In this document: positions 1 to 64,000 of the stretch, piece after piece | Numbering within the stretch: position 1 is the stretch's first letter | Layout: every line of letters starts with the position of its first letter | DNA from: Candidatus Omnitrophota bacterium | Lineage (GTDB): Bacteria; Omnitrophota; Gorgyraeia; Zapsychrales; Zapsychraceae | DNA length: 64,000 nt | NCBI GenBank assembly: GCA_020632515.1 | Contig: JACKFK010000006.1 | Coordinates: forward strand, 139,876-203,875 | Direction of reading: 5' to 3' | Notes under the pieces: model-generated | Seen by the model: the letters and a program-made list of their open reading frames with translations, nothing else | What the model was told of the DNA's origin: nothing | Databases searched by the model: none | Made by a program: the position numbers and the translations under genes

Positions 1-203
1 AAAAGAATCGGTGGCTTTTTTTATTGAGCAGACCCTTTATGGAACGAAGTGACATAAAGGGTAGGCCCGTAGCGTCTGAGGTCAGGGAAAAGTATGGTAG
101 AATGTCTGAATGAAATATTTGAGACAGAACCATGCGATATATTATGCTAAGTATCATATTGTTTTATGCGCGCGATATCGAAGAAAGATAATTAAAGGGA
201 ATG

Positions 204-690
204 GGTGAGTATGCAATGCGATGTGTTAAAGGGGTAGATCTGAAAGCACCGCAGAAAGGAATAGAAGAAATTAATGTAGATAAAGATCAAATGCATATGA
301 TGGTCACGATACCAAAGTATTCGGTGAGTAGCGTTAAAGTAATTTGATAAAAAATAATGTAGCAAGATTAATGAGAAAAAAATATGGAATTTTGGCGAAG
401 ATGTATGTGAATAAAGCGAATTATGGTCGGTGGGATATTTTGTGTCAACGATAGGGCATGAACGAAGAGAGCAATAAGAAAAGTATATAGAATGAAGCAA
501 ATCGGAAAATGAGCGAAACGAATTTACGGGGTGAGTATTAAGTTAAAGTAAGATCTGTAACCGAACGCAGAGAGGTTTACGGGGTAAGTCTTAGAATGAA
601 GCAAATCGGAAAATGAGCGAAGCGAATTTACGGGGTGAGTATTAAGTTAAAGTAGGATCCGTAACCGAACTACGGTGTTAGTTCTAAAAT
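204..690. repeat. Degenerate tandem array (about 5 units, period 100-119 nt) inside an ORF-free purine-skewed tract; the two youngest units (489-566, 593-670) are 75/78 identical
   Basis: Core GGTGAGT (GGTGGGA at 429) recurs at 204, 323, 429, 529, 633. The 78-nt copies, aligned by hand, differ at 3 positions. Sub-motif TTTACGGGGTRAGTNTTA occurs at 523, 576, 627 and degenerately at 671. All + frames are closed by stops. Confidence 0.7.
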
Positions 691-772
691 AGAGCAGGGG
701 GTAATTCGGCCAATAAACTTATGATCGCTGTGTTCTATAAGTTTTGGCCTCATTCGAAAGGAGGTGATCAGA

Positions 773-865
773 ATGGATATGACAGGTATTAGTGTCATTA
801 TTTTTATGGATTTTTTTGCGCGGCAGCGTCATTTGGAAAATTCCATGAAAAAAGAAAAAGGATAA
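773..865 (+). CDS. Possible 30-aa small protein (MDMTGISVIIFMDFFARQRHLENSMKKEKG)
   Basis: ATG is preceded by AAGGAGG with 5-nt spacing. Hydrophobic core followed by a basic tail. Too short for the ORF track; no homology recognised. Confidence 0.3.
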   Translation: MDMTGISVIIFMDFFARQRHLENSMKKEKG

Positions 866-894
866 AAATAAAAATTTAGTAAAGGAGGTTAATT

Positions 895-1155
895 ATGGAA
901 CGAAATTTAATTTTCAAGAAAAGAAAAAAGAGAAGTAATCCTGATGAAATATTAAAAGTGACGGCGTTAGTTTATTTAAAGGACGCGCTTGCCACTGAAC
1001 GTTTTGAAGAATGCGCTGAATTGATTGTAAAAGCTAAGGAATTTGGCGCTGATCCAAGTGAGATCAATTCTATCATTACACGATATGTTGATCAGGTGAG
1101 AACTTCTCTCAATAGTGCGGCAGACAATAAAGCTAAAAACCGTTTGCCCATCTAA
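895..1155 (+). CDS. Hypothetical 86-aa protein with basic N-terminus and a helical UVR-like segment (LKDALATERFEECAELIVKAKE)
   Basis: ORF with strong SD (AAAGGAGG, 6 nt before ATG), followed by an intrinsic terminator. Confidence 0.5.
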   Translation: MERNLIFKKRKKRSNPDEILKVTALVYLKDALATERFEECAELIVKAKEFGADPSEINSIITRYVDQVRTSLNSAADNKAKNRLPI

Positions 1156-1190
1156 GGAGGAAGGCGCATGATGCCTCATAAGCATGATTA

Positions 1191-1224
1191 AAAAGGACAG
1201 TTCGTTATTGAACTGTCCTTTTTA
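1191..1224 (+). terminator. Rho-independent terminator
   Basis: GGACAGTTC (1195-1203) pairs perfectly with GAACTGTCC (1210-1218); 6-nt loop; then TTTTT. Confidence 0.7.
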
Positions 1225-1250
1225 ATGAGTAGGGAATTTAGTGAGCTTTA

Positions 1251-1279
1251 TTGCCAAGAAGACTTTAGGATGATAGAAT
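1251..1279 (+). promoter_or_regulatory. Sigma70-like promoter candidate for gspE-H
   Basis: TTGCCA (1251-1256), 17-nt spacer, TAGAAT (1274-1279), about 37 nt upstream of the gspE ATG. Confidence 0.45.
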
Positions 1280-1315
1280 TTATTAAATTAAAATATATAT
1301 TAATCTTATTTTATT

Positions 1316-3013
1316 ATGAATATTAAATCTAAATTTCCTTTAGGGCAGTTACTTGTTGAAAAAGGTGTTATCAGCCAGGAACAGCTTAATACGGCATTAC
1401 AAAAACAAAAAGAAACCGGTGAGCTCTTGGGGGCCACGTTAATGGCCTTGGGCTTTATTGATGAGGAAACGATTTTTCTTCCGGTTCTCGCCGGGCAAAT
1501 AGGTGTTGATTTCGTCAATATTAAAAATATTGATATTCCCCAGGATGTAATTAATAAAATACCTGTCAAATTTGCCAGCCATTATAAAGTCATCCCTATT
1601 GATTTTAAAGATAACGTAATTACCTTAGCCACAACGGAACCGTTGGATATTCAAATTATTGATGAAATCGGTTTAGTGGTTGATTATCGTATTAATACGG
1701 TTTTAGCCAGTGAGAAAGATATTTTGGAAGCGATTCGTAAATATTACGGTGTTGGGGCAGATACTATTGAAAAAATGATGGATAATGTTTTGCCGAGTTC
1801 TCAGTTTGAAGACGAATTTTCTGATTTAGAGGAATTAGATTCGGAAGCATCAATCAGTAAGTTTTTAAATCAGATTTTGTTGGAAGCATACCGGGATCGG
1901 GCTACGGATATTCATATTGAACCCTTTGAAGATGAGCTTCATATACGCTATCGCGTTGATGGTATTCTTAATGACGCTAAGGTTCCACCTAATATCAGAC
2001 ATTTCAAAGATTCAATTGTATCGCGCATCAAAATTCTTTCTAAATTAAATATAGCGGAGAAACGAAAACCCCAGGATGGTCGATTTAAAGTTCATGTCGG
2101 TGAAATTGATTTAGATTTACGGGTTTCATTTTTGCCGACGCCTTACGGGGAAAGTGTTGTTATGAGGCTTTTGAATTCAACCAGATTATTTACTTTAGAA
2201 GAATTAGGCCTTTCAGCGGAAGATAGGAAAACTCTTGAAGGATTGATTAAAAAACCGCATGGGATTATTTTTGTTACGGGGCCAACTGGATCAGGAAAAA
2301 CAACAACGCTTTATTCGTGTTTAGCGCGCGTGAATACGGAAGATAAAAAAATTATTACGATTGAAGATCCGATTGAATATCAGATGAAGGGGATCACGCA
2401 GATTCAAATCAACCCGCCGGTCGGATTAACATTTGCCCAGGGGCTGCGCTCTATGCTGCGCCATGATCCTGATATCATGATGGTAGGAGAGGTGCGGGAT
2501 AAAGAAACCGCAGATATTTCCATTCAAGTTGCTTTAACAGGCCACTTGGTTTTATCTACTTTGCATACAAACGATGCGCCGACGGGTGTAACAAGGCTTC
2601 TGGATATGGGAGTAGATCCGTTTTTAATTACTAGCACGGTTGAATGTTTTATTGCGCAACGGCTGGTACGGACATTATGCAAAAAATGTCGACAGCCTCT
2701 TCAGATTACTCCAGAACTTATGGAAGATTTTCAAGATATTGAGATCGACAAAGAGTTAAGCATTTATGAGAGTAAAGGCTGTGAGAGCTGTAAGTTTACC
2801 GGTTACAGCGGCCGTCAGCCTATTTACGAGATACTATTGATGACTGAAGAAATTCGTCAGTTGATTATGGAACGTGCCACAGCGAATCAGATTAAAGATA
2901 AAGCATTGCAAAATGGGATGAAAACATTGCGTCAGTCTGGTTGGGAAAAAGTTCGTGCAGGATATACGGATCCGCAGGAAGTGTTAAGGGTTACGCAAGA
3001 GGAAAGTGATTAG
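1316..3013 (+). CDS. gspE: Type II secretion / type IV pilus assembly ATPase (GspE/PilB family)
   Basis: N-terminal T2SSE_N-type helical repeats (LGQLLVEKGVISQEQL...). Walker A GPTGSGKTTT. Asp/His box region (MLRHDPDIMMVGEVRD, LTGHLVLSTLHTND). Tetracysteine CKKC...CESC motif. Confidence 0.93.
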   Translation: MNIKSKFPLGQLLVEKGVISQEQLNTALQKQKETGELLGATLMALGFIDEETIFLPVLAGQIGVDFVNIKNIDIPQDVINKIPVKFASHYKVIPIDFKDNVITLATTEPLDIQIIDEIGLVVDYRINTVLASEKDILEAIRKYYGVGADTIEKMMDNVLPSSQFEDEFSDLEELDSEASISKFLNQILLEAYRDRATDIHIEPFEDELHIRYRVDGILNDAKVPPNIRHFKDSIVSRIKILSKLNIAEKRKPQDGRFKVHVGEIDLDLRVSFLPTPYGESVVMRLLNSTRLFTLEELGLSAEDRKTLEGLIKKPHGIIFVTGPTGSGKTTTLYSCLARVNTEDKKIITIEDPIEYQMKGITQIQINPPVGLTFAQGLRSMLRHDPDIMMVGEVRDKETADISIQVALTGHLVLSTLHTNDAPTGVTRLLDMGVDPFLITSTVECFIAQRLVRTLCKKCRQPLQITPELMEDFQDIEIDKELSIYESKGCESCKFTGYSGRQPIYEILLMTEEIRQLIMERATANQIKDKALQNGMKTLRQSGWEKVRAGYTDPQEVLRVTQEESD

Positions 3014-3024
3014 GGATAGAAAAA

Positions 3025-4254
3025 ATGGCGCGATTTACTTATAAAGCGAAAGAAGGGCCTGGTAAGTTGATTTCGGGTGTTATTGAAGCAAATAACAATG
3101 ATCATGCAGTCAGTAAAATTATTAAATTAGGATTAACGCCTATTGATGTTCAGGTTGAGAATTTAAATGAAGCAGATACTGTTAAAAGTAAGAAAAATTT
3201 ATCTATTCCGATATTCCAGAAAGTTAAACTGAGCGATTTAGTTTTGTTCACGCGGCAGATGAGTGATTTAGTCGGCGCGGCAGTGCCGATTTTAAAGGCT
3301 TTGCAAATCGTAAATAATCAAACCAGCAATCCTCATTTAAATAGTGTTATCCAGTCGATGTATTTATTTGTCAAAGATGGAGGTTCTTTTTCCGACGCGC
3401 TGGCGCGTAATTCAACGATATTTTCACCGCTCTATATCAACATGGTTCGCACCGGCGAGGCTAGTGGTCAATTAGAATTAACCTTGAGTCGTTTAGCGGA
3501 ATATTTGGAGAAACAACAAGAAACGAATAGTAAGGTAAAGGCGAGTTTGGCGTATCCATTTGTTATTCTCGGTGTAGGGATCATAACAATGTTTGTATTG
3601 TTTACTTGGATTATTCCCCGTTTGTCGGAAATGTTTAATGATCTTGATCAGGAATTGCCGTTACCGACGATTATTTTGACAAATATCAGTGAAGTTTTTG
3701 CTCAATTTTGGTGGTTGATGTTAATTCTTATCATTGGAGGAGTTGTTTATTTTAAACAATATACCAGTTCTGAGAATGGACGGATTTGGTTTGATTCTTT
3801 AAAGTTAAGACTGCCGATTTTTGGAAGTTTTATTAAGTTGGTTGAAGTTGGAAGGTTCTCGAGAACGTTGGGTACTCTGGTGGAAAGTGGCGTTTCTATT
3901 ACTTCAGCGCTTACGTCGGTCTGGGCGACAATTAATAATGTGGTTTTACGGTCAGAAGTAAAATCTGTTTCAGAAGAAGTGGCTAACGGGTCTAGTATTA
4001 AAGCCGCGTTAAGCCGGTGTCATTTCTTTCCGGAGATGGCTGTCAATATGATTTCAGTTGGAGAGGAGACTGGAAATTTAGAACACGGTCTTTATAAAAT
4101 TGCGGATACATATGAACGGGAAGCGGATCGTACAATTAAAACATTTATTTCATTGTTAGGACCGTTGGTCTTGGTTTTTATCGTTGTCTTAGTCGGTTTT
4201 GTGGTGATCGCGATGCTGCTGCCGATATTGCAAATGAATTTAGTTATTGAATAA
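3025..4254 (+). CDS. gspF: Inner-membrane platform protein (GspF/PilC family)
   Basis: Typical N-terminus (F.YKAK...G.IEA......A...LGLTPIDV). Duplicated T2SSF-type domains with three TM segments. Position directly after gspE. Confidence 0.92.
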   Translation: MARFTYKAKEGPGKLISGVIEANNNDHAVSKIIKLGLTPIDVQVENLNEADTVKSKKNLSIPIFQKVKLSDLVLFTRQMSDLVGAAVPILKALQIVNNQTSNPHLNSVIQSMYLFVKDGGSFSDALARNSTIFSPLYINMVRTGEASGQLELTLSRLAEYLEKQQETNSKVKASLAYPFVILGVGIITMFVLFTWIIPRLSEMFNDLDQELPLPTIILTNISEVFAQFWWLMLILIIGGVVYFKQYTSSENGRIWFDSLKLRLPIFGSFIKLVEVGRFSRTLGTLVESGVSITSALTSVWATINNVVLRSEVKSVSEEVANGSSIKAALSRCHFFPEMAVNMISVGEETGNLEHGLYKIADTYEREADRTIKTFISLLGPLVLVFIVVLVGFVVIAMLLPILQMNLVIE

Positions 4255-4290
4255 TTGTAGTGCTTTTTTAAATTAGAGAAAGGATTGTTT

Positions 4291-4728
4291 ATGAGGTTAC
4301 GCAGATTAAAAAAGGTGCAAAATTCTTTTGGTTTTACACTCATTGAGATTATGCTTGTCGTGATTATTATTGGTGTTTTGGCGGCGATGGTTATTCCTAA
4401 TATTTCTGGACGGGGAAAACAGGCCCGAGAAGCAGCCGCGCGTGCGGATATTGACGCGAATATGTCGGCGGCTCTGGATTTATATGAGTTGGATAATGGT
4501 GTTTATCCATCAACTGAAGAGGGATTAAAGGCTTTGGTTGAAGATCCTGGTTCTGCCAATAATTGGAATGGCCCTTATCTTAAGAAGAAGCAAATTCCTA
4601 AAGATCCTTGGGGTCGGGAATATGTCTATGCTTCACCGGGAGTCCATAATTCTGATGAATACGATTTGTCATCCTTAGGCCCGGATGGCACACCGAGCGA
4701 CGATGATGTTGTTAATTGGGTTAAATGA
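4291..4728 (+). CDS. gspG: Major pseudopilin GspG
   Basis: Prepilin site G|FTLIE with E at +5. Close match to the PulG/GspG core (DLYELDNG.YPSTEEGL.ALV...PKDPWG.EY.Y.SPG...D..SLGPDG). I prefer ATG 4291 (SD GAAAGGA, 6-nt spacer) over the track start TTG 4285. Confidence 0.9.
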   Translation: MRLRRLKKVQNSFGFTLIEIMLVVIIIGVLAAMVIPNISGRGKQAREAAARADIDANMSAALDLYELDNGVYPSTEEGLKALVEDPGSANNWNGPYLKKKQIPKDPWGREYVYASPGVHNSDEYDLSSLGPDGTPSDDDVVNWVK

Positions 4729-4749
4729 CATTACGGCATTCTCTCATTC

Positions 4750-5232
4750 ATGAAAAAAATAAGGAATAGTTACGGATTTACTTTAGTTGAGTTGATGCTG
4801 GTTGTTTTGTTATTGACTGTAATTGCTGGGCTAACTTTGCCGAATTTCAGCCGTGGTTTTGATTCTATGAAGTTAAAACAAACGGCGAAAGATCTCACCT
4901 ATATGATGCGTTATGCGCAAAGCCGCGCGATCACCAAGAATAAACATGTCCGGTTGGTATTTGAAGAGAATTATCAGCGTTATCACTTAGAAGAAGAAAA
5001 CGGTAGTGATAATTTTGTGCAAGTGAACGGACGAGCTGGTCGGATTTTTCATATCCCTTCAGGAATACAAATTGAGAGTGATAATGATGAAATTCTTTTT
5101 TTTCCTGACGGGCAAATTGAGAAATTGTATGTTTACATTTGTCAGCGGGAAAAATGTTTTACGGTTTCCACAAAAGAACAGCGTGGTCATGCGTTGTTAT
5201 ACAACGAGAGGGTTGAGGAAGAAAGGTTATAG
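4750..5232 (+). CDS. gspH: Minor pseudopilin, GspH/FimT-like
   Basis: Prepilin site G|FTLVELMLV, size about 160 aa, TAKDL..MMRYAQSRAI motif typical of the GspH family, position after gspG. Confidence 0.75.
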   Translation: MKKIRNSYGFTLVELMLVVLLLTVIAGLTLPNFSRGFDSMKLKQTAKDLTYMMRYAQSRAITKNKHVRLVFEENYQRYHLEEENGSDNFVQVNGRAGRIFHIPSGIQIESDNDEILFFPDGQIEKLYVYICQREKCFTVSTKEQRGHALLYNERVEEERL

Positions 5233-8200
5233 ATCTATGTTGCCTGAAATGTTAATGCTACTCGTATTAGGCCCTAATTGAACATTTGGTTTTCCGTTGG
5301 CTTTAAAAGTGTTGCGTAAAACATCTACGTCTATTGAATTTGAAATGTACATAGCTCCGGTATTTCCTTCTAGATAATTGTCAGTGATATCAATAGCGCC
5401 GAGCATACCACGCTCAACTTTAACACCCCAACGGTTATTGAGCATACGATTGTTATGGACTTTAACTTGGGTTGAATCGCTTTGCATATAAACACCAATC
5501 TGTAGAGAACCAGTGAAAGTATTGTCATAAATATCCGCGCCTACTGTTGAACCTACCCGCACTCCACCGCCGGTGTTGCTGCCGCGCTGGCTGTTGTCAT
5601 GAATGTTACAGCCAAAAATGGTGACATCATCCCAGCCGACACTGGCCTGAATACCGTGATACCAGTTTGAATAGATTTCGCTATTTTTGATAACAACGCC
5701 TGAGCTGTGTTTTTCAACCGTATTCGAAGCGAGTTTAATACCGTGTCCGTTTCCGCCGCCGCCAGCTAAATTTGTTGTTGAGACTTTCACATTATCAATC
5801 GTGACATTGTGTGTTGGGTGTTGTAGGCTTCCTGTAATTCCGATTCCCCAATGGCCGTGGCCATGCGTTTCAGAGTTTTTAACGGTAATGAATTCTGTTT
5901 TTCCAGAACCGGAGAAACTGTCGTTTCCAATACGGAATCCAACAACCGCATTTTTGACGATGATACCGTCAACGATGATATGGCTCACATCATGAATATA
6001 AAGATTATTAACGCCAGTGCTGGTTTGAATTGTGACTTTCTTAGAGTTCACAGCTTTAATTGTGATCGGTTTAGTGCTGGTTCCACTGTTGGTGTGGCAT
6101 TCAACCGACTCATTATATAATCCATCTTCGATAAATAATGTTTCACCGGCTTTGACAGTATTACATCCTTTATTAATAGTTCTCCAAGGGCTTGTTTTAC
6201 TTCCGCTGTTACTATCATTTCCTATTAGCGAAACATAATAACTGGCTCCTGTTGAAGGTGGCGGAGGAGGCGGCGGTGGTGGAGGGGGCTCTGGTGATGG
6301 TAATTCAATATCAGTCTTGATTAAATAAGTTGAAAATTCAGCTGATGCGACAGGCACATCCACCGGGCCGTTATAATTTCCCGAAACTAAAGGTAACCCA
6401 AAGGCATCTTTGATATCATAAATTCCGAATGTTTGATTTTGTTCGACAACTTGTGATAAGTCGACGGCGACGGTTGTGTTGAGCTTCCAATTAAAGATAA
6501 GTAAGAAACTTTTCTTTGGATTGTAATCATTTGGAATGATACTGATCTTATTAGAAAGCGTTAAAGGGATTTCAGTGGAATTGTTATCAAACATTTTTCC
6601 AGCTAAAGAAGTTTCATTTTGCCATTGATTGATATTCAAAGACGTAAATGTTAGATTATCTGCTTTGAGAGATCCTTTAAATGTTCCAGAGAAAGTGTTG
6701 TCATCAATTACATCATCAGGATCTAAGTTTGAGCATCCTTCACAATTATTGTCAGTTGTTACAGCTGTAGAAATAGTGATATGATCTGCCGGCGGAAGAA
6801 GGAAGCTGTTTCCAGTATAAATATTTGGTGTAGGTTTAGAATTGTCAGCAATGTCATCGCCCCAGAATTTGGAAATTGTTAGTCCTCCTCGTCCGAGATA
6901 GTTGTTTTTAAATTCAGCTTGAAGCGGCATTAGCGCACCTAATATTGGTGAAGTGTTATAAAAGTAATTCTTATTTAAGGTGATGTGACTGGAAGAGTTT
7001 GTAAATTCTCCGATGATAAATGGACGGTTGGCAAAAATGTTTGATTCAAGGTATAGGCCGGTCACAGATGGAGTACAGTTTTGACATTCGCTGTAGGCGT
7101 GGAAATTGTAGGCTGCGTTAGCATCATTATCGATGAGAATATTATTTACAAAGTATTTCCATCCATTATTTTCATACGAATTACGGATTGTAATTCCATG
7201 CGCATTTGTTGTAGCCGTGGCACTTCCTTTTCCGGCTGAATGAATGATATTTCCGTAAAAGACATGATCCCGTCCGAAATCCCAGGCCTGAACACCTATC
7301 TTATTGAAGGTGTGGTGAATGTAGTTGTTAATAAGATGCAAACCTTCCGCTAGAACAACAACCCCGGCCCCACTGCTAATGCCGTCAGGGTCAGTGATCT
7401 CCATGCCCCAGATCCAGTTATATTTTCCTTTGATCGTGAAATTTCCTTCAATCGTAACTTGATTGTTATTGATCGCACGGAAAACAATAGGGTACTGTTT
7501 GCTTCCATTGGCTATTAATGTGTATGCGCCTTGATAGGTGCCATCCATCAGCCAGTATAAATCTCCGGCTGTGGCGTTGCTGATGGCCTGGTCGATATTC
7601 ATTGGATTTGCAGAGGTTCCAGCACCGGTACCGTTCGCGGAAACATAAAACTCTCTTAAAGGGATAAAAGTATTGATCCAAGGCAAGGGTTCATTATATT
7701 CAAAGGCTCCGATGTCATAATTAAAATCTAATGGGCGGTTTAGACCGTCAAAATCTTCGAATATATTTAAAATTTCTTTTCCGGAATTAACCGCAGGACT
7801 GGTTCGGCTTAATTTATAATCTTTGCTAGCCAGGCTGATAAAAAGCGGATCAAATTCATCTCCAATAAGATTATCCGTCAATATTGCTGTCGAGGAATTA
7901 TTCTTAAGGTTGGTGTTGTTTAAAGAGAGAAGGTTATTGGTTAAACTAACAGTTTTTGCCTGTGCGGATATTTCGATACCGGTATTAGTATGATAGGAGA
8001 TTAGATTGTTTGTTAAATCCGCTGTCTCGGCATTATTCGTCAAGAAAACGCCGTTTTGGTTATTTTGTGCAATTGTATTATTATGGATTGTTACGTTACT
8101 GGCTTGATCCATATAAATCCCGTTTTGACCAAAATGATGAATAAGTGAATTTGTGATAGCGATATTGTCGGCGGTTCCGGTGATAATGATTCCATGATTT

Positions 8201-11200
8201 GTTCCGTCTTTGAATTCACAGCGTTCAACTTTGATATGATTCGCGGTGGAATTGATTTCAAGGCCGTTAAGGATATTTTTTGCATCAAACGTCAGGTGAA
8301 TTAACTTAATAAATTGTTCACCCTGATTAAATTTTAATATCGAAGAGCCGGTAGTAGTTTTTAATACGACTATTTCATCAGGATAGCTTGTGATTATAAT
8401 TGGATCATCCCATGAAGTTCCGTTTGGAATGATAGTGTTTGCTGGAATTGTGTACATACCGTCGCGTAGATATAGAGTGTCTCCTGGAAGAAGCAGGCTT
8501 AAGGCTTTGGTGATTGTCTTTAATGGAAAGTTTTCAGTTCCAGGATTTGTGTCATTTCCTGTTGGCGAAAGATAATAGCTTTTATGATTTGTCTGCGTGT
8601 GATTCTCAACCGTGACATTGATAACGGATGATGTGGTTTGATTACCGGCAGCATCTTTGGCCACAGCTTTTAATGTATGAGTTCCGTTTGTATCCAACGT
8701 TGTGTTCCAATTGATAGTGAATGGTTCTTGTGTTTTGGCAATGCCTAAAGGTTTATTATCCAGCATGAATTGAACACTTGTTACACCGACATTATCGTTG
8801 GCTTGCGCGGTAATTGTAATCGTATTAAAAATAAGCGCGTTATTTAATGGTGCTGTTAATGAAATAGAAGGGGCGATATTGTCAACAGCTGGAGTTAATG
8901 AACAATCTATTTCACAACCGTCTCCGGAAATATCATTCGCATCATCACATTCTTCATTGAGTCCTGATTGCACAATGCCATCGCCGCAAGTTTCAACGAT
9001 ACAGTTGGCCGAGCATCCATCATTTGAGGTTTGATTACCATCATCGCACTGTTCGGGAGTTTCGGTTGTTCCGTTCCCGCATTGGGCAGCCGTAATTCCA
9101 GAGCAAGTGACGTTGCATTGGTTTGGTTGGCCATTTTGTTGACCGTCATCACAAATTTCGTTGCCATCAATGGATCCGTCTCCACAGAATAATTGACTGG
9201 AACAGTTGTTAAATCCTGAACACTGTTGATTACAACTTTTATTTCCAGGATATCCGGCTGTTGTTGTGCAGGATGTAAGGTTGCCATCACAAAGTTCACC
9301 AATGCCGGTTTGAATAATCTGATCTCCACAAATCTCATTTTTACATTGTGCGTTACAGCCATCATTCGATTTTATATTACCATCATCACATTGCTCGCCG
9401 GATTCGAGAATATTGTTGCCGCAGACTGCTGTAGTTTTAGCAGAGCAGGAGGCATTACATTTGTTAGGTTGGCCATTTAAAGAGCCATCATCGCATGTTT
9501 CAGTGCCATTGATGACGCCATCGCCGCAAAATTCGCTTTGACATTGCGCGTTACAACCGTCATTAGAGATAATGTTACCATCGTCGCATTCTTCGCCGGA
9601 TTCAAGAACGTTGTTGCCGCAGATACCTGTGGTCTGTCCGGAGCAGGTGCTGTTGCAATGATTTGGCTGTCCGTTTAACTGAGCTTCATCACAAATTTCC
9701 GATCCATTAACAATGCCGTCGCCGCAAGACTCACTGCTGATACAGGCTGTGAAACCAGTACATAAATTGTTGCATTCCTTTGTTCCTTTATAGCCTTTGT
9801 TCGTTGTGCAGCCTCTGCTGTTAGCATCGCATATTTCATGAACTCCTGAGCCATTATTCATTTGAACAATCCCATCGCCACAAATTGTAAGCTGACATGA
9901 GCTTGTACATTGTGAAGATCCTGTAGACCCGTCGTCGCATTCTTCGCCGTTTTCCTGGATGGAATTTCCGCAAACAGCAGTGGTGATGGCTGTACAACTG
10001 CTGTTACAATGATTGGCTTGCCCGTTAATTGTGCCTTCGTCACAGATTTCATGACCGTTTATAATGCCATCGCCGCAAAATTCTGAAGATACGCATGATG
10101 AAAAAGCTGTGCATTGATCGTTGCAGTATTTTGTTCCAGCATAACCGGTGCTAGTTAAACAGGATTCATTATTCGAATCGCAGATTTCAGTAACTTGATT
10201 TCCGTTTGGAGATTGTATAAGATGATCCCCGCATTGCGTGATTTTGCAGTCTATATTACATTGAGAAGATCCTGCAGAGCCGTCATCGCATTCCTCACCG
10301 TCTTCTATAATATCGTTACCACAAGTGCTGGGAACTTTACCATTACAGCTTATATTACACTGATTCGGTTGACCATTTAAAGAAGCGTCATCACAGGTTT
10401 CTTGGCCGTTAATGATGCCGTCGCCGCAGAAATTTGAACTCACACACATTGAAAATCCACTGCATTCTGTATTGCAGTCTTGAGAACCAACATACCCATC
10501 GGTAGTGATACATTGCTGCGAATTGCTATCGCAGGTTTCTGTTTTTTTCATGCCATTGAGAGATTGAATAATTTGATCGCCGCATTTGGTTAATTGACAT
10601 TGAGAGGTGCATTGATCAGATCCTTCACTTCCGTCATCACATGATTCTCCAGATTCTTGAACGCTATTGCCGCAAACAGGGGAAGTGATGGCTGTACATT
10701 GTTGATTACAATGGTTTGGTTGCCCGTTGAGGGTGCCATCATCACATTGCTCATGTCCATTGATAATTCCATCACCGCAAGATTCAATGGCTGTACATGT
10801 ATTGAAATTAGAGCATTGATTGTTACATTGTTGAGTACCTTTATATCCACTATCAGTCGTACAGGATTGACTGTTCGAATCACAGATTTCGTTAAAGTTA
10901 AATCCGTTTGGTTTTTGAATAGTTCCATCATTACAGTAGGTGAAGTTACATTGTGCGCTGCAACGCTGAGATCCATTGGGGCCATCGTCACAAATCTCAC
11001 TGCCTTCGATGATGTTGTTCCCACAAATTGCGGCGGTTAATCCGGAACAGGAGGTGTTGCATTTATTCGGCTGGCCGTTGGCAGTTCCGTTATCACAAAC
11101 CTCATTATTATTTTTTATACCATCGCCGCAAAATTCCAACTGACATGTATTGGTGCAGCCATCCCCGGAAACTGTATTACCATCATCACATTTCTCTCCG

Positions 11201-14200
11201 AGGGATGTCTGAAGAATACTGTCTCCACAGAATTCAATCTGACATTTGTTGGAACAGCCGTCACCGGAGAAAATATTATGATCGTCACATTGTTCGCCTA
11301 ATCCTTTTTGAATGATATTGTCTCCGCAAATTTCCAATTTACAGGAAGAAGAGCAGCCGTCTCCTGAGACTTTGTTGCCGTCATCGCAAAATTCTCCGAT
11401 AGCCGATTGACGGATGCCGTCGCCGCAAAATTCTAAAGTACAGGATGAGGAACAACCGTCTTTATCTGTTAAATTGCTGTCGTCGCATTCCTCACCAGAT
11501 TCTTTAAAACCGTTGCCGCAAACAGCGGGTGTGGTGCCGGAACATGTTGCATTACATTGATTCGGTTGACTGTTTAAATTTCCGTCATCACATTGCTCAT
11601 TTTGTTCAAGGATTTGGTTTCCGCAAATAGGAGCGGTAATTCCGCTGCAAGACGTGTTGCAAGCATTCGGTTGACCGTTTTGAACACCGTCGTCACAAAC
11701 TTCGTTATTGTTTTTGATGTTGTCCCCGCAAACTTCTTTTAAACATTGCGCGGTACAACCGTCGTTAGAAACAGTATTGCCATCGTCACATTGCTCGCCT
11801 AAAGTGCTTTGCGTGATGCCGTCTCCGCAGGACTCGCTGCGGCAGGTTTGGCTGCAGCCGTCACCGGATACTGTATTACCGTCATCACAGACTTCACCGA
11901 TTGTATTTTGAATGAGACCGTCTCCACAGAATTCTGTAATACACGATTTATTACAGCCGTCACCGGAAAGGTTGTTGCCGTCATCGCATTGCTCGCCTAA
12001 ACCAATTTGTGTGATTCCATCTCCACAGGTTTCAATTTGACAGGAGCTGGAGCAAGTATCTTCGGAGATTGTATTATGATCATCACAACTTTCCCCAGTT
12101 TCTTGAACACCGTTGCCGCAGATAGAAGGCGAGACGCCGTCGCAAGTTGTGCTGCAGGCATTGGGCGCGCCGTTGTTAATACCATCATCACACGTTTCTC
12201 CTAATTGAGATTGGATAATGCCGTCTCCACAAATTTCCTGAACACATTCATTGGTGCAACCATCGCCGGATATTTGATTACCGTCATCACATTCTTCATT
12301 AAGTCCAGGTTGAACGATCTGATCGCCACAGCTTTCCAAATGACATTGTGAAGAGCATCCATCTTCGGATTGGATGTTTCCATCGTCACAAACTTCATTG
12401 GCTTCTATAATACTATTGCCGCATGCTGAAGGAGTAACACCGTTGCAAGTTGCATTACAATGATTAGGAGTATTGTTTTGATTGCCATCATCACACGTTT
12501 CTTGGCCATTCAAAATACCGTCTCCACAAAACTCGACAGGTGAACATGACGTGAAGCTTAAGCAATCTCCTTGGCATACTTGAGTTCCTTGATAACCGTC
12601 GTTTGTAACACAGTTCTGCGTGTTGGAATCACAAATTTCTTGAACGGTATGTCCATTCGGTGTTTGCACAGTGCCGTCTCCGCAGGATGTTAAAAGACAG
12701 GAGGGTGTACAAAGAGAAGAGCCTTGCGTACCATCATCGCATTCTTCATTAGATTCTTTAACACCATTACCGCAGATAGGGTTCGTTATGCCGCTGCAGG
12801 AGTTGTTGCACGCATTCGGTGTTCCATTGTTTTCGCCATCATCACATGTTTCCGTACCGTTTTTAATGCCGTCGCCGCAAAATTCCGTGGAAGAACATCC
12901 CAAAAATCCAGAGCATGAAGTATTGCAGCTTTGAGAACCTGCATATCCTTCAGGTGTTGTACAGTTTTGTATATTTTTATCACAGACTTCGCTTAAATTT
13001 GGTTGAATGATACCGTCGCCACAAATTTCCTGTTTACAGCTGGCGTTACATCCATCCCCGCTGATCGTGTTATGATCGTCACAGTTTTCACCAAGCTTTG
13101 GTTGGATAATGCCATCGCCGCAAAATTCGATCTTACATTTCGAAGAGCATCCGTCTCCGGAAAAGAGGTTGTGGTCATCACATTCTTCACCCAGTCCTGG
13201 TTGAACAATGCTGTCTCCACAGATTTCAATTTGACACGATGCCGAACACCCATCGCCAGAGATGTTGTTCCCATCATCACATTTTTCACCAAGATTATTT
13301 TGACGAATGCCATCCCCACAGGATTCATTGTGGCATTGATTGTCACACCCATCACCATTAGCGGTGTTGCCGTCATCACATTCTTCTCCTAAACCGGATT
13401 GACGGATATTATCTCCGCAAAATTCCTTAATACAGTTTTGGGTGCAGCCGTCACCGGAAGAATGATTGCCATCATCGCATTCTTCAGAAGGTTCAATAAC
13501 GTTGTTACCGCAAACAGAGGGGCAGTCTTGTGAACATGTTAAGGAAGACTCTGCTGGTTCTGTACAAACACCGTCACCACAAAATAAATCAGAGCGGCAG
13601 TTTTCAAATGATGAGCATTGATCGTTACAATTTTGAATGCCCGGATAGCCGTTGGTTGTTGTACAATTTTTTTGCTCTGAATCACAGGTTTCATTTAATC
13701 CTGGTTGAATGATGCCGTCACCGCAAGATTCAATAATACATTGATTGGAACATCCATCTTCGGAGGATTGATTGCCGTCATCACATTGTTCACCTAGGCC
13801 TGATTGGATAATGCCGTCGCCACAAATTTCAATTTGGCAAGAAGCTGAACAACCGTCCTCGGAGTTTACGTTGTTGTCATCACATTCTTCCTGGGGTTCA
13901 AGAATTCCGTTTCCGCATTCAGCCGGACAATCAGTAGAACAATTAAGTGATGATTCAGCTGATGATGTACAGATGCCGTCTCCGCAGAATAAAGAAGTGG
14001 CACACTCGTTGAATGAAGCGCAGTTATCATTACAAGATTGTTCTCCTGGATATCCTTCTGCTGTTGTACAGTTTTGTGTGTTGGAATCGCAGGCTTCTCC
14101 AATACCTGTTTGCGTTATTTCATCTCCACAGAATTCGTTGATACAATTCGCTGAACAACCGTCGCCGGAATTAAGGTTGCCGTCATCACATTCTTCTTGC

Positions 14201-16407
14201 GGTTCGGTAATGCCATTTCCGCATTGGGCCGGACAATCGGTTAAACAATTGAAAGGTGATTCAACTGAAGAGGTGCAAATTTGGTCGCCGCAAAAGAGAT
14301 CGCTTTGACAAGTATTAAAAGCAGAACAGTCGTTTGTACACGTTTGAGTTCCGGGATATCCTGTGTCAGTGGTACAGTCTTGAATGTTGGTATCACAAAT
14401 TTCGTTTAATCCAGGTTGGGTGATTTGATCTCCACAGAATTCCAATTGGCAGGAAGAGGAGCAACCGTCTTCAGATGTTTGATTGCCGTCATCGCAAGCT
14501 TCATTAAGGGCGGATTGTTGAATACCGTCCCCGCAAAATTCGATAATACAATTTTCATTACAACCGTCTCCGGATTCGTTGTTTTGGTCGTCACATTCTT
14601 CACTTAAATTCGGATGGACAATGCCGTCGCCGCAAAATTCTACAATACATAGGTGATTACATCCATCTCCATCAATAGTGTTTTGATCATCACATTCTTC
14701 ACCAAGTTGAGGATGAAGAATGCCATCGCCGCAGATTTCAGCAACACAGTTGGTGTCACACCCATCGCCAATAATGCTGTTGCCATCATCGCATTGTTCG
14801 TTTAAAGATTTTTGGGTAATGCCATCCCCGCAGATTTCGATCTGACATGTGGCTGAACAACCGTCTTCGGAATCTTGATTTCCATCATCGCATGCTTCAC
14901 CATTTTCGATGACACTATTGCCGCAGACAGGTTGGCAATCATTGCCGCAGATATTTGCGTTCTCTGGTTGAGAACAGATACCATCGCCGCAAAAGAGGGT
15001 TGTTATACATGGCTCAAAGGCAGAACATTCAGTGTTACATGTTTGTGTTCCAGCGTACCCATCTGTTGTGGTACAAGCGATAATGTCTTGATCGCAGAAT
15101 TCATCGAGTCCTTTTTGGGTAACACCGTCGCCACAAAATTCTTTTAAACAGGCATCGGAACAACCGTCTTCGGATTGTTGGTTTGCATCGTCACATTCTT
15201 CACCGATTCCGGTTTGAATTGTTCCATCCCCGCAGAATTCGAGTTGACAAGAACTGGAGCATCCGTCTCGGTTAACAGTGTTTTGGTCGTCGCATTCTTC
15301 ACCAAGTCCTTTTTGGATGATTCCGTCTGAGCAGAACTCACGTTGACAAGAAGAGGAACATCCATCTTCAGAGTTTTGGTTACCGTCATCGCATTGTTCA
15401 CCTTGATTGGGATGCACAATTCCGTCACCACAAAATTCTAATAAACATTGCGCAGTACAGCCATCCCCATTGAGTTTATTTCCATCATCACATTCTTCGC
15501 CGAAAGAAGTTTGAATGTTACCATCTCCGCAGCGGTCAACGGTTCCTACTGTGATGCTGCCACCATAAATAACAGTTGGCGTGGTTGGGGCGGATGTATT
15601 TGTTGTTTGTTGGTTATTGGTTGAAGGCGCGTTTTCAGTTGAAGGTGATTCAGTAAATGTGCTGTTACTTGATGATGAGCTGTTAGATTGTTGCTTTTTA
15701 TTATTGGAGTCGTTCTTCGAAGATTTTTCCAGATCAGGACAGTCTAACGGACAAGATCGATTGTTTTCCCGCGGAGAAGAACAGATGCTGTCGCCGCAAA
15801 ATTCTCTCTGACAGTTTGCGGAACAACCGTCTCCGGAATTGATGTTACGGTCGTCGCATTGTTCCCCTAACCCAACCTGAACCAGCCCGTCTCCGCAGAA
15901 TTCGGTTTGACAGGTCGCAGAGCAACCGTCTTCAGATTTAAGGTTACCATCATCACATAATTCTCCTAAAGAGGTTTGAACAATACCATCAGAGCATAGT
16001 TCATACTGGCAATTTGCGGAACAGCCGTCTTCCGATTGGGTGTTGCCGTCATCGCATTGTTCATCGGAATCAATTTGCAAAATATTGTCGCCGCAGAATC
16101 CAGGGGTTGAAGCGTCTTCAGTTAATTGGGGCGAGTAAATCATTTCGAATGGCGCTGTTTTACCAGAATCTATGGTGTCGTATAGAGCTTCATAATCAAA
16201 AGCATTGGATGAAAAAGAATTGTAATTATTGGAGGAAATTATAGAGTTTTTGTTGGTATAGGAATTAAGGGGATTAAATCCATTTACTGTGATTCTATAA
16301 GGATTTTGCGAGCGAGCATAGTCCTGCCCAGACGCAGTCTTTATATGTAATCCGATTGTTGCGAATACGGTAATAATGAGTACGCTCTTTAAATAAGACT
16401 TAAACAT
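5227..16407 (-). CDS. Giant secreted protein 1 (3726 aa): signal peptide, about 67 Cys-rich repeats, Ig-like domain, 3 parallel beta-helix modules, poly-Pro linker
   Basis: Single uninterrupted ORF. N-terminal MFKSYLKSVLIITVFATIGLHIKTASG|Q looks like a Sec signal peptide. AGAGGA lies 3 nt upstream of the ATG. Domain content is listed in the sub-features. Confidence 0.9.
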   Translation of the reverse strand: MFKSYLKSVLIITVFATIGLHIKTASGQDYARSQNPYRITVNGFNPLNSYTNKNSIISSNNYNSFSSNAFDYEALYDTIDSGKTAPFEMIYSPQLTEDASTPGFCGDNILQIDSDEQCDDGNTQSEDGCSANCQYELCSDGIVQTSLGELCDDGNLKSEDGCSATCQTEFCGDGLVQVGLGEQCDDRNINSGDGCSANCQREFCGDSICSSPRENNRSCPLDCPDLEKSSKNDSNNKKQQSNSSSSSNSTFTESPSTENAPSTNNQQTTNTSAPTTPTVIYGGSITVGTVDRCGDGNIQTSFGEECDDGNKLNGDGCTAQCLLEFCGDGIVHPNQGEQCDDGNQNSEDGCSSSCQREFCSDGIIQKGLGEECDDQNTVNRDGCSSSCQLEFCGDGTIQTGIGEECDDANQQSEDGCSDACLKEFCGDGVTQKGLDEFCDQDIIACTTTDGYAGTQTCNTECSAFEPCITTLFCGDGICSQPENANICGNDCQPVCGNSVIENGEACDDGNQDSEDGCSATCQIEICGDGITQKSLNEQCDDGNSIIGDGCDTNCVAEICGDGILHPQLGEECDDQNTIDGDGCNHLCIVEFCGDGIVHPNLSEECDDQNNESGDGCNENCIIEFCGDGIQQSALNEACDDGNQTSEDGCSSSCQLEFCGDQITQPGLNEICDTNIQDCTTDTGYPGTQTCTNDCSAFNTCQSDLFCGDQICTSSVESPFNCLTDCPAQCGNGITEPQEECDDGNLNSGDGCSANCINEFCGDEITQTGIGEACDSNTQNCTTAEGYPGEQSCNDNCASFNECATSLFCGDGICTSSAESSLNCSTDCPAECGNGILEPQEECDDNNVNSEDGCSASCQIEICGDGIIQSGLGEQCDDGNQSSEDGCSNQCIIESCGDGIIQPGLNETCDSEQKNCTTTNGYPGIQNCNDQCSSFENCRSDLFCGDGVCTEPAESSLTCSQDCPSVCGNNVIEPSEECDDGNHSSGDGCTQNCIKEFCGDNIRQSGLGEECDDGNTANGDGCDNQCHNESCGDGIRQNNLGEKCDDGNNISGDGCSASCQIEICGDSIVQPGLGEECDDHNLFSGDGCSSKCKIEFCGDGIIQPKLGENCDDHNTISGDGCNASCKQEICGDGIIQPNLSEVCDKNIQNCTTPEGYAGSQSCNTSCSGFLGCSSTEFCGDGIKNGTETCDDGENNGTPNACNNSCSGITNPICGNGVKESNEECDDGTQGSSLCTPSCLLTSCGDGTVQTPNGHTVQEICDSNTQNCVTNDGYQGTQVCQGDCLSFTSCSPVEFCGDGILNGQETCDDGNQNNTPNHCNATCNGVTPSACGNSIIEANEVCDDGNIQSEDGCSSQCHLESCGDQIVQPGLNEECDDGNQISGDGCTNECVQEICGDGIIQSQLGETCDDGINNGAPNACSTTCDGVSPSICGNGVQETGESCDDHNTISEDTCSSSCQIETCGDGITQIGLGEQCDDGNNLSGDGCNKSCITEFCGDGLIQNTIGEVCDDGNTVSGDGCSQTCRSESCGDGITQSTLGEQCDDGNTVSNDGCTAQCLKEVCGDNIKNNNEVCDDGVQNGQPNACNTSCSGITAPICGNQILEQNEQCDDGNLNSQPNQCNATCSGTTPAVCGNGFKESGEECDDSNLTDKDGCSSSCTLEFCGDGIRQSAIGEFCDDGNKVSGDGCSSSCKLEICGDNIIQKGLGEQCDDHNIFSGDGCSNKCQIEFCGDSILQTSLGEKCDDGNTVSGDGCTNTCQLEFCGDGIKNNNEVCDNGTANGQPNKCNTSCSGLTAAICGNNIIEGSEICDDGPNGSQRCSAQCNFTYCNDGTIQKPNGFNFNEICDSNSQSCTTDSGYKGTQQCNNQCSNFNTCTAIESCGDGIINGHEQCDDGTLNGQPNHCNQQCTAITSPVCGNSVQESGESCDDGSEGSDQCTSQCQLTKCGDQIIQSLNGMKKTETCDSNSQQCITTDGYVGSQDCNTECSGFSMCVSSNFCGDGIINGQETCDDASLNGQPNQCNISCNGKVPSTCGNDIIEDGEECDDGSAGSSQCNIDCKITQCGDHLIQSPNGNQVTEICDSNNESCLTSTGYAGTKYCNDQCTAFSSCVSSEFCGDGIINGHEICDEGTINGQANHCNSSCTAITTAVCGNSIQENGEECDDGSTGSSQCTSSCQLTICGDGIVQMNNGSGVHEICDANSRGCTTNKGYKGTKECNNLCTGFTACISSESCGDGIVNGSEICDEAQLNGQPNHCNSTCSGQTTGICGNNVLESGEECDDGNIISNDGCNAQCQSEFCGDGVINGTETCDDGSLNGQPNKCNASCSAKTTAVCGNNILESGEQCDDGNIKSNDGCNAQCKNEICGDQIIQTGIGELCDGNLTSCTTTAGYPGNKSCNQQCSGFNNCSSQLFCGDGSIDGNEICDDGQQNGQPNQCNVTCSGITAAQCGNGTTETPEQCDDGNQTSNDGCSANCIVETCGDGIVQSGLNEECDDANDISGDGCEIDCSLTPAVDNIAPSISLTAPLNNALIFNTITITAQANDNVGVTSVQFMLDNKPLGIAKTQEPFTINWNTTLDTNGTHTLKAVAKDAAGNQTTSSVINVTVENHTQTNHKSYYLSPTGNDTNPGTENFPLKTITKALSLLLPGDTLYLRDGMYTIPANTIIPNGTSWDDPIIITSYPDEIVVLKTTTGSSILKFNQGEQFIKLIHLTFDAKNILNGLEINSTANHIKVERCEFKDGTNHGIIITGTADNIAITNSLIHHFGQNGIYMDQASNVTIHNNTIAQNNQNGVFLTNNAETADLTNNLISYHTNTGIEISAQAKTVSLTNNLLSLNNTNLKNNSSTAILTDNLIGDEFDPLFISLASKDYKLSRTSPAVNSGKEILNIFEDFDGLNRPLDFNYDIGAFEYNEPLPWINTFIPLREFYVSANGTGAGTSANPMNIDQAISNATAGDLYWLMDGTYQGAYTLIANGSKQYPIVFRAINNNQVTIEGNFTIKGKYNWIWGMEITDPDGISSGAGVVVLAEGLHLINNYIHHTFNKIGVQAWDFGRDHVFYGNIIHSAGKGSATATTNAHGITIRNSYENNGWKYFVNNILIDNDANAAYNFHAYSECQNCTPSVTGLYLESNIFANRPFIIGEFTNSSSHITLNKNYFYNTSPILGALMPLQAEFKNNYLGRGGLTISKFWGDDIADNSKPTPNIYTGNSFLLPPADHITISTAVTTDNNCEGCSNLDPDDVIDDNTFSGTFKGSLKADNLTFTSLNINQWQNETSLAGKMFDNNSTEIPLTLSNKISIIPNDYNPKKSFLLIFNWKLNTTVAVDLSQVVEQNQTFGIYDIKDAFGLPLVSGNYNGPVDVPVASAEFSTYLIKTDIELPSPEPPPPPPPPPPPSTGASYYVSLIGNDSNSGSKTSPWRTINKGCNTVKAGETLFIEDGLYNESVECHTNSGTSTKPITIKAVNSKKVTIQTSTGVNNLYIHDVSHIIVDGIIVKNAVVGFRIGNDSFSGSGKTEFITVKNSETHGHGHWGIGITGSLQHPTHNVTIDNVKVSTTNLAGGGGNGHGIKLASNTVEKHSSGVVIKNSEIYSNWYHGIQASVGWDDVTIFGCNIHDNSQRGSNTGGGVRVGSTVGADIYDNTFTGSLQIGVYMQSDSTQVKVHNNRMLNNRWGVKVERGMLGAIDITDNYLEGNTGAMYISNSIDVDVLRNTFKANGKPNVQLGPNTSSINISGNIDL
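5230..6255 (-). other. Parallel beta-helix module 3 (C-terminal) of giant protein 1
   Basis: SYYVSLIGNDSNSGSKTSPWRTINKGCNTVKAGETLFIEDGLYNES cap. Repeated turns (HGIGITG, HGIKLAS, HGIQASV, NN.W). Confidence 0.7.
6256..6288 (-). repeat. 11 consecutive proline codons (linker PSPE-P11-S)
   Basis: Read directly: ccc cct cca cca ccg ccg cct cct ccg cca cct on the minus strand. Confidence 0.95.
6301..7670 (-). other. Parallel beta-helix module 2 plus a C-terminal beta-sandwich-like domain (about 6301-6700) of giant protein 1
   Basis: FYVSANGTGAGTSANPMNIDQAISNATAGDLYWLMDGTY cap. Repeated NN.I.H turns. Distal segment SLNINQWQ...FSTYLIKTD. Confidence 0.55.
7690..8585 (-). other. Parallel beta-helix module 1 of giant protein 1
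   Basis: N-cap YYLSPTGNDTNPGTENFPLKTITKAL....PGDTLYLRDGMY. Repeated N.I..N....GI turns. C-terminal SPAVNSG....DFDG..RP....YDIGAFEY. Confidence 0.7.
8600..8890 (-). other. Ig-like (bacterial Ig / cadherin-like) domain of giant protein 1
   Basis: DNIAPSISLTAP...ANDNVGVTSVQF.LDNKPLG...PF.INWNT....NGTHTLKAVAKDAAGN...S..INVTV. Confidence 0.6.
8900..16098 (-). repeat. Array of about 67 cysteine-rich repeats (33-52 aa units; consensus CGDG(I/V).Q..LGE.CDDGN..SGDGCS..C..E.), interrupted once by an S/N/T/Q-rich linker (about 15560-15735)
   Basis: Hand parse of the translation gives 4 units before the linker and 63 after. The consensus matches my memory of the Myxococcus cysteine-rich repeat (TIGR02232 / Pfam DUF4215, PF13948). 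Not verified by HMM. Confidence 0.8.
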
Positions 16408-16617
16408 TCATCCTCTGCTTAAGTCCTAAATAAGGAAGCCTGTTTCTTGAACTACAAGAGACAGGCCTAAACCATTCAAAATCAAAATTACCATCTTGAT
16501 TTTGGCGGCTAGGCTATCCTTATTTAAGGACCCTTGGCTTTGCTCTTACAAGTAATTGCTTGTAAGACTCTTCAAAACTTAATTAATGTTTGAAGAGGTC
16601 CCTGGGTTACCCCAGGT
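16408..16617 (-). promoter_or_regulatory. Highly structured candidate 5' leader of giant gene 1 (six helices)
   Basis: Pairings read directly:
- 16423-16440 with 16512-16531 (18 bp, 2 bulges), enclosing hairpins 16441-16449/16455-16463 and 16477-16485/16496-16504.
- 16544-16552/16559-16567.
- 16568-16576/16589-16597.
- 16601-16606/16611-16616, whose loop reads GUAA on the minus strand.
Strand assignment is inferred. Confidence 0.4.
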
Positions 16618-16778
16618 TTGCCTTTTACATTTCAAGAATTTGCTGTTTGCTTATTCAAGTATATACGGTAATTGAATAAAAATAATCGAGTGAATTGGAG
16701 ATGCAGGAAAACGTTTTCTTTTGCTGTTTTTTAGAGTTTTTTAAATATGGGGTATTTACGTATTACTAAATACATATC

Positions 16779-16796
16779 AATGATCATATGATCATT
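16779..16796. promoter_or_regulatory. 18-bp perfect palindrome AATGATCATATGATCATT in the divergent intergenic region
   Basis: Sequence equals its own reverse complement. It lies between the giant gene 1 start (16407) and gspI (17115). Confidence 0.35.
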
Positions 16797-17114
16797 AATA
16801 ACAAATATTGTGAAGAAAAAGATTGTCAAAAAAATGAAAAAATATCGAAAATATTTATAACTATAAGAGTACTAATATGTTTTAAATTAGGGTGAAACTA
16901 GTCAATTTAAGTAAAGGTTGCATAAAAATTAGATAATACGCGATTTAAACAAGTATGGAAATTTGATGATGATTAATCGTGAAGTAAAAAGGAATGGGCT
17001 ATGTAGAAAGTTTATATCAGGGTATTTCTAAAATAAAGTTGACGAAGTAGTATAAAAAAGATTTTAGTTTTGTTATGATGAAATAATCTATAAATAAAAA
17101 GGATTTTTGATTAT

Positions 17115-17507
17115 ATGAAAAATGAGAGTGGTTCAGTTTTATTAGAAGCCCTGCTGGCAACTGTTATTTTATCTGTTAGTATTACAATTATTATTCAGTC
17201 ATTAACCTCGAGTTTACGGGCCGCGCAGTATAGTTCTCAATATACCGAAGGTTTAATTCTCATTGATGATCAGTTAACCGAATATTTTCAAGAGGGGGTA
17301 GTTGAGTCGGATTTGAATGAGAATGGAAATCTTGCCGCCCCTTATGAAAAATATCAATATAAAGCAAGCACAGAACCTGCAGAGGAATTCGGTGAAAATA
17401 TTAATATTCTTGACTACCAACTAAATTGGCAAAGCGGACGACGGAAGAATAATATTAAAGTGCAAACATTATTGTTTAAAAAAGATGATGAAACAGCAAT
17501 TCAATAA
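17115..17507 (+). CDS. gspI: Minor pseudopilin, GspI-like
   Basis: N-terminus MKNESG|SVLLEALLATVILSV has G at -1 and E at +5, with an atypical S at +1. Size 130 aa. Position before a GspJ-like gene. Confidence 0.6.
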   Translation: MKNESGSVLLEALLATVILSVSITIIIQSLTSSLRAAQYSSQYTEGLILIDDQLTEYFQEGVVESDLNENGNLAAPYEKYQYKASTEPAEEFGENINILDYQLNWQSGRRKNNIKVQTLLFKKDDETAIQ

Positions 17508-18234
17508 TATTTCAAGAGCAAGGCTTATAACGAATAATGGATTTACACTTATCGAGTTATTATTAGCTATAAGCATTTTTTCAATTATAGGGTTAACAGT
17601 TTATAGTGTTTTTTCAAGTGGTATTCGGTTAAGTGAATATTCCGAAGGGCAAGGAGATATTTATCGTCAAGCTAGATGGATTTTGGATTTAATGAGTGCT
17701 GATTTAGAAGCTGCTGTAAATTATGATTTTAGTAGTTTTTATGCTGAAAAAAGTGCTTTTTTAGGAAATAAAGAAGAAATTCAATTCTTGAAAGAAACTA
17801 CGGGAGGTTTAAAAGTTATTAAATATTTTTTGATTGTTCCGGAGAGTTCATCTATTCATAAGGTTATTATTGGAAAAAAATATAAAAAGAATGTTGATAT
17901 TAATTTAGTAAACTCTCAAGCAGAAAGTAGGTATTTTTTAGTTCGAGAAGAAAAATCTTTTTTAGATTTCTTAACTGATGTTAATAGTGATAAAAATAGT
18001 TTGGAAGTTATAGCAACGAATTTCGCGGCAGATGGTTTGCGTTTTAGTTATGGTTTCTTAGATCAGCAAGATTCGTCTGAATCTAGTTGGCGTGATCAAT
18101 GGGACAGGAAGTATGTGCCTATAAACGTTTACGTTGAGATGGATTTAATATCAGAATCAGAAGAAAAAATTATTCATTTTGAAAAGAAAGTCTTAATTCC
18201 AACCGGATTCTGGGGGGAAGAACAGCAGGCATAA
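17485..18234 (+). CDS. gspJ: Minor pseudopilin, GspJ/PulJ-like
   Basis: Prepilin site NNG|FTLIELLLAISIFSIIG, about 250 aa, overlaps the end of gspI. Confidence 0.65.
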   Translation: MMKQQFNNISRARLITNNGFTLIELLLAISIFSIIGLTVYSVFSSGIRLSEYSEGQGDIYRQARWILDLMSADLEAAVNYDFSSFYAEKSAFLGNKEEIQFLKETTGGLKVIKYFLIVPESSSIHKVIIGKKYKKNVDINLVNSQAESRYFLVREEKSFLDFLTDVNSDKNSLEVIATNFAADGLRFSYGFLDQQDSSESSWRDQWDRKYVPINVYVEMDLISESEEKIIHFEKKVLIPTGFWGEEQQA

Positions 18235-18311
18235 AGTTGTTTTTATCTTCATAGAAGATTTTACTTTTTGTTATAATGAGCAATATATAAAAAATAAACA
18301 CACATCTATTT

Positions 18312-19736
18312 ATGAAAAAAGATTTGTTAACCACCGTTGAAATTACGGATTCTCATGTAAAAATTTATCAAAGCCGAGGAGCTAAGACTGGCTCATCGGT
18401 TGGATATTGTGAAGTAAGAGCTTTAAGAAGTCAATCCGATGAAGAGATAAGTAATGTTTTAATTGAAAGCAGATTTCCTAAAAATATATCAAAAGATAAA
18501 TTGACAGTAGTTTTACCGAGAAAATCCGTTATTTTAAAACAGATTAAACTTCCTTCTCATGATTTTGAAGAAATAAAAAAAATGGTGGCATTACAGTTGG
18601 TGAGTTTAATTCCATACGCATTGGATGAAGTTGTTTATGATTTTCATGTTTTAGAAAAAGATTCTGGAGGGTATACAAAAGTTTTAGTTGTTGTGGTTAA
18701 TAAAGACGTTTGTCGGCGATATATTAATATCTTTCAAAGAGCGGGGGTGGTATTTGATAAGTTTGTTTTAAGTTCTTTAGGAATGTTGCAATGGTTACAA
18801 CATCAACAAGTGGATATAAAAATGCCTTCTGTTTTTGTTGATGTGGATTATTCACATTGTGAAATCGGATTTGTTTATCAAAAGACTTTGTTATTCTCGA
18901 GAAGTATTAATTATGGGGCGAAAGATTTTTCGAGTGATAATATGTTGGGTTTGATTGATCAGTTACAGCGTAGTTTGGCAGCTTATCATAAAGAAGGTAT
19001 GGGATCTGAACCGCAAAGAATTTTTCTGATTATTAATGTGATGGAAAAGGATGCTTTGAAGGAACGATTGGAAAGAGAATTTAAGAAGCCGGTTGAAATT
19101 TTATCTGGTTTTGAAAAATTTTCTTTTGCCCGAAATGTGAATATCAATCAAATAAGAAATCAAGGCGGTGTATCATTAGCTGTGGGTTTGGGTATGCTTT
19201 TGAAAGAACCGCAAAAGATGATGAGTTTATTTCCTGCCGAGATTCAGGAAGGAAAAAGAATAAAGGGGCGGCGGAGAAGCTGGGTTATATTTTTCTTATT
19301 ACTTTTAATCAATTTAGGTTTATTTAGCGTTTTACCGACTCTACATTGGCAGCAAAAGGAAAAATATTTAAAACAATTAGAAAACGAAATTCAATCAATT
19401 AAACCGCAGATTGAAGAAGAAAAAAAGAAAAAACAATTCGTTGAAATATTTTATCAAGAGCTAAAGCGGCGTATTATAATTGTGGATTTAATTCATGAAT
19501 TAAACAAATTAACGCCTAATGATATTTCTTTTAGATCTTTATTATTAGACGATAATGGATCGTTTACAATTCAAGGATATGCGCAAACTAGTACTGGAGT
19601 AAATGATTTTCAATCCAGGTTGGTTCGTTCAGCTATTTTTAATGAAGTCAATTTGCAATTTGCGACTAAGCGTAAGATTTTTAATATGGAAGTAACTGAT
19701 TTTAAAATTATATCGAAATTGAAAATTAAAGAATAA
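18312..19736 (+). CDS. PilM-like actin-fold domain fused through one TM helix to a PilN-like periplasmic domain (functional GspL analogue)
   Basis: N-terminal about 300 aa is cytoplasmic. TM helix WVIFFLLLLINLGLFSVLP. Then a coiled coil (QQKEKYLKQLENEIQSIKPQIEEEKKK) and a PilN-type C-terminal fold (ISFRSLLLDDNGSFTIQGYAQT...FQSRL). Gene order supports the call. Confidence 0.6.
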   Translation: MKKDLLTTVEITDSHVKIYQSRGAKTGSSVGYCEVRALRSQSDEEISNVLIESRFPKNISKDKLTVVLPRKSVILKQIKLPSHDFEEIKKMVALQLVSLIPYALDEVVYDFHVLEKDSGGYTKVLVVVVNKDVCRRYINIFQRAGVVFDKFVLSSLGMLQWLQHQQVDIKMPSVFVDVDYSHCEIGFVYQKTLLFSRSINYGAKDFSSDNMLGLIDQLQRSLAAYHKEGMGSEPQRIFLIINVMEKDALKERLEREFKKPVEILSGFEKFSFARNVNINQIRNQGGVSLAVGLGMLLKEPQKMMSLFPAEIQEGKRIKGRRRSWVIFFLLLLINLGLFSVLPTLHWQQKEKYLKQLENEIQSIKPQIEEEKKKKQFVEIFYQELKRRIIIVDLIHELNKLTPNDISFRSLLLDDNGSFTIQGYAQTSTGVNDFQSRLVRSAIFNEVNLQFATKRKIFNMEVTDFKIISKLKIKE

Positions 19737-19753
19737 GTTGAATAAGGAATAAA

Positions 19754-20284
19754 ATGCGAAGTTTTACAACCCGAGAACAAAATATATTCATTTTTTGTCT
19801 AATTTTAATCTTTGTGTATCTAGGATATCAAGGGATTTATAAGAATTTGCAGAATAAATCTCAAGTCTTAGATGATGAGATTAGTAGTATGGAGAGAAAA
19901 ATCCGTAAAGATAGGAAAACGCTCGCCGAGGCAAAGGCTTTTGAAGTTCCATATGAACAATTAGTAAATCAGTTTGAGCAAAAGGTGCCTAATGAGCAGG
20001 TTATGTCAAATTTGATTTCGTTAATTGAAGAAGCTGCTGGAGATTTGGATTTAAGAATTTCTGATCTAAAACCCCAAAGGGTTAAACGAAGTGATACTTA
20101 TAATCGATTTTCTGTGAGTTTAACGATTGATAGTAATTTCGCGGCTATTATGGAATTTCTTTATGTGCTGCAGCAAGATCCTCATAATTTTGATGTTGAT
20201 GAGTTCCGTTTTGACAAGGGAAGTCGTCAGGATACTGATGCGATTAAATCGCGGTTAGTTTTAAGTAAGATATTCATTCCGTAA
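19754..20284 (+). CDS. PilO/GspM-like bitopic assembly protein
   Basis: Single N-terminal TM helix, a coiled coil, and a C-terminal ...RFSVSLTIDSNFAAIMEFLYVLQQ... ferredoxin-like signature typical of PilO. Position after the PilMN fusion. Confidence 0.55.
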   Translation: MRSFTTREQNIFIFCLILIFVYLGYQGIYKNLQNKSQVLDDEISSMERKIRKDRKTLAEAKAFEVPYEQLVNQFEQKVPNEQVMSNLISLIEEAAGDLDLRISDLKPQRVKRSDTYNRFSVSLTIDSNFAAIMEFLYVLQQDPHNFDVDEFRFDKGSRQDTDAIKSRLVLSKIFIP

Positions 20285-20466
20285 AAGTTTTTTAAGTTTT
20301 AAATATTGACTTCTTTCCACCGGAAATGGCATAAATTTCCTTAAATCTGATTGACAGACTAAAACGGATATATAACAATACCTTTATATATAATATTATT
20401 TTAATGTATAAATTATTCTGTAAATTTACTATTAATAAAAATTTTTAGGACGATTGAAAGTGTGGA

Positions 20467-21039
20467 ATGAAACAAAAGAAAAAAGTAGGGGCGAAGTCTA
20501 ATTTATTATTTTTTCTAAACCGTTTTTTCATTTTGGTCGTTATATGTTTAGTAGGTTGGATAGGATATAAATTAAAAAAAATACAAGATGGTAATACACC
20601 CGCGAACTTTCAAGGGAATATTTTTAAAACCGAAGGAACTTTTAAAGGTGAATATAATTTGAAGTTAGAAGGTGTTTTAGATAAACCTTTTAATTATTAT
20701 CAAGGTGAATTGGATAAGCGTAATTTTTTTGAAGCCCCCTGGGAAAAACCACAGATTGAAAAACGTGAAGAGCAAGTCAAGGAGCCGCCAAAACCAAAAA
20801 TTGATTTAAAAACTTTAATTAATTTAGTCGGGATTGTGCTGGATGATGATCCCAAAGCAGTTATTGAAGATTTAAAAACGCAGGAAACTGTTTTTTTGTC
20901 AATTGGTCAGGAAATTAATGAAGCTAAATTAATTGAGATTCATGAGGAAAAGATTATTTTTTTGTATCATGAAGAAAAGCAGGAAATATTTCTAGATAAT
21001 AAAAAAAGCCTTGAAGGGAACGAAGGCGTTGAGATTTAA
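20467..21039 (+). CDS. PilP / GspC(HR-domain)-like secretin-coupling protein
   Basis: N-terminal TM anchor, a Pro/Lys-rich linker, and a small C-terminal beta domain (LVGIVLDDDPKAVIEDLKTQETVFLSIGQEI.EAKLIEIHEEKIIF). Position immediately before the secretin. No PDZ domain. Confidence 0.45.
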   Translation: MKQKKKVGAKSNLLFFLNRFFILVVICLVGWIGYKLKKIQDGNTPANFQGNIFKTEGTFKGEYNLKLEGVLDKPFNYYQGELDKRNFFEAPWEKPQIEKREEQVKEPPKPKIDLKTLINLVGIVLDDDPKAVIEDLKTQETVFLSIGQEINEAKLIEIHEEKIIFLYHEEKQEIFLDNKKSLEGNEGVEI

Positions 21040-22585
21040 TTATATATATATCGTCGGTGTATTATTTTTATTAACAGGGAGTTTATTGGTTCCTGAAGGG
21101 GTTGCCCAGAATTCATCAAGCTCGCCGGAAGATACATACAATTATCCTGAATTTGAAACCCCAGTTCTTACTCCAACCCATCGTGTGCAAAAAGCCCGCA
21201 ATAAAAATCAAACGGTCATTGATGTCCTTGATTTAAAAAATATGGATGTGCTGGACGTTATGAAATTAATTTCACAAAAAAGTGGGATTAATATTGTTCC
21301 TGCGCAGAATGTCAGAGGAAAAGTTACTATTTATTTAAAGGATATTGAAGTTTATGAAGCTTTGTCATTAATTGTTGATGCGTATGGGTGGGCATATGTT
21401 GAAGATCGAGATGTTATTAAGATTATGACCGCACAAGATTATGAGAATAAATATGGGCATAAATTCGGCAAGAAAATTCATACAAGGATTAAACAAATAA
21501 TGTTTGCGAACGCGAATGATTTGGTAGCTATTTTAAATCAAGTTAAAAGCGCGTTAGGTAAAGTAATTTCAGATGATAAAACAGGGACATTGATTCTGAT
21601 TGATGAATATCCAAGGTTGGAAGAGATGGAATTAATTATTACAAAAATAGATGTTCCTTATCGAACAGAGGTTTTTGAGCTGACGTATGCCAGTGTTGAG
21701 GATATTTCGGGTAAAATTACGGAAGTTCTAACGCCAGGTTTAGGAAATTTGAAATTTGATGAACGTTCCAATAAAATTATTGTTTCAGATACTCCTCTGA
21801 AAATTAATGAAATACGGCATATTATAGAGGCCTTTGATCAAAAAGACCGTGAAGTTAATATTGAAGCGAAGATTATTCAAATCGCGTTAAACAATGAACA
21901 TAAATTGGGTGTAGATTGGGAAGCGATTGTTTCTGATTATCATGCGCTTAATCTCAAGAGTGATTTAGATGTCTTGTCGGCTTCTGAGAAGAGTGGGCGT
22001 CTAAGTATCGGGACCTTGGATAATGATGATTATACGTTTTTAATTGAAGCTTTGGATACAGTTGGTTCAACAGATATATTATCGAGCCCAAGGATTACTG
22101 CTTTAAACAATAAAGAAGCCAAGATTCTTGTTGGTTCAACAGAGCCTTACGTAACGTCCACGACAACAACACCGTCTTCCGGGCCAACAACAACCGCTGA
22201 AAGTGTCAATTTTATTGAAGTAGGTGTTAAACTATTTGTTACTCCGACGATTCATAAAGATGGTTTTATTACTATGAAAATAAAACCGGAGGTGAGTTCC
22301 GTTGTCGATAATGTTACAACAAGTAATAATAATACAATTCCGGTTGTTGAAACGTCTGAAGCGGAAACCACAGTTATGGTGCGCGATGGTGTGACTATTG
22401 TTATCGGGGGGCTTATTAAAGAAGAAAGTTTGAGAACGACAAAAACGATTCCTGTTTTAGGTAAACTGCCGGTGTTAGGTATGGTTTTCAAAAGTGAAGA
22501 TGAACGGGTCGGTAAGACGGAATTGGTTATATTTTTGACACCAATCATTGTTACTGGCGATGTTGATGAAGACATTTTTATGTAA
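21011..22585 (+). CDS. gspD: Outer-membrane secretin (GspD/PilQ family)
   Basis: Signal peptide, N-domains, and a canonical secretin C-domain (ILSSPRITALNNKEAKILVGS...IPVLGKLPVLGMVFKS......TELVIFLTPIIV). TTG start overlaps the upstream gene. Confidence 0.9.
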   Translation: MKGTKALRFNYIYIVGVLFLLTGSLLVPEGVAQNSSSSPEDTYNYPEFETPVLTPTHRVQKARNKNQTVIDVLDLKNMDVLDVMKLISQKSGINIVPAQNVRGKVTIYLKDIEVYEALSLIVDAYGWAYVEDRDVIKIMTAQDYENKYGHKFGKKIHTRIKQIMFANANDLVAILNQVKSALGKVISDDKTGTLILIDEYPRLEEMELIITKIDVPYRTEVFELTYASVEDISGKITEVLTPGLGNLKFDERSNKIIVSDTPLKINEIRHIIEAFDQKDREVNIEAKIIQIALNNEHKLGVDWEAIVSDYHALNLKSDLDVLSASEKSGRLSIGTLDNDDYTFLIEALDTVGSTDILSSPRITALNNKEAKILVGSTEPYVTSTTTTPSSGPTTTAESVNFIEVGVKLFVTPTIHKDGFITMKIKPEVSSVVDNVTTSNNNTIPVVETSEAETTVMVRDGVTIVIGGLIKEESLRTTKTIPVLGKLPVLGMVFKSEDERVGKTELVIFLTPIIVTGDVDEDIFM

Positions 22586-22650
22586 ATTATTTATAAATCT
22601 GTAATTCTAAAATATATCAGAATTAATATTTTTTGTTGAGGGAGGATCTA

Positions 22651-23010
22651 TTGCAGAAGAAAGTTTTAATTATTGATGATGACCCAGATATGCTCAAGCT
22701 CGTAAAAGTTAACTTGGAAGCTAAAGGTTTTAAGATTTATGCAACGCATAGTGGCAAGGAAGGATTGGCGATTTGGAAAAAGGATCAGCCTGACTTGATT
22801 CTTTTAGACGTTTTGATGCCGGAAATGGATGGGTTAAGTTTTATGCGGGAAGTGCAGTCTCGAACAGATTTAAAAAATATTCCAATTGTTGTTTTAAGCG
22901 CGAAAGAAGGCATTCGTGAATTATTTACAATGGATGGTATCGTTGGGCATGTTTCAAAACCGTTTGAATATGACGAATTATTATCCATCATTAATCTTCA
23001 CCTTCAATGA
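22651..23010 (+). CDS. Stand-alone response-regulator receiver (CheY-like) 1
   Basis: KVLIIDDD...DLILLDVLMPEMDG...VLSAK...KPF. I prefer TTG 22651 (SD GAGGGAGGA) over the track start 22633. Confidence 0.85.
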   Translation: MQKKVLIIDDDPDMLKLVKVNLEAKGFKIYATHSGKEGLAIWKKDQPDLILLDVLMPEMDGLSFMREVQSRTDLKNIPIVVLSAKEGIRELFTMDGIVGHVSKPFEYDELLSIINLHLQ

Positions 23011-23369
23011 AAAAAATGGTTTTAATTATTGATGATGAAAAAGATATTACGACATTAATTAATGTCCGGCTCAAAATGGCGGGGGTGGAATCTTTTGTGG
23101 CATCGAACGGGATGGAGGGGTTGGATTTATTAAAGAATAAAAATATTGATTTAATTATATTAGATTTTATGATGCCTAAGATGGACGGACAACAAGTTTT
23201 GCAGGAGTTAAAAAAAGATAATCGGTTAAAAACAATTCCTGTGATCATGTTAACCGGACAGGAACGGGATTCGTCCATGGAAGAAGAATGGATAGAAGCG
23301 GATGCATATATTTCTAAGCCATTTGAAGGTCAAGTCCTCATGGATGAGGTAAATAGATTTATTAAATAA
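23007..23369 (+). CDS. Stand-alone response-regulator receiver (CheY-like) 2
   Basis: VLIIDDE...DLIILDFMMPKMDG...MLTG...KPF. Start overlaps the stop of receiver 1. Confidence 0.85.
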   Translation: MKKMVLIIDDEKDITTLINVRLKMAGVESFVASNGMEGLDLLKNKNIDLIILDFMMPKMDGQQVLQELKKDNRLKTIPVIMLTGQERDSSMEEEWIEADAYISKPFEGQVLMDEVNRFIK

Positions 23370-23394
23370 TATAAGTTTGATTGAGGAAGTTGCT

Positions 23395-24294
23395 ATGATT
23401 AAAAAAGTGTTGGTTATAGATGATGAAACTGATATCCAAACTCTAATTCAAATTGGATTAGAGACTGCTGGGTATGAGGTGATTATCTCGGAAAATGCTC
23501 AAAACGGTCTTGACTTAGCGCGTTTGCAAACACCTGACTTAATTATTTTAGATGTGGTGATGCCAGGGATTGATGGTGCGGACATTTTTAAAGTTTTAAA
23601 AAATCATGATGATACTAAGCATATTCCGATAATTATTTTAACCGCACGGGCTAAAATGGAAGATTCATTTTTAGCGTTAGGTGCAACAGCTTTTGTGGAG
23701 AAGCCTTTTCAGGCTGATTTTTTAGAAAATAAAGTTCGTGAAATTATCGGAGAAAGTTCATCTTCAGTTGATGGAGCATCTGCGGATAATAAAATTAAAG
23801 CTGATTTAGATGATGATCTTCAAGCGCAAGAAAAATATAATTTCCATGATAATTCTGGCGCAGGTGATGGGGAATTAGATCGTAAATTTGCTGGAAAAGT
23901 TCTGGTGGCTGGTACGATTGATCACATTGTGGCTTTTATGAAAAATGATTTGGAAAAAGCAAATTGTCTTGTTGAGATTGTAGAAGATGGTGACAAAGTA
24001 GCGGAAACGGCGTTTGATTTTAATCCGGATTTGATTTTATTAGAAACGCAAATGGGAACTGTATCAGCTTATGATTTAATTCAATCATTAAGAAAGAGAG
24101 AAGATTTCCGCACGCAGATACTGCTTTATACTTATCATATGGATCCGGAAACTGCACGAAATTCAATCGTACATCTTCTTTATGACGATAATCAGCGAGA
24201 AGAAAAAGCTGCTGATTTACGACAGCCGATTTATTATTTTGGAATTTATAATAAGAAAACTTTTAATAAAAAGATTAAACGTTTTATTAATTAA
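23395..24294 (+). CDS. Receiver domain plus acidic linker plus degenerate second receiver (pseudo-receiver)
   Basis: The first domain is canonical (VLVIDDE...DLIILDVVMPGIDG...ILTAR...KPF). The second (from about 23896) keeps the fold pattern, but the acidic pair is AG and the phospho-Asp position is Glu (DLILLETQM). ATG 23395 (SD GAGGAAG) is preferred over 23377. Confidence 0.8.
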   Translation: MIKKVLVIDDETDIQTLIQIGLETAGYEVIISENAQNGLDLARLQTPDLIILDVVMPGIDGADIFKVLKNHDDTKHIPIIILTARAKMEDSFLALGATAFVEKPFQADFLENKVREIIGESSSSVDGASADNKIKADLDDDLQAQEKYNFHDNSGAGDGELDRKFAGKVLVAGTIDHIVAFMKNDLEKANCLVEIVEDGDKVAETAFDFNPDLILLETQMGTVSAYDLIQSLRKREDFRTQILLYTYHMDPETARNSIVHLLYDDNQREEKAADLRQPIYYFGIYNKKTFNKKIKRFIN

Positions 24295-24326
24295 ACCACC
24301 GTTTTAAACCTTCCTATATTCCATTC

Positions 24327-24854
24327 ATGTCTATGGAGAAATTATCCCACGAAGAAATTGTTAGTCGCCAAAAAATAAAAGTAAAGTCAAAGCGTTTACC
24401 GTTTGTTGTCCTTTTAAATAATATTCGCAGTCTTTATAACGTTGGATCTATTTTTCGCACGAGCGATGCTGCAGGGGTTTCTAAAATTTGGCTATGCGGC
24501 ATCACAGGGCATCCGCCAAATAATCAGATCGCCAAGACAGCCTTAGGAGCGCAAGAACACGTGCCGTGGGAGTATCATGAAAATGCCATTTCAGTTGTAC
24601 AACAACTTAAACAAGAGAAATACCAAATTGTTTTCTTAGAACAAACAAAGGACAGTACTTTATTTGAGAAATTCCAACCACAATCACCAGTTTGTTTGAT
24701 CGTCGGCAATGAAATTGAAGGTGTTTCTTCGGAATTGCTTGCTTATTGTGATGAAGCGGTTGAAATTGAGATGGATGGTATTAAGAATTCGTTAAATGTT
24801 GCCGTGGCTTTTGGTATTGTGGCGTATCATATTCGGAATTGTTTGAAAATCTAA
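24327..24854 (+). CDS. SpoU/TrmH-family RNA 2'-O-methyltransferase
   Basis: SLYNVGSIFRTSDAAGV...LIVGNEIEGVS......EIEM.G...SLNVAVAFGIVAY motifs. Confidence 0.8.
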   Translation: MSMEKLSHEEIVSRQKIKVKSKRLPFVVLLNNIRSLYNVGSIFRTSDAAGVSKIWLCGITGHPPNNQIAKTALGAQEHVPWEYHENAISVVQQLKQEKYQIVFLEQTKDSTLFEKFQPQSPVCLIVGNEIEGVSSELLAYCDEAVEIEMDGIKNSLNVAVAFGIVAYHIRNCLKI

Positions 24855-25123
24855 GAGGAAAGAGATTTCTTAATTTTTTGTTTTGTTTCTTCGGATAAAT
24901 TTTCCTGGGGTAAGGTAATTGTTGGGGTGTTTTCATCAAGATTTGTGAGAAGATCTTGCAGTGATTTTATCTGTTGTCCGTAATGAAAACAGGCGCGGCA
25001 GAGGTTTGTGTGGAGGCGTAAAGCGATTTTCTTATGAATGGGAAGAGAATGATCCAATTGCTGCGACATAAGTTCAGTAGCCCGGCGGCAGCTGATCATA
25101 AATTTTTTTAATAATTTTTGCAC
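24851..25123 (-). CDS. Small soluble zinc-binding anti-sigma factor (ZAS, zf-HC2 type)
   Basis: Cys12 ... His38-x3-Cys42-x2-Cys45 (LHTNLCRAC). No TM segment. Immediately downstream of the ECF sigma gene. Confidence 0.7.
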   Translation of the reverse strand: MQKLLKKFMISCRRATELMSQQLDHSLPIHKKIALRLHTNLCRACFHYGQQIKSLQDLLTNLDENTPTITLPQENLSEETKQKIKKSLSS

Positions 25124-25184
25124 AATAATTTATTTAATCCTTTTTAGTTAGTCTGATAAATATATCAATCCTTACAAGGGAATT

Positions 25185-25781
25185 CTAATGAGGGTTTGGG
25201 ATTTCAAACCAATTTCTTTCTAAACATTCCCTAAGTTGAAGACGGGAGCGATGTAAAAGGATCCAGTAATTCGATTGACTGATATTCATTATCTTGCATA
25301 TTGTTTTACCATCTAATTTTTGCAGTTCTTTCAGCGTAAACGCGTCAGCAGCGGCCTTGGGAAGTTTTCTTAAACATTGATGAAAGGTCTGCCAAAACTC
25401 TTTTTGCTCTAATAGATTTTTTGGATTTAAATCCCATTGAGACGGTTGTTTCTTTAAATGATTCGCCTGGTCAAAGAAATCATCAACGGATTGTTCAACG
25501 TTTTTTATATCTGTGACGGCTTTTTCTTTATACTTAGCACGGATATGATCAATAATTTTATTTCTCAGTATACTGATAAGCCAGGTCCGTTCGCTGGAAT
25601 TTCCGGCAAAGCTGTCTTTGCTTTTAAAAGCAGCTAAGAATGTTTCCTGGACGACGTTTTCTGCTTCTGTTTGATTGCGTAATTGTCCTAAGGCGTAATT
25701 GAAAAGATAATTCCCGTGAGTGTCTATCCATTGATCAGGGAAGAGTTTGTTTTTGACGGTTGTTGATTGTTCTTTTGCCAT
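25185..25781 (-). CDS. ECF-type RNA polymerase sigma factor
   Basis: Region 2 (AENVVQETFLAAFKS...F.G.S...TWLISILRNKIIDHIR) and region 4 (LKELQKLDGKTICKIMNISQSNYWILLHRSRLQLRECL). Confidence 0.88.
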   Translation of the reverse strand: MAKEQSTTVKNKLFPDQWIDTHGNYLFNYALGQLRNQTEAENVVQETFLAAFKSKDSFAGNSSERTWLISILRNKIIDHIRAKYKEKAVTDIKNVEQSVDDFFDQANHLKKQPSQWDLNPKNLLEQKEFWQTFHQCLRKLPKAAADAFTLKELQKLDGKTICKIMNISQSNYWILLHRSRLQLRECLERNWFEIPNPH

Positions 25782-25943
25782 AGGATTATTACAAATTTAT
25801 CAGAAAAGAGGTGTATGAGCAACTTCATAATGATCATTTAAATTTATATAGAATTTTATTGAATAGAAAAATGTTGTAAGGTTTGACGTTGGATGTCGAC
25901 TATTTAATAGTTTTTATGAGTAACATTAAAACAGGAGATGATT

Positions 25944-26630
25944 ATGAAATCAAAAAAAAGTCTTATTATTGCGCTGGTAATGTTGGGGATAGCGATTCTT
26001 ATTATTCTAGGATTAACAAGTCATAAAAATAGTTGTTTAAGTTGCATAAACTTAAGCTCTTTTTCTCCGGAATCAATCAGGCATTATATTGAAGGTTTTG
26101 GATCTTGGGCGATTGTGGTATATGTGCTTCTTTATACGGTTAATACTTTTTCTCCATTTTTCCCACCGATCTTCATAATGTCGCTGGCGGCCGGCGCTGT
26201 TTTTGGTCCAATTTTAGGTACGGTTGCTTTAACCTTAGGAACTTTTGCTGGAACAACGGCAGCTTTTTTTGCGGCGCGCTATATTGGAGGCAGCTGGATA
26301 CAGAAGTTAGTTCAAGGCAAAGGAGCTGATCTTTATAATAAATTAAGTAATAATGGATTCTTTATTTTACTGCCTGCGCGATTGGTTGGGTTTCCGCCAT
26401 ATGGATTAATCGATTTTATTTGCGGTCTTTCGAAAATGAAGTATGTGGATTTTGTCGCGGCAACAATGATTGGCGCCGTACCTTGGATTATTACGCAGGT
26501 TTTGCTGGCAGATCGGTTCGCTAATTTTAATCCTAAGGATCCGGTTCTTTGGGGATTATTAATTGTTTTTATTCTGATGATTGTGATTACCGGAAAGATC
26601 GTAAAAAATAAGCAGGCAAAAGAAACTTAA
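25944..26630 (+). CDS. DedA / TVP38-TMEM64 family membrane protein
   Basis: Multi-TM protein with a SNARE-associated-type core (VYVLLYTVNTFSPFFPP.....AAGAVFGP.LGT......T.G...AFF.ARYIG). ATG 25944 has better SD spacing than 25938. Confidence 0.8.
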   Translation: MKSKKSLIIALVMLGIAILIILGLTSHKNSCLSCINLSSFSPESIRHYIEGFGSWAIVVYVLLYTVNTFSPFFPPIFIMSLAAGAVFGPILGTVALTLGTFAGTTAAFFAARYIGGSWIQKLVQGKGADLYNKLSNNGFFILLPARLVGFPPYGLIDFICGLSKMKYVDFVAATMIGAVPWIITQVLLADRFANFNPKDPVLWGLLIVFILMIVITGKIVKNKQAKET

Positions 26631-26680
26631 TTCCTAATTTATTTTAAAATATTTGGATTGTTGATAAGAAAGGAACTCAT

Positions 26681-28108
26681 ATGCCTAAATATGATTATGA
26701 CATGATTGTGATCGGTGGTGGAGCAGCCGGCTTGACTGCATCAACAGCTTGTGCAAGTGTCGGTGCTAAGACGTTATTAATAGAGAAGGAGGAACAATTA
26801 GGCGGCGATTGTCTTCATTATGGATGTGTTCCTTCAAAATCATTGATCAAAAGCGCGTATGCGTATCATGTGATGCGAAATTCTACGAAATATGGGTTGC
26901 CGCAAATAGATGTGCCGGAAGTTGATTATCAACAGATTGCTTGTCGAATTAAAGATATTATTAATACTATTCAAGTTCATGATGAGCCTGGGTATATTAA
27001 AGAAAAATATAATGTGGAAACGCGTTTTGGTTCAGCTAAGTTTTTAGATCAGCATGCGATTGAATTAGATGGTCAAAAGATGAGTTCAAAGAACTTTGTG
27101 TTAGCTATGGGATCGTCGCCGGCGGTTCCGCCAATTGAAGGAATTAATGATGTCCCTTATATCACCAATGTTGAAATTTTTTCGTTAAAAAAATTGCCAA
27201 AATCTATGATTGTGTTGGGGGCGGGGCCGATTGGCATGGAAATGGCGCAGTCGTTTAACCGATTTGGTACAAAAGTCATGGTTGTCGAATTCGCGCCGCA
27301 TGTTTTACCACGGGAAGATGAAGATATTTCAGAAACTGTTGAAGCATTTTTACAGGCAGAGGGTGTGCAGTGTATGCTATCAACGAAAGGCGTTAAAGTT
27401 GAGCATAAGAATGATACCTTTTACTTAACAGTTGAAAGAGCTGGACAGCAATCAACTATTGACGCTGAATGTTTGTTGGTTGCAACGGGACGTGCTCCAA
27501 ATGTGAATGGTTTAGATCTTGAAAAAGCTGGTGTGGAATATGACCGGCGCGGCATTAAGGTTGACAAACGTTTGCGGACTAAATCCAAGAATATTTATGC
27601 GTGTGGTGATATCAATGGCAGTTTTCCTTTTACTCATGTGGCTGCTTATGAAGCTGGAACTGCTATGATGAACGCAATTTTTCATTTGCCTTTAAAAGTC
27701 AATTATACAAATGTTCCTTGGTGTACGTATTTGGATCCTGAGGTGGCATCAATTGGATTGAATGAAAAAAGGGCGAAAGAAGTAGGTATCACATACACGG
27801 TTCAGCGTGAAGAGTTGAAAAGTAACCATCGGGCGCAGGCCGAAGGTGAAACCAAAGGATTTATTAAGTTGCTTGTTAATAAGAAAGGGGTTCCTATTGG
27901 ATGCCAAATTGTAGGCGCTCATGCAGGAGACCTTATTCATGAATGGGTAGCGGTTATCAATGGAAAGGTAAGTTTAAATACAATTGGTAACGCTATTCAT
28001 GCTTATCCCACCTTATCTGAAATAAATAAGACCGCAAGTTTTAATTACTTCATTAATGCCTCGTTTTGGACAAAATTAAGGCTTCTTTTAAATTGGCGTT
28101 GTGTGTAA
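26681..28108 (+). CDS. Class I pyridine nucleotide-disulfide oxidoreductase (dihydrolipoamide dehydrogenase / mercuric-reductase-like)
   Basis: FAD site YDMIVIGGGAAG. Redox-active GGDCLHYGCVPSK. NAD site VLGAGPIGMEMA. C-terminal dimerisation HAYPTLSE. Confidence 0.88.
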   Translation: MPKYDYDMIVIGGGAAGLTASTACASVGAKTLLIEKEEQLGGDCLHYGCVPSKSLIKSAYAYHVMRNSTKYGLPQIDVPEVDYQQIACRIKDIINTIQVHDEPGYIKEKYNVETRFGSAKFLDQHAIELDGQKMSSKNFVLAMGSSPAVPPIEGINDVPYITNVEIFSLKKLPKSMIVLGAGPIGMEMAQSFNRFGTKVMVVEFAPHVLPREDEDISETVEAFLQAEGVQCMLSTKGVKVEHKNDTFYLTVERAGQQSTIDAECLLVATGRAPNVNGLDLEKAGVEYDRRGIKVDKRLRTKSKNIYACGDINGSFPFTHVAAYEAGTAMMNAIFHLPLKVNYTNVPWCTYLDPEVASIGLNEKRAKEVGITYTVQREELKSNHRAQAEGETKGFIKLLVNKKGVPIGCQIVGAHAGDLIHEWVAVINGKVSLNTIGNAIHAYPTLSEINKTASFNYFINASFWTKLRLLLNWRCV

Positions 28109-28148
28109 AGATTTTGGTTCTATGCCATTTTGTTTAAGGAGGATTCTT

Positions 28149-28238
28149 TTGCAAGCCTCTCTACTCTATACATATCTTCCAAAAGAGAAATATTTTTATT
28201 TTTCTAGAAAAAAAAGTAATTTTTTTTATATTTTTTAA
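28149..28238 (+). CDS. Possible 29-codon upstream ORF in the leader of giant gene 2 ((M)QASLLYTYLPKEKYFYFSRKKSNFFYIF)
   Basis: AAGGAGG (28136-28142), 6 nt, then TTG. Aromatic/Lys-rich. No homology recognised. Speculative. Confidence 0.2.
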   Translation: MQASLLYTYLPKEKYFYFSRKKSNFFYIF

Positions 28239-28495
28239 GTATGGTATTTTTTATATTTATAAGTTGTTGTTATAGAATTATTTACGAATCTAATTTAATG
28301 GTTTTGTAAAAGCGTTTTCAAGAAAAAATTGGCGTTAGTTGGCAATATGTGAATATATAATATATACTTGAATAAAAGTAGTAAAAGGTATGAATTTATA
28401 GAAGAGACTTCATCTTGTAACAAACTGAAAATAAGAGAGTTAGGATGAAAAGCAAAAATTGGCAAAGAGTCTATAAAAAGAAGGAAAACGAATAA

Positions 28496-28527
28496 CCTAT
28501 CTTTAGAAAAAAGAGATAGGTTTTTTT
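28496..28527 (+). promoter_or_regulatory. Terminator-shaped hairpin plus T7 tract ending exactly at the ATG of giant gene 2
   Basis: CCTATCTTT (28496-28504) pairs with AGAGATAGG (28512-28520), 9 bp including one G-U; 7-nt loop; TTTTTTT 28521-28527; ATG 28528. No SD between hairpin and ATG. Confidence 0.45.
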
Positions 28528-31500
28528 ATGTCTATGAACAGAGTTTTAAACAATAAACTATTGCAAACAATTGGGTTAGGGGTATTTTTGAGTATAATCC
28601 CAGTTGGTGTGCATGCCGGAGTACCCGAAGGGCCACAGGTGTATAGTCCAGTCAACGGAAGCCGGTTAGAAGGAAAGAGTGTGACATTTCGTTGGAGTAG
28701 TGGTGGCGTTGGGGTATCCGATATTAAGACATTATTGGTAGGGCGAAGTCCGGGATCGGCTGATATTTATGGGAATGCAATGATGGGGAATGCGGTCACA
28801 GTTAATAATATGCCAAATGATGGAAATCCAGTATATGTCCGATTGTGGTATCAATTAGATAATGAGAATTATTTTCAAGATTATGTTTATAACGTGACAG
28901 GAAGGTTAATGGGGATTAAACCAGTAGGGGTGGGTGTTGTTGTTGAGCCGGTGGTAGAACCGTTAGTACGAGAAGTAGCCGCGGGAGGATTCAGGAATAT
29001 TAGGGCCCCTAGTGTTTTAAATAATCCAATAGCGGGGGTTGAGAAACGGATGTGGATAAGTGGTTGGTGGAATGATACCGATGTGGGCGAGCAGCTGGAT
29101 AAGATTTATTATATGGATTATGCGAATGGAGGATGGGAAGTAAAGCGGCAGACGATAGAATGGGATGTTCGTAGCGTGAAGGAACATTTGGAAGCTGGAG
29201 CGATGGAAGGCGCAAGTATTAATAATCCAACGGTGATCCGACGGGATGGTGATGGAAATCTTGTGATGTATTATGATTATTTAGCAGAAACAGCTGAGAA
29301 TGGGGTAGAAAGTAAAGTCGGGGTAGCAGAGAGCGAAGATGGAGGAAGGACGTGGATAGATTATAGTTTTGACCGAGACGTGTTAGGGGGCCGGGATTTT
29401 GTGATAGACGAAGTAAATGGGGCTATAGGACCGAGCGCGGTGAAGGTCAATAATGGGGTATGGTTATATTATCATGATGGATTAGAGCCGATGAATGTAT
29501 GGCGGCAGCAGATGGGTACAGATGGGATTAGTTTAGTAGGGACAAGGGAGAAAGTGAATATACCAAGCGGGTATACCGGGAATGTGAGAAATGTAGATGT
29601 TACTTGGGATGGAGATAAGTATTTGTTAGCGGGAAATACGGGAGATTTAAAGAATGTCGTGGTATTTAGTTCGATAGATGGGATTAATTTTGAAGATCCA
29701 ATGAGTGTGGATAATCCATTTATTCGGGGAGGAAGCAGTTATGTGCTTACGCCGCATCTTGAGTATGTCGAAAATGATAAATTTAAGATATATCTTGGAT
29801 TTAATAATAGTCAAGAAGTTAACGGTAGTGAAAGTATTCTAGAGTGGTTGTATGAAAATCCGACGAAATCTAATCAGGCTCAAGTGAGTATACAAGCAAA
29901 TCCAAGCGAAATTGAGGCAGGCGAATCAACTGTTTTAAGCTGGGAAGCAACGAATGTGGATAGTTGTAGCGCGTCATGGATGACAAGTGCGAACTTAGGA
30001 AAGTTAAGTGGGGCGCAAGTTATTAGTCCACAAGTAACAAGTATTTATGAAGTTGAGTGTTTGAGTGAGACTGGAGATGTAGGGGCGAGTGTGACGGTGC
30101 AGGTAAAGGTGTCTAATGGAAGCGGAGAAAGTCAAGCGGCGGAGATGTTAAGACCAGGAGCTGGAGAAGTTATAAAGACATCGAGTGTGGTGTTCAGTTG
30201 GGATGGTGGAGTAAATGTTAGTGAATATTATTTGGGGGTGGCGACAGCGGCGGGGAAATTAGCAGTGAGTCCGTATGGTGATATTTATGCGAAGAACGTT
30301 GGGCAGGTGAAGGAAGTAACGGTTAACGGGATACCAAATGGAGTATCAACAATATATGCACGGTTATGGTCGAAGATTAGCGGTATATGGGAGTATAAGG
30401 ATTATAGTTATGCTGTTACAAATGGAAACAATAATAACGAGGGTGTTGAAGAGTTAGGGTCAGGGCAAGCACAAGAAGGAACAGCCAAATTAATTAAACC
30501 AGTCTTAGGAGAAAAGATTAAGTCAACAACGACATTTGAGTGGAGTTTAGGTCCGGATGTAAGTGAAGTGACATTATGGATAGGCGGGATTAATGGTGAA
30601 GCAGATATATATAAACAAAATCAAGGATTAAATACGTCGGTGACAGTGGAGAATATTCCGATGCATTTTGTGTGGATTTATGTCACGTTGTGGTCGAAGG
30701 TTAATGGGGAATGGTTATTTGAGCAGTATCAGTTTAGACCAGGAGAAGATGCTGGTGGTGATGGTGGTGGAGATGGCGGAAATAATGGTCCTAGTGGAAC
30801 TTTAGCCAAGATGATTAAACCAACATCAGGAACTGTTATAAATGGAACAAGCGTAACTTTTGAATGGGATGCTGGAGAAAAGGTAAGTGCGTATTGGTTA
30901 TATATTGGAAGTGAGGTTGGCCAGCGAAATTTAGTCGATAGCGGAGAGTTAAATGGGTTAACATTTCAATATAGTGAAGTTCCTCAAGACGGGATTAGAT
31001 TATATGTGCGTCTTTTTTCTCAAATAGAGGGGCAATGGTTTTATAACGATTATCAATATGGAACCCCAGGGGGCAATGATGGAGGCGGGGGTGATGGCGG
31101 CGGAGGAGGAGTAGTAGAGGTTCCTGCTGAGTTAATTAGACCTGCAACAGGGGCAGTTATTAATAGTAATCCAGTTCAATTTGAATGGAATAGCGGAGCT
31201 GGTGTAGGAGAATATTTTCTTAAGATAGGGACTGTTTCAGGTTCTGGCAATATATTGCAGGAATCAATGAAAAAAAGTCAAAGCAAATCTGTCGAGATCC
31301 CGTTAAATGTATCAAAGATATATGTGCAGCTTTTATCAAGAATTAATGGAACTTTTCATACCCGTAGCTATGAATTTCTTATAGATACAACTGTAGATGT
31401 TGATCCCGCAGATGCAGCGGAAATGCTAAGCCCTAAACCTGAGACAATGATTGATCAAACAAGTGTGACTTTTGAGTGGAGTTCAGGATCAGGTGTAAGT

Positions 31501-34500
31501 GAATATTTTCTGACGGTGGGAACAAAATCTGGTTTAGGAGATGTTTATGAACAATCTCAGGGATTAAATCGGAGTGTTACAATAAACAATCTTCCTTTGG
31601 TGAATTTAGAATTATATGTACGATTATGGTCGAAGATTAAGAATGAATGGATTATTAATGATTATTTTTATCCTACTAAGAGTAATTTACAGAAAAATCC
31701 AGATGCAGGGGATGTTGTTAAACCTGAACCAGGATCAACAATTTATTTTCCAGATGTGACCTTTGAATGGACGCCGGGTAAAGGTGTAGAAGAATTCTTT
31801 TTTGCGATAGGTCAAGATCCTGAGATTTTTGATATATATCGACAATTACAGGGGAAAAACACAAGTGTTTCTGTTGTGATTCCGATTGATGATCAAGTTA
31901 AATATGTGCATTTATGGTCAAAGATTGCGGGAGTTTGGTATGCCAATAATTATATTTATAAAACTGACGGCAGTAAAATTCCACCAACCGTGCCGACGAA
32001 TTTAAAAGTAACAGGAGTAACTGCAAACAGTGTATCGTTATCTTGGGGACCGTCAACCGACAATTATACGGATAGTCGAGGATTAAAAGGATATCGAATT
32101 TATCGTAATGGACAGTTAGTGGGGACAACGAGTGGCCGCACTTATACAGATGTAGGATTGTCGCCAAATCGGACTTATACATATCAAGTAGCTGCTTATG
32201 ACGGACATAATAATGAATCAAGTAGATCAAACAGTGTGAGTGCGACTACTTTAAATGGGGGTTTTAGTGGTCCGGTCTGTAGCGGAGGAGGATTTGATGG
32301 TGGCGGCACAGGAGTCGAACCTTTATGTCAGAATATTAAAGATTGTCCGCCAAATGGTATAGTTTATTTTGTGGCAGAAAATGGAGATGACAATAATCCA
32401 GGAACAGAAAATCAGCCCTTTAAGACAATTCAAAAGGCTGCGGATGTAGTTAAGGGAGGCGAAACGGTATTTGTCCGTAGCGGAACATATGCAGGATTTC
32501 GGGTTGTGAATCTGCACCCACCAGCAGGTCAATGGATTACTTTTAAATCCTATCCAGGAGAAACAGCCACTGTCAATACACAAAATGGCCCAGTCAGGTT
32601 GTCTGGAGCCAGTTATTTAATTTTCGAAGGATTAGAAATTACTAATAAAGGATTCGATAATTCTCAAAGATGTGATTTAGTGAATGATCCAACTGGTTCT
32701 TGTAAAGCCTTGGCTATTCAAGAATCAGGGGGGAATCCAGGGATACTAGTCGATAGTACTTATTTTGGTAATGCGGATACGGATACGCATCATATCATTA
32801 TCCGCCATAATAATATCCATCATAATAGAAGTCATGGGATTAATGCTTCAACAGGAGCTGATCCAGTAAAATATCCAAATGGGCAGGGGAATTATAAATT
32901 TGAGATTGTAAATAATCAAATTCATAATAATGGAATTAAAGGATTGACTGGAGGATATGGTACTTATGTTACGGGGACAGATTTAATCATCAAAGGAAAT
33001 ATTTTTCATGATAATAATGGACAAGGGATGCGTTTAGGAAACATTAGTACAAATAACAATATAGTTAATTCAATTATAGAAAATAATATTAGTTATAACA
33101 ATACTGGACCGTTGTGGCATAGTGGCAACGGTGGTAAAGTTGAGACCACCGCTGGATTCGGATTTATTCTTTATGGCGGACGAAATAATATTATGCGTAA
33201 CAATGTCGCGTATGGAAATTATGGGGGAGGATTGCAGGATACTACTCTAGAAAAAGCCAGGCCAGATAAGATTTATAATAACACTTTCTTTCATAATGGA
33301 ACTTATGGCATAACTATGACAGGTTATGGGGTCGCACAAAATAATATATTTTGGGGAAATGCCAAGAGAATTCCCGCATATGAAGTTGAGCTTTGGGATG
33401 AATCTTCAGCAAAGAATAATTTAGTTGGTGGAAATCAATTGTTAGTAAGAGCTAATAATAGCAGCACAGCGAGTAATAATATTTTGAATAAAGATCCTTT
33501 ATTGATTAACGCGGCAAATGGAAATTTTAGATTAAAAGAAGGAAGTCCAGCTGTTGATGCCGGGGTTTCAGTATCGGAAGTAACCACGGATTTTGATGGT
33601 AGCTTTCGTCCGCAAGGAGATAATTATGATATAGGTGCTTATGAAGAATTCAAAGGCAACAGCGGTGGCGGAGTTAAACCTGGAAATGGAATAATTTATT
33701 ATACAGCGACCAATGGAAACGATAGCAATCCTGGAACCGAGGCACAGCCGTTTCGGACAATTAAAAAGGGCGTTGAAACTCTTCAAGCCGGTGATACATT
33801 ATATGTCAAACAAGGAACTTACAATGAATCTATTATAAGTTGGGAAACAACCGTCCGTAGTGGCGCTTCATGGTCGAATCCAATTACAATATCCGCTTAT
33901 CCAGGGGACACGGTGACTATCCGTCCCAAACCAGGAAACGCAGCGTTTTGGTTTAAGCATGGACCAAATCTAGCTACGATTCAGTATATCGTCATTAACG
34001 GATTTATCATTGACGGACAGGGTACTGCTCTTCATGGAATTAAGTTTCAAAATAGTAAACCGCCCAAACAAGGATCAGATGCCTATAACGGACCGCATAA
34101 TATCCGTGTTAGCAATACAGAAATTAAGAATGTGACTGCCAGCGGGCTTTTGGTTAGTGGGGACGGGCATGAATTTTTACGATTGAAAGTGCATAATTGT
34201 GGAACAAGTTTCTTTGATCATGGGATTTACGCAAGTGGCAACAGAAACATCATTGCGGATTCCGAATGGTATAGTAACGCGGGATATGGCATCCAGATTA
34301 ATCATGAATCTAAAGGGTGGGATGGTAAAGTGTCAGAGCTTAACTCCCAAGAGAATATTATTAAAGGGAATTATGCGCATAACAACGGAACAGATACAGC
34401 TAAACCATTTGGCTGTGGGATTGTTTTTTGGTATACAAGCAATAATGTGGCATATAACAACATACTCAGTAATAATATAAACTGTGGAATACAACTGCGA

Positions 34501-37500
34501 CATAATAATTCAGTCTATAATAATACAATTTATGGGAATAAAAATAATGCAATTGTCACAGGTACGAATGCTGATAATTCAGAGTTTATCAATAATCTTA
34601 GTTTTAATAGCGGTCCGCATTCAATAAAGGCAGGTGATTTTGTTTTTGAGAATAACCTGACGGGGGTTGATCCTTTGTTTGTGAATCCTGCGAGTGGCGA
34701 TTTTCGCTTACGATCAGGATCGCCGGCGATAGATAAGGGTTTAGCTTTATCTATTGTAAAGGATGATTATCTTAAGGTTAAAAGACCGTTGGGTAACGAT
34801 TTTGACATTGGAGCGTTTGAATACAGGCCATTAATCGGAATTAATGGAATTAAAAGTGTTCAAACAAGTGTGAATCAAGGGGATCATAGTGTAAATAAGA
34901 CAACGTTGAGTTTATATGAGGCCTTTGAATTAAGTGTGATCAATAATGATACGTATTTTGATCCATCTGATCCGAAAGAAATAGCTCTGTTGGTGACATT
35001 CAATCATGAATCCGGAGAGTCCAGTTATAAATTGCCGGGAGTATACATAAAGAATGAAAGTGGTAATGTTTGGAATGTAAGTTTTATAGCTCCTAAAGCT
35101 GGTCAATGGGGATATACCTTTGAATGGGTTGGAGCATCACCAAATAAACCTGTACGAGGGCAAGGAGAATTTACGATTACATCAGATGAAGTTGTACAGA
35201 ATCAGGAAAGAATCTTAGGGGTGGTATCACAAAACAATTTAGTAGGTATAAAAGCTTCCGGGAAAACTTATTATGTGGCCACCTATGGTAATGATGCTGA
35301 TCCTGGTTCCGAATTGCAGCCATTTCGTACGATTAAAAAAGGTGTAAGTATTCTTGATGCGGGTGATACGTTATTGGTCCGGGCTGGGACTTATCAGGAA
35401 GCTATTTTAAGTTGGGAAACGACGGTTCGCAGTGGAGATTCATGGTCGAATCCTATTACTATATCTTCCTATCCAGGAGAGGTAGTAATTATCAAACCAT
35501 CTTCACAAAGTGCTGCTTTCTGGTTTAAAACTGGACCAAATAATTCTGTGATTCAGTATGTTGTGATTAACGGTTTTGTTATTGATGGTGGAGTACATGG
35601 TATTAAATTACAAGGATGTTTGTCTGGTGGAACAGATTCGTGGTGTTCAAACGAACCTGCACCAAGAAATATTCAGGTTAGTAATGTTGAAATAATGAAT
35701 ACTGATTTAAGCGGACTTCAGACAAATGGTGATGGGCACAGATTTCTTAATTTGAAAATTCATGATACAGGTAAATCAGGCTCTGGTCATGGTATTTATC
35801 ATGAGGGTACTAATAGTATTATTGCGCATTCAGAGATTTATTCAGGGACAGGTTATGGTATTCAACTTAATAACGAACATGCTGGACAAGTTTCAGAAAA
35901 TAATTTTCTTTATAACAATTATTCACATGGACATGAAGATTGTGGCATTGTTTTTTGGGTATCAAAAAATAATACTGCTTATAATAATATTCTTAGTAGT
36001 AATAAAAATTGTGGCATTAGAGTTCGTTTGGGAGGCGCTAAAGTTTTCAATAATACTATTTACAAAAATGGACCTTACGCTGGTGTTGTTGTGCAAGAAT
36101 TTGCGGATAATGTTCAAGTAGTGAATAATATTGTTTACCAAAATGGAACGGATATTCTTGATGCGGGTCCAAATACTATTAAGAGTAACAATTTGGTTGG
36201 AGTTGATCCATTATTGGTAAATCCAGCTGGAGGAAATTTTCATCTTAAAGCAGAATCTCCGGCAATTGATGTAGGTAAAACATTATCTGAAGTAAAGTTT
36301 GACTTTAATAATGGAGCTCGTCCTTTTGGTGTGCGCTACGATATTGGCGCGTATGAATATGGAGCTGCTCCGTCGAAACCTAGTGATAGTGGGGGGGGCT
36401 CTTCTGGTGGTTCAGGTGTATTTGATGATGAAACTCCAACAAGTCCAACTAATTTGATAGCGACAGCAACATCAAGTTCAACAATTCAATTATCCTGGAA
36501 TGGGTCATCTGACAATGTTGGTGTGATTGGGTATTATATTGTCCGTGATGGACAAATTATTAATTCAGTCGCGGGAACAAGCTTCACTGATGCAGGGCTC
36601 TCTCCAAAGACAACGTATACGTATCAAGTCATTGCTTTTGATGATGCGTGTAATGAATCCTCCCCATCTAATATTGCTTCTGATACGACACCAGAAATGC
36701 TTGTTGTGGGTGGTGTGGGAGGGAGTGAACCATGTCAAAATATCGCAGATTGTCCAGTAACGGGAATCGCATATTTTGTGGCAATGAATGGAGATGATGC
36801 TAATCCGGGAACATTTGATAAACCATTTAAAACTTTGAATAAAGCGGTTAACGTTGTTAAGCCAGGGGAAACGATATTTTTGCGAAACGGGGGTCCGTAT
36901 GCGGGGGTGCGACTTGAAAATATGGCGAACCGGAATGATGCATGGGTTACGATCAAATCTTATCCAGGTGAGCATGCGGTTATAGATGCGTCTTTGTCCA
37001 AAGGTGTTGGTTTTGATTTAAGAGGCGTAAGTTATTTGATTCTTGAAGATTTGGAAATTATGAATAGTCGATTTACCAATGATAAAGAGCCTGGTTTATG
37101 GTGTGATATTAATGAATTATCCTGCCAACAAGATGCAGAAAATTATCACCAACATAGAGCAATTGTAATTCATTCGACAAAAGAGGGGAATGCCCCGTGG
37201 ACACCTCATGATCTTGTAATGCGACGTTTAAATATTCATAGTCATGGTGGAACTGCAATTTTAGGATCTTGGGGGTCGTACAATATTCAAGTTTTGGATA
37301 GTCACCTTCATGATAATGGGGTTAAAGGGGTTTCGGAAGGGTATGGAACGTATATTTCCACGAACAATGGATTATTTAGAGGGAATATTGTTCATGATAA
37401 TAGTGGAAATGGAATGAGGTTTGGGAATACGCCGGAAGAGAATTATTGGATTCGAAATTCCATTATGGAGAATAATATTGTTTATGATAATGGCGGCCGT

Positions 37501-37995
37501 TTTTGGCATTCACAGCGTGTGGTCGATGATGGTTCTGGTATTCTGCTTTTTGGTGGCGAAAATAATATTGTTCGCAATAATGTTATTTGGAGGCAATATG
37601 GATCAGGGATTCAGGTAACCGGACGAGGCGCGCAAAATAATCGGATTTATAATAATACAATTTCAAATTCAGGAAAGTGGGGGCTTTTTTTAACCGTCGA
37701 AGATGCTTCGATCGTAGAAAATAATATAGTTTTTAATAGCGCTATGAATAAAGAAACAACAAAGAATGTTATTCAACCAGGAAGTAAATTGAGTAATAAT
37801 CTTATTGATATTGATCCATTATTCGTTAATCCGAGTGCGGGTAATTTTAAACTTCAATCAGGCAGTCCCGCGATTAATAAGGGGAAGACGGTTGCTGAGG
37901 TGCCAACTGATATGGAAGGTGTTGCTCGTCCACAAGGAGGAACGTATGATATTGGCGCGTATGAATATCGTTCAATAGTAGGAACAGGGATTTAA
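28528..37995 (+). CDS. Giant secreted protein 2 (3155 aa): signal peptide, 7 aromatic ~90-aa modules, Asp-box propeller-like domain, Ig-like domains, 2 FN3, 4 parallel beta-helix modules
   Basis: Single ORF. N-terminus MSMNRVLNNKLLQTIGLGVFLSIIPVGVHAG looks like a Sec signal peptide. Domains are listed separately. Confidence 0.9.
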   Translation: MSMNRVLNNKLLQTIGLGVFLSIIPVGVHAGVPEGPQVYSPVNGSRLEGKSVTFRWSSGGVGVSDIKTLLVGRSPGSADIYGNAMMGNAVTVNNMPNDGNPVYVRLWYQLDNENYFQDYVYNVTGRLMGIKPVGVGVVVEPVVEPLVREVAAGGFRNIRAPSVLNNPIAGVEKRMWISGWWNDTDVGEQLDKIYYMDYANGGWEVKRQTIEWDVRSVKEHLEAGAMEGASINNPTVIRRDGDGNLVMYYDYLAETAENGVESKVGVAESEDGGRTWIDYSFDRDVLGGRDFVIDEVNGAIGPSAVKVNNGVWLYYHDGLEPMNVWRQQMGTDGISLVGTREKVNIPSGYTGNVRNVDVTWDGDKYLLAGNTGDLKNVVVFSSIDGINFEDPMSVDNPFIRGGSSYVLTPHLEYVENDKFKIYLGFNNSQEVNGSESILEWLYENPTKSNQAQVSIQANPSEIEAGESTVLSWEATNVDSCSASWMTSANLGKLSGAQVISPQVTSIYEVECLSETGDVGASVTVQVKVSNGSGESQAAEMLRPGAGEVIKTSSVVFSWDGGVNVSEYYLGVATAAGKLAVSPYGDIYAKNVGQVKEVTVNGIPNGVSTIYARLWSKISGIWEYKDYSYAVTNGNNNNEGVEELGSGQAQEGTAKLIKPVLGEKIKSTTTFEWSLGPDVSEVTLWIGGINGEADIYKQNQGLNTSVTVENIPMHFVWIYVTLWSKVNGEWLFEQYQFRPGEDAGGDGGGDGGNNGPSGTLAKMIKPTSGTVINGTSVTFEWDAGEKVSAYWLYIGSEVGQRNLVDSGELNGLTFQYSEVPQDGIRLYVRLFSQIEGQWFYNDYQYGTPGGNDGGGGDGGGGGVVEVPAELIRPATGAVINSNPVQFEWNSGAGVGEYFLKIGTVSGSGNILQESMKKSQSKSVEIPLNVSKIYVQLLSRINGTFHTRSYEFLIDTTVDVDPADAAEMLSPKPETMIDQTSVTFEWSSGSGVSEYFLTVGTKSGLGDVYEQSQGLNRSVTINNLPLVNLELYVRLWSKIKNEWIINDYFYPTKSNLQKNPDAGDVVKPEPGSTIYFPDVTFEWTPGKGVEEFFFAIGQDPEIFDIYRQLQGKNTSVSVVIPIDDQVKYVHLWSKIAGVWYANNYIYKTDGSKIPPTVPTNLKVTGVTANSVSLSWGPSTDNYTDSRGLKGYRIYRNGQLVGTTSGRTYTDVGLSPNRTYTYQVAAYDGHNNESSRSNSVSATTLNGGFSGPVCSGGGFDGGGTGVEPLCQNIKDCPPNGIVYFVAENGDDNNPGTENQPFKTIQKAADVVKGGETVFVRSGTYAGFRVVNLHPPAGQWITFKSYPGETATVNTQNGPVRLSGASYLIFEGLEITNKGFDNSQRCDLVNDPTGSCKALAIQESGGNPGILVDSTYFGNADTDTHHIIIRHNNIHHNRSHGINASTGADPVKYPNGQGNYKFEIVNNQIHNNGIKGLTGGYGTYVTGTDLIIKGNIFHDNNGQGMRLGNISTNNNIVNSIIENNISYNNTGPLWHSGNGGKVETTAGFGFILYGGRNNIMRNNVAYGNYGGGLQDTTLEKARPDKIYNNTFFHNGTYGITMTGYGVAQNNIFWGNAKRIPAYEVELWDESSAKNNLVGGNQLLVRANNSSTASNNILNKDPLLINAANGNFRLKEGSPAVDAGVSVSEVTTDFDGSFRPQGDNYDIGAYEEFKGNSGGGVKPGNGIIYYTATNGNDSNPGTEAQPFRTIKKGVETLQAGDTLYVKQGTYNESIISWETTVRSGASWSNPITISAYPGDTVTIRPKPGNAAFWFKHGPNLATIQYIVINGFIIDGQGTALHGIKFQNSKPPKQGSDAYNGPHNIRVSNTEIKNVTASGLLVSGDGHEFLRLKVHNCGTSFFDHGIYASGNRNIIADSEWYSNAGYGIQINHESKGWDGKVSELNSQENIIKGNYAHNNGTDTAKPFGCGIVFWYTSNNVAYNNILSNNINCGIQLRHNNSVYNNTIYGNKNNAIVTGTNADNSEFINNLSFNSGPHSIKAGDFVFENNLTGVDPLFVNPASGDFRLRSGSPAIDKGLALSIVKDDYLKVKRPLGNDFDIGAFEYRPLIGINGIKSVQTSVNQGDHSVNKTTLSLYEAFELSVINNDTYFDPSDPKEIALLVTFNHESGESSYKLPGVYIKNESGNVWNVSFIAPKAGQWGYTFEWVGASPNKPVRGQGEFTITSDEVVQNQERILGVVSQNNLVGIKASGKTYYVATYGNDADPGSELQPFRTIKKGVSILDAGDTLLVRAGTYQEAILSWETTVRSGDSWSNPITISSYPGEVVIIKPSSQSAAFWFKTGPNNSVIQYVVINGFVIDGGVHGIKLQGCLSGGTDSWCSNEPAPRNIQVSNVEIMNTDLSGLQTNGDGHRFLNLKIHDTGKSGSGHGIYHEGTNSIIAHSEIYSGTGYGIQLNNEHAGQVSENNFLYNNYSHGHEDCGIVFWVSKNNTAYNNILSSNKNCGIRVRLGGAKVFNNTIYKNGPYAGVVVQEFADNVQVVNNIVYQNGTDILDAGPNTIKSNNLVGVDPLLVNPAGGNFHLKAESPAIDVGKTLSEVKFDFNNGARPFGVRYDIGAYEYGAAPSKPSDSGGGSSGGSGVFDDETPTSPTNLIATATSSSTIQLSWNGSSDNVGVIGYYIVRDGQIINSVAGTSFTDAGLSPKTTYTYQVIAFDDACNESSPSNIASDTTPEMLVVGGVGGSEPCQNIADCPVTGIAYFVAMNGDDANPGTFDKPFKTLNKAVNVVKPGETIFLRNGGPYAGVRLENMANRNDAWVTIKSYPGEHAVIDASLSKGVGFDLRGVSYLILEDLEIMNSRFTNDKEPGLWCDINELSCQQDAENYHQHRAIVIHSTKEGNAPWTPHDLVMRRLNIHSHGGTAILGSWGSYNIQVLDSHLHDNGVKGVSEGYGTYISTNNGLFRGNIVHDNSGNGMRFGNTPEENYWIRNSIMENNIVYDNGGRFWHSQRVVDDGSGILLFGGENNIVRNNVIWRQYGSGIQVTGRGAQNNRIYNNTISNSGKWGLFLTVEDASIVENNIVFNSAMNKETTKNVIQPGSKLSNNLIDIDPLFVNPSAGNFKLQSGSPAINKGKTVAEVPTDMEGVARPQGGTYDIGAYEYRSIVGTGI
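28618..28893 (+). repeat. Aromatic ~90-aa module, copy 1 of 7
   Basis: P.NGS.L....VTFRWS.GGVGVS...LLVG...G..DIY.......AVTV.NMP.DG.PVYVRLWY......YFQDYVY. Confidence 0.7.
28990..29862 (+). other. Beta-propeller-like domain with an Asp-box (BNR) motif; glycoside-hydrolase/sialidase-like
   Basis: SEDGGRTW fits S-x-D-x-G-x-T-W. Repeated hydrophobic-strand / Gly-Asp turn pattern (RRDGDGNLVMYY, VWLYYHDG, VTWDGDKYLLAGN, FSSIDGINF). Confidence 0.45.
29875..30114 (+). other. Ig-like domain
   Basis: VSIQANPSEIEAGESTVLSWEATNVDSC........G...V.P..T..YEVEC....G..GASVTVQV. Confidence 0.5.
30139..31962 (+). repeat. Aromatic ~90-aa modules, copies 2-7 (30139-30417, 30484-30738, 30802-31062, 31117-31380, 31417-31674, 31708-31962), separated by G/D-rich linkers
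   Basis: Consensus read from the translation: (L/I).P..G..I....V.FEW..G.GVSEY.L.(V/I)G...G..D(I/V)Y......N.SVTV..(I/L)P.....(I/L)YV.LWSKI.G.W...DY.Y. Confidence 0.8.
31981..32250 (+). other. Fibronectin type III domain 1
   Basis: PTNLKVTGVTANSVSLSW.PSTDN......GY.IYRNG..VGTT....YTD.GLSPN.TYTYQV.AYD...NES. Confidence 0.8.
32323..33648 (+). other. Parallel beta-helix module A
   Basis: EPLCQNIKDCP lead-in. VYFVAENGDDNNPGTENQPFKTIQKAADVVKGGETVFVRSGTY cap. NN.I.(H/Y)(N/D)N turns. SPAVDAG.......DFDG..RPQG..YDIGAYE end. Confidence 0.75.
33682..34827 (+). other. Parallel beta-helix module B
   Basis: IYYTATNGNDSNPGTEAQPFRTIKKGVETLQAGDTLYVKQGTYNE cap ... SPAIDKG...FDIGAFEY end. Confidence 0.75.
34828..35181 (+). 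other. Central beta-sandwich-like domain (resembles Ig-like N-terminal domains of some glycosidases)
   Basis: LSLYEAFELSV........DPSDP.EIALLVTF.HESGES.YKLPGVY......WNVSF.APKAGQWGYTFEW. Family name uncertain. Confidence 0.35.
35257..36363 (+). other. Parallel beta-helix module C (paralogue of B)
   Basis: Roughly half of positions are identical to module B by eye (YYVATYGNDADPGSELQPFRTIKKGVSILDAGDTLLVRAGTYQEAILSWETTVRSGDSWSNPITISSYPGE...). Confidence 0.75.
36433..36690 (+). other. Fibronectin type III domain 2
   Basis: PTNLIATATSSSTIQLSWNGSSDNVGVIGYYIVRDG.......GTSFTDAGLSPKTTYTYQVIAFD...NES. Confidence 0.8.
36727..37992 (+). other. Parallel beta-helix module D (paralogue of A)
   Basis: SEPCQNIADCP lead-in. 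AYFVAMNGDDANPGTFDKPFKTLNKAVNVVKPGETIFLRNGG.Y. GYGTYI..N...RGNIVHDNSGNGMRFGN parallels module A. Confidence 0.75.
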
Positions 37996-38106
37996 AAACC
38001 TTACAATAAATATCCGCATCTTTCATCAACTTCCAATTCTTTAGTGCATTGATTCATCATCATTAGGATGTATAATAATTGAAATTAAAAACAATGGAAT
38101 AAGATT

Positions 38107-39048
38107 ATGCCTGAAATAGAAATTTTTCATGAAAGTTATTATGACTGGAAGTGCATTCGTATGCAGTTAGGAGAAATATCTTTAGGCCTGACACCGGATA
38201 TCGGCGGCCGAATTATGTCTTTGCGACAGATGGGTAAAGAATTATTATTTGTCCAGGAAGAACACCGAGGGGAAACGTTTGATTTTAAAGAAGTTGGTGA
38301 TTTAAAAGCGGAGAAATATAAGCTTGGATTTCGTCTTTGGGGTGGTGATAAAACCTGGGTTGCCCCTGAGAAGAAATGGTGGGGGAAGATTCCTCCGCTT
38401 GATTTGGACGCGCTTCCATATCAGGTAGAAATATTCGGTTCACGAGTTAAGATGACTAGTCCAATATGTCGGGAAACAGGTGTTCGGCTTATTCGAACTG
38501 TGGAGTTAAAGGAAGGTGGAGTTATTATTTTAGAGCAAACGATTGTTAATGAAAGTTCGAAAAAGGTAGAGCGGGGGATATGGGATGTAACCCAATGTAT
38601 TAGACCTACAGAAGTTTATCTGCCAAGCAGTCCTGATAAAATATGGCCTTACCCGGATGCCGGGAAAATTCAAGAAGCGATTAAAAAAATCAGTCCATAT
38701 AAGAATTGGATGAAAATTCAATGTAATGACTTTACAGCGTTTAAGTTTGGTGCGGTTTTAACAAAAGGTGTTGTGGTTGCTATCCGTCGATTAAAAGATG
38801 ATGATCAGGCTATATCGTTTACTCGGTTTTTTGAAATTGATCAAGAAACTGCTTACGCACACAAGGTTATGGCTGAAGTATATAATTCGAAAGATTATCC
38901 TTATTTAGAAGTTGAGGTGCACGCCCCAATGAAAAGTTTAAATAAGGGTGAAGAATTTTCGCATAGACAAACATGGAAAATAGCCCGTCATAATATTCAC
39001 ATCACACCAGATGAAGTATTAGATTTTCATTCTGTCAAGAATTCATAA
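38107..39048 (+). CDS. Hypothetical cytoplasmic protein, possibly with a galactose-mutarotase-like beta-sandwich fold
   Basis: 313-aa ORF with no signal peptide. The G...L.PDIGGRIMSL...GKELLF pattern is reminiscent of aldose-epimerase-like families. Weak. Confidence 0.5.
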   Translation: MPEIEIFHESYYDWKCIRMQLGEISLGLTPDIGGRIMSLRQMGKELLFVQEEHRGETFDFKEVGDLKAEKYKLGFRLWGGDKTWVAPEKKWWGKIPPLDLDALPYQVEIFGSRVKMTSPICRETGVRLIRTVELKEGGVIILEQTIVNESSKKVERGIWDVTQCIRPTEVYLPSSPDKIWPYPDAGKIQEAIKKISPYKNWMKIQCNDFTAFKFGAVLTKGVVVAIRRLKDDDQAISFTRFFEIDQETAYAHKVMAEVYNSKDYPYLEVEVHAPMKSLNKGEEFSHRQTWKIARHNIHITPDEVLDFHSVKNS

Positions 39049-39151
39049 GCAATCCACAATTTACTAGATAAAATTTGTTCACATTTATTGTCCTTTAAAA
39101 TAAACAATGATATAGTAAAGCCATTGAAAAACAAAACACTCCTATGAAAGT

Positions 39152-40741
39152 GTGGGTATGGTTAGAAGAATTTTTTTATTAATATCATTCTTTATCATTA
39201 CGTTGCATTATACTCTTTCCTTTTATTTTTCTAATATTTGGTGGGGGATGTTATTTTGGGGGCCGGTTATTTTGGTTGGCCTTCTTGACATGGTGCAAAA
39301 CAAAAAGGCTGTCCGTAAGAATTTTCCAATTATAGGAAATCTTCGGTATTTGTTTGAAGCTGTCCGACCGGAAATTAATCAATATTTCGTGGAATCAAAT
39401 TCATCGGGAAGACCTTTTAGTCGAGAAGAGAGATCGCTCGTTTATCAACGCGCGAAAAGTACGCGTGATACATTGCCATTTGGAACCCAAAAAGATTTTT
39501 ACGAAGTAGGTTATGAATGGACAAATCACTCGATTAATCCTATTAAGGTTGATTCAAAAAAACTACGTATTACGGTAGGTGGGCTGCAATGTAAAAAACC
39601 ATATAACGCCAGTGTTTTAAATATCGGAGCTATGAGTTTTGGCGCGTTAAGTAAAAACGCGATCCGCGCTTTGAATGAAGGCGCTAAGATGGGTGGTTTT
39701 GCGCATAATACGGGTGAAGGCGGGATTAGTCCATATCATATGTGCGGCGGAGATTTAATTTGGCAAATTGGCACGGGATATTTTGGTTGTCGGAATGAGC
39801 AAGGGCGATTCTGTAAAGACCGGTTTAAAGATCGCTCGCAGATTGATTACGTAAAAATGATTGAATTAAAAATTTCTCAAGGTGCTAAGCCTGGTGGGGG
39901 AGGGATTGTCCCAGGGGTTAAGGTAACGAAAGAAATTGCTGCGATTCGAGGCGTTCCTCAAGGTAAGACAGTTGTTTCTCCGGCAGCGCATTTGGAGTTT
40001 AATACGCCTGTAGGACTGCTTGAATTTATTGATAAGTTGCGGGATTTAAGCGGAGGGAAACCTGTTGGATTTAAATTGTGTGTTGGTCGTCGTCGGGAAT
40101 TCTTTTCAATCTGCAAGGCTATGGTTAAGACGGGTATTTTACCTGATTTTATTTCGGTTGATGGCGCTGAAGGCGGAACCGGGGCCGCGCCTTTAGAGTT
40201 TTCCAATCACTTAGGCTGTCCGTTGACAGAAGGTCTTATTTTTGTTCATAACGCGCTTGTTGGTTTTGGATTAAGAGAAAATATTAAGATTTTTGCCAGC
40301 GGTAAGGTTACAACAGGTTTTGGCATGGTTCATCGGCTTGCGATTGGCGCTGACGCGATTTATTCCGCGCGCGGCATGATGCTGGCTTTGGGCTGCATTC
40401 AAGCAATCAAATGCAATTCCAATAAATGTCCGGTTGGCATTGCGACACAAGATCCAGGTTTAGTCGTAGGGCTTGTTGTTGCGGACAAGAATAAAAGGGT
40501 TGCAAACTTTCATAATAATACAGTGCAAAGCTTAGGCCATTTACTTGGCGCTATGGGCATTGAACATCCAGAACAGTTACAACCCTGGCATATTATGCGC
40601 CGGGTTGATAAGACGAGCATAAAGAATTATAACGAAATATATCACTTTCTCAAAAAAGGGCAGTTATTAAACGAACCGTTTCCGCCAGATTTTGACAGGG
40701 CTTTACGAATGTCAAGAGCTGAAAGTTTTGCTTCGAATTAA
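39152..40741 (+). CDS. Membrane-anchored FMN-binding glutamate-synthase-family protein (GltB FMN-domain homologue)
   Basis: Two N-terminal TM helices. GAMSFGALS..A..AL..GA...G...NTGEGG. KISQGAKPGGGG.(V/L)PG.KVT.EIA..RG. DG.EGGTGA. Confidence 0.85.
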   Translation: MGMVRRIFLLISFFIITLHYTLSFYFSNIWWGMLFWGPVILVGLLDMVQNKKAVRKNFPIIGNLRYLFEAVRPEINQYFVESNSSGRPFSREERSLVYQRAKSTRDTLPFGTQKDFYEVGYEWTNHSINPIKVDSKKLRITVGGLQCKKPYNASVLNIGAMSFGALSKNAIRALNEGAKMGGFAHNTGEGGISPYHMCGGDLIWQIGTGYFGCRNEQGRFCKDRFKDRSQIDYVKMIELKISQGAKPGGGGIVPGVKVTKEIAAIRGVPQGKTVVSPAAHLEFNTPVGLLEFIDKLRDLSGGKPVGFKLCVGRRREFFSICKAMVKTGILPDFISVDGAEGGTGAAPLEFSNHLGCPLTEGLIFVHNALVGFGLRENIKIFASGKVTTGFGMVHRLAIGADAIYSARGMMLALGCIQAIKCNSNKCPVGIATQDPGLVVGLVVADKNKRVANFHNNTVQSLGHLLGAMGIEHPEQLQPWHIMRRVDKTSIKNYNEIYHFLKKGQLLNEPFPPDFDRALRMSRAESFASN

Positions 40742-40750
40742 GGGGGGATT

Positions 40751-41116
40751 ATGGCTAAAATTATACTTATTGTCGATGATGATCCAACGATGATTAAATT
40801 GGTAGGCACTATTTTAAAGAAAGAAGGATTTATCGTGGAAACAGCCTATGATGGCTTAGATGCGTTAGCTAAGTTAAAGAAAATTAATCCGGACTTAATT
40901 ATTTTGGATGTTATCATGCCGGAAATTAATGGTTATGATGTTTGTTATCAATTACGTTTTAATAAAGAATTCGAGAAAATCCCAATTATTCTATTAACAG
41001 AACGATCGCAGGAAATTGTTGACGATATTGGACAAAAGGTTAACATTGCTTATATACAAAAACCGTTGGATCAAAAAATTCTACTTAATCAAATTCATCA
41101 GCTGATATCAGCATAA
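40751..41116 (+). CDS. Stand-alone response-regulator receiver
   Basis: ILIVDDDP...DLIILDVIMPEINGYD...LLTER.... Confidence 0.85.
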   Translation: MAKIILIVDDDPTMIKLVGTILKKEGFIVETAYDGLDALAKLKKINPDLIILDVIMPEINGYDVCYQLRFNKEFEKIPIILLTERSQEIVDDIGQKVNIAYIQKPLDQKILLNQIHQLISA

Positions 41117-41133
41117 TTCTTTAATTGATTTAA

Positions 41134-41991
41134 ATGAAAATATCTATTTTGGGAACAGGGTTATTAGGTTCCGCTTTAGCGCAACGGCTTTTATTTGCGG
41201 GCAATGAAGTTTGTGTTTACAATCGAACTTCAGCGAAAGCAAAGGCTTTGGTTAAAGACGGAGCCATTGTCGCAGAAAGTGTGCAAGAAGCAATTAATCA
41301 AAGTGAATGCACTATTTTAATGTTGGCGGATATAGATGCGATTAATAATGTGTTATTTAAAAAAGATATTAAGAGTTTTTATGGAAAAACAATTATTCAA
41401 ATGGGAACCATCTCTCCAGCGCAAAGCGTGCAGTTGAATCAAGCGTTGAAAGAATTGGAAGGAGATTATTTCGAATGTCCTGTTTTAGGCAGTCGGAAGG
41501 AAGCAATATCTGGAAATTTAATTCTTATGGCAGGGTCCACGCCGGAACAATTTAACAAATGGTTGAATTTGTTGAAAATGCTTGGACCAAACCCGCAACA
41601 CATAGGGGGTGTGGGCAAAGCTGCGGCTATGAAGCTGGCGTTGAATCATTTAATTGCTGCGCATGCTGTTGCTTTTTCTGTGAGCTTGGGATTAATTGAG
41701 AAAAATGGGATTGATCAGGATGTGTTTATGGGTATATTGCGGGAAAGTGCTTTGTATGCTTCAATGTATGATAAGAAATTGCAAAATTGGAAAAATCGTG
41801 AATATGCGAATCCGAATTTTCCTGTTAAACATTTATTGAAAGATGTAGAATTGGTATTGCATGAAACTCAAGAAAAGCAGATTAATAGTGAAGAAGTTAA
41901 AGCCTTAAGTCATATTCTTCAAGAAGCGATTAACCATCAGCTTGGGGATTTAGATTATTCAGCAGTTTTTAATACGATTAATAATATATGA
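41134..41991 (+). CDS. NAD(P)-dependent oxidoreductase (3-hydroxyisobutyrate / 6-phosphogluconate dehydrogenase-like)
   Basis: MKISILGTGLLGSALAQRL Rossmann start, and a C-terminal all-helical domain (GKAAAMKLALN). Confidence 0.8.
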   Translation: MKISILGTGLLGSALAQRLLFAGNEVCVYNRTSAKAKALVKDGAIVAESVQEAINQSECTILMLADIDAINNVLFKKDIKSFYGKTIIQMGTISPAQSVQLNQALKELEGDYFECPVLGSRKEAISGNLILMAGSTPEQFNKWLNLLKMLGPNPQHIGGVGKAAAMKLALNHLIAAHAVAFSVSLGLIEKNGIDQDVFMGILRESALYASMYDKKLQNWKNREYANPNFPVKHLLKDVELVLHETQEKQINSEEVKALSHILQEAINHQLGDLDYSAVFNTINNI

Positions 41992-42006
41992 TTAGGTTCA
42001 TTATTT

Positions 42007-42927
42007 ATGATTAGTTGCGATAAGGTTTCAAAATATTTCGGAGATTTTTGTGCGGTTAATAATGTTTCTTTTGAGATTAACCGGGGAGAAATTGTAGGTT
42101 TCCTTGGACAAAATGGTGCAGGCAAAACAACTTTGATGCGGCTGTTGACAACGTATTTATCTCCTTCCGCAGGTGCCATTAAAATTAATAGTATTGATGT
42201 TAAAAATTCTTCGTTACTTGTTCGTCAGAAAATTGGTTATCTGCCGGAAAACCCTCCATTATATGAAAATATGAATGTGCAGGACTATTTAACTTACGCG
42301 GCGCAATTAAAGAATGTTGAACATAAGAAGATTAAGGTGGAAGTTGAGCGTGTCTTATCAGAATGTAATCTTTCTAAAGTAAAAGATCAAACGATACAGA
42401 CTTTATCGAAGGGATATAAGCAGCGTGTAGGTATTGCGCAAGCCATTCTTAATGATCCGCCGGTGTTGATTCTTGATGAACCAACATCAGGTCTTGATCC
42501 TGTTCAGATTAAGCAGGTCAGAAAATTAATTAAAAGCTTTGAGCATAAAAAAACGATATTGCTTAGTACCCATATTCTCCCGGAGATCGAACAGATGGCT
42601 AAGCGGGTTATCATGATTAGAGCGGGAAAAATTATCGTTGATAATTATATTGAAAAATTAATAACAACTGAAGAAGATAGGGTTTTAGTTTGTATTAAAG
42701 GTATGGAGAGTAGAATTCATGAAGCGGTAGAACACACGGAAGGAATAAGATTGATTAATTCTATCGCAACGGATGACGTTTTATCTCTTGAGCTGGGAGT
42801 GAAAAAAGAATTAGAACATTTTAACGGATTTATTGAAAATGTTTTTAAGGTGCATGGACGTATTCTCGAAATTAAAGAACAACGATCCACATTAGAGGAA
42901 ATATTTTTAAACCTTCATAAGAATTAA
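42007..42927 (+). CDS. ABC transporter ATP-binding protein (GldA-like, ABC-2 type)
   Basis: Walker A GQNGAGKTT, signature LSKGYKQR, Walker B LILDEPTSGLD. Confidence 0.9.
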   Translation: MISCDKVSKYFGDFCAVNNVSFEINRGEIVGFLGQNGAGKTTLMRLLTTYLSPSAGAIKINSIDVKNSSLLVRQKIGYLPENPPLYENMNVQDYLTYAAQLKNVEHKKIKVEVERVLSECNLSKVKDQTIQTLSKGYKQRVGIAQAILNDPPVLILDEPTSGLDPVQIKQVRKLIKSFEHKKTILLSTHILPEIEQMAKRVIMIRAGKIIVDNYIEKLITTEEDRVLVCIKGMESRIHEAVEHTEGIRLINSIATDDVLSLELGVKKELEHFNGFIENVFKVHGRILEIKEQRSTLEEIFLNLHKN

Positions 42928-42932
42928 TTAAA

Positions 42933-43640
42933 ATGAAAATTGCCGCGATTGCTAAAAAAGAACTTAAGTCTTACTTTCATTCTCCTATGGCGTATATTGT
43001 TTTATTTTTGACGATTACCGTATTTAATGTCTTTTTTTATTTAATTATTAATGAGAATAGAGAAGTAAACTTACGGGACATGTTTAAGTTAATGGAGTTT
43101 ATGTTTGTCTTTCTGCTTCCTTTGTTGACAATGAGGCTTTTTTCAGAAGAAAAAGCTACAGGAACGGTGGAGTTTCTAATGACAACGCCAACATCAAACT
43201 GGACGATCGTATTAGGAAAGTATTGGGCGAGTGTTTTATTCTATTCAATTATTATAATTTCTTCGTTTGTTTACTACATAATTATGGAAATATTTGCAGA
43301 GCCGGATCGCTTAGCTGTCTTGAGTGGATATTTTGGGATTTGGTTGGAGGGGGCCTTTTTCATTGCGATCGGAATGTTGGCTTCATCATGGACAAAGAAT
43401 TCAATTATCGCGGCAATTACGTCATATGTTTTTATTTTATTTCTTTATTTTTCTCTCGCGCTGGAAAAATATACAACGGGAATTGTGACAGAGTTTATTC
43501 GATTTGCAAATACTCTAGCGCATATGGAGAATTTTGCTATTGGTTTAGTTACGACTGCGGATATTGTTTATTATCTTAGTGGAATTCTTATTTGTTTAAT
43601 ATTAACTCGATACAGTATTGAAACGCGCATATGGCGATAA
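42933..43640 (+). CDS. ABC-2 family permease (GldF-like)
   Basis: Six predicted TM segments. Conserved EEKATGT.E.L.TTP loop. Adjacent to the ATPase. Confidence 0.8.
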   Translation: MKIAAIAKKELKSYFHSPMAYIVLFLTITVFNVFFYLIINENREVNLRDMFKLMEFMFVFLLPLLTMRLFSEEKATGTVEFLMTTPTSNWTIVLGKYWASVLFYSIIIISSFVYYIIMEIFAEPDRLAVLSGYFGIWLEGAFFIAIGMLASSWTKNSIIAAITSYVFILFLYFSLALEKYTTGIVTEFIRFANTLAHMENFAIGLVTTADIVYYLSGILICLILTRYSIETRIWR

Positions 43641-45235
43641 GAAAAAATAAAAGACGGGCTTTATTATTGTTGTTGGGATGGGGGGGGTTGTTTTTTGGAT
43701 TGGGCAAAGGATATATTGACCAAGAATATAACTATGTTCTTATAGGTTTGGCTTGTGTTGGAGCGTTGTGTTTGGTTGTTTATTTGAAAAACTTACAACA
43801 ACAATGTTCACAAGCGAAGAGAATTAGAAATCCAAAAAAGGTTTTATTTTTTGTTTTATTGATATTTTTCAATATGTTGGCTTATATCGGGATTAATTAT
43901 GCTGCGTATAAAAATAATATTCGTTTTGATGTAACTCAATTTAAACAGCACACTTTGTCTGAGAACACTTTAAAACTTATTACAAGTTTAAAGGAGAACT
44001 TAAAAATATCTATTCTCTATGTAGGGTTTCCTCCTAAGTATCTTGAAGATTTATTAAAAGAGTATGAACGGTTATCCGAGGGGAAGATTAGTACAGAAAT
44101 TATTGATCCTATTATTCAAATTGGTTATGCCGCGCAATTTGGACAAATTATTCAGGGTAAAGAAAGAAAGGCTGTTGTCCAAAGCGGTAATGAAAGGGCG
44201 GATGTAGATTTTAGTCAAACACCGTTAACTGAAGATCTTTTGAATAACGCGATTAAATCGGTAACAAGAAAGGCGCGCGCTGTTTATTTTTTAACCGGGC
44301 ATAACGAATATCCATTATTTAATAATGAAGATAATGGATTGAGCAAGTTTACGAAATATTTGATGACAAATAATGTTATTGCGAAGGAGCTTGTTTTAAC
44401 AAATAACGAAAATATTCCCACAGATTGTTCTGTGTTGATTATACCAGGGCCTAAAGAAAATTTATCGGAGTTAGAAGAGAATATTATTCGAGATTATCTA
44501 AAAGGAGGCGGTGACGCGTTATTTTTAATAGAAAATGTCGTGGTGACTACTCCGGATAAGCCATTGACTGAGGATGAAATTGATAAAAATCCTTCGTTAA
44601 ACAGTTTGTTAAATGAATGGGGTGTTAATGTGAATCAAGATATTGTTGTTGATTTGGCAAGTCATGCCAGTGGTGATGTGGGAAGCCCGGCGACAAGAAA
44701 CTATATGGCGCATCAGGATATTATTAAAAATATTGATTATACTTTTTATATAAGGCCGCGATCAATATCTTTAGAGAAAGATCGGCGGGAATCAATTAAA
44801 GCGGTGCCGTTTATTTTAACGCAGTCTAAGGAACAAAGCTGGGGAGAAACTAACCGGACTTTGGAAGTAAAATTTGATGCTGGTGTAGATCGTCCTGGCC
44901 CAGTTCCAATCGGATTTGTTATTTTTGAACCTTTAGCGGAAGATTTGTTGAAGGATATCAAGAGCAATAAAGGGACGAGAATCATTGTTGTATCTGACGC
45001 GGATTTTCTAACAAACGCTTATGTTGATTATTATAATAACGCGGAGATGGGGTTAAGGATTATTAATTGGTTAGCGCAGTTGGATTATGAAGTTTTTGTT
45101 GAGAAAGATTTCACAAAAGTAGAAGAGTTTAATTTGACTAGTCAACAAAAGCGAATGGTTATTGCACTTCTTTATATTTTCCCTGTCATGATTGTTTTTC
45201 TAGGATTTATAGCTAAAGCTAAACAATATTTCTAA
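43631..45235 (+). CDS. GldG-like ABC-transporter auxiliary protein
   Basis: N- and C-terminal TM anchors flank a large periplasmic domain. YFLTGH.E and VVSDADFL..... motifs as in the ABC_transp_aux/GldG family. Third gene of the unit. Confidence 0.7.
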   Translation: MAIRKNKRRALLLLLGWGGLFFGLGKGYIDQEYNYVLIGLACVGALCLVVYLKNLQQQCSQAKRIRNPKKVLFFVLLIFFNMLAYIGINYAAYKNNIRFDVTQFKQHTLSENTLKLITSLKENLKISILYVGFPPKYLEDLLKEYERLSEGKISTEIIDPIIQIGYAAQFGQIIQGKERKAVVQSGNERADVDFSQTPLTEDLLNNAIKSVTRKARAVYFLTGHNEYPLFNNEDNGLSKFTKYLMTNNVIAKELVLTNNENIPTDCSVLIIPGPKENLSELEENIIRDYLKGGGDALFLIENVVVTTPDKPLTEDEIDKNPSLNSLLNEWGVNVNQDIVVDLASHASGDVGSPATRNYMAHQDIIKNIDYTFYIRPRSISLEKDRRESIKAVPFILTQSKEQSWGETNRTLEVKFDAGVDRPGPVPIGFVIFEPLAEDLLKDIKSNKGTRIIVVSDADFLTNAYVDYYNNAEMGLRIINWLAQLDYEVFVEKDFTKVEEFNLTSQQKRMVIALLYIFPVMIVFLGFIAKAKQYF

Positions 45236-45238
45236 GTA

Positions 45239-45580
45239 TTATTCAAAAGAGATGATTTTTTTTTCTTCCGCGTAATTTTGAATTTTCTCGCGGTCAGGTA
45301 GATCTAATTTTTGTAGATATTTTTCCGCTGTTTCTTTTAAGTGTTTTTTTTCATCCACAGATATTGTCTTGCCGGAGATATAATCTTTGATTATTTTAAG
45401 GGAATTTTTATTGTTTTCTGTTGGAGATGCTATGGAAGAATAGATATTAGATCCTGTGGAAAGAACGATGGTAAGGGCAAATCCAATGAGAATACAAACA
45501 GTAAAAATTAAAATGTCAATATTTCTTGGCCGCCAAGAGGATAGTTTTGGTTTCTTTTTTATTCTTTTATAATAACCCAC
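45239..45580 (-). CDS. Hypothetical membrane-anchored protein
   Basis: Basic N-terminus, one TM helix (IDILIFTVCILIGFALTIVL), Lys/Glu-rich C-terminus. Confidence 0.5.
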   Translation of the reverse strand: MGYYKRIKKKPKLSSWRPRNIDILIFTVCILIGFALTIVLSTGSNIYSSIASPTENNKNSLKIIKDYISGKTISVDEKKHLKETAEKYLQKLDLPDREKIQNYAEEKKIISFE

Positions 45581-45661
45581 ATTAAACTCCTTAAAATGAT
45601 TAGATAATTTTATTATATTTATATTTTTACCGGAGTCTAGTCTCTGCGATACTATTTCGGT

Positions 45662-45690
45662 TTGACAATAAAAGGAAAAAAGGGTAGTAT
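45662..45690 (+). promoter_or_regulatory. Sigma70-like promoter candidate for the ABC-F gene
   Basis: TTGACA (45662-45667), 17-nt spacer, TAGTAT (45685-45690). Confidence 0.45.
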
Positions 45691-45789
45691 TGAACAGAAT
45701 TATTTGGAATAAATCGACTGGAAAGAGTTTTAGATGCCGGGAGCAGTTGTAATAGGTGTTTAATTAAAATGGGAAGATGGTGATGGCAA

Positions 45790-47424
45790 ATGATATCAGC
45801 TAATGGTGTTACAATTCAATTTGGAAAACGAAAATTATTCGAAAATGTTAATATTTCTTTTTCTCCAGGAAATTGTTATGGATTAATTGGTGCAAACGGA
45901 TCAGGAAAATCTACTTTTTTGAAAGTATTATCTGGTGAAATTGAATCAAATGCAGGAGATATTTCCATCGCTCCTAATCATCGTTTATCGATGCTAAAGC
46001 AAGACCAGTTCGCCTTTGATGACAAAGAAGTTTTAATGACTGTAATTATGGGCTATAAACGGTTATACGAAGTTATGACGGAAAAAGACGCGATTTATGC
46101 CAAAGAGAATTTTTCTGATGAAGATGGCATGCGCGCTTCAGAATTGGAAAGTGAATTCGCGGAACTTGACGGTTGGAATGCGGAAGCAGAGGCTGCAAAG
46201 TTATTAGGTGATTTAGGAATTAAGGAAGAATTTCACATGTTAAAAATGAAACAGCTTGAAGCCGGGCAGAAAGTACGGGTGTTGTTGGCTCAGGCTTTAT
46301 TCGGTAATCCAGATATCCTTCTTTTAGATGAGCCGACAAATCAGCTGGATATTGAAACGAGCATGTGGTTAGAGGAGTTTCTTATCAATTTTGAAAATAC
46401 GGCGATTGTTGTATCGCATGACCGGCATTTTTTGGATAAAGTATGTACGCATGTTTGTGATATCGATTTTGGCAAGATACAGCTTTATCCTGGGAATTAT
46501 TCATTTTGGGCAGAATCCAGTGAACTCGCCTTGAGACAACGGTCTGATAAAAATAAGCGGATAGAAGAAAAGCGTAAAGAAATGCAAGATTTTATTGCTC
46601 GGTTTAGCGCTAATGCGTCAAAATCTCGTCAGGCAACTTCACGTAAAAAGATTTTAGAAAAACTTAATCTTGAAGAAATTAAACCTTCTTCCCGAAAATA
46701 TCCTTTTATCCAATTCCCCAGCGAGCGAGATGCTGGAAACGATATTCTACGAATTGATCATATGAGTAAATCAATTGATGGCCAGATAATGTTTAAGGAT
46801 TTAAACATTGAATTAAACAAAGGAGATAAGGTTGCTTTAATTGGACGTAATGATTTAGCTAAAACAACGTTATTTCAAATTTTAATGGAGGAAATTAAAA
46901 GCGACGAGGGTGAATTAAAATGGGGAGCATCTACTTCCCGGGCTTATTTTCCTAAAGATAATACTAAATATTTTGAGAGGGATTTAAATTTAATTGATTG
47001 GCTGCGGCAGTATTCAACAGATACGGATGAAACATTTATTCGCGGTTTCTTAGGGCGGATGTTGTTTGCTGGTGAAGAAACTTTGAAAAAAGTAAAAGTT
47101 CTGTCTGGTGGAGAAAAAGTTCGGTGTATGTTGTCAAGGATGATGTTGGCGGGAGCTAATGTGATTATACTTGATGAACCGACGAATCATCTGGATTTGG
47201 AATCTATTACCGCGTTAAATAAAGGAATGAAAAGTTTTAATGGTACTGTTATTTTTTCCTCACATGATCATGAATTGATTCAAACAGTTGCTAACCGCAT
47301 TATCGAAATCACGCCCAATGGGTATATTGACTCTCAAAGCACGACATTTGATGAATATTTGGAAGATCCTCGAATAAAGAAAAGAAGAGAAGAGTTGTAT
47401 CAAGAAATTGAATCAAATGTTTAG
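45790..47424 (+). CDS. ABC-F family ATPase (YbiT-like; two ABC domains, no TM domain)
   Basis: Two Walker A/signature/Walker B sets. The N-terminus is close to E. coli YbiT as I remember it (..NVT.QFG.K.LFEN....F..GN.YGLIGANGSGKSTF.K.L.G). Confidence 0.9.
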   Translation: MISANGVTIQFGKRKLFENVNISFSPGNCYGLIGANGSGKSTFLKVLSGEIESNAGDISIAPNHRLSMLKQDQFAFDDKEVLMTVIMGYKRLYEVMTEKDAIYAKENFSDEDGMRASELESEFAELDGWNAEAEAAKLLGDLGIKEEFHMLKMKQLEAGQKVRVLLAQALFGNPDILLLDEPTNQLDIETSMWLEEFLINFENTAIVVSHDRHFLDKVCTHVCDIDFGKIQLYPGNYSFWAESSELALRQRSDKNKRIEEKRKEMQDFIARFSANASKSRQATSRKKILEKLNLEEIKPSSRKYPFIQFPSERDAGNDILRIDHMSKSIDGQIMFKDLNIELNKGDKVALIGRNDLAKTTLFQILMEEIKSDEGELKWGASTSRAYFPKDNTKYFERDLNLIDWLRQYSTDTDETFIRGFLGRMLFAGEETLKKVKVLSGGEKVRCMLSRMMLAGANVIILDEPTNHLDLESITALNKGMKSFNGTVIFSSHDHELIQTVANRIIEITPNGYIDSQSTTFDEYLEDPRIKKRREELYQEIESNV

Positions 47425-47430
47425 ATTTGC

Positions 47431-47619
47431 TTAATTCATACAGACATCTACAGTAAATGTATTGTCTTCATATATTTTTATATTTAATTGAATCGGTTTG
47501 CAGCATGTTTCACAGTCTGTCACAAGACTTTGAAAATTCTCACCTGTTATATCAATAAGAATAGAATTAGTTGAGCAGCAATAGGGGCAGGGGAAAGAGT
47601 GTTCTTCGGTAAGGGCCAT
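47431..47619 (-). CDS. CPXCG-motif cysteine-rich zinc-ribbon protein
   Basis: CPYCCS...(21 aa)...DCETCCKPI matches the CPxCG...DC..CC.P family pattern (Pfam Cys_rich_CPXG, from memory). Confidence 0.7.
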   Translation of the reverse strand: MALTEEHSFPCPYCCSTNSILIDITGENFQSLVTDCETCCKPIQLNIKIYEDNTFTVDVCMN

Positions 47620-47649
47620 AGATTATACGCTCGTTAAACTGAGAAGAAT

Positions 47650-47880
47650 TTAAAAGGTGATGATTTCTTTATCTTTATTGCCTTCTTCATCGTTTTCTTT
47701 TGTGGCCTCAAAGTATTTTAAATCAGGGCCGTTGACTTTAAGTAAGATTCGAATCGGTTTCTGACAATGTTCACAATCTACAATATAAGTTTGTTCCTCT
47801 CCCGCATCTAATTTAACCGTTTCTGTAACGGAAAACCAGCAGTAAGGGCAGGCGTAATCTTGTTCGAGTGTGTTGGACAT
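47650..47880 (-). CDS. CPXCG-type zinc-ribbon paralogue with acidic C-terminal tail
   Basis: CPYCWF...(23 aa)...DCEHCQKPI. I prefer ATG 47880 (SD GAAAGG) over the track start 47925. Confidence 0.65.
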   Translation of the reverse strand: MSNTLEQDYACPYCWFSVTETVKLDAGEEQTYIVDCEHCQKPIRILLKVNGPDLKYFEATKENDEEGNKDKEIITF

Positions 47881-48025
47881 ATTAAAAGCCTTTCTTTTTT
47901 TAACATTATAAGAAAATTGATTCATTTGTAAACATCTTATTCTAAAGTAAGGATATTTTTGTTTTAATTTGTGAGCAGCCTGGAATTATGTGGTATATTA
48001 TCAAATAAATAAAAGGCAGGAGCTT

Positions 48026-48709
48026 ATGAAGAAGGTGCAAAAAGTTAAATATCTTTTATACGGAGTGCTTATTGCCGTAGGTTTTTTCCTTGGATTTAAA
48101 TTATATCATCGATGGCAGAATGAAAATGCAGTGTTAAAGCAAGTAATTACCCGACTAGAAGCGCAGACGCGGGTGGCTGAAGTTTTGGTGACGGGTGTTA
48201 ATTATGATGAAAAAAACAAAAAAGCGTATACCACGATTAAATTTTTGGAGTATGATGAACATAAACAGCCACTGAAGCCTAGATACTTTACTTTTATTGG
48301 AAATATTATCCAATTTCAGGCGTTGATTATTCGGTTTGATAATATTCATATTCGTAATGGACATAAGTTAAAAGGAAAAAGCGCGCATATTTTTTGGAAA
48401 GCTTTTGTTCTTGACGGAGAAAATACGCAGGAATTCGAAATTAATAAACTTAATGAAATCCCGCAGGGATATAAGATTGAAGGATTGGAAAATCCTTTTG
48501 AATTGAAGCTGTGGCAGGAGTTCTGGGCGTACGCGTTAAATCCGGATTTGGCTAAAACGGATGGAATAAGAAACGCGCAGATTGAGGCTCCGGGTACCAT
48601 GTTTGTGCCAGGACATTTGTACACAATTTATATTGAACATGACGGAGGGTTATTGATTGATTCATCGCCCCTGTCTCCCATCTTAAAAGGGGAAACAATT
48701 TTAAAATGA
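48026..48709 (+). CDS. Hypothetical N-terminally anchored protein
   Basis: MKKVQKVKYLLYGVLIAVGFFLGF anchor. No recognised domain. ATG 48026 is preferred over 47990. Confidence 0.55.
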   Translation: MKKVQKVKYLLYGVLIAVGFFLGFKLYHRWQNENAVLKQVITRLEAQTRVAEVLVTGVNYDEKNKKAYTTIKFLEYDEHKQPLKPRYFTFIGNIIQFQALIIRFDNIHIRNGHKLKGKSAHIFWKAFVLDGENTQEFEINKLNEIPQGYKIEGLENPFELKLWQEFWAYALNPDLAKTDGIRNAQIEAPGTMFVPGHLYTIYIEHDGGLLIDSSPLSPILKGETILK

Positions 48710-48743
48710 TCAATGCCGAGTGGTTTTTAAAGAAAGGAAACGT

Positions 48744-49382
48744 ATGAATAAAATTCTTTTTCTAATGATTGTTATTAATTTATCTTTTGTGAATATATCT
48801 CAAGTAAAGGCGCAAGAAAATGCTTCTATTGAACAGATTGTGCAGCCGATTGTAAAAGCCATGGTGGATCAGACCTATCAGCAGATTATCGGACAAGCTT
48901 TGCAGAAAGCGGTTATTGAGCAAAGCATACAAAATGCTCAGCAGCAAGTTGTTCAGCAGGCGATTCAACAGGCGATTCTTGAAGGATTGCAAGAAACAAT
49001 TGTTCGGCAAACTGTTCAGGAAGCTTATAAGCAGGGCATTGCCGTAGCTGTAGCGCAACAACAGCAACGTGTTGCGCAAGCGGTTATCCAGCAGAGAGTA
49101 CAGGAAGTTATTAATGAGACATTGCGTCGAACCATGGTGCAGCAAGTTTATCAACAAGTCGTGCAAAGAGCGATTCAGCAACGCATTGTTCAGCAGGTTG
49201 TTGTCCAGCAACAACAGAGAGCGATCCAGCAGGCCGTTGTCCAACAAGCAGTTCAACAGCAAGTCCAGCAGGCGGTTGCTCAACAGATGATTCAACAGCA
49301 AGCAGCGCGTCAAATTGCCATTCAGCAAACCATTCAGCAGCAATATCAACAAGCTATGCAGCAGTTGTTGTCGGGTCAATAA
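48744..49382 (+). CDS. Secreted glutamine-rich low-complexity protein
   Basis: Signal peptide MNKILFLMIVINLSFVNISQVKA|Q. By hand count the mature part has 66 Gln in about 188 residues, in a (V/I/A)(V/I/A)QQ periodicity. Confidence 0.6.
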   Translation: MNKILFLMIVINLSFVNISQVKAQENASIEQIVQPIVKAMVDQTYQQIIGQALQKAVIEQSIQNAQQQVVQQAIQQAILEGLQETIVRQTVQEAYKQGIAVAVAQQQQRVAQAVIQQRVQEVINETLRRTMVQQVYQQVVQRAIQQRIVQQVVVQQQQRAIQQAVVQQAVQQQVQQAVAQQMIQQQAARQIAIQQTIQQQYQQAMQQLLSGQ

Positions 49383-49506
49383 TAGGATATAAAAAATAAA
49401 GTATTTTAATTGACAGGAAGAAAATGTTTTTCTATCATCTAGTGTGTAGTTAAGAGTGTTCCTTAATAAATAATTTTATTCAAACCTTTAATAATAGGGA
49501 GGTAAA

Positions 49507-51366
49507 ATGAGGTTAAACATTCAGAATAAGATTTTATTAATCATGGGTATTCCATTTTTAATCATTTTATATTTTGGGATTAAAGAATATAGCGCAAAAT
49601 CGCATGTTCTAACAGAAATGAAAAGTTTGGAGAGGTTAGTTAATGTATCTGTTAAGATTAGCGACTATGTGCATGAAACGCAAAAAGAACGGGGTTTTAC
49701 CGGCGGGTTTTTAGGTAGCAGTGGCAAGAATTTTGTTAGTGAGCTGCCTAAACAGCGGGAATTGACAGATACTAAAAGACAAGATCTTAATACGTTCTTA
49801 GAAAGTTTTGAAGCCAAGAAATATGGCGATGAATTTAAAGCTACGTTTGATCAGGCATTTACCCTTGCTGATGAAATTCCAGCCATGCGTAATAAAGTGA
49901 GTGGCTTACAAATTCCCGCAAGCGATGCATTAGGGTTTTATACCAAACATAACGCGGCCATGCTTGATATTATCGCCCAAATATCCAAAATTAGTTCAAA
50001 CGCGGAGCTTACGGCGCAACTTACCGCTTATACAAGTTTTTTAAAAGGTAAAGAACGGGCAGGGATTGAGCGTGCTGTCATGAGTGTAGCTTTTAGTAAA
50101 GATAAATTTGGGGAAGGGCAATTTAATAAGTTTAGTAAGTTGGTTACTGAACAAGATACTTATATAGATGGTTTCAAGTCTTCAGCTAAGAAGTCTCAAA
50201 TTGAGTTTCTTGATAATAAGATGCGGGATTCATCCGTCGCGGAAGTGAAACGGTATCGGGATATCGCTTTTGCCAACGCCAACGCGGAAAGTCTTGGGCA
50301 GGTTGATGCTGGCGCTTGGTTTAGTGCAATTACTCAGAAGATTAATGTATTAAAGGAAATTGAAACGCAATTATCTGATGATCTATTGAAGAGAACGGTA
50401 GAGTTAAAGTCTTCAGCAAATAGAGCATTATATATGATTGTGATTCTTTTATTATCAGTCATTGGAATTACGGTTTTTGTCAGTATTTTTATTACAAAAA
50501 AGATGATAGTTAAGCCGATAGAGCAGATTGTCAAGAGTTTGCAGATTATCGCTCAAGGGAATTTCACGGAAAAACTTAATATTGCGTCCAATGATGAACT
50601 TGGAGATTTAGCTACCAATGTAAATGGATTAGTTGAGAATATTTCTAATGTTATTAGGGAAATTCAAGGGATCTCAACATCCTTGGGGCAGGATGCTGGA
50701 AATGTCACGCAGAGTTCCCAGCAGATTTCCGATGGTTCGCAGCAACAAGCAGCTTCGTTTGAGGAGTTATCCAGTTCTGTTCAAGCAAATGCATCCAATG
50801 CTTCATCTGTAAATGAATTGGCTCAAGGAATGTCCAAAAATGCGAATACCTCTAAAGATGGGATGGAAAATACGATTGATGCAATTACCATGATTGAAAA
50901 AAGTGCGCAAAAAATCGCGGAATCAATTGAGATCATTACGGATATTGCCGATCAAACAAATTTATTGGCTTTAAATGCTGCTATTGAAGCTGCAAGAGCT
51001 GGTGAGCATGGCAAAGGGTTTGCTGTCGTAGCGGATGAAGTCCGTAAATTGGCAGAACGTAGCGCTGCGTCTGCTAATGATATTGTGGGTTTAATTCAAG
51101 AAAGTACTAGTCAGGTTCAAAATGGTGTGAGATTGTCGAAAGATGCAGGAACCAATTTAGAGAAAATGGTTGGTGATATTGGTAAAGTATCTGAGCAGAT
51201 TAACGCAATCAGTACAGCAACGCAGGAGCAAGCCGCGACTATGGAAGAAAATACTTCCATCACTGAAACAAATGCGACAGTGGCTGATGGACTTGCCACA
51301 GCAGCACGGGAATTAACCGGAAAAGCGCAGAAGTTAAATGAAATGATTGCGCAGTTTAAAGTGTAA
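49507..51366 (+). CDS. Methyl-accepting chemotaxis protein with a periplasmic NIT (nitrate/nitrite-sensing type) domain and HAMP
   Basis: [19 protein letters not shown]...L..QR..TD is a NIT signature. Second TM helix, then HAMP. Highly conserved MCP hairpin ([39 protein letters not shown]). Confidence 0.88.
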
Positions 51367-51392
51367 GTATTTTAAGAATAATAAGTTATTGT

Positions 51393-51433
51393 AAGACCTG
51401 CTGCATTTTAGAAATTTGTAGCAGGTCTTTTTT
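51393..51433 (+). terminator. Rho-independent terminator after the MCP gene
   Basis: AAGACCTGCT (51393-51402) pairs with AGCAGGTCTT (51420-51429), then a T-run. Confidence 0.7.
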
Positions 51434-51536
51434 GTTGATTTTGTTTTATGAATGTGTATAATTGGTGAATTATTCATTTGAGAAATAAATGTTAATTGGG
51501 GCATTAAGGTGTTCACAATCACGAAAGGACGGATGT

Positions 51537-51995
51537 ATGAAATTAAATCGTAATCTATTGCCATTAATTATGTTAAGTGTGTTAATGGTTGCTTGTGATC
51601 AAGCGAAGAAACAGGAACCGACAGCTGGAGAAAAGTTAGGCGGGTTTGTTGAGAAGACAGAAAAGGAAGCTTCATCAATTAAAGCAAGCATGGAACAAAA
51701 GATGGAACAGGGAACTTCAATGATGAAAGAAGCTGGTCAAGAAGTTGAAGCTGCCAAAGATTCGATGATGGGTAAGTTGAAAGAATTAATTGAAAAAGCG
51801 AAAAATTTTTTAGCAGATGGCAATTATGAAGAAGCCTTGAGTGCGGCGCAAAGCGCGTTAGCCATTGATAGTAATTCGCAAGAAGCGAAAGATATCATCG
51901 CTCAAGCAAAAGAAAAGATTCAAGCCATGGCTGGAGAGAAGTTAAATGATTTAAAAACCGGTATTGGTGATAAATTTAAAGGATTTGGTCAATAA
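51537..51995 (+). CDS. Helical lipoprotein
   Basis: Lipobox LMVAC after MKLNRNLLPLIMLSV. Glu/Lys/Ala-rich helical body. ATG 51537 has SD GAAAGGACGGA. Confidence 0.6.
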   Translation: MKLNRNLLPLIMLSVLMVACDQAKKQEPTAGEKLGGFVEKTEKEASSIKASMEQKMEQGTSMMKEAGQEVEAAKDSMMGKLKELIEKAKNFLADGNYEEALSAAQSALAIDSNSQEAKDIIAQAKEKIQAMAGEKLNDLKTGIGDKFKGFGQ

Positions 51996-52026
51996 TTTTT
52001 TCATAGTGCTTATTTAAATTTTTCAT

Positions 52027-52063
52027 TAAAAGGCTGATCGTATTATTTGATCAGCCTTTTTTT
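52027..52063 (+). terminator. Rho-independent terminator
   Basis: AGGCTGATC (52031-52039) pairs with GATCAGCCT (52049-52057), then T6. Confidence 0.75.
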
Positions 52064-52124
52064 CGTAGGATCATTTTGTAATTGAAGGTATAATAAATAA
52101 ATTAGACAAGGAGGAGAGTAAATT

Positions 52125-52307
52125 ATGGAATATTTATGCAGTCTTTGCGGGAAAACAGTCCAAGGGGATGCCGTTGAATTTATTAATCATACGGAAACAC
52201 ACATTATTGATGAAATAAAAGCCAACCATCCAGAATGGGAAGAAAAAGATGGGGTTTGTCGAAAATGTGTGGAGTATTTCCGTCGACAACTTAAAGGTGA
52301 AGAATAA
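52125..52307 (+). CDS. Small zinc-ribbon-like protein (60 aa)
   Basis: CSLCGK...(36 aa)...CRKC. Strong SD AAGGAGGAG. Confidence 0.5.
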   Translation: MEYLCSLCGKTVQGDAVEFINHTETHIIDEIKANHPEWEEKDGVCRKCVEYFRRQLKGEE

Positions 52308-52409
52308 AAATTTATAAAAGATCGTAAAAAATCTTGCAGATTTTATGGATATCTTTACAATTAACTTAATTAATAAATCTTTATGTACTGTCATTGAATT
52401 AGTTTTTTA

Positions 52410-54626
52410 ATGAACCCTTTCAGACAAAATTCTGTTCTATTTCTCGTCAGTTTTATTACCCTTTTTTTAGAAATTGCCCTAATTCGCTGGGTCTCGACAG
52501 AGATTCGGATATTTGCTTATCTCAGTAATTTTGTTCTTTTGGCGTGTTTTATTGGTATCGGTTCCGGCTGTTATCTTTCCTCTCAAAAAAATCGTCTTTA
52601 TATATCTTTTCTCGCTTTAAGTCTTTTAATTATTTTTATTCAAATTCCGATTAAAATTAATCTAACTGGACATGAATTGGATATTTTTACAGATATCCCA
52701 GTTCTTTTAGCTGCTTTTAAAGATTCAGTTATTCATTATCAGCGTACCAGTGAAAAACTGCGGCTAATGCAGGCTATTGGAGTGATTTCCACATTAACTA
52801 TGTTCTTTGTCATCATGTTGGCGCTATTTCCATTAGGACAGATTCTAGGACGAGTATTTGATAATCATAAAGATACTATTAAAGCTTATTCTATTAATGT
52901 TGGGGCTAGTCTTTTAGGTGTTTGGGCGTTTAGTGGGATTTCATTTGTTTACGCGCCTCCGCAGATTTGGTTGGTTATCTCGCTTATTTTGACAGGGATT
53001 CTGATGATACTTTTAAAGGATTTTTCAAAGAAGAATATTGTTACTTTTTTTATTTGTTTAATTGTTATTTATTTTTGTTTTGCCCAGAAAGAAAATCCTA
53101 ATGATTTGCAGAAGACAATTTGGTCCCCATATCAAAAGTTAACATTACGTCCTGTGATGCCATTTAAAACAGGAATAGATCCATTTACAGAGCGCAGTAT
53201 TGCTGGCTATATGATCGATGTGAATAATGTTGGTTTTATGAATATGTTGAATTTATCAGATTCTTTTAAAAAAGCCTATAGTGAATATTTCGTCCGCCAG
53301 CCGATGTATAAAGGGGAACCACAAGGCTTTCAGAATCTTTTTAACTTTCCATATATGTTAAAAGCCGGAGCGGAATCAGTTGTAATTTTTGGCGCCGGCG
53401 CTGGCGCTGATGTGGCAGGAGCATTAAGAGCTGGAGTCAAAAAGGTTGATGCTGTTGAAATTGATCCAGGGATTTATCGTTTGGGATTGGACTATCATCC
53501 AGAAGAACCATATTCAGATCCTCGCGTTCATGTTTTTATTGATGACGCCCGATCTTACGTGAAAAAGACTAAAGATACTTATGATATTGTGTATTTCGGC
53601 TTATTGGACGCCCACGCACAATCTTCCAGTATGAATAATATGAGAATGGATCATTATGTTTATACAAAAGAAAGTTTTGAAGAGGCGAAGCAATTATTAA
53701 ATCCTGACGGCCTTTTTGTTGTAAATTTTTTTGTGCAACGAATTTGGATTGGAAAGAGGATTAAGGACCTAGTCCGTGATACTTTTGGTTGGGAACCAAT
53801 TGTGGTGGCTTTTGATCAACGGAAGAATGGTTTGGGGAAAGTTGCTATTATTTCAGGACACAACCGGGAGTATATTATCAATCTTATTAAAAATTCGGAA
53901 GGAGCTTTAGGGCCGTTTATTGTCAACCGATTACTTAATTATGATCAGGGAATGTTTGATAATAATTTAACTGTTACGGAGACAAATGATAATTGGCCGT
54001 ATTTATATTTGCGTCAACCCTTGATTCCTGAAATGTATCTTTTGATGACAGGGATTTTAATTGGTCTTTTTATTTTGTCAAAGGGGATATTTATAAAGAA
54101 AGGACAGCGTTTGGATTTTCATTTCTTCTTTCTTGGAGCCGCGTTTTTGTTATTAGAGTTTCAGAATATTAATAAAACCGCTTTGCTTTTTGGATCGACG
54201 TGGATTGTTAATGCGGTTAATATTTCCGCTATATTAATTTTTATTTTGTTGGCCAATTTGTTTGTATCTAAAATTACGATTAGAAATTTAAAAATCCCGT
54301 ATCTTTGTCTTTTTCTGTCGCTTTTGATTATTTTTGTTGTGCCATTGAATATTTTTAATGCTTTAGGGTATTGGCCAAAATCAATTCTCGCAGGCATTAT
54401 GCTTAATTTGCCGATATTCTTCGCAGGTATTATTTTTATTACGTCATTTAAAGCAACAGATAATAAATCGGTTGCTTTTGGTTCGAATTTAATTGGCGCG
54501 GCTGCTGGTGGTTTACTGGAGTGTTTACCATTCTTAATTGGCATTCGTATGCTTGTCTTAGTCACAATGGGGGTGTATTTTCTGTCGCTTCTTTTTATAA
54601 AAAGGGTTGAATTCTGTGCGCGATAA
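52410..54626 (+). CDS. Polytopic membrane protein with an embedded spermidine-synthase-like (class I SAM-MTase fold) domain
   Basis: N- and C-terminal TM bundles. Central VVIFGAGAGADVAGALRAGVKKVDAVEIDP......Y........DPRV.VFIDDAR.Y.....D.YD.V.FGLLD. Confidence 0.75.
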   Translation: MNPFRQNSVLFLVSFITLFLEIALIRWVSTEIRIFAYLSNFVLLACFIGIGSGCYLSSQKNRLYISFLALSLLIIFIQIPIKINLTGHELDIFTDIPVLLAAFKDSVIHYQRTSEKLRLMQAIGVISTLTMFFVIMLALFPLGQILGRVFDNHKDTIKAYSINVGASLLGVWAFSGISFVYAPPQIWLVISLILTGILMILLKDFSKKNIVTFFICLIVIYFCFAQKENPNDLQKTIWSPYQKLTLRPVMPFKTGIDPFTERSIAGYMIDVNNVGFMNMLNLSDSFKKAYSEYFVRQPMYKGEPQGFQNLFNFPYMLKAGAESVVIFGAGAGADVAGALRAGVKKVDAVEIDPGIYRLGLDYHPEEPYSDPRVHVFIDDARSYVKKTKDTYDIVYFGLLDAHAQSSSMNNMRMDHYVYTKESFEEAKQLLNPDGLFVVNFFVQRIWIGKRIKDLVRDTFGWEPIVVAFDQRKNGLGKVAIISGHNREYIINLIKNSEGALGPFIVNRLLNYDQGMFDNNLTVTETNDNWPYLYLRQPLIPEMYLLMTGILIGLFILSKGIFIKKGQRLDFHFFFLGAAFLLLEFQNINKTALLFGSTWIVNAVNISAILIFILLANLFVSKITIRNLKIPYLCLFLSLLIIFVVPLNIFNALGYWPKSILAGIMLNLPIFFAGIIFITSFKATDNKSVAFGSNLIGAAAGGLLECLPFLIGIRMLVLVTMGVYFLSLLFIKRVEFCAR

Positions 54627-54647
54627 AACGGATGTATAATTTTAAAA

Positions 54648-55715
54648 ATGAAAACTAAGCAAGAAGATGTTATTTTCGGGCGGGGAACGGCTATTAATCC
54701 GGCTAATCGGTTTGAACAGATTAAGATTGAGAAGAATGAAGATTTAGAAACGTTTGAAATGATATCGCCCAAGACAGAGTTTTTCAAAGATCAAACGAAG
54801 TCGTTTATTACGTATAATGACAGTCCGGATTTAGGCTTTGCTGCTGGAATTAATCCTTATCGAGGATGTGAACATGGATGTGTTTATTGTTTTGCCAGGC
54901 CGTATCATGAGTATTTAGGTTTTTCCATTGGATTGGATTTCGAAACAAAGATTTTAGTTAAAGAGAATGCGCCAGAAATTTTACGGAAAGAATTAATGGC
55001 AAAACGGTGGCAGCCGCAGGTTATTGCTCTGAGCGGGGCGACAGATTGTTATCAGCCTGTTGAACGGAAGCTTCAGATTACGCGAAAATGTTTGGAAGTA
55101 TTAAATGAATTTCGAAACCCGGTTTGCATCATCACTAAAAATCGTTTGGTGACGCGTGATATTGATTTATTAAAGCAAATGAATGGATATAAAGGCGCGG
55201 CAGTATTTATTTCGGTAACGACATTAGATCGAAAATTAGCTGGTGTCATGGAGCCGCGCGCGTCAAGACCGCAAGACCGGTTAAGAACGATTCAAATGTT
55301 AAGTGAAGCAGGTATTCCGGTTGGTGTCTTGGTTTCACCGGTAATTCCAGGATTAAATGATCATGAAATTCCATTAATTCTTAAAGAATGTGCTCAAGCC
55401 GGGGCTCAATTTGCTGGATATATTATTTTACGGTTACCTTTTGCGGTGAAAGATCTTTTTACGCAATGGTTAACACAGCATTTTCCTGACTGTAAGAATA
55501 AAATTCTTAACCGTATTCTTGACATCCGTGGGGGAAAGCTGAATGATCCAAATTTTAAATCACGAATGAAAGGCCAGGGTATATTCGCCGAGAATATTGC
55601 AAATCTGTTTTATGTTGCTAAGAAAAGAGTGGGGCTTTATACGAAAGGATTGGAGCTTTCAGTCGAGCATTTTGAGCGGCCAGCAGGGAAACAATTATTA
55701 TTATTTAAATATTAA
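54648..55715 (+). CDS. Radical SAM protein (PA0069-like family)
   Basis: N-terminal GRGTAINPANRF. CEHGCVYCFARP is a CxxxCxxC cluster motif. Confidence 0.85.
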   Translation: MKTKQEDVIFGRGTAINPANRFEQIKIEKNEDLETFEMISPKTEFFKDQTKSFITYNDSPDLGFAAGINPYRGCEHGCVYCFARPYHEYLGFSIGLDFETKILVKENAPEILRKELMAKRWQPQVIALSGATDCYQPVERKLQITRKCLEVLNEFRNPVCIITKNRLVTRDIDLLKQMNGYKGAAVFISVTTLDRKLAGVMEPRASRPQDRLRTIQMLSEAGIPVGVLVSPVIPGLNDHEIPLILKECAQAGAQFAGYIILRLPFAVKDLFTQWLTQHFPDCKNKILNRILDIRGGKLNDPNFKSRMKGQGIFAENIANLFYVAKKRVGLYTKGLELSVEHFERPAGKQLLLFKY

Positions 55716-55727
55716 GTGAGGGATTTT

Positions 55728-56087
55728 ATGAAGAAAGAAATAATAAATATTTTACTTATTATCTTTTTTTTAAACGGTTGTGCAACGGTAAGGTCTGTGG
55801 AAAGAGGTTATGCAAAAATTAATTATGAAGATGGGATTTCAAAAAAAGAGGCAAAATTAATAGCTTTTAAACATGTTATTGATAATGAAATCTCCGATAA
55901 GATATTGGGTATTAATGTGGCTCGGCATTTTTCCGGGAAAAAATATCCGAATACTTGGGTAAGTAAATTTGAATCTCATCCCATGGATCTGGTATGGCAG
56001 GGAACACATTGGTATGCGGTGTATGTTGATAAAGTGACGGGTAAAATTGTTGCAGCTGAATGGGGGCCGACGGATAAATTGTTTTAA
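55728..56087 (+). CDS. Hypothetical lipoprotein
   Basis: MKKEIINILLIIFFLNGC lipobox. SD GAGGGA before ATG 55728. Confidence 0.5.
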   Translation: MKKEIINILLIIFFLNGCATVRSVERGYAKINYEDGISKKEAKLIAFKHVIDNEISDKILGINVARHFSGKKYPNTWVSKFESHPMDLVWQGTHWYAVYVDKVTGKIVAAEWGPTDKLF

Positions 56088-56090
56088 GCG

Positions 56091-56930
56091 TTACATCCGT
56101 TTTAACTCATACATGAATTGATCCCAAGGGAAATGAGTTCCAGGACAATCGGTTGAACTTTCTTTGACTTGGCCGTGACCCATAATATTTTTCAAAGGAA
56201 TTTTATAGTATCGACGAAGCTCATTGACAAGGTAGGTTAGAGAATTCATTTGTTTAGGCGAAACTTTATCATGATTGAAATTGCCCACTAAAACAATTCC
56301 AATGGCTTTTACATTCATGTCAGAGGCTTTACAGTGAGCCCCATCTTGTTGTTTTAACCAACGAGGAGTTACTTCAATTTGTCCGTCACTTTTTTCCTGG
56401 GTGTTATTATCAATGACATAATGATACCCTACACCGTTTTCCCAGCCTTTATTCAAATGAGATTTATGAAAGGATAAAGAATTGCCTTCTTCGGTCGCGC
56501 TATGATGGATAATGATATATTTCCACTTTTTGGAAGGGATGAGAGAAATAACTGGTTTAATTTTTGATGCTCCGGGGATAATAATTTTTTGGCCTAATTT
56601 GAGTTCATTGATCTTTGTAATGTGATTTGCTTGCATAATTGTAGCAGTAGGAACATCATACATTTTACTAATCCGCCAAAATGTTTCGCCAGGGGCTACG
56701 ATATGCCAAACATCGGAATGTCTTGATAGTGGAATTTGTGGTGGAGGATTATATTGAGTTCTATTTGTTGGGAGAGAATAGTCTCTGGGAGTCGAATATA
56801 TATCAGTAGAAAGATTTTGATCTGGATCAGGAATAACTGTACAGGAAGAAAAGAGCAGCATCAATATGAGCAAGAAAGAATATTTCTTCATTTTTTGAAT
56901 TAAAAGAGATGCTTTAGAAAATTCTGACAT
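56091..56930 (-). CDS. LysM-domain N-acetylmuramoyl-L-alanine amidase (Amidase_2 / PGRP-type)
   Basis: Lipoprotein-like N-terminus (LLFSSC). LysM (HIVAPGETFWRISKMYDV...I...N.I......L.LGQKIIIP). Amidase_2 (IIIHHSAT...H...GW..VGYHYVI...G.I...R). Confidence 0.85.
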   Translation of the reverse strand: MSEFSKASLLIQKMKKYSFLLILMLLFSSCTVIPDPDQNLSTDIYSTPRDYSLPTNRTQYNPPPQIPLSRHSDVWHIVAPGETFWRISKMYDVPTATIMQANHITKINELKLGQKIIIPGASKIKPVISLIPSKKWKYIIIHHSATEEGNSLSFHKSHLNKGWENGVGYHYVIDNNTQEKSDGQIEVTPRWLKQQDGAHCKASDMNVKAIGIVLVGNFNHDKVSPKQMNSLTYLVNELRRYYKIPLKNIMGHGQVKESSTDCPGTHFPWDQFMYELKRM

Positions 56931-57212
56931 AGTTATTATTCTATTTAAGTTTCTTTATTGTACAAGATATTAATTTGGAATATTGCGGGTTTGATGGTTG
57001 ATCGACAAGATGAATAATTCTTAAAAAAAAGTAACATTTTTTTAATTTCATGGTATTTTACGAGTGATAGATTATAGTCAATAAACTTCTTAGAGTCACC
57101 ATATTAATAAGATGTTATAGAAATAGATCTTCAGTATCTTCATGAATCTAATCTTTATAAAATATCTGCCAACTTTTTTTCAAAGAAAATTAAGTAGTGA
57201 AAGATTTTATCT

Positions 57213-58511
57213 ATGATCCAAACAGATAGTGTTTTTCAGGAACTGGGTTTCGAATATAAAACAGATAATCTTTATTACAAAACTATTGATACGATTTTAC
57301 AGGCAGCTGTTTATCTTAATATTCCACGACGGTTAGAACTAATTCTGGCGCAACCTAAGAATGAAATTATTGTCCATTTTCCTGTAAAGATGGATAATGG
57401 GCAATTTAAATTATTCAAAGGTTATCGTATTCAACATAACAATGTCCTTGGACCGTATAAAGGCGGGATGCGTTTTGATAATACAGTTCATTTAGACCAT
57501 GTGAAAGCCCTGGCCGCGATTATGACAATTAAAACAGCTTTGGTGCAACTTCCCTTCGGCGGAGCAAAAGGGGGCGTGCAGATTAATCCTAAATCTTTAT
57601 CGAGAGATGAATTGATGCGAATGACAAGGAGATTTACCAGTGCGTTAGGGAATAACATTCATCCAGATTTTGATATACCTGCCCCTGATGTTGGAACAAA
57701 TGCGCAGATTATGGCTTGGATGGCGGATACTTATGTGAATCTTGACACGCAGCGACGAGCGACAAGTCATAGTGTTGTGACTGGAAAACCTTTGGCGTTT
57801 GGAGGATCTCAGGGACGGGATAAAGCCACAGGACAGGGGTTAGTGTATGTGCTTGAAGAAATTTTACCAGAGAAGAATATAGCTTTTGGACAATGCCGAT
57901 TCAGTTTGGTTGGTTTTGGGAATGTTGGGTCTTGGACGGGACGATTATTGTGCGAACGTGGAGCAACTCTGTTGGCTGTGGGGGATCATAGTGGTTTTAT
58001 CAAAAATGATCAAGGGATTGATGCTATCAAATTGACCCGTTACGTTGAAGAAAAGGGAGGCGTTAAAGGATTTGCAGAGGCCGAGAGTATATCAGAAGAT
58101 GAATTTTATCAAACAAAGGTGGATTTATTTATTCCAGCGGCTTTAGAACAGATGATCAATTTAAAGAAGGCGCAACAATTAGATTGCCGGATATTAGCCG
58201 AGGCTGCAAATATACCGGTAACGCCTGAAGCTGAAGAGTTTCTTTTGAAGAAAGGTGTTGAGATTCTGCCGGCGGTGCTTTGTAATGCTGGCGGAGTGAC
58301 AGTAAGTTATTTTGAATGGAAACAAAATCGACAGACGGAAACTTGGGATTTAGATGTGGTTGACCATAAGTTGAAAAAGTGTATGATTCAGGCAACGCAC
58401 CGGGTTAAACAAGCTGCTAAAAAGTATAAATGTAATTTGCAATTAGCTGCTTATTGCGCCGCGTTGAAACATATTGAAGAAGTTTATGAACATAGAGGCA
58501 TATTCCCTTAG
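57213..58511 (+). CDS. gdh: Glutamate dehydrogenase (Glu/Leu/Phe/Val dehydrogenase family)
   Basis: GPYKGGMRF, LPFGGAKGG, PAPDVGT, GFGNVG Rossmann. Confidence 0.92.
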   Translation: MIQTDSVFQELGFEYKTDNLYYKTIDTILQAAVYLNIPRRLELILAQPKNEIIVHFPVKMDNGQFKLFKGYRIQHNNVLGPYKGGMRFDNTVHLDHVKALAAIMTIKTALVQLPFGGAKGGVQINPKSLSRDELMRMTRRFTSALGNNIHPDFDIPAPDVGTNAQIMAWMADTYVNLDTQRRATSHSVVTGKPLAFGGSQGRDKATGQGLVYVLEEILPEKNIAFGQCRFSLVGFGNVGSWTGRLLCERGATLLAVGDHSGFIKNDQGIDAIKLTRYVEEKGGVKGFAEAESISEDEFYQTKVDLFIPAALEQMINLKKAQQLDCRILAEAANIPVTPEAEEFLLKKGVEILPAVLCNAGGVTVSYFEWKQNRQTETWDLDVVDHKLKKCMIQATHRVKQAAKKYKCNLQLAAYCAALKHIEEVYEHRGIFP

Positions 58512-58530
58512 GAGAACAGGATAGGATTTT

Positions 58531-59553
58531 ATGGAAGGATCGTGGTTAGGCATCGCTATTTGTCTGCTGCATTCTGCTCTTTTTTCCGGCTTAAATATTG
58601 GATTTTTCGGATTAAGTCGCTTGCGCCTGGTTGTTCAGGCGGAAACTTTTAATAAAGATGCGTTGCGAATTTTGGAGCTGCGTAAAGATGCCCACTTATT
58701 GTTAGCGACATTGTTGTGGGGGAATGTGGCCAGCAATGTTTTATTAGCGTTATTGGCGGATTCTGTTATGGCAGGCGTAAGTGCTTTTTTGTTTTCCACC
58801 GTCGGTATTACTTTCTTTGGGGAAATTATACCCCAAGCGTATCTTTCCAAACATGCCTTACGATATAGTGTTATTTTGGTTCCAATTGTAAAGTTTTATC
58901 AAATATTGTTTTATTTTATCGCCAAACCTACAGCATTACTATTAGATCAGTGGTTGGGGAAAGAACAGATTTCTTATTTTACTGAAAATGAAATTAAGAT
59001 TTTGCTGCAGCGCCACGCGCATTCTACCCTTTCAGATTTAGAAAATTTAGAAACCCTGGGGGCTATTAATTTCTTAAAACTAGATGATATTCTTGTTGTT
59101 GAAGAGGGGGAAATCATCAATCCGAAAAGTGTTATTTCTTTAGAGACCACAAAGAAGAATTTACCAATCTTTCCTGATTTTGACATTGATCCTAACGATC
59201 CTTTTTTACAAAAGATTCATGTTTCGCAGGAAAAATGGGTCATTATAACGAATGAAGAGAATTTTCCTGTTTTAGTTTTAAATGCAGATCAGTTTTTACG
59301 GGATGTTTTATATAATAAAGAAATCCGCAGTATTTTTACCTACTGTCACCGTCCGATTTTGGTGACAGATCCTGCCGTAAAGTTAGGCGAAGCGTTACTT
59401 AAATTTAAAGTTCAGGCGGAGCATTTGGAAGATGATGTGGTGGATAAAGATTTGATTTTATTTTGGGGAGAACAGAAACGTATCATTACTGGAGCCGATA
59501 TCCTCGGACGGTTGCTTCGGGGAATTGTTAATAGAACTCGTCGTATTAAGTAA
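58531..59553 (+). CDS. DUF21/CNNM-family membrane protein
   Basis: Four-TM DUF21 core (SALFSGLNIGFF.LS...L..........LLATLLWGNV..N........FGEIIPQA). The C-terminal region is not a clear CBS pair. Confidence 0.7.
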   Translation: MEGSWLGIAICLLHSALFSGLNIGFFGLSRLRLVVQAETFNKDALRILELRKDAHLLLATLLWGNVASNVLLALLADSVMAGVSAFLFSTVGITFFGEIIPQAYLSKHALRYSVILVPIVKFYQILFYFIAKPTALLLDQWLGKEQISYFTENEIKILLQRHAHSTLSDLENLETLGAINFLKLDDILVVEEGEIINPKSVISLETTKKNLPIFPDFDIDPNDPFLQKIHVSQEKWVIITNEENFPVLVLNADQFLRDVLYNKEIRSIFTYCHRPILVTDPAVKLGEALLKFKVQAEHLEDDVVDKDLILFWGEQKRIITGADILGRLLRGIVNRTRRIK

Positions 59554-59646
59554 GCGCCTTACCATATTCCAAGTTGACAGAAATTTTCTAAGTTGTTATG
59601 ATGTCTTAAATTATCACGAATCCTGAAATTAGGGGAGATAAAGGTC

Positions 59647-60489
59647 ATTAAAGACATTTTTTCAGTCTGGCAGCATTTACCTGAGCATATCAATCCAGTA
59701 TTCTGTCAAATTGGTCCCATACAAATTCGATATTACGGATTAATGTATTTGTCGTCTATTCTTGTGGCGTATGGTCTTTTGTTGTACCGCTTAAAGCATG
59801 AAAAGTTTTCTTATACTAAAGAATTGATTGAAGATTATTTCTTTAGGTTGATTATCGGTATTCTTATTGGCGCCCGGTTGGGATATGTAATTTTTTATGA
59901 TTTTGCATATTTTTCTCAGAAACCATGGCAGATTATTTTGCCATTTGATGTGGAAAATGGATTTCGGTTTACCGGGATTAGCGGTTTGTCGTATCATGGC
60001 GGATTATTGGGTGTAATTGTGGCATCGTTTTTATTTTGTCGTAAGAATAATATTGATTTTTGGGAGCTTGGAGATTTTCTTGTTCCGGCGGTGCCGTTGG
60101 GGTATGCGTTTGGTCGATTAGGAAATTTTCTTAATGGAGAATTGTATGGACGCGTAACGGATATGCCTTGGGGGATGTATTTTGCAAACGCCGCAACTTA
60201 TGAATTGCGTCATCCCTCCCAATTATATGAAATGTTTTTTGAAGGCATTGTGCTGTTTATTTTCTTTTGGCTTATTCGAAAGCGGCGTGATATTTTTCAG
60301 CGAAAGTTTTTAGGATTATATTTAATAGGCTACGGAGGAGTTCGTTTTTTTATCGAATTTTTTCGTCAACCAGATGAGCATCTGGGGTTTGTTTTGGGGG
60401 TATTAAGTATGGGGCAGGTATTATGTTTAGGGATGATAATGGCGGGGATTTTTATTATTATAAAGAATATTAAATTAGTTAAAAGTTAA
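59647..60489 (+). CDS. lgt: Prolipoprotein diacylglyceryl transferase, probably initiating at a non-canonical codon
   Basis: PVF.QIGP..IRYYGLMY, HGGLLG, GR.GNF.NGELYG and PSQLYE motifs. The conserved N-terminus extends upstream of the first ATG (59743). ATT 59647 follows AGGGGAG by 9 nt. Confidence 0.85.
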   Translation: MKDIFSVWQHLPEHINPVFCQIGPIQIRYYGLMYLSSILVAYGLLLYRLKHEKFSYTKELIEDYFFRLIIGILIGARLGYVIFYDFAYFSQKPWQIILPFDVENGFRFTGISGLSYHGGLLGVIVASFLFCRKNNIDFWELGDFLVPAVPLGYAFGRLGNFLNGELYGRVTDMPWGMYFANAATYELRHPSQLYEMFFEGIVLFIFFWLIRKRRDIFQRKFLGLYLIGYGGVRFFIEFFRQPDEHLGFVLGVLSMGQVLCLGMIMAGIFIIIKNIKLVKS

Positions 60490-60496
60490 TAACATT

Positions 60497-60964
60497 ATGA
60501 CAGATCAAAAACGAGACGAAGAATATATGCGCGCGGCAATTGAAGAGGCGGTTAAAGGGAAAGGAAAAACATTTCCTAATCCTGTGGTCGGAGCCGTGAT
60601 TATTTCTGGTGATGAAATTATTGCAAAAGGATATCATGAGAAATCGGGTGGCCCCCATGCTGAAGTTGTGGCTTTGGAATCGTATGATAAAGTGCGGTAT
60701 CCAAATGCGGAAATGTATGTCACTTTAGAACCTTGTAGCACGCAAGGACGGACAGGTTCTTGTTGTGCAGCAATTATTCAAGCCCAGATAAAACGGGTGG
60801 TCTTTGGTTCTATAGATTTAAATCCGATTCATAACGGCCGAGCAGTTAAGATATTGCAAGATGCAAATATTGATGTAACTGCGGGAGTTCTTAAAAGAGA
60901 ATGTGATCAATTAAATGACGTATATTTTCATCAGATGAGAGAATCAAATTTAAATCAGGACTAG
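60497..60964 (+). CDS. ribD: CMP/dCMP-type zinc deaminase resembling the N-terminal (deaminase) domain of RibD
   Basis: HAEVVAL ... TLEPCSTQGRTGSCCAAI. Only 155 aa, so no reductase domain. Confidence 0.75.
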   Translation: MTDQKRDEEYMRAAIEEAVKGKGKTFPNPVVGAVIISGDEIIAKGYHEKSGGPHAEVVALESYDKVRYPNAEMYVTLEPCSTQGRTGSCCAAIIQAQIKRVVFGSIDLNPIHNGRAVKILQDANIDVTAGVLKRECDQLNDVYFHQMRESNLNQD

Positions 60965-60972
60965 GGAAGAAA

Positions 60973-62001
60973 ATGAGTGATAAAGATATTTGGATGCTGA
61001 ATCAAAGGCCGCGAAGGAATCGAAAGAACGAATCATTACGTTTACTTTTAACTGAGACACAATTGTCTGTTAATGATTTGGTGATGCCGTTATTCGTTAT
61101 TGAAGGTAAAAAACAGTCTATTAAGATTCCTTCTATGCCGGGTATTGAGAAAATGAGTGTGGATCTTTTATGTCGAGAAGTGGAGGATCTTTTTGATTTA
61201 GGGATCAAAGCTGTGGCTTTGTTTCCCAGTATTTCTGAACATTTGAAAGATAAGAAAGCTACCGAAAGTAAAAATCCAAATGGATTATTGCAGAAAGCGG
61301 TTAAAGCGATTAAACAAAAGTTGCCGGAAATGGTAGTTATTACCGATGTGGCGATGGATCCGTATTCCAGCGATGGACATGATGGGTTTGTAAAGAATGG
61401 AAAAATATTAAATGATGAAACTTTGCCGATTTTAGCTGAGATGGCGTTGGCGCAAGCCAAGGCAGGGTGCGATTTGGTGGCGCCAAGTGATATGATGGAT
61501 GGTCGGGTTAAATATATTCGAAAGGTGTTAGATCAAAATGGATTTCAGGATGTTGGAATATTATCGTATGCGGTTAAATATGCCTCGGCCTTTTATGGGC
61601 CATTCCGAGATGCTTTGGGCTCAGCGCCTAAGCAAGGCGATAAGAAAACATATCAAATGAATCCAGCTAATATTCGAGAAGCCGTTCGTGAAGTTGAGTT
61701 GGATGTGAAAGAGGGCGCGGATATTGTGATGGTTAAGCCAGGGTTGCCTTATTTAGATGTGATTCGTCTGGTTAAAGAGGTTGTGAACATTCCTGTTGCA
61801 GCATACAATGTCAGTGGAGAATATGCGATGATTAAAGCCGCAGCGCAGAAAGGTTGGCTTGATAGCCAGTCGACTAGTTTGGAGATGTTGCTTTCTATAA
61901 AACGGGCGGGTGCCGATATTATTTTTACATATTTTGCTAAAGAAACAGCGGAACATTTTAAGCATAAGAGTAGAGAAGTTCAAAAAAAGAAATTATTGTA
62001 A
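60973..62001 (+). CDS. hemB: Porphobilinogen synthase (delta-aminolevulinate dehydratase)
   Basis: RPRRNR...LR.L..ET.L...DL..PLFV.EG. SDMMDGRV. Active-site region VKPG.PYLD. Confidence 0.93.
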   Translation: MSDKDIWMLNQRPRRNRKNESLRLLLTETQLSVNDLVMPLFVIEGKKQSIKIPSMPGIEKMSVDLLCREVEDLFDLGIKAVALFPSISEHLKDKKATESKNPNGLLQKAVKAIKQKLPEMVVITDVAMDPYSSDGHDGFVKNGKILNDETLPILAEMALAQAKAGCDLVAPSDMMDGRVKYIRKVLDQNGFQDVGILSYAVKYASAFYGPFRDALGSAPKQGDKKTYQMNPANIREAVREVELDVKEGADIVMVKPGLPYLDVIRLVKEVVNIPVAAYNVSGEYAMIKAAAQKGWLDSQSTSLEMLLSIKRAGADIIFTYFAKETAEHFKHKSREVQKKKLL

Positions 62002-62349
62002 TCGGTAAATGATTTTTATTTGCATTTGGTAAAATGTAGTTTACATTTAAAAGAATTTTGCTATTATTAATTCTTAACAATTGTACAGGAGGAGTCGTTC
62101 CGGGATTTATTTTATAATATGTTGTCTTATCAAAAGACAAGGTATTATGTTGAGTATTTAGTGTAAGATATATCTTCTTATACGGCCACGGAAAGAAAGT
62201 TTAACGCATTTGAGTTTGATGAGTTTTTAGGTTCTTATTTATAAGAATTCTAGGGGCTTTAAACTTAAATGTGTTTTTTTTTGTCATTTCGTTTTAAGGG
62301 AATTAAATTCTAATAATTAACGTTTTTTTTAAGAAAAGGAGAAGTAAAG

Positions 62350-62745
62350 ATGAGAAAATTAATTGGGTTAGTATTGATGATGTTGGTTTTATATATCCCA
62401 GGGGCATCAGCTCAAGAGGATATGGAAAACTTGCGTTATGCTTATGGCAGTATTGTTAAAGTAACACCAAATGAAATTAGTATTTCGGAATATAATTATG
62501 AAACAGATCAAGAAGTTGTTAGTGTTTATGTTTTGAATGAAGAGTCGGTCTTGGAAGATATGGAATCTGTAAATGAAATTACTGTTGGTGAAGAAGTTGA
62601 AATTATGTATGAGGAAAAAGGAAGTGAAAAAATCATTGTTATGCTTTCCAAGGCTTCAGATTTAGATGACGATGCATTGGAATATAATGTTGATGGTGTT
62701 GAAGAAGATATGCAAGAAGAGGTTCGGGAAATTACGGTTGAATAA
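62350..62745 (+). CDS. Small acidic secreted protein
   Basis: Signal peptide MRKLIGLVLMMLVLYIPGASA|Q. Glu/Asp-rich C-terminus. SD AAAGGAGAAG. Confidence 0.5.
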   Translation: MRKLIGLVLMMLVLYIPGASAQEDMENLRYAYGSIVKVTPNEISISEYNYETDQEVVSVYVLNEESVLEDMESVNEITVGEEVEIMYEEKGSEKIIVMLSKASDLDDDALEYNVDGVEEDMQEEVREITVE

Positions 62746-62748
62746 TTT

Positions 62749-63774
62749 ATGAAGAAGATTAAAAAAGGAATTGTTGTTCCTAGCGCCGCTTATTCTATTA
62801 ATGCAAAGAATCTTCGTCTTTACAGTGAAGTAAAAAAGATTCCTCAGGCGGGGGATGTGGTCTTTGGAATTGTCCGGCGGATTGGAGAGCATTCTTCTCT
62901 CGAAAATAAATCTGGACGGATTCATATGATTCATAATGGATCAATGGGAATTTTTGTTTTTGGTAATCGGTATGCGCCTGATTTTTATGAAGGGCTTGTA
63001 CCGGAACAGTATATTCCTGAAGTAGATTTATTAGCACGGTCGGGTCTTATTGGGATTATGAAAACTAAGAATTCTATGCGTAAAGATCCTACCAAAATAG
63101 AAATTCTCGGGTATGTTTGTTCCAATAATGGAAAAGTTATCAATACATGTGAATATAGTATTATTGATCCTAAAAGTTGTGAAAAGAAATACCCTCGATC
63201 TAAGATGATTCTTGTTTGTGGAACATCTATGAATTCAGGAAAAAGTATCGCGGCTGTATCCTGTTGCTGGGCGTTGTCAACTCTCGGGTTTACTGTTCGG
63301 GCAGCGAAAGTAACAGGAACAGCCAGTTTGAAAGATATTCTTACTATGAATGACGCTGGGGCAGAACACTACGCGGATTTCACCTTTCTAGGACATCCTT
63401 CCACGTATAAATTAGGCAAAGAGAAACTTATTGAAGTCTTTAATAAATTAGACTTGAAATACGCGAATAATTCGAAAAATTATTGGGTTGTTGAATTTGC
63501 AGATGGAATTATTCAGCCGGAAACAGCTATTTTATTAGAATCTGAAGAGGTGAAGTCAAGAATTCACCGGCTGATTTTTTGCGCGAGCGATGCATTTGGT
63601 GCCATTGGCGGTTTACGGATACTTAAAGAGCGTTTTAATTTAAGACCGCACGCTGTATCGGGAATTTGTTCGAGCTCACCATTACATATTCGTGAATTAG
63701 CACAGTTTACAGACATTCCAGTTTTTAATAGTATTAATGCTGACTTAAAGTTGTTAGAAAAAATACTTATTTAA
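62749..63774 (+). CDS. Hypothetical protein with a P-loop-like motif (GTSMNSGKS), DUF1611-like
   Basis: 341-aa ORF. GxxxxGKS motif at mid-protein. Family assignment is tentative. Confidence 0.5.
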   Translation: MKKIKKGIVVPSAAYSINAKNLRLYSEVKKIPQAGDVVFGIVRRIGEHSSLENKSGRIHMIHNGSMGIFVFGNRYAPDFYEGLVPEQYIPEVDLLARSGLIGIMKTKNSMRKDPTKIEILGYVCSNNGKVINTCEYSIIDPKSCEKKYPRSKMILVCGTSMNSGKSIAAVSCCWALSTLGFTVRAAKVTGTASLKDILTMNDAGAEHYADFTFLGHPSTYKLGKEKLIEVFNKLDLKYANNSKNYWVVEFADGIIQPETAILLESEEVKSRIHRLIFCASDAFGAIGGLRILKERFNLRPHAVSGICSSSPLHIRELAQFTDIPVFNSINADLKLLEKILI

Positions 63775-63809
63775 AATGTTTTTAACAATTGTTAGCAGAA
63801 AGTGAAAAA

Positions 63810-64000
63810 ATGGAACCTAAATTAATTATTCACGGCGGTGCCGGGCAGTTGGAAGGCAGTATTTTTACATTTCTTGATTACCATAATGCTTTGTTGGAGA
63901 TTGTAGGAGATGCTTATGCTAAGTTGAAAGTAACCAACGCACGTGAGGCTGTCTTGCATGGAATCCGGTTGATGGAAGAAAATCCGATTTTTAATGCAGG
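63810..64000 (+). CDS. Isoaspartyl peptidase / L-asparaginase (Ntn-hydrolase, Asparaginase_2), N-terminal fragment running off the window
   Basis: LIIHGGAG ... A...G..LMEENP.FNAG is the typical N-terminus of this family. Confidence 0.7.
   Translation, partial: MEPKLIIHGGAGQLEGSIFTFLDYHNALLEIVGDAYAKLKVTNAREAVLHGIRLMEENPIFNA

Follow-up and report, generated by a model that had tools for sequence, protein, structure and literature searches.

A new structural variant of the c-di-GMP-I riboswitch aptamer, common in Omnitrophota, and its very probable presence upstream of a giant secreted protein gene

Background

The P2 stem of c-di-GMP-I (GEMM-I) riboswitches is built of 2-bp and 6-bp stems split by an AAA internal loop, is capped by a GNRA tetraloop and is joined to P3 by an AAA linker (PMC1950547). 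In Vc2, the long-range pair C44-G83 that docks P2 on P3 is important, as is the tetraloop contact (PMC11705072). Two further reports describe Bc2 of Bacillus thuringiensis, which lies before the collagen-adhesion gene cap and relieves repression at high c-di-GMP (PMC4933901), and Bc1, which has a long expression platform (PMC11218506).

The leader described here lies in a 64-kb stretch of DNA from an uncultured Omnitrophota bacterium (the whole stretch is called the window below), on the sense strand and directly 5' of a gene for a signal-peptide protein. The following genes form its setting:

5227..16407, minus strand: gene proposed to be regulated, encoding a 3726-aa secreted protein with a signal peptide, 24 DUF4215 Cys-rich repeats, Big_7 and beta-helix/NosD domains
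1316-4728: ATPase, T2SSF and T2SSG genes of a secretion/pilus cluster
17115-22585: pseudopilin, PilM/N, PilO and secretin genes of the secretion/pilus cluster

The giant gene starts at AUG 16407-16405 with the Shine-Dalgarno sequence AGAGGA at 16416-16411, as the original prediction for this locus had stated, together with the 15 nt that separate its longest helix from AUG. The gene runs antisense within a type II secretion/type IV pilus-like cluster whose ATPase contains an MshEN domain; the N-terminus of this ATPase fits what we take to be the MshEN motif for binding c-di-GMP. In the databases searched, the N-terminal 122 aa of the giant protein had no homologue and no orthologous giant-gene leader was found. 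An exact-protein look-up with a neighbouring gene led to six contigs, in which the leader is 100% identical where present and hence uninformative. A promoter scan gave nothing convincing just upstream of the first helix of the leader (P1), and minus-strand candidates occur only 300-440 nt upstream.

A very probable GEMM-I-type aptamer on the minus strand

All inverted repeats named in the original prediction are present and go far beyond chance: the folding energy has z = -7.5 on the minus strand and z = -7.3 on the plus strand, and none of 200 shuffles matches it. A cmscan search against Rfam, suggested with that prediction, returned no family at its gathering threshold anywhere in the 64-kb window. 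With permissive thresholds the same kind of search yields a full-length match to RF03167 (c-di-GMP-I-GGC, clan CL00126) at 16631-16500 on the minus strand (33.1 bits; E = 8.9e-6 locally and 6.3e-4 for the whole window), in whose alignment the window has 72 nt where the model has 18. This is the only credible Rfam match; weak matches to TtnuHACA9, FtrA, MIR7991 and Fibrobacter-1 all have E > 1 and were put down to chance, and the RF01051 score of the window must be below 33.1 bits, against a threshold of 35. The anatomy of the very probable aptamer is as follows:

16637-16494, minus strand: c-di-GMP-I (GEMM-I) aptamer, comprising P1, P2 (2-bp stem, AAA, and 6-bp stem with GUAA loop), AAA linker and P3
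16628..16637, minus strand: P1 5' strand (UCUUG-AAA-UG), which pairs with 16504-16494
16617..16627, minus strand: J1/2 (UAAAAG), 2-bp lower P2 (GC, 16621-16620) and the conserved AAA internal loop
16601..16616, minus strand: upper P2 (CCUGGG-GUAA-CCCAGG), a 6-bp stem with a GUAA (GNRA) tetraloop at 16610-16607
16598..16600, minus strand: GAC, in which C16598 is by the alignments the equivalent of C44, partner in the long-range C44-G83 pair
16568..16597, minus strand: inserted hairpin Ia (CUCUUCAAA...UUUGAAGAG), -7.7 kcal/mol
16544..16567, minus strand: inserted hairpin Ib (UCUUACAAG-CAAUUA-CUUGUAAGA), -9.2 kcal/mol
16536..16543, minus strand: GCAAAGCC, with G45-C46 closing lower P2, the AAA linker and the start of P3
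16507..16539, minus strand: P3 hairpin with a bulged AG and the G83 equivalent at 16514
16494..16506, minus strand: J3/1 GC (C92 equivalent C16505) and P1 3' strand CAAAAUCAAGA

The element reaches about 20 nt further 5' than first drawn, to 16637, taking in the P1 5' strand and J1/2. P1, whose 5' strand lay outside the coordinates originally given, has seven Watson-Crick pairs with a 3x4 internal loop; our hand reading pairs UCUUG-AAA-UG with CA-AAAU-CAAGA, and covariance-model alignments set the inner UG/CA pairs at P1 positions. The three 5' hairpins of the original prediction stand as P2 (16616-16601), Ia (16597-16568) and Ib (16567-16544) and are unchanged in every predicted conformer, and the GUAA loop that it noted on the minus strand was a correct clue to a riboswitch-like leader.

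At the level of single nucleotides, AAAGGCAAAC in the window is identical to the family consensus, C16598 lies within GGGAC and G16514 lies within the AG bulge. The equivalents of G20 (G16622, in J1/2), A47 (A16541, in the AAA linker) and C92 are at the positions that, in Vc2 numbering, are the ligand contacts of the Vc2 crystal structures. Two related identities were rejected on these nucleotides. The GGC variant (RF03167) does not fit an A rather than a G at position 47, nor does 33.1 bits approach its threshold of 59; the 3',3'-cGAMP riboswitch (GEMM-Ib) has A instead of G at position 20, where the window has G16622.

Ia and Ib together form a 54-nt insert (16597-16544) between C44 and G45. 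With it, the internal loop of P2 becomes a four-way junction in which two sides have linkers of zero length. The P3 3' strand, CCUAGCC, leaves A.C and C.A mismatches at the base of P3. This form is common to three relatives (loci L046, L063 and L112, from the survey below), and 13 of 97 family sequences have A opposite C52; the mismatched base is a natural variant, not decay.

Relatives with the two-hairpin insert

GTDB species representatives were scanned with AAAGGCAAAC-N12-24-GGGAC-N28-58-GCAAAGCC, a pattern that combines strings conserved in GEMM-I with a longer gap than usual behind GGGAC and demands nothing else. This gave 55 loci, against roughly 7 expected by chance on our own estimate, and 42 matches have a canonical P2 of 13-14 nt. 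Four of these 42 were set aside as ordinary aptamers in which the last anchor had matched elsewhere, and in one canonical-P2 match, from Ratteibacteria, the gap contains just one hairpin. Of the 38 insert-bearing aptamers, 37 have an insert made up of exactly two adjacent hairpins that abut both anchors and fill it; the same fold test finds two flush hairpins in 3.5% of segments taken at random from genomes and in 6.6% of inserts after shuffling. From locus to locus the hairpins show no relationship in sequence, with no conserved loop or sequence. Because the sequences are unrelated and such folds are rare in random and shuffled segments, it is the shape of the insert that is conserved, not its sequence.

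Of the 36 loci, 23 are, by record title, from Omnitrophota and 10 from 'Planctomycetia/-ales' MAGs (the genome of locus L037 is GCA_020430025.1). A scan of JGI metagenomes added more, giving 71 unique insert-type sequences (the window and 70 others); insert-type aptamers are mostly from Omnitrophota and also occur in 'Planctomycetia' MAGs. No GGC variant (GCGAAGCC) carrying the insert was found among the JGI metagenome matches, and at one Omnitrophota locus (L014) a bona fide GGC aptamer stands in tandem with an insert-type aptamer. Ordinary GEMM-I aptamers are also present in the same genomes. We define the subgroup as AAAGGCAAAC, a 13-nt P2, GGGAC, two flush hairpins (30-58 nt), GCAAAGCC and P3/P1, and the window has all of these features.

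A covariance model (R1) was built from 46 aligned relatives, leaving out the window and using the P1, P2 and P3 pairs as structure. It finds a single match in the 64-kb window, at 16639-16498 on the minus strand (93.3 bits, E = 6e-26), with a score mid-range among 97 matches in the loci. In a 97-sequence alignment the core structure is 93.6% paired, compared to 77.3% in shuffles and 26-47% with slid partners, and 16 of 21 core pairs show compensatory changes on both sides. The P2 helix is 99.4% paired in the family and five of the six upper-P2 pairs have double (compensatory) changes. The columns equivalent to G83 and C92 hold G in 89/89 and C in 88/93 sequences respectively, neither being demanded by the search pattern. 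The original prediction had looked to orthologous giant-gene leaders for covariation; compensatory changes are abundant instead among 96 homologous aptamers.

We consider it very likely that the element in the window is a GEMM-I-type riboswitch. Its junction architecture, ligand-contact nucleotides, C44/G83 nucleotides and position 5' of a gene are those of the class, whereas its Rfam score lies below the gathering threshold and its P2 is not contiguous, C44 being separated from G45; the long insert in P2 makes it a variant of the c-di-GMP-I class. The suggestion of a riboswitch-like leader on the sense strand of the gene has therefore held up, with c-di-GMP-I/GEMM-I aptamer matches, and the family, which had not been recognised at first, is recognisable. 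Nothing was found in support of the other two suggestions made with it, a 5' structure stabilising the mRNA and an independent sRNA.

Genes 3' of the relatives include four type IV pilin genes and three encoding CheY-like receivers (response regulators), as well as genes for a surface protein of >2518 aa, a subtilase, a collagen-repeat protein, transglutaminase-like proteins and some signal-peptide proteins of unknown family. They match the gene class described for GEMM, which is associated with the envelope, the environment or motility (PMC1950547).

Several insert-bearing relatives score above the RF01051 threshold of 35 bits (L035 45.2, L021 41.5, L023 40.8, L048 37.7 and L037 37.0 bits), and in some others the RF01051 match begins within the insert and has Ib in the place of P2. 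Rfam full alignments probably already contain some insert-type members. We found no description of the two-hairpin insert in the literature searched, a library that is incomplete and leaves novelty unproven, and the 2007 description of GEMM makes no mention of such an insert (PMC1950547). The insert-type aptamer is a new structural variant of the c-di-GMP-I riboswitch class, common in Omnitrophota: a lineage-specific architecture of a textbook riboswitch that sits at or below the Rfam threshold, and for which, in some relatives, mistaking Ib for P2 sets the wrong boundaries. For both reasons, riboswitch censuses under-count in candidate phyla.

Competing helices in the putative expression platform

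The region 3' of the aptamer contains strands complementary both to the aptamer and to the start of the giant gene:

16504-16394, minus strand: putative expression platform (~100 nt), 3' of the aptamer
16477..16504, minus strand: H1, anti-P1 hairpin whose 5' arm is the P1 3' strand (arms 16504-16493 / 16488-16477; 12 bp with one minus-strand G.U), -10.2 kcal/mol
16438..16466, minus strand: H2, spacer hairpin inside the three-way junction (arms 16466-16455 / 16449-16438; 12 bp with one minus-strand C.A mismatch), -14.6 kcal/mol, with tail UUCCUUAUUU
16423..16440, minus strand: switching strand B, which can form 18 Watson-Crick pairs with strand A (unfolded P3, 16531-16512)
16394..16428, minus strand: start-site hairpin, in which UAGGACUUAAGCA (16428-16416) pairs with UGUUUAAGUCUUA (16406-16394), -17.2 kcal/mol

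The original prediction had described an 18-bp helix enclosing two 9-bp hairpins, as parts of a single six-helix fold. The 18-bp helix (16531-16512 / 16440-16423) is as described, with two bulges and 18/18 Watson-Crick pairs, and the enclosed hairpins are present with 12 bp each rather than nine. Since the 18-bp helix and H1 draw on the strands of P3 and P1, some of these helices exclude one another, and the single static fold has to be given up. A reservation raised about the minus strand, that a T-G pair on the plus strand becomes A-C there, is cancelled by H1, where a minus-strand G.U corresponds to a plus-strand C.A.

The three competing pairings are specific, and each is significant by itself. 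The duplex of the P1 3' strand with H1 has -12.3 kcal/mol, compared to -6.4 +/- 2.1 in shuffles (12 of 1000 as good); A:B has -27.7 compared to -16.3 +/- 3.1 kcal/mol (1 of 1000); and B:C, where C is the first codons, has -19.2 compared to -7.8 +/- 2.1 kcal/mol (0 of 1000). Since both 3' strands of the aptamer have specific competitors, the three-way junction at 16531-16423 (A:B enclosing H1 and H2) is best read as the aptamer-off conformer. Its helices are thus real, as first described; they belong not to the sensor but to an alternative state of the expression platform that disrupts the aptamer. H2 forms in all predicted states. The start-site hairpin, which shares the 3' part of strand B, has 13 bp and a 9-nt loop (GAGGAUGAA) that holds most of the Shine-Dalgarno sequence, while its stem contains the UG of AUG and codons 2-5.

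A switch built on these strands would work as follows. Without ligand, H1 would capture the P1 3' strand, upon which strand B would invade P3 to give the 18-bp helix of the three-way junction conformer; B, caught by A during transcription and held away from the start site, would leave the ribosome-binding site open. With c-di-GMP bound, P1 and P3 would be locked and strand B free to pair with the first codons as these emerge, so that a 13-bp hairpin, its loop containing the Shine-Dalgarno sequence, would form over AUG and lower translation.

Folding calculations bear on this scheme in both directions. As the transcript grows, A:B is part of the minimum-energy fold for 3' ends between 16423 and about 16395, and is replaced by P3 with B:C after the first codons emerge. 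Forcing A:B raises the mean unpaired probability of AUG from 0.35 to 0.60 and that of positions +4 to +13 from 0.0 to 0.29; the same constraint lowers that of the Shine-Dalgarno sequence from 0.84 to 0.55, which counts against the relay. At equilibrium the model gives the start-site hairpin whether or not the aptamer is enforced, and accessibilities do not differ; enforcing the aptamer puts the ensemble about 17 kcal/mol above the free one. As accessibility of the start site at equilibrium is unchanged by the aptamer, the argument for switching is a kinetic, co-transcriptional one. Comparison gave no support for the platform (H1, H2, A:B and B:C), as no orthologous leader was found in the databases searched.

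Among the relatives, complementarity to P3 is significant (z < -2) in 12 of 62 family members, the window being second strongest with -4.45; anti-P3 pairing is one platform type among several and not a rule of the family. Terminators whose 5' half is the P3/P1 3' strand are present at L044 and L049, an anti-P3 strand overlaps the start codon at L059, and canonical terminators directly follow the aptamer at L046, L063, L112 and L023. The relatives therefore have ordinary riboswitch platforms, which at L044, L049 and L059 compete with the P3/P1 3' strands.

Taking these results together, we lean slightly towards the complete reading: a GEMM-I aptamer with a two-hairpin insert, and a platform that controls initiation of translation of the giant gene and is OFF at high c-di-GMP. 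For the switching logic by itself, translational and OFF at high c-di-GMP, we consider the balance about even. On this reading an unannotated 250-nt leader gains a function, and a giant secreted protein of an uncultured Omnitrophota bacterium would be linked to c-di-GMP signalling, within a secretion/pilus cluster whose ATPase also carries an MshEN domain predicted to bind c-di-GMP. The three-strand relay would be a clear example of the usual logic inverted.

Alternative explanations

The strongest competitor, which we consider unlikely, keeps the same riboswitch and changes its logic: H2 (16466-16438) and UUCCUUAUUU would act as an intrinsic terminator, or the leader would be an ON switch. 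The 12-bp hairpin of H2 is stable, and seven of the 10 nt in the run behind it are U; the close relatives L046, L063 and L112 have terminators immediately 3' of the aptamer. An ON switch would agree with the ON-type platforms of L044, L049 and L059 and with the fact that adhesin-like genes are often switched on by c-di-GMP. Bc2 before cap is an example (PMC4933901). However, H2 is present in every predicted state with no antiterminator evident, its U-tract is broken compared to the 7-9 straight U of the relatives' terminators, and it was not called by a terminator scan. The ligand can only free strand B, and free B closes the start site.

GEMM-I variants of altered specificity are known (the GGC and UAU families and cGAMP), and the two-hairpin shape persists through 71 unique sequences whose inserts are otherwise free to vary, which implies selection on shape. 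The insert also adjoins C44, a nucleotide essential for folding and binding (PMC11705072). The aptamer might thus sense another ligand, or c-di-GMP together with a second input, the hairpins beside C44 reshaping the pocket or binding a protein. We think this very unlikely, given that all first-shell nucleotides are of the c-di-GMP type (G20 not A, A47 not G, and C92), nothing conserved in the hairpins, in loop or sequence, hints at a specific contact, and the gene associations are typical of control by c-di-GMP. A somewhat less remote, still improbable idea is that the hairpins are a functional module (for example a second input by way of a protein or RNA partner, or a tuner of affinity or specificity) and mark a distinct riboswitch subclass with altered sensing. 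If true, the giant surface proteins and pili of these ultra-small, possibly host-dependent bacteria would through this aptamer come under c-di-GMP or a related signal.

It is most improbable that the leader is a static structure that stabilises the mRNA or binds a protein and whose aptamer-like portion has decayed to a relic. In favour of a relic are the Rfam score below threshold, the two mismatches at the base of P3 and a thermodynamic model in which the lowest energy belongs to a fold other than the aptamer. Nevertheless, with 93.3 bits on the family model the window ranks among intact members, the mismatched P3 recurs in relatives as set out above, and both 3' strands of the aptamer have specific and statistically significant competitors. 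Specific competing strands of this kind are what characterises a switch.

It can practically be dismissed that the element belongs to the plus strand, or that it is an independent small RNA with no relation to the giant gene: the plus-strand fold is nearly as good (z = -7.3) and a terminator-like site was called on that strand at 16601-16616, but this call is the reverse complement of P2 and the AAAAGGCAAA junction (J1/2), the covariance-model matches, here and in the relatives, all lie on the minus strand in the same orientation as the gene that follows, and no plus-strand gene reads into the region.

Comparison with known systems

The minus-strand aptamer shares with c-di-GMP-I (GEMM-I; RF01051), for example Vibrio cholerae Vc2, the three-helix junction, the form of P2, the AAA linker, the G20, A47 and C92 ligand contacts, the nucleotides of the C44/G83 tertiary pair and a 5' position before envelope, pilus and surface genes. 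It differs from RF01051 in the 54-nt two-hairpin insert and resulting four-way junction, in the A.C and C.A mismatches at the base of P3 and in its sub-threshold score. In RF01051 aptamers a GAAA tetraloop goes with a receptor in P3, and a GYRA loop occurs where the receptor is lacking (the 'type 2' form); the window, with a GUAA loop, no 11-nt receptor and a bulged A near the base of P3, would fit 'type 2'. Across the family, the correlation between tetraloop and receptor has p = 0.37, by a crude pattern that mis-flagged even the window.

The best-scoring Rfam model, c-di-GMP-I-GGC (RF03167), has in common with the window the AAAGGCAAA junction and the AGCC..GCC 3' half. It is set apart by its defining G47, where the window has A (GCAAAGCC, not GCGAAGCC), and by the distance between 33.1 bits and its threshold of 59.

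Bc1 and Bc2 resemble the present locus in being c-di-GMP-I riboswitches associated with a large surface or adhesion protein and equipped with long multi-helix platforms (PMC4933901, PMC11218506). Bc1 and Bc2 use terminators, whereas the window would use a three-strand relay at the ribosome-binding site, with an inferred polarity opposite to that of Bc2.

Variation of the insert and tandem aptamers

The extra hairpins Ia and Ib, which set the riboswitch aptamer of the giant gene apart as an insert type, lie after GGGAC, between C44 and G45. In 20 of the 71 unique family members Ia starts with GUCC (e.g. at the relatives' loci L021, L044, L048 and L067), and in those members whose Ia was read to its end it finishes with GGAC, repeating the preceding GGGAC. 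This repeat may point to local duplication as its origin, or to another possible donor of the C44-like cytosine. The same aptamer type occurs in Candidatus Ratteibacteria (L038, 7247-7368; 91.1 bits on R1, our covariance model built from 46 relatives), where the insert position holds a single 27-nt hairpin rather than two.

Aptamers also occur in succession. Locus L048 carries two of the insert type (2702-2835 and 2857-2990); on the minus strand of L014 an insert-type aptamer (1754-1621) is followed 69 nt on by a bona fide aptamer of the c-di-GMP-I-GGC variant (1552-1475; 72.2 bits).

Downstream layout in the P3 subclade

Three relatives that share the P3 form of the window (L046, L063 and L112) have a canonical terminator with 7-9 U directly 3' of the aptamer, then a conserved promoter-like site (TTGACA-17-TATAAx), and a type IV pilin gene approximately 330-380 nt 3' of the aptamer. 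Given this order, the riboswitch and its terminator may form a short transcript of their own or act as a modulator of read-through.

Consequences for annotation

At L053, L042, L010 and L059 the matches to the Rfam c-di-GMP-I model (RF01051) start inside the insert. Automatic annotation of these loci would therefore give wrong aptamer boundaries, because the model aligns Ib as P2. A terminator-like site was also called on the plus strand of the window at 16601-16626 (CCTGGGTTACCCCAGG plus TTTGCCTTTT); we rejected it, as it is the reverse complement of P2 and the conserved AAAAGGCAAA junction. The same false-positive call should probably be expected at other GEMM-I aptamers.

Intergenic region 5' of the riboswitch

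Inspection for inverted repeats identified two further elements in the window:
16775-16800, near-perfect palindrome with arms TATCAATGATCAT and ATGATCATTAATA, containing ATGATCAT in tandem
16651-16679, minus strand, 11-bp AU-rich hairpin UUAUUCAAUUA...UACUUGAAUAA

The palindrome lies in the middle of the 700-bp intergenic region from which the giant gene and the pilus/secretion operon diverge, and is therefore a possible operator site. The hairpin is 13 nt 5' of P1 and may overlap the leader's promoter or its 5' end.

Other genes in the window

Two other genes were considered:
28528-37995, plus strand, second giant gene (3155 aa; beta-helix, fn3, DUF1565)
1316-3013, plus strand, type II secretion/type IV pilus ATPase (T2SSE) with N-terminal MshEN domain (PF05157, 4e-18)

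Upstream of the second giant gene, neither R1 nor any Rfam family matches. Within the MshEN domain of the ATPase, PLGQLLVEKGVISQEQLNTALQKQ...LLGATLMALGFIDEETIFLPVLAGQ resembles the c-di-GMP-binding MshEN motif; if this motif is genuine, the cluster around the giant gene would have a second c-di-GMP input, at the protein level.
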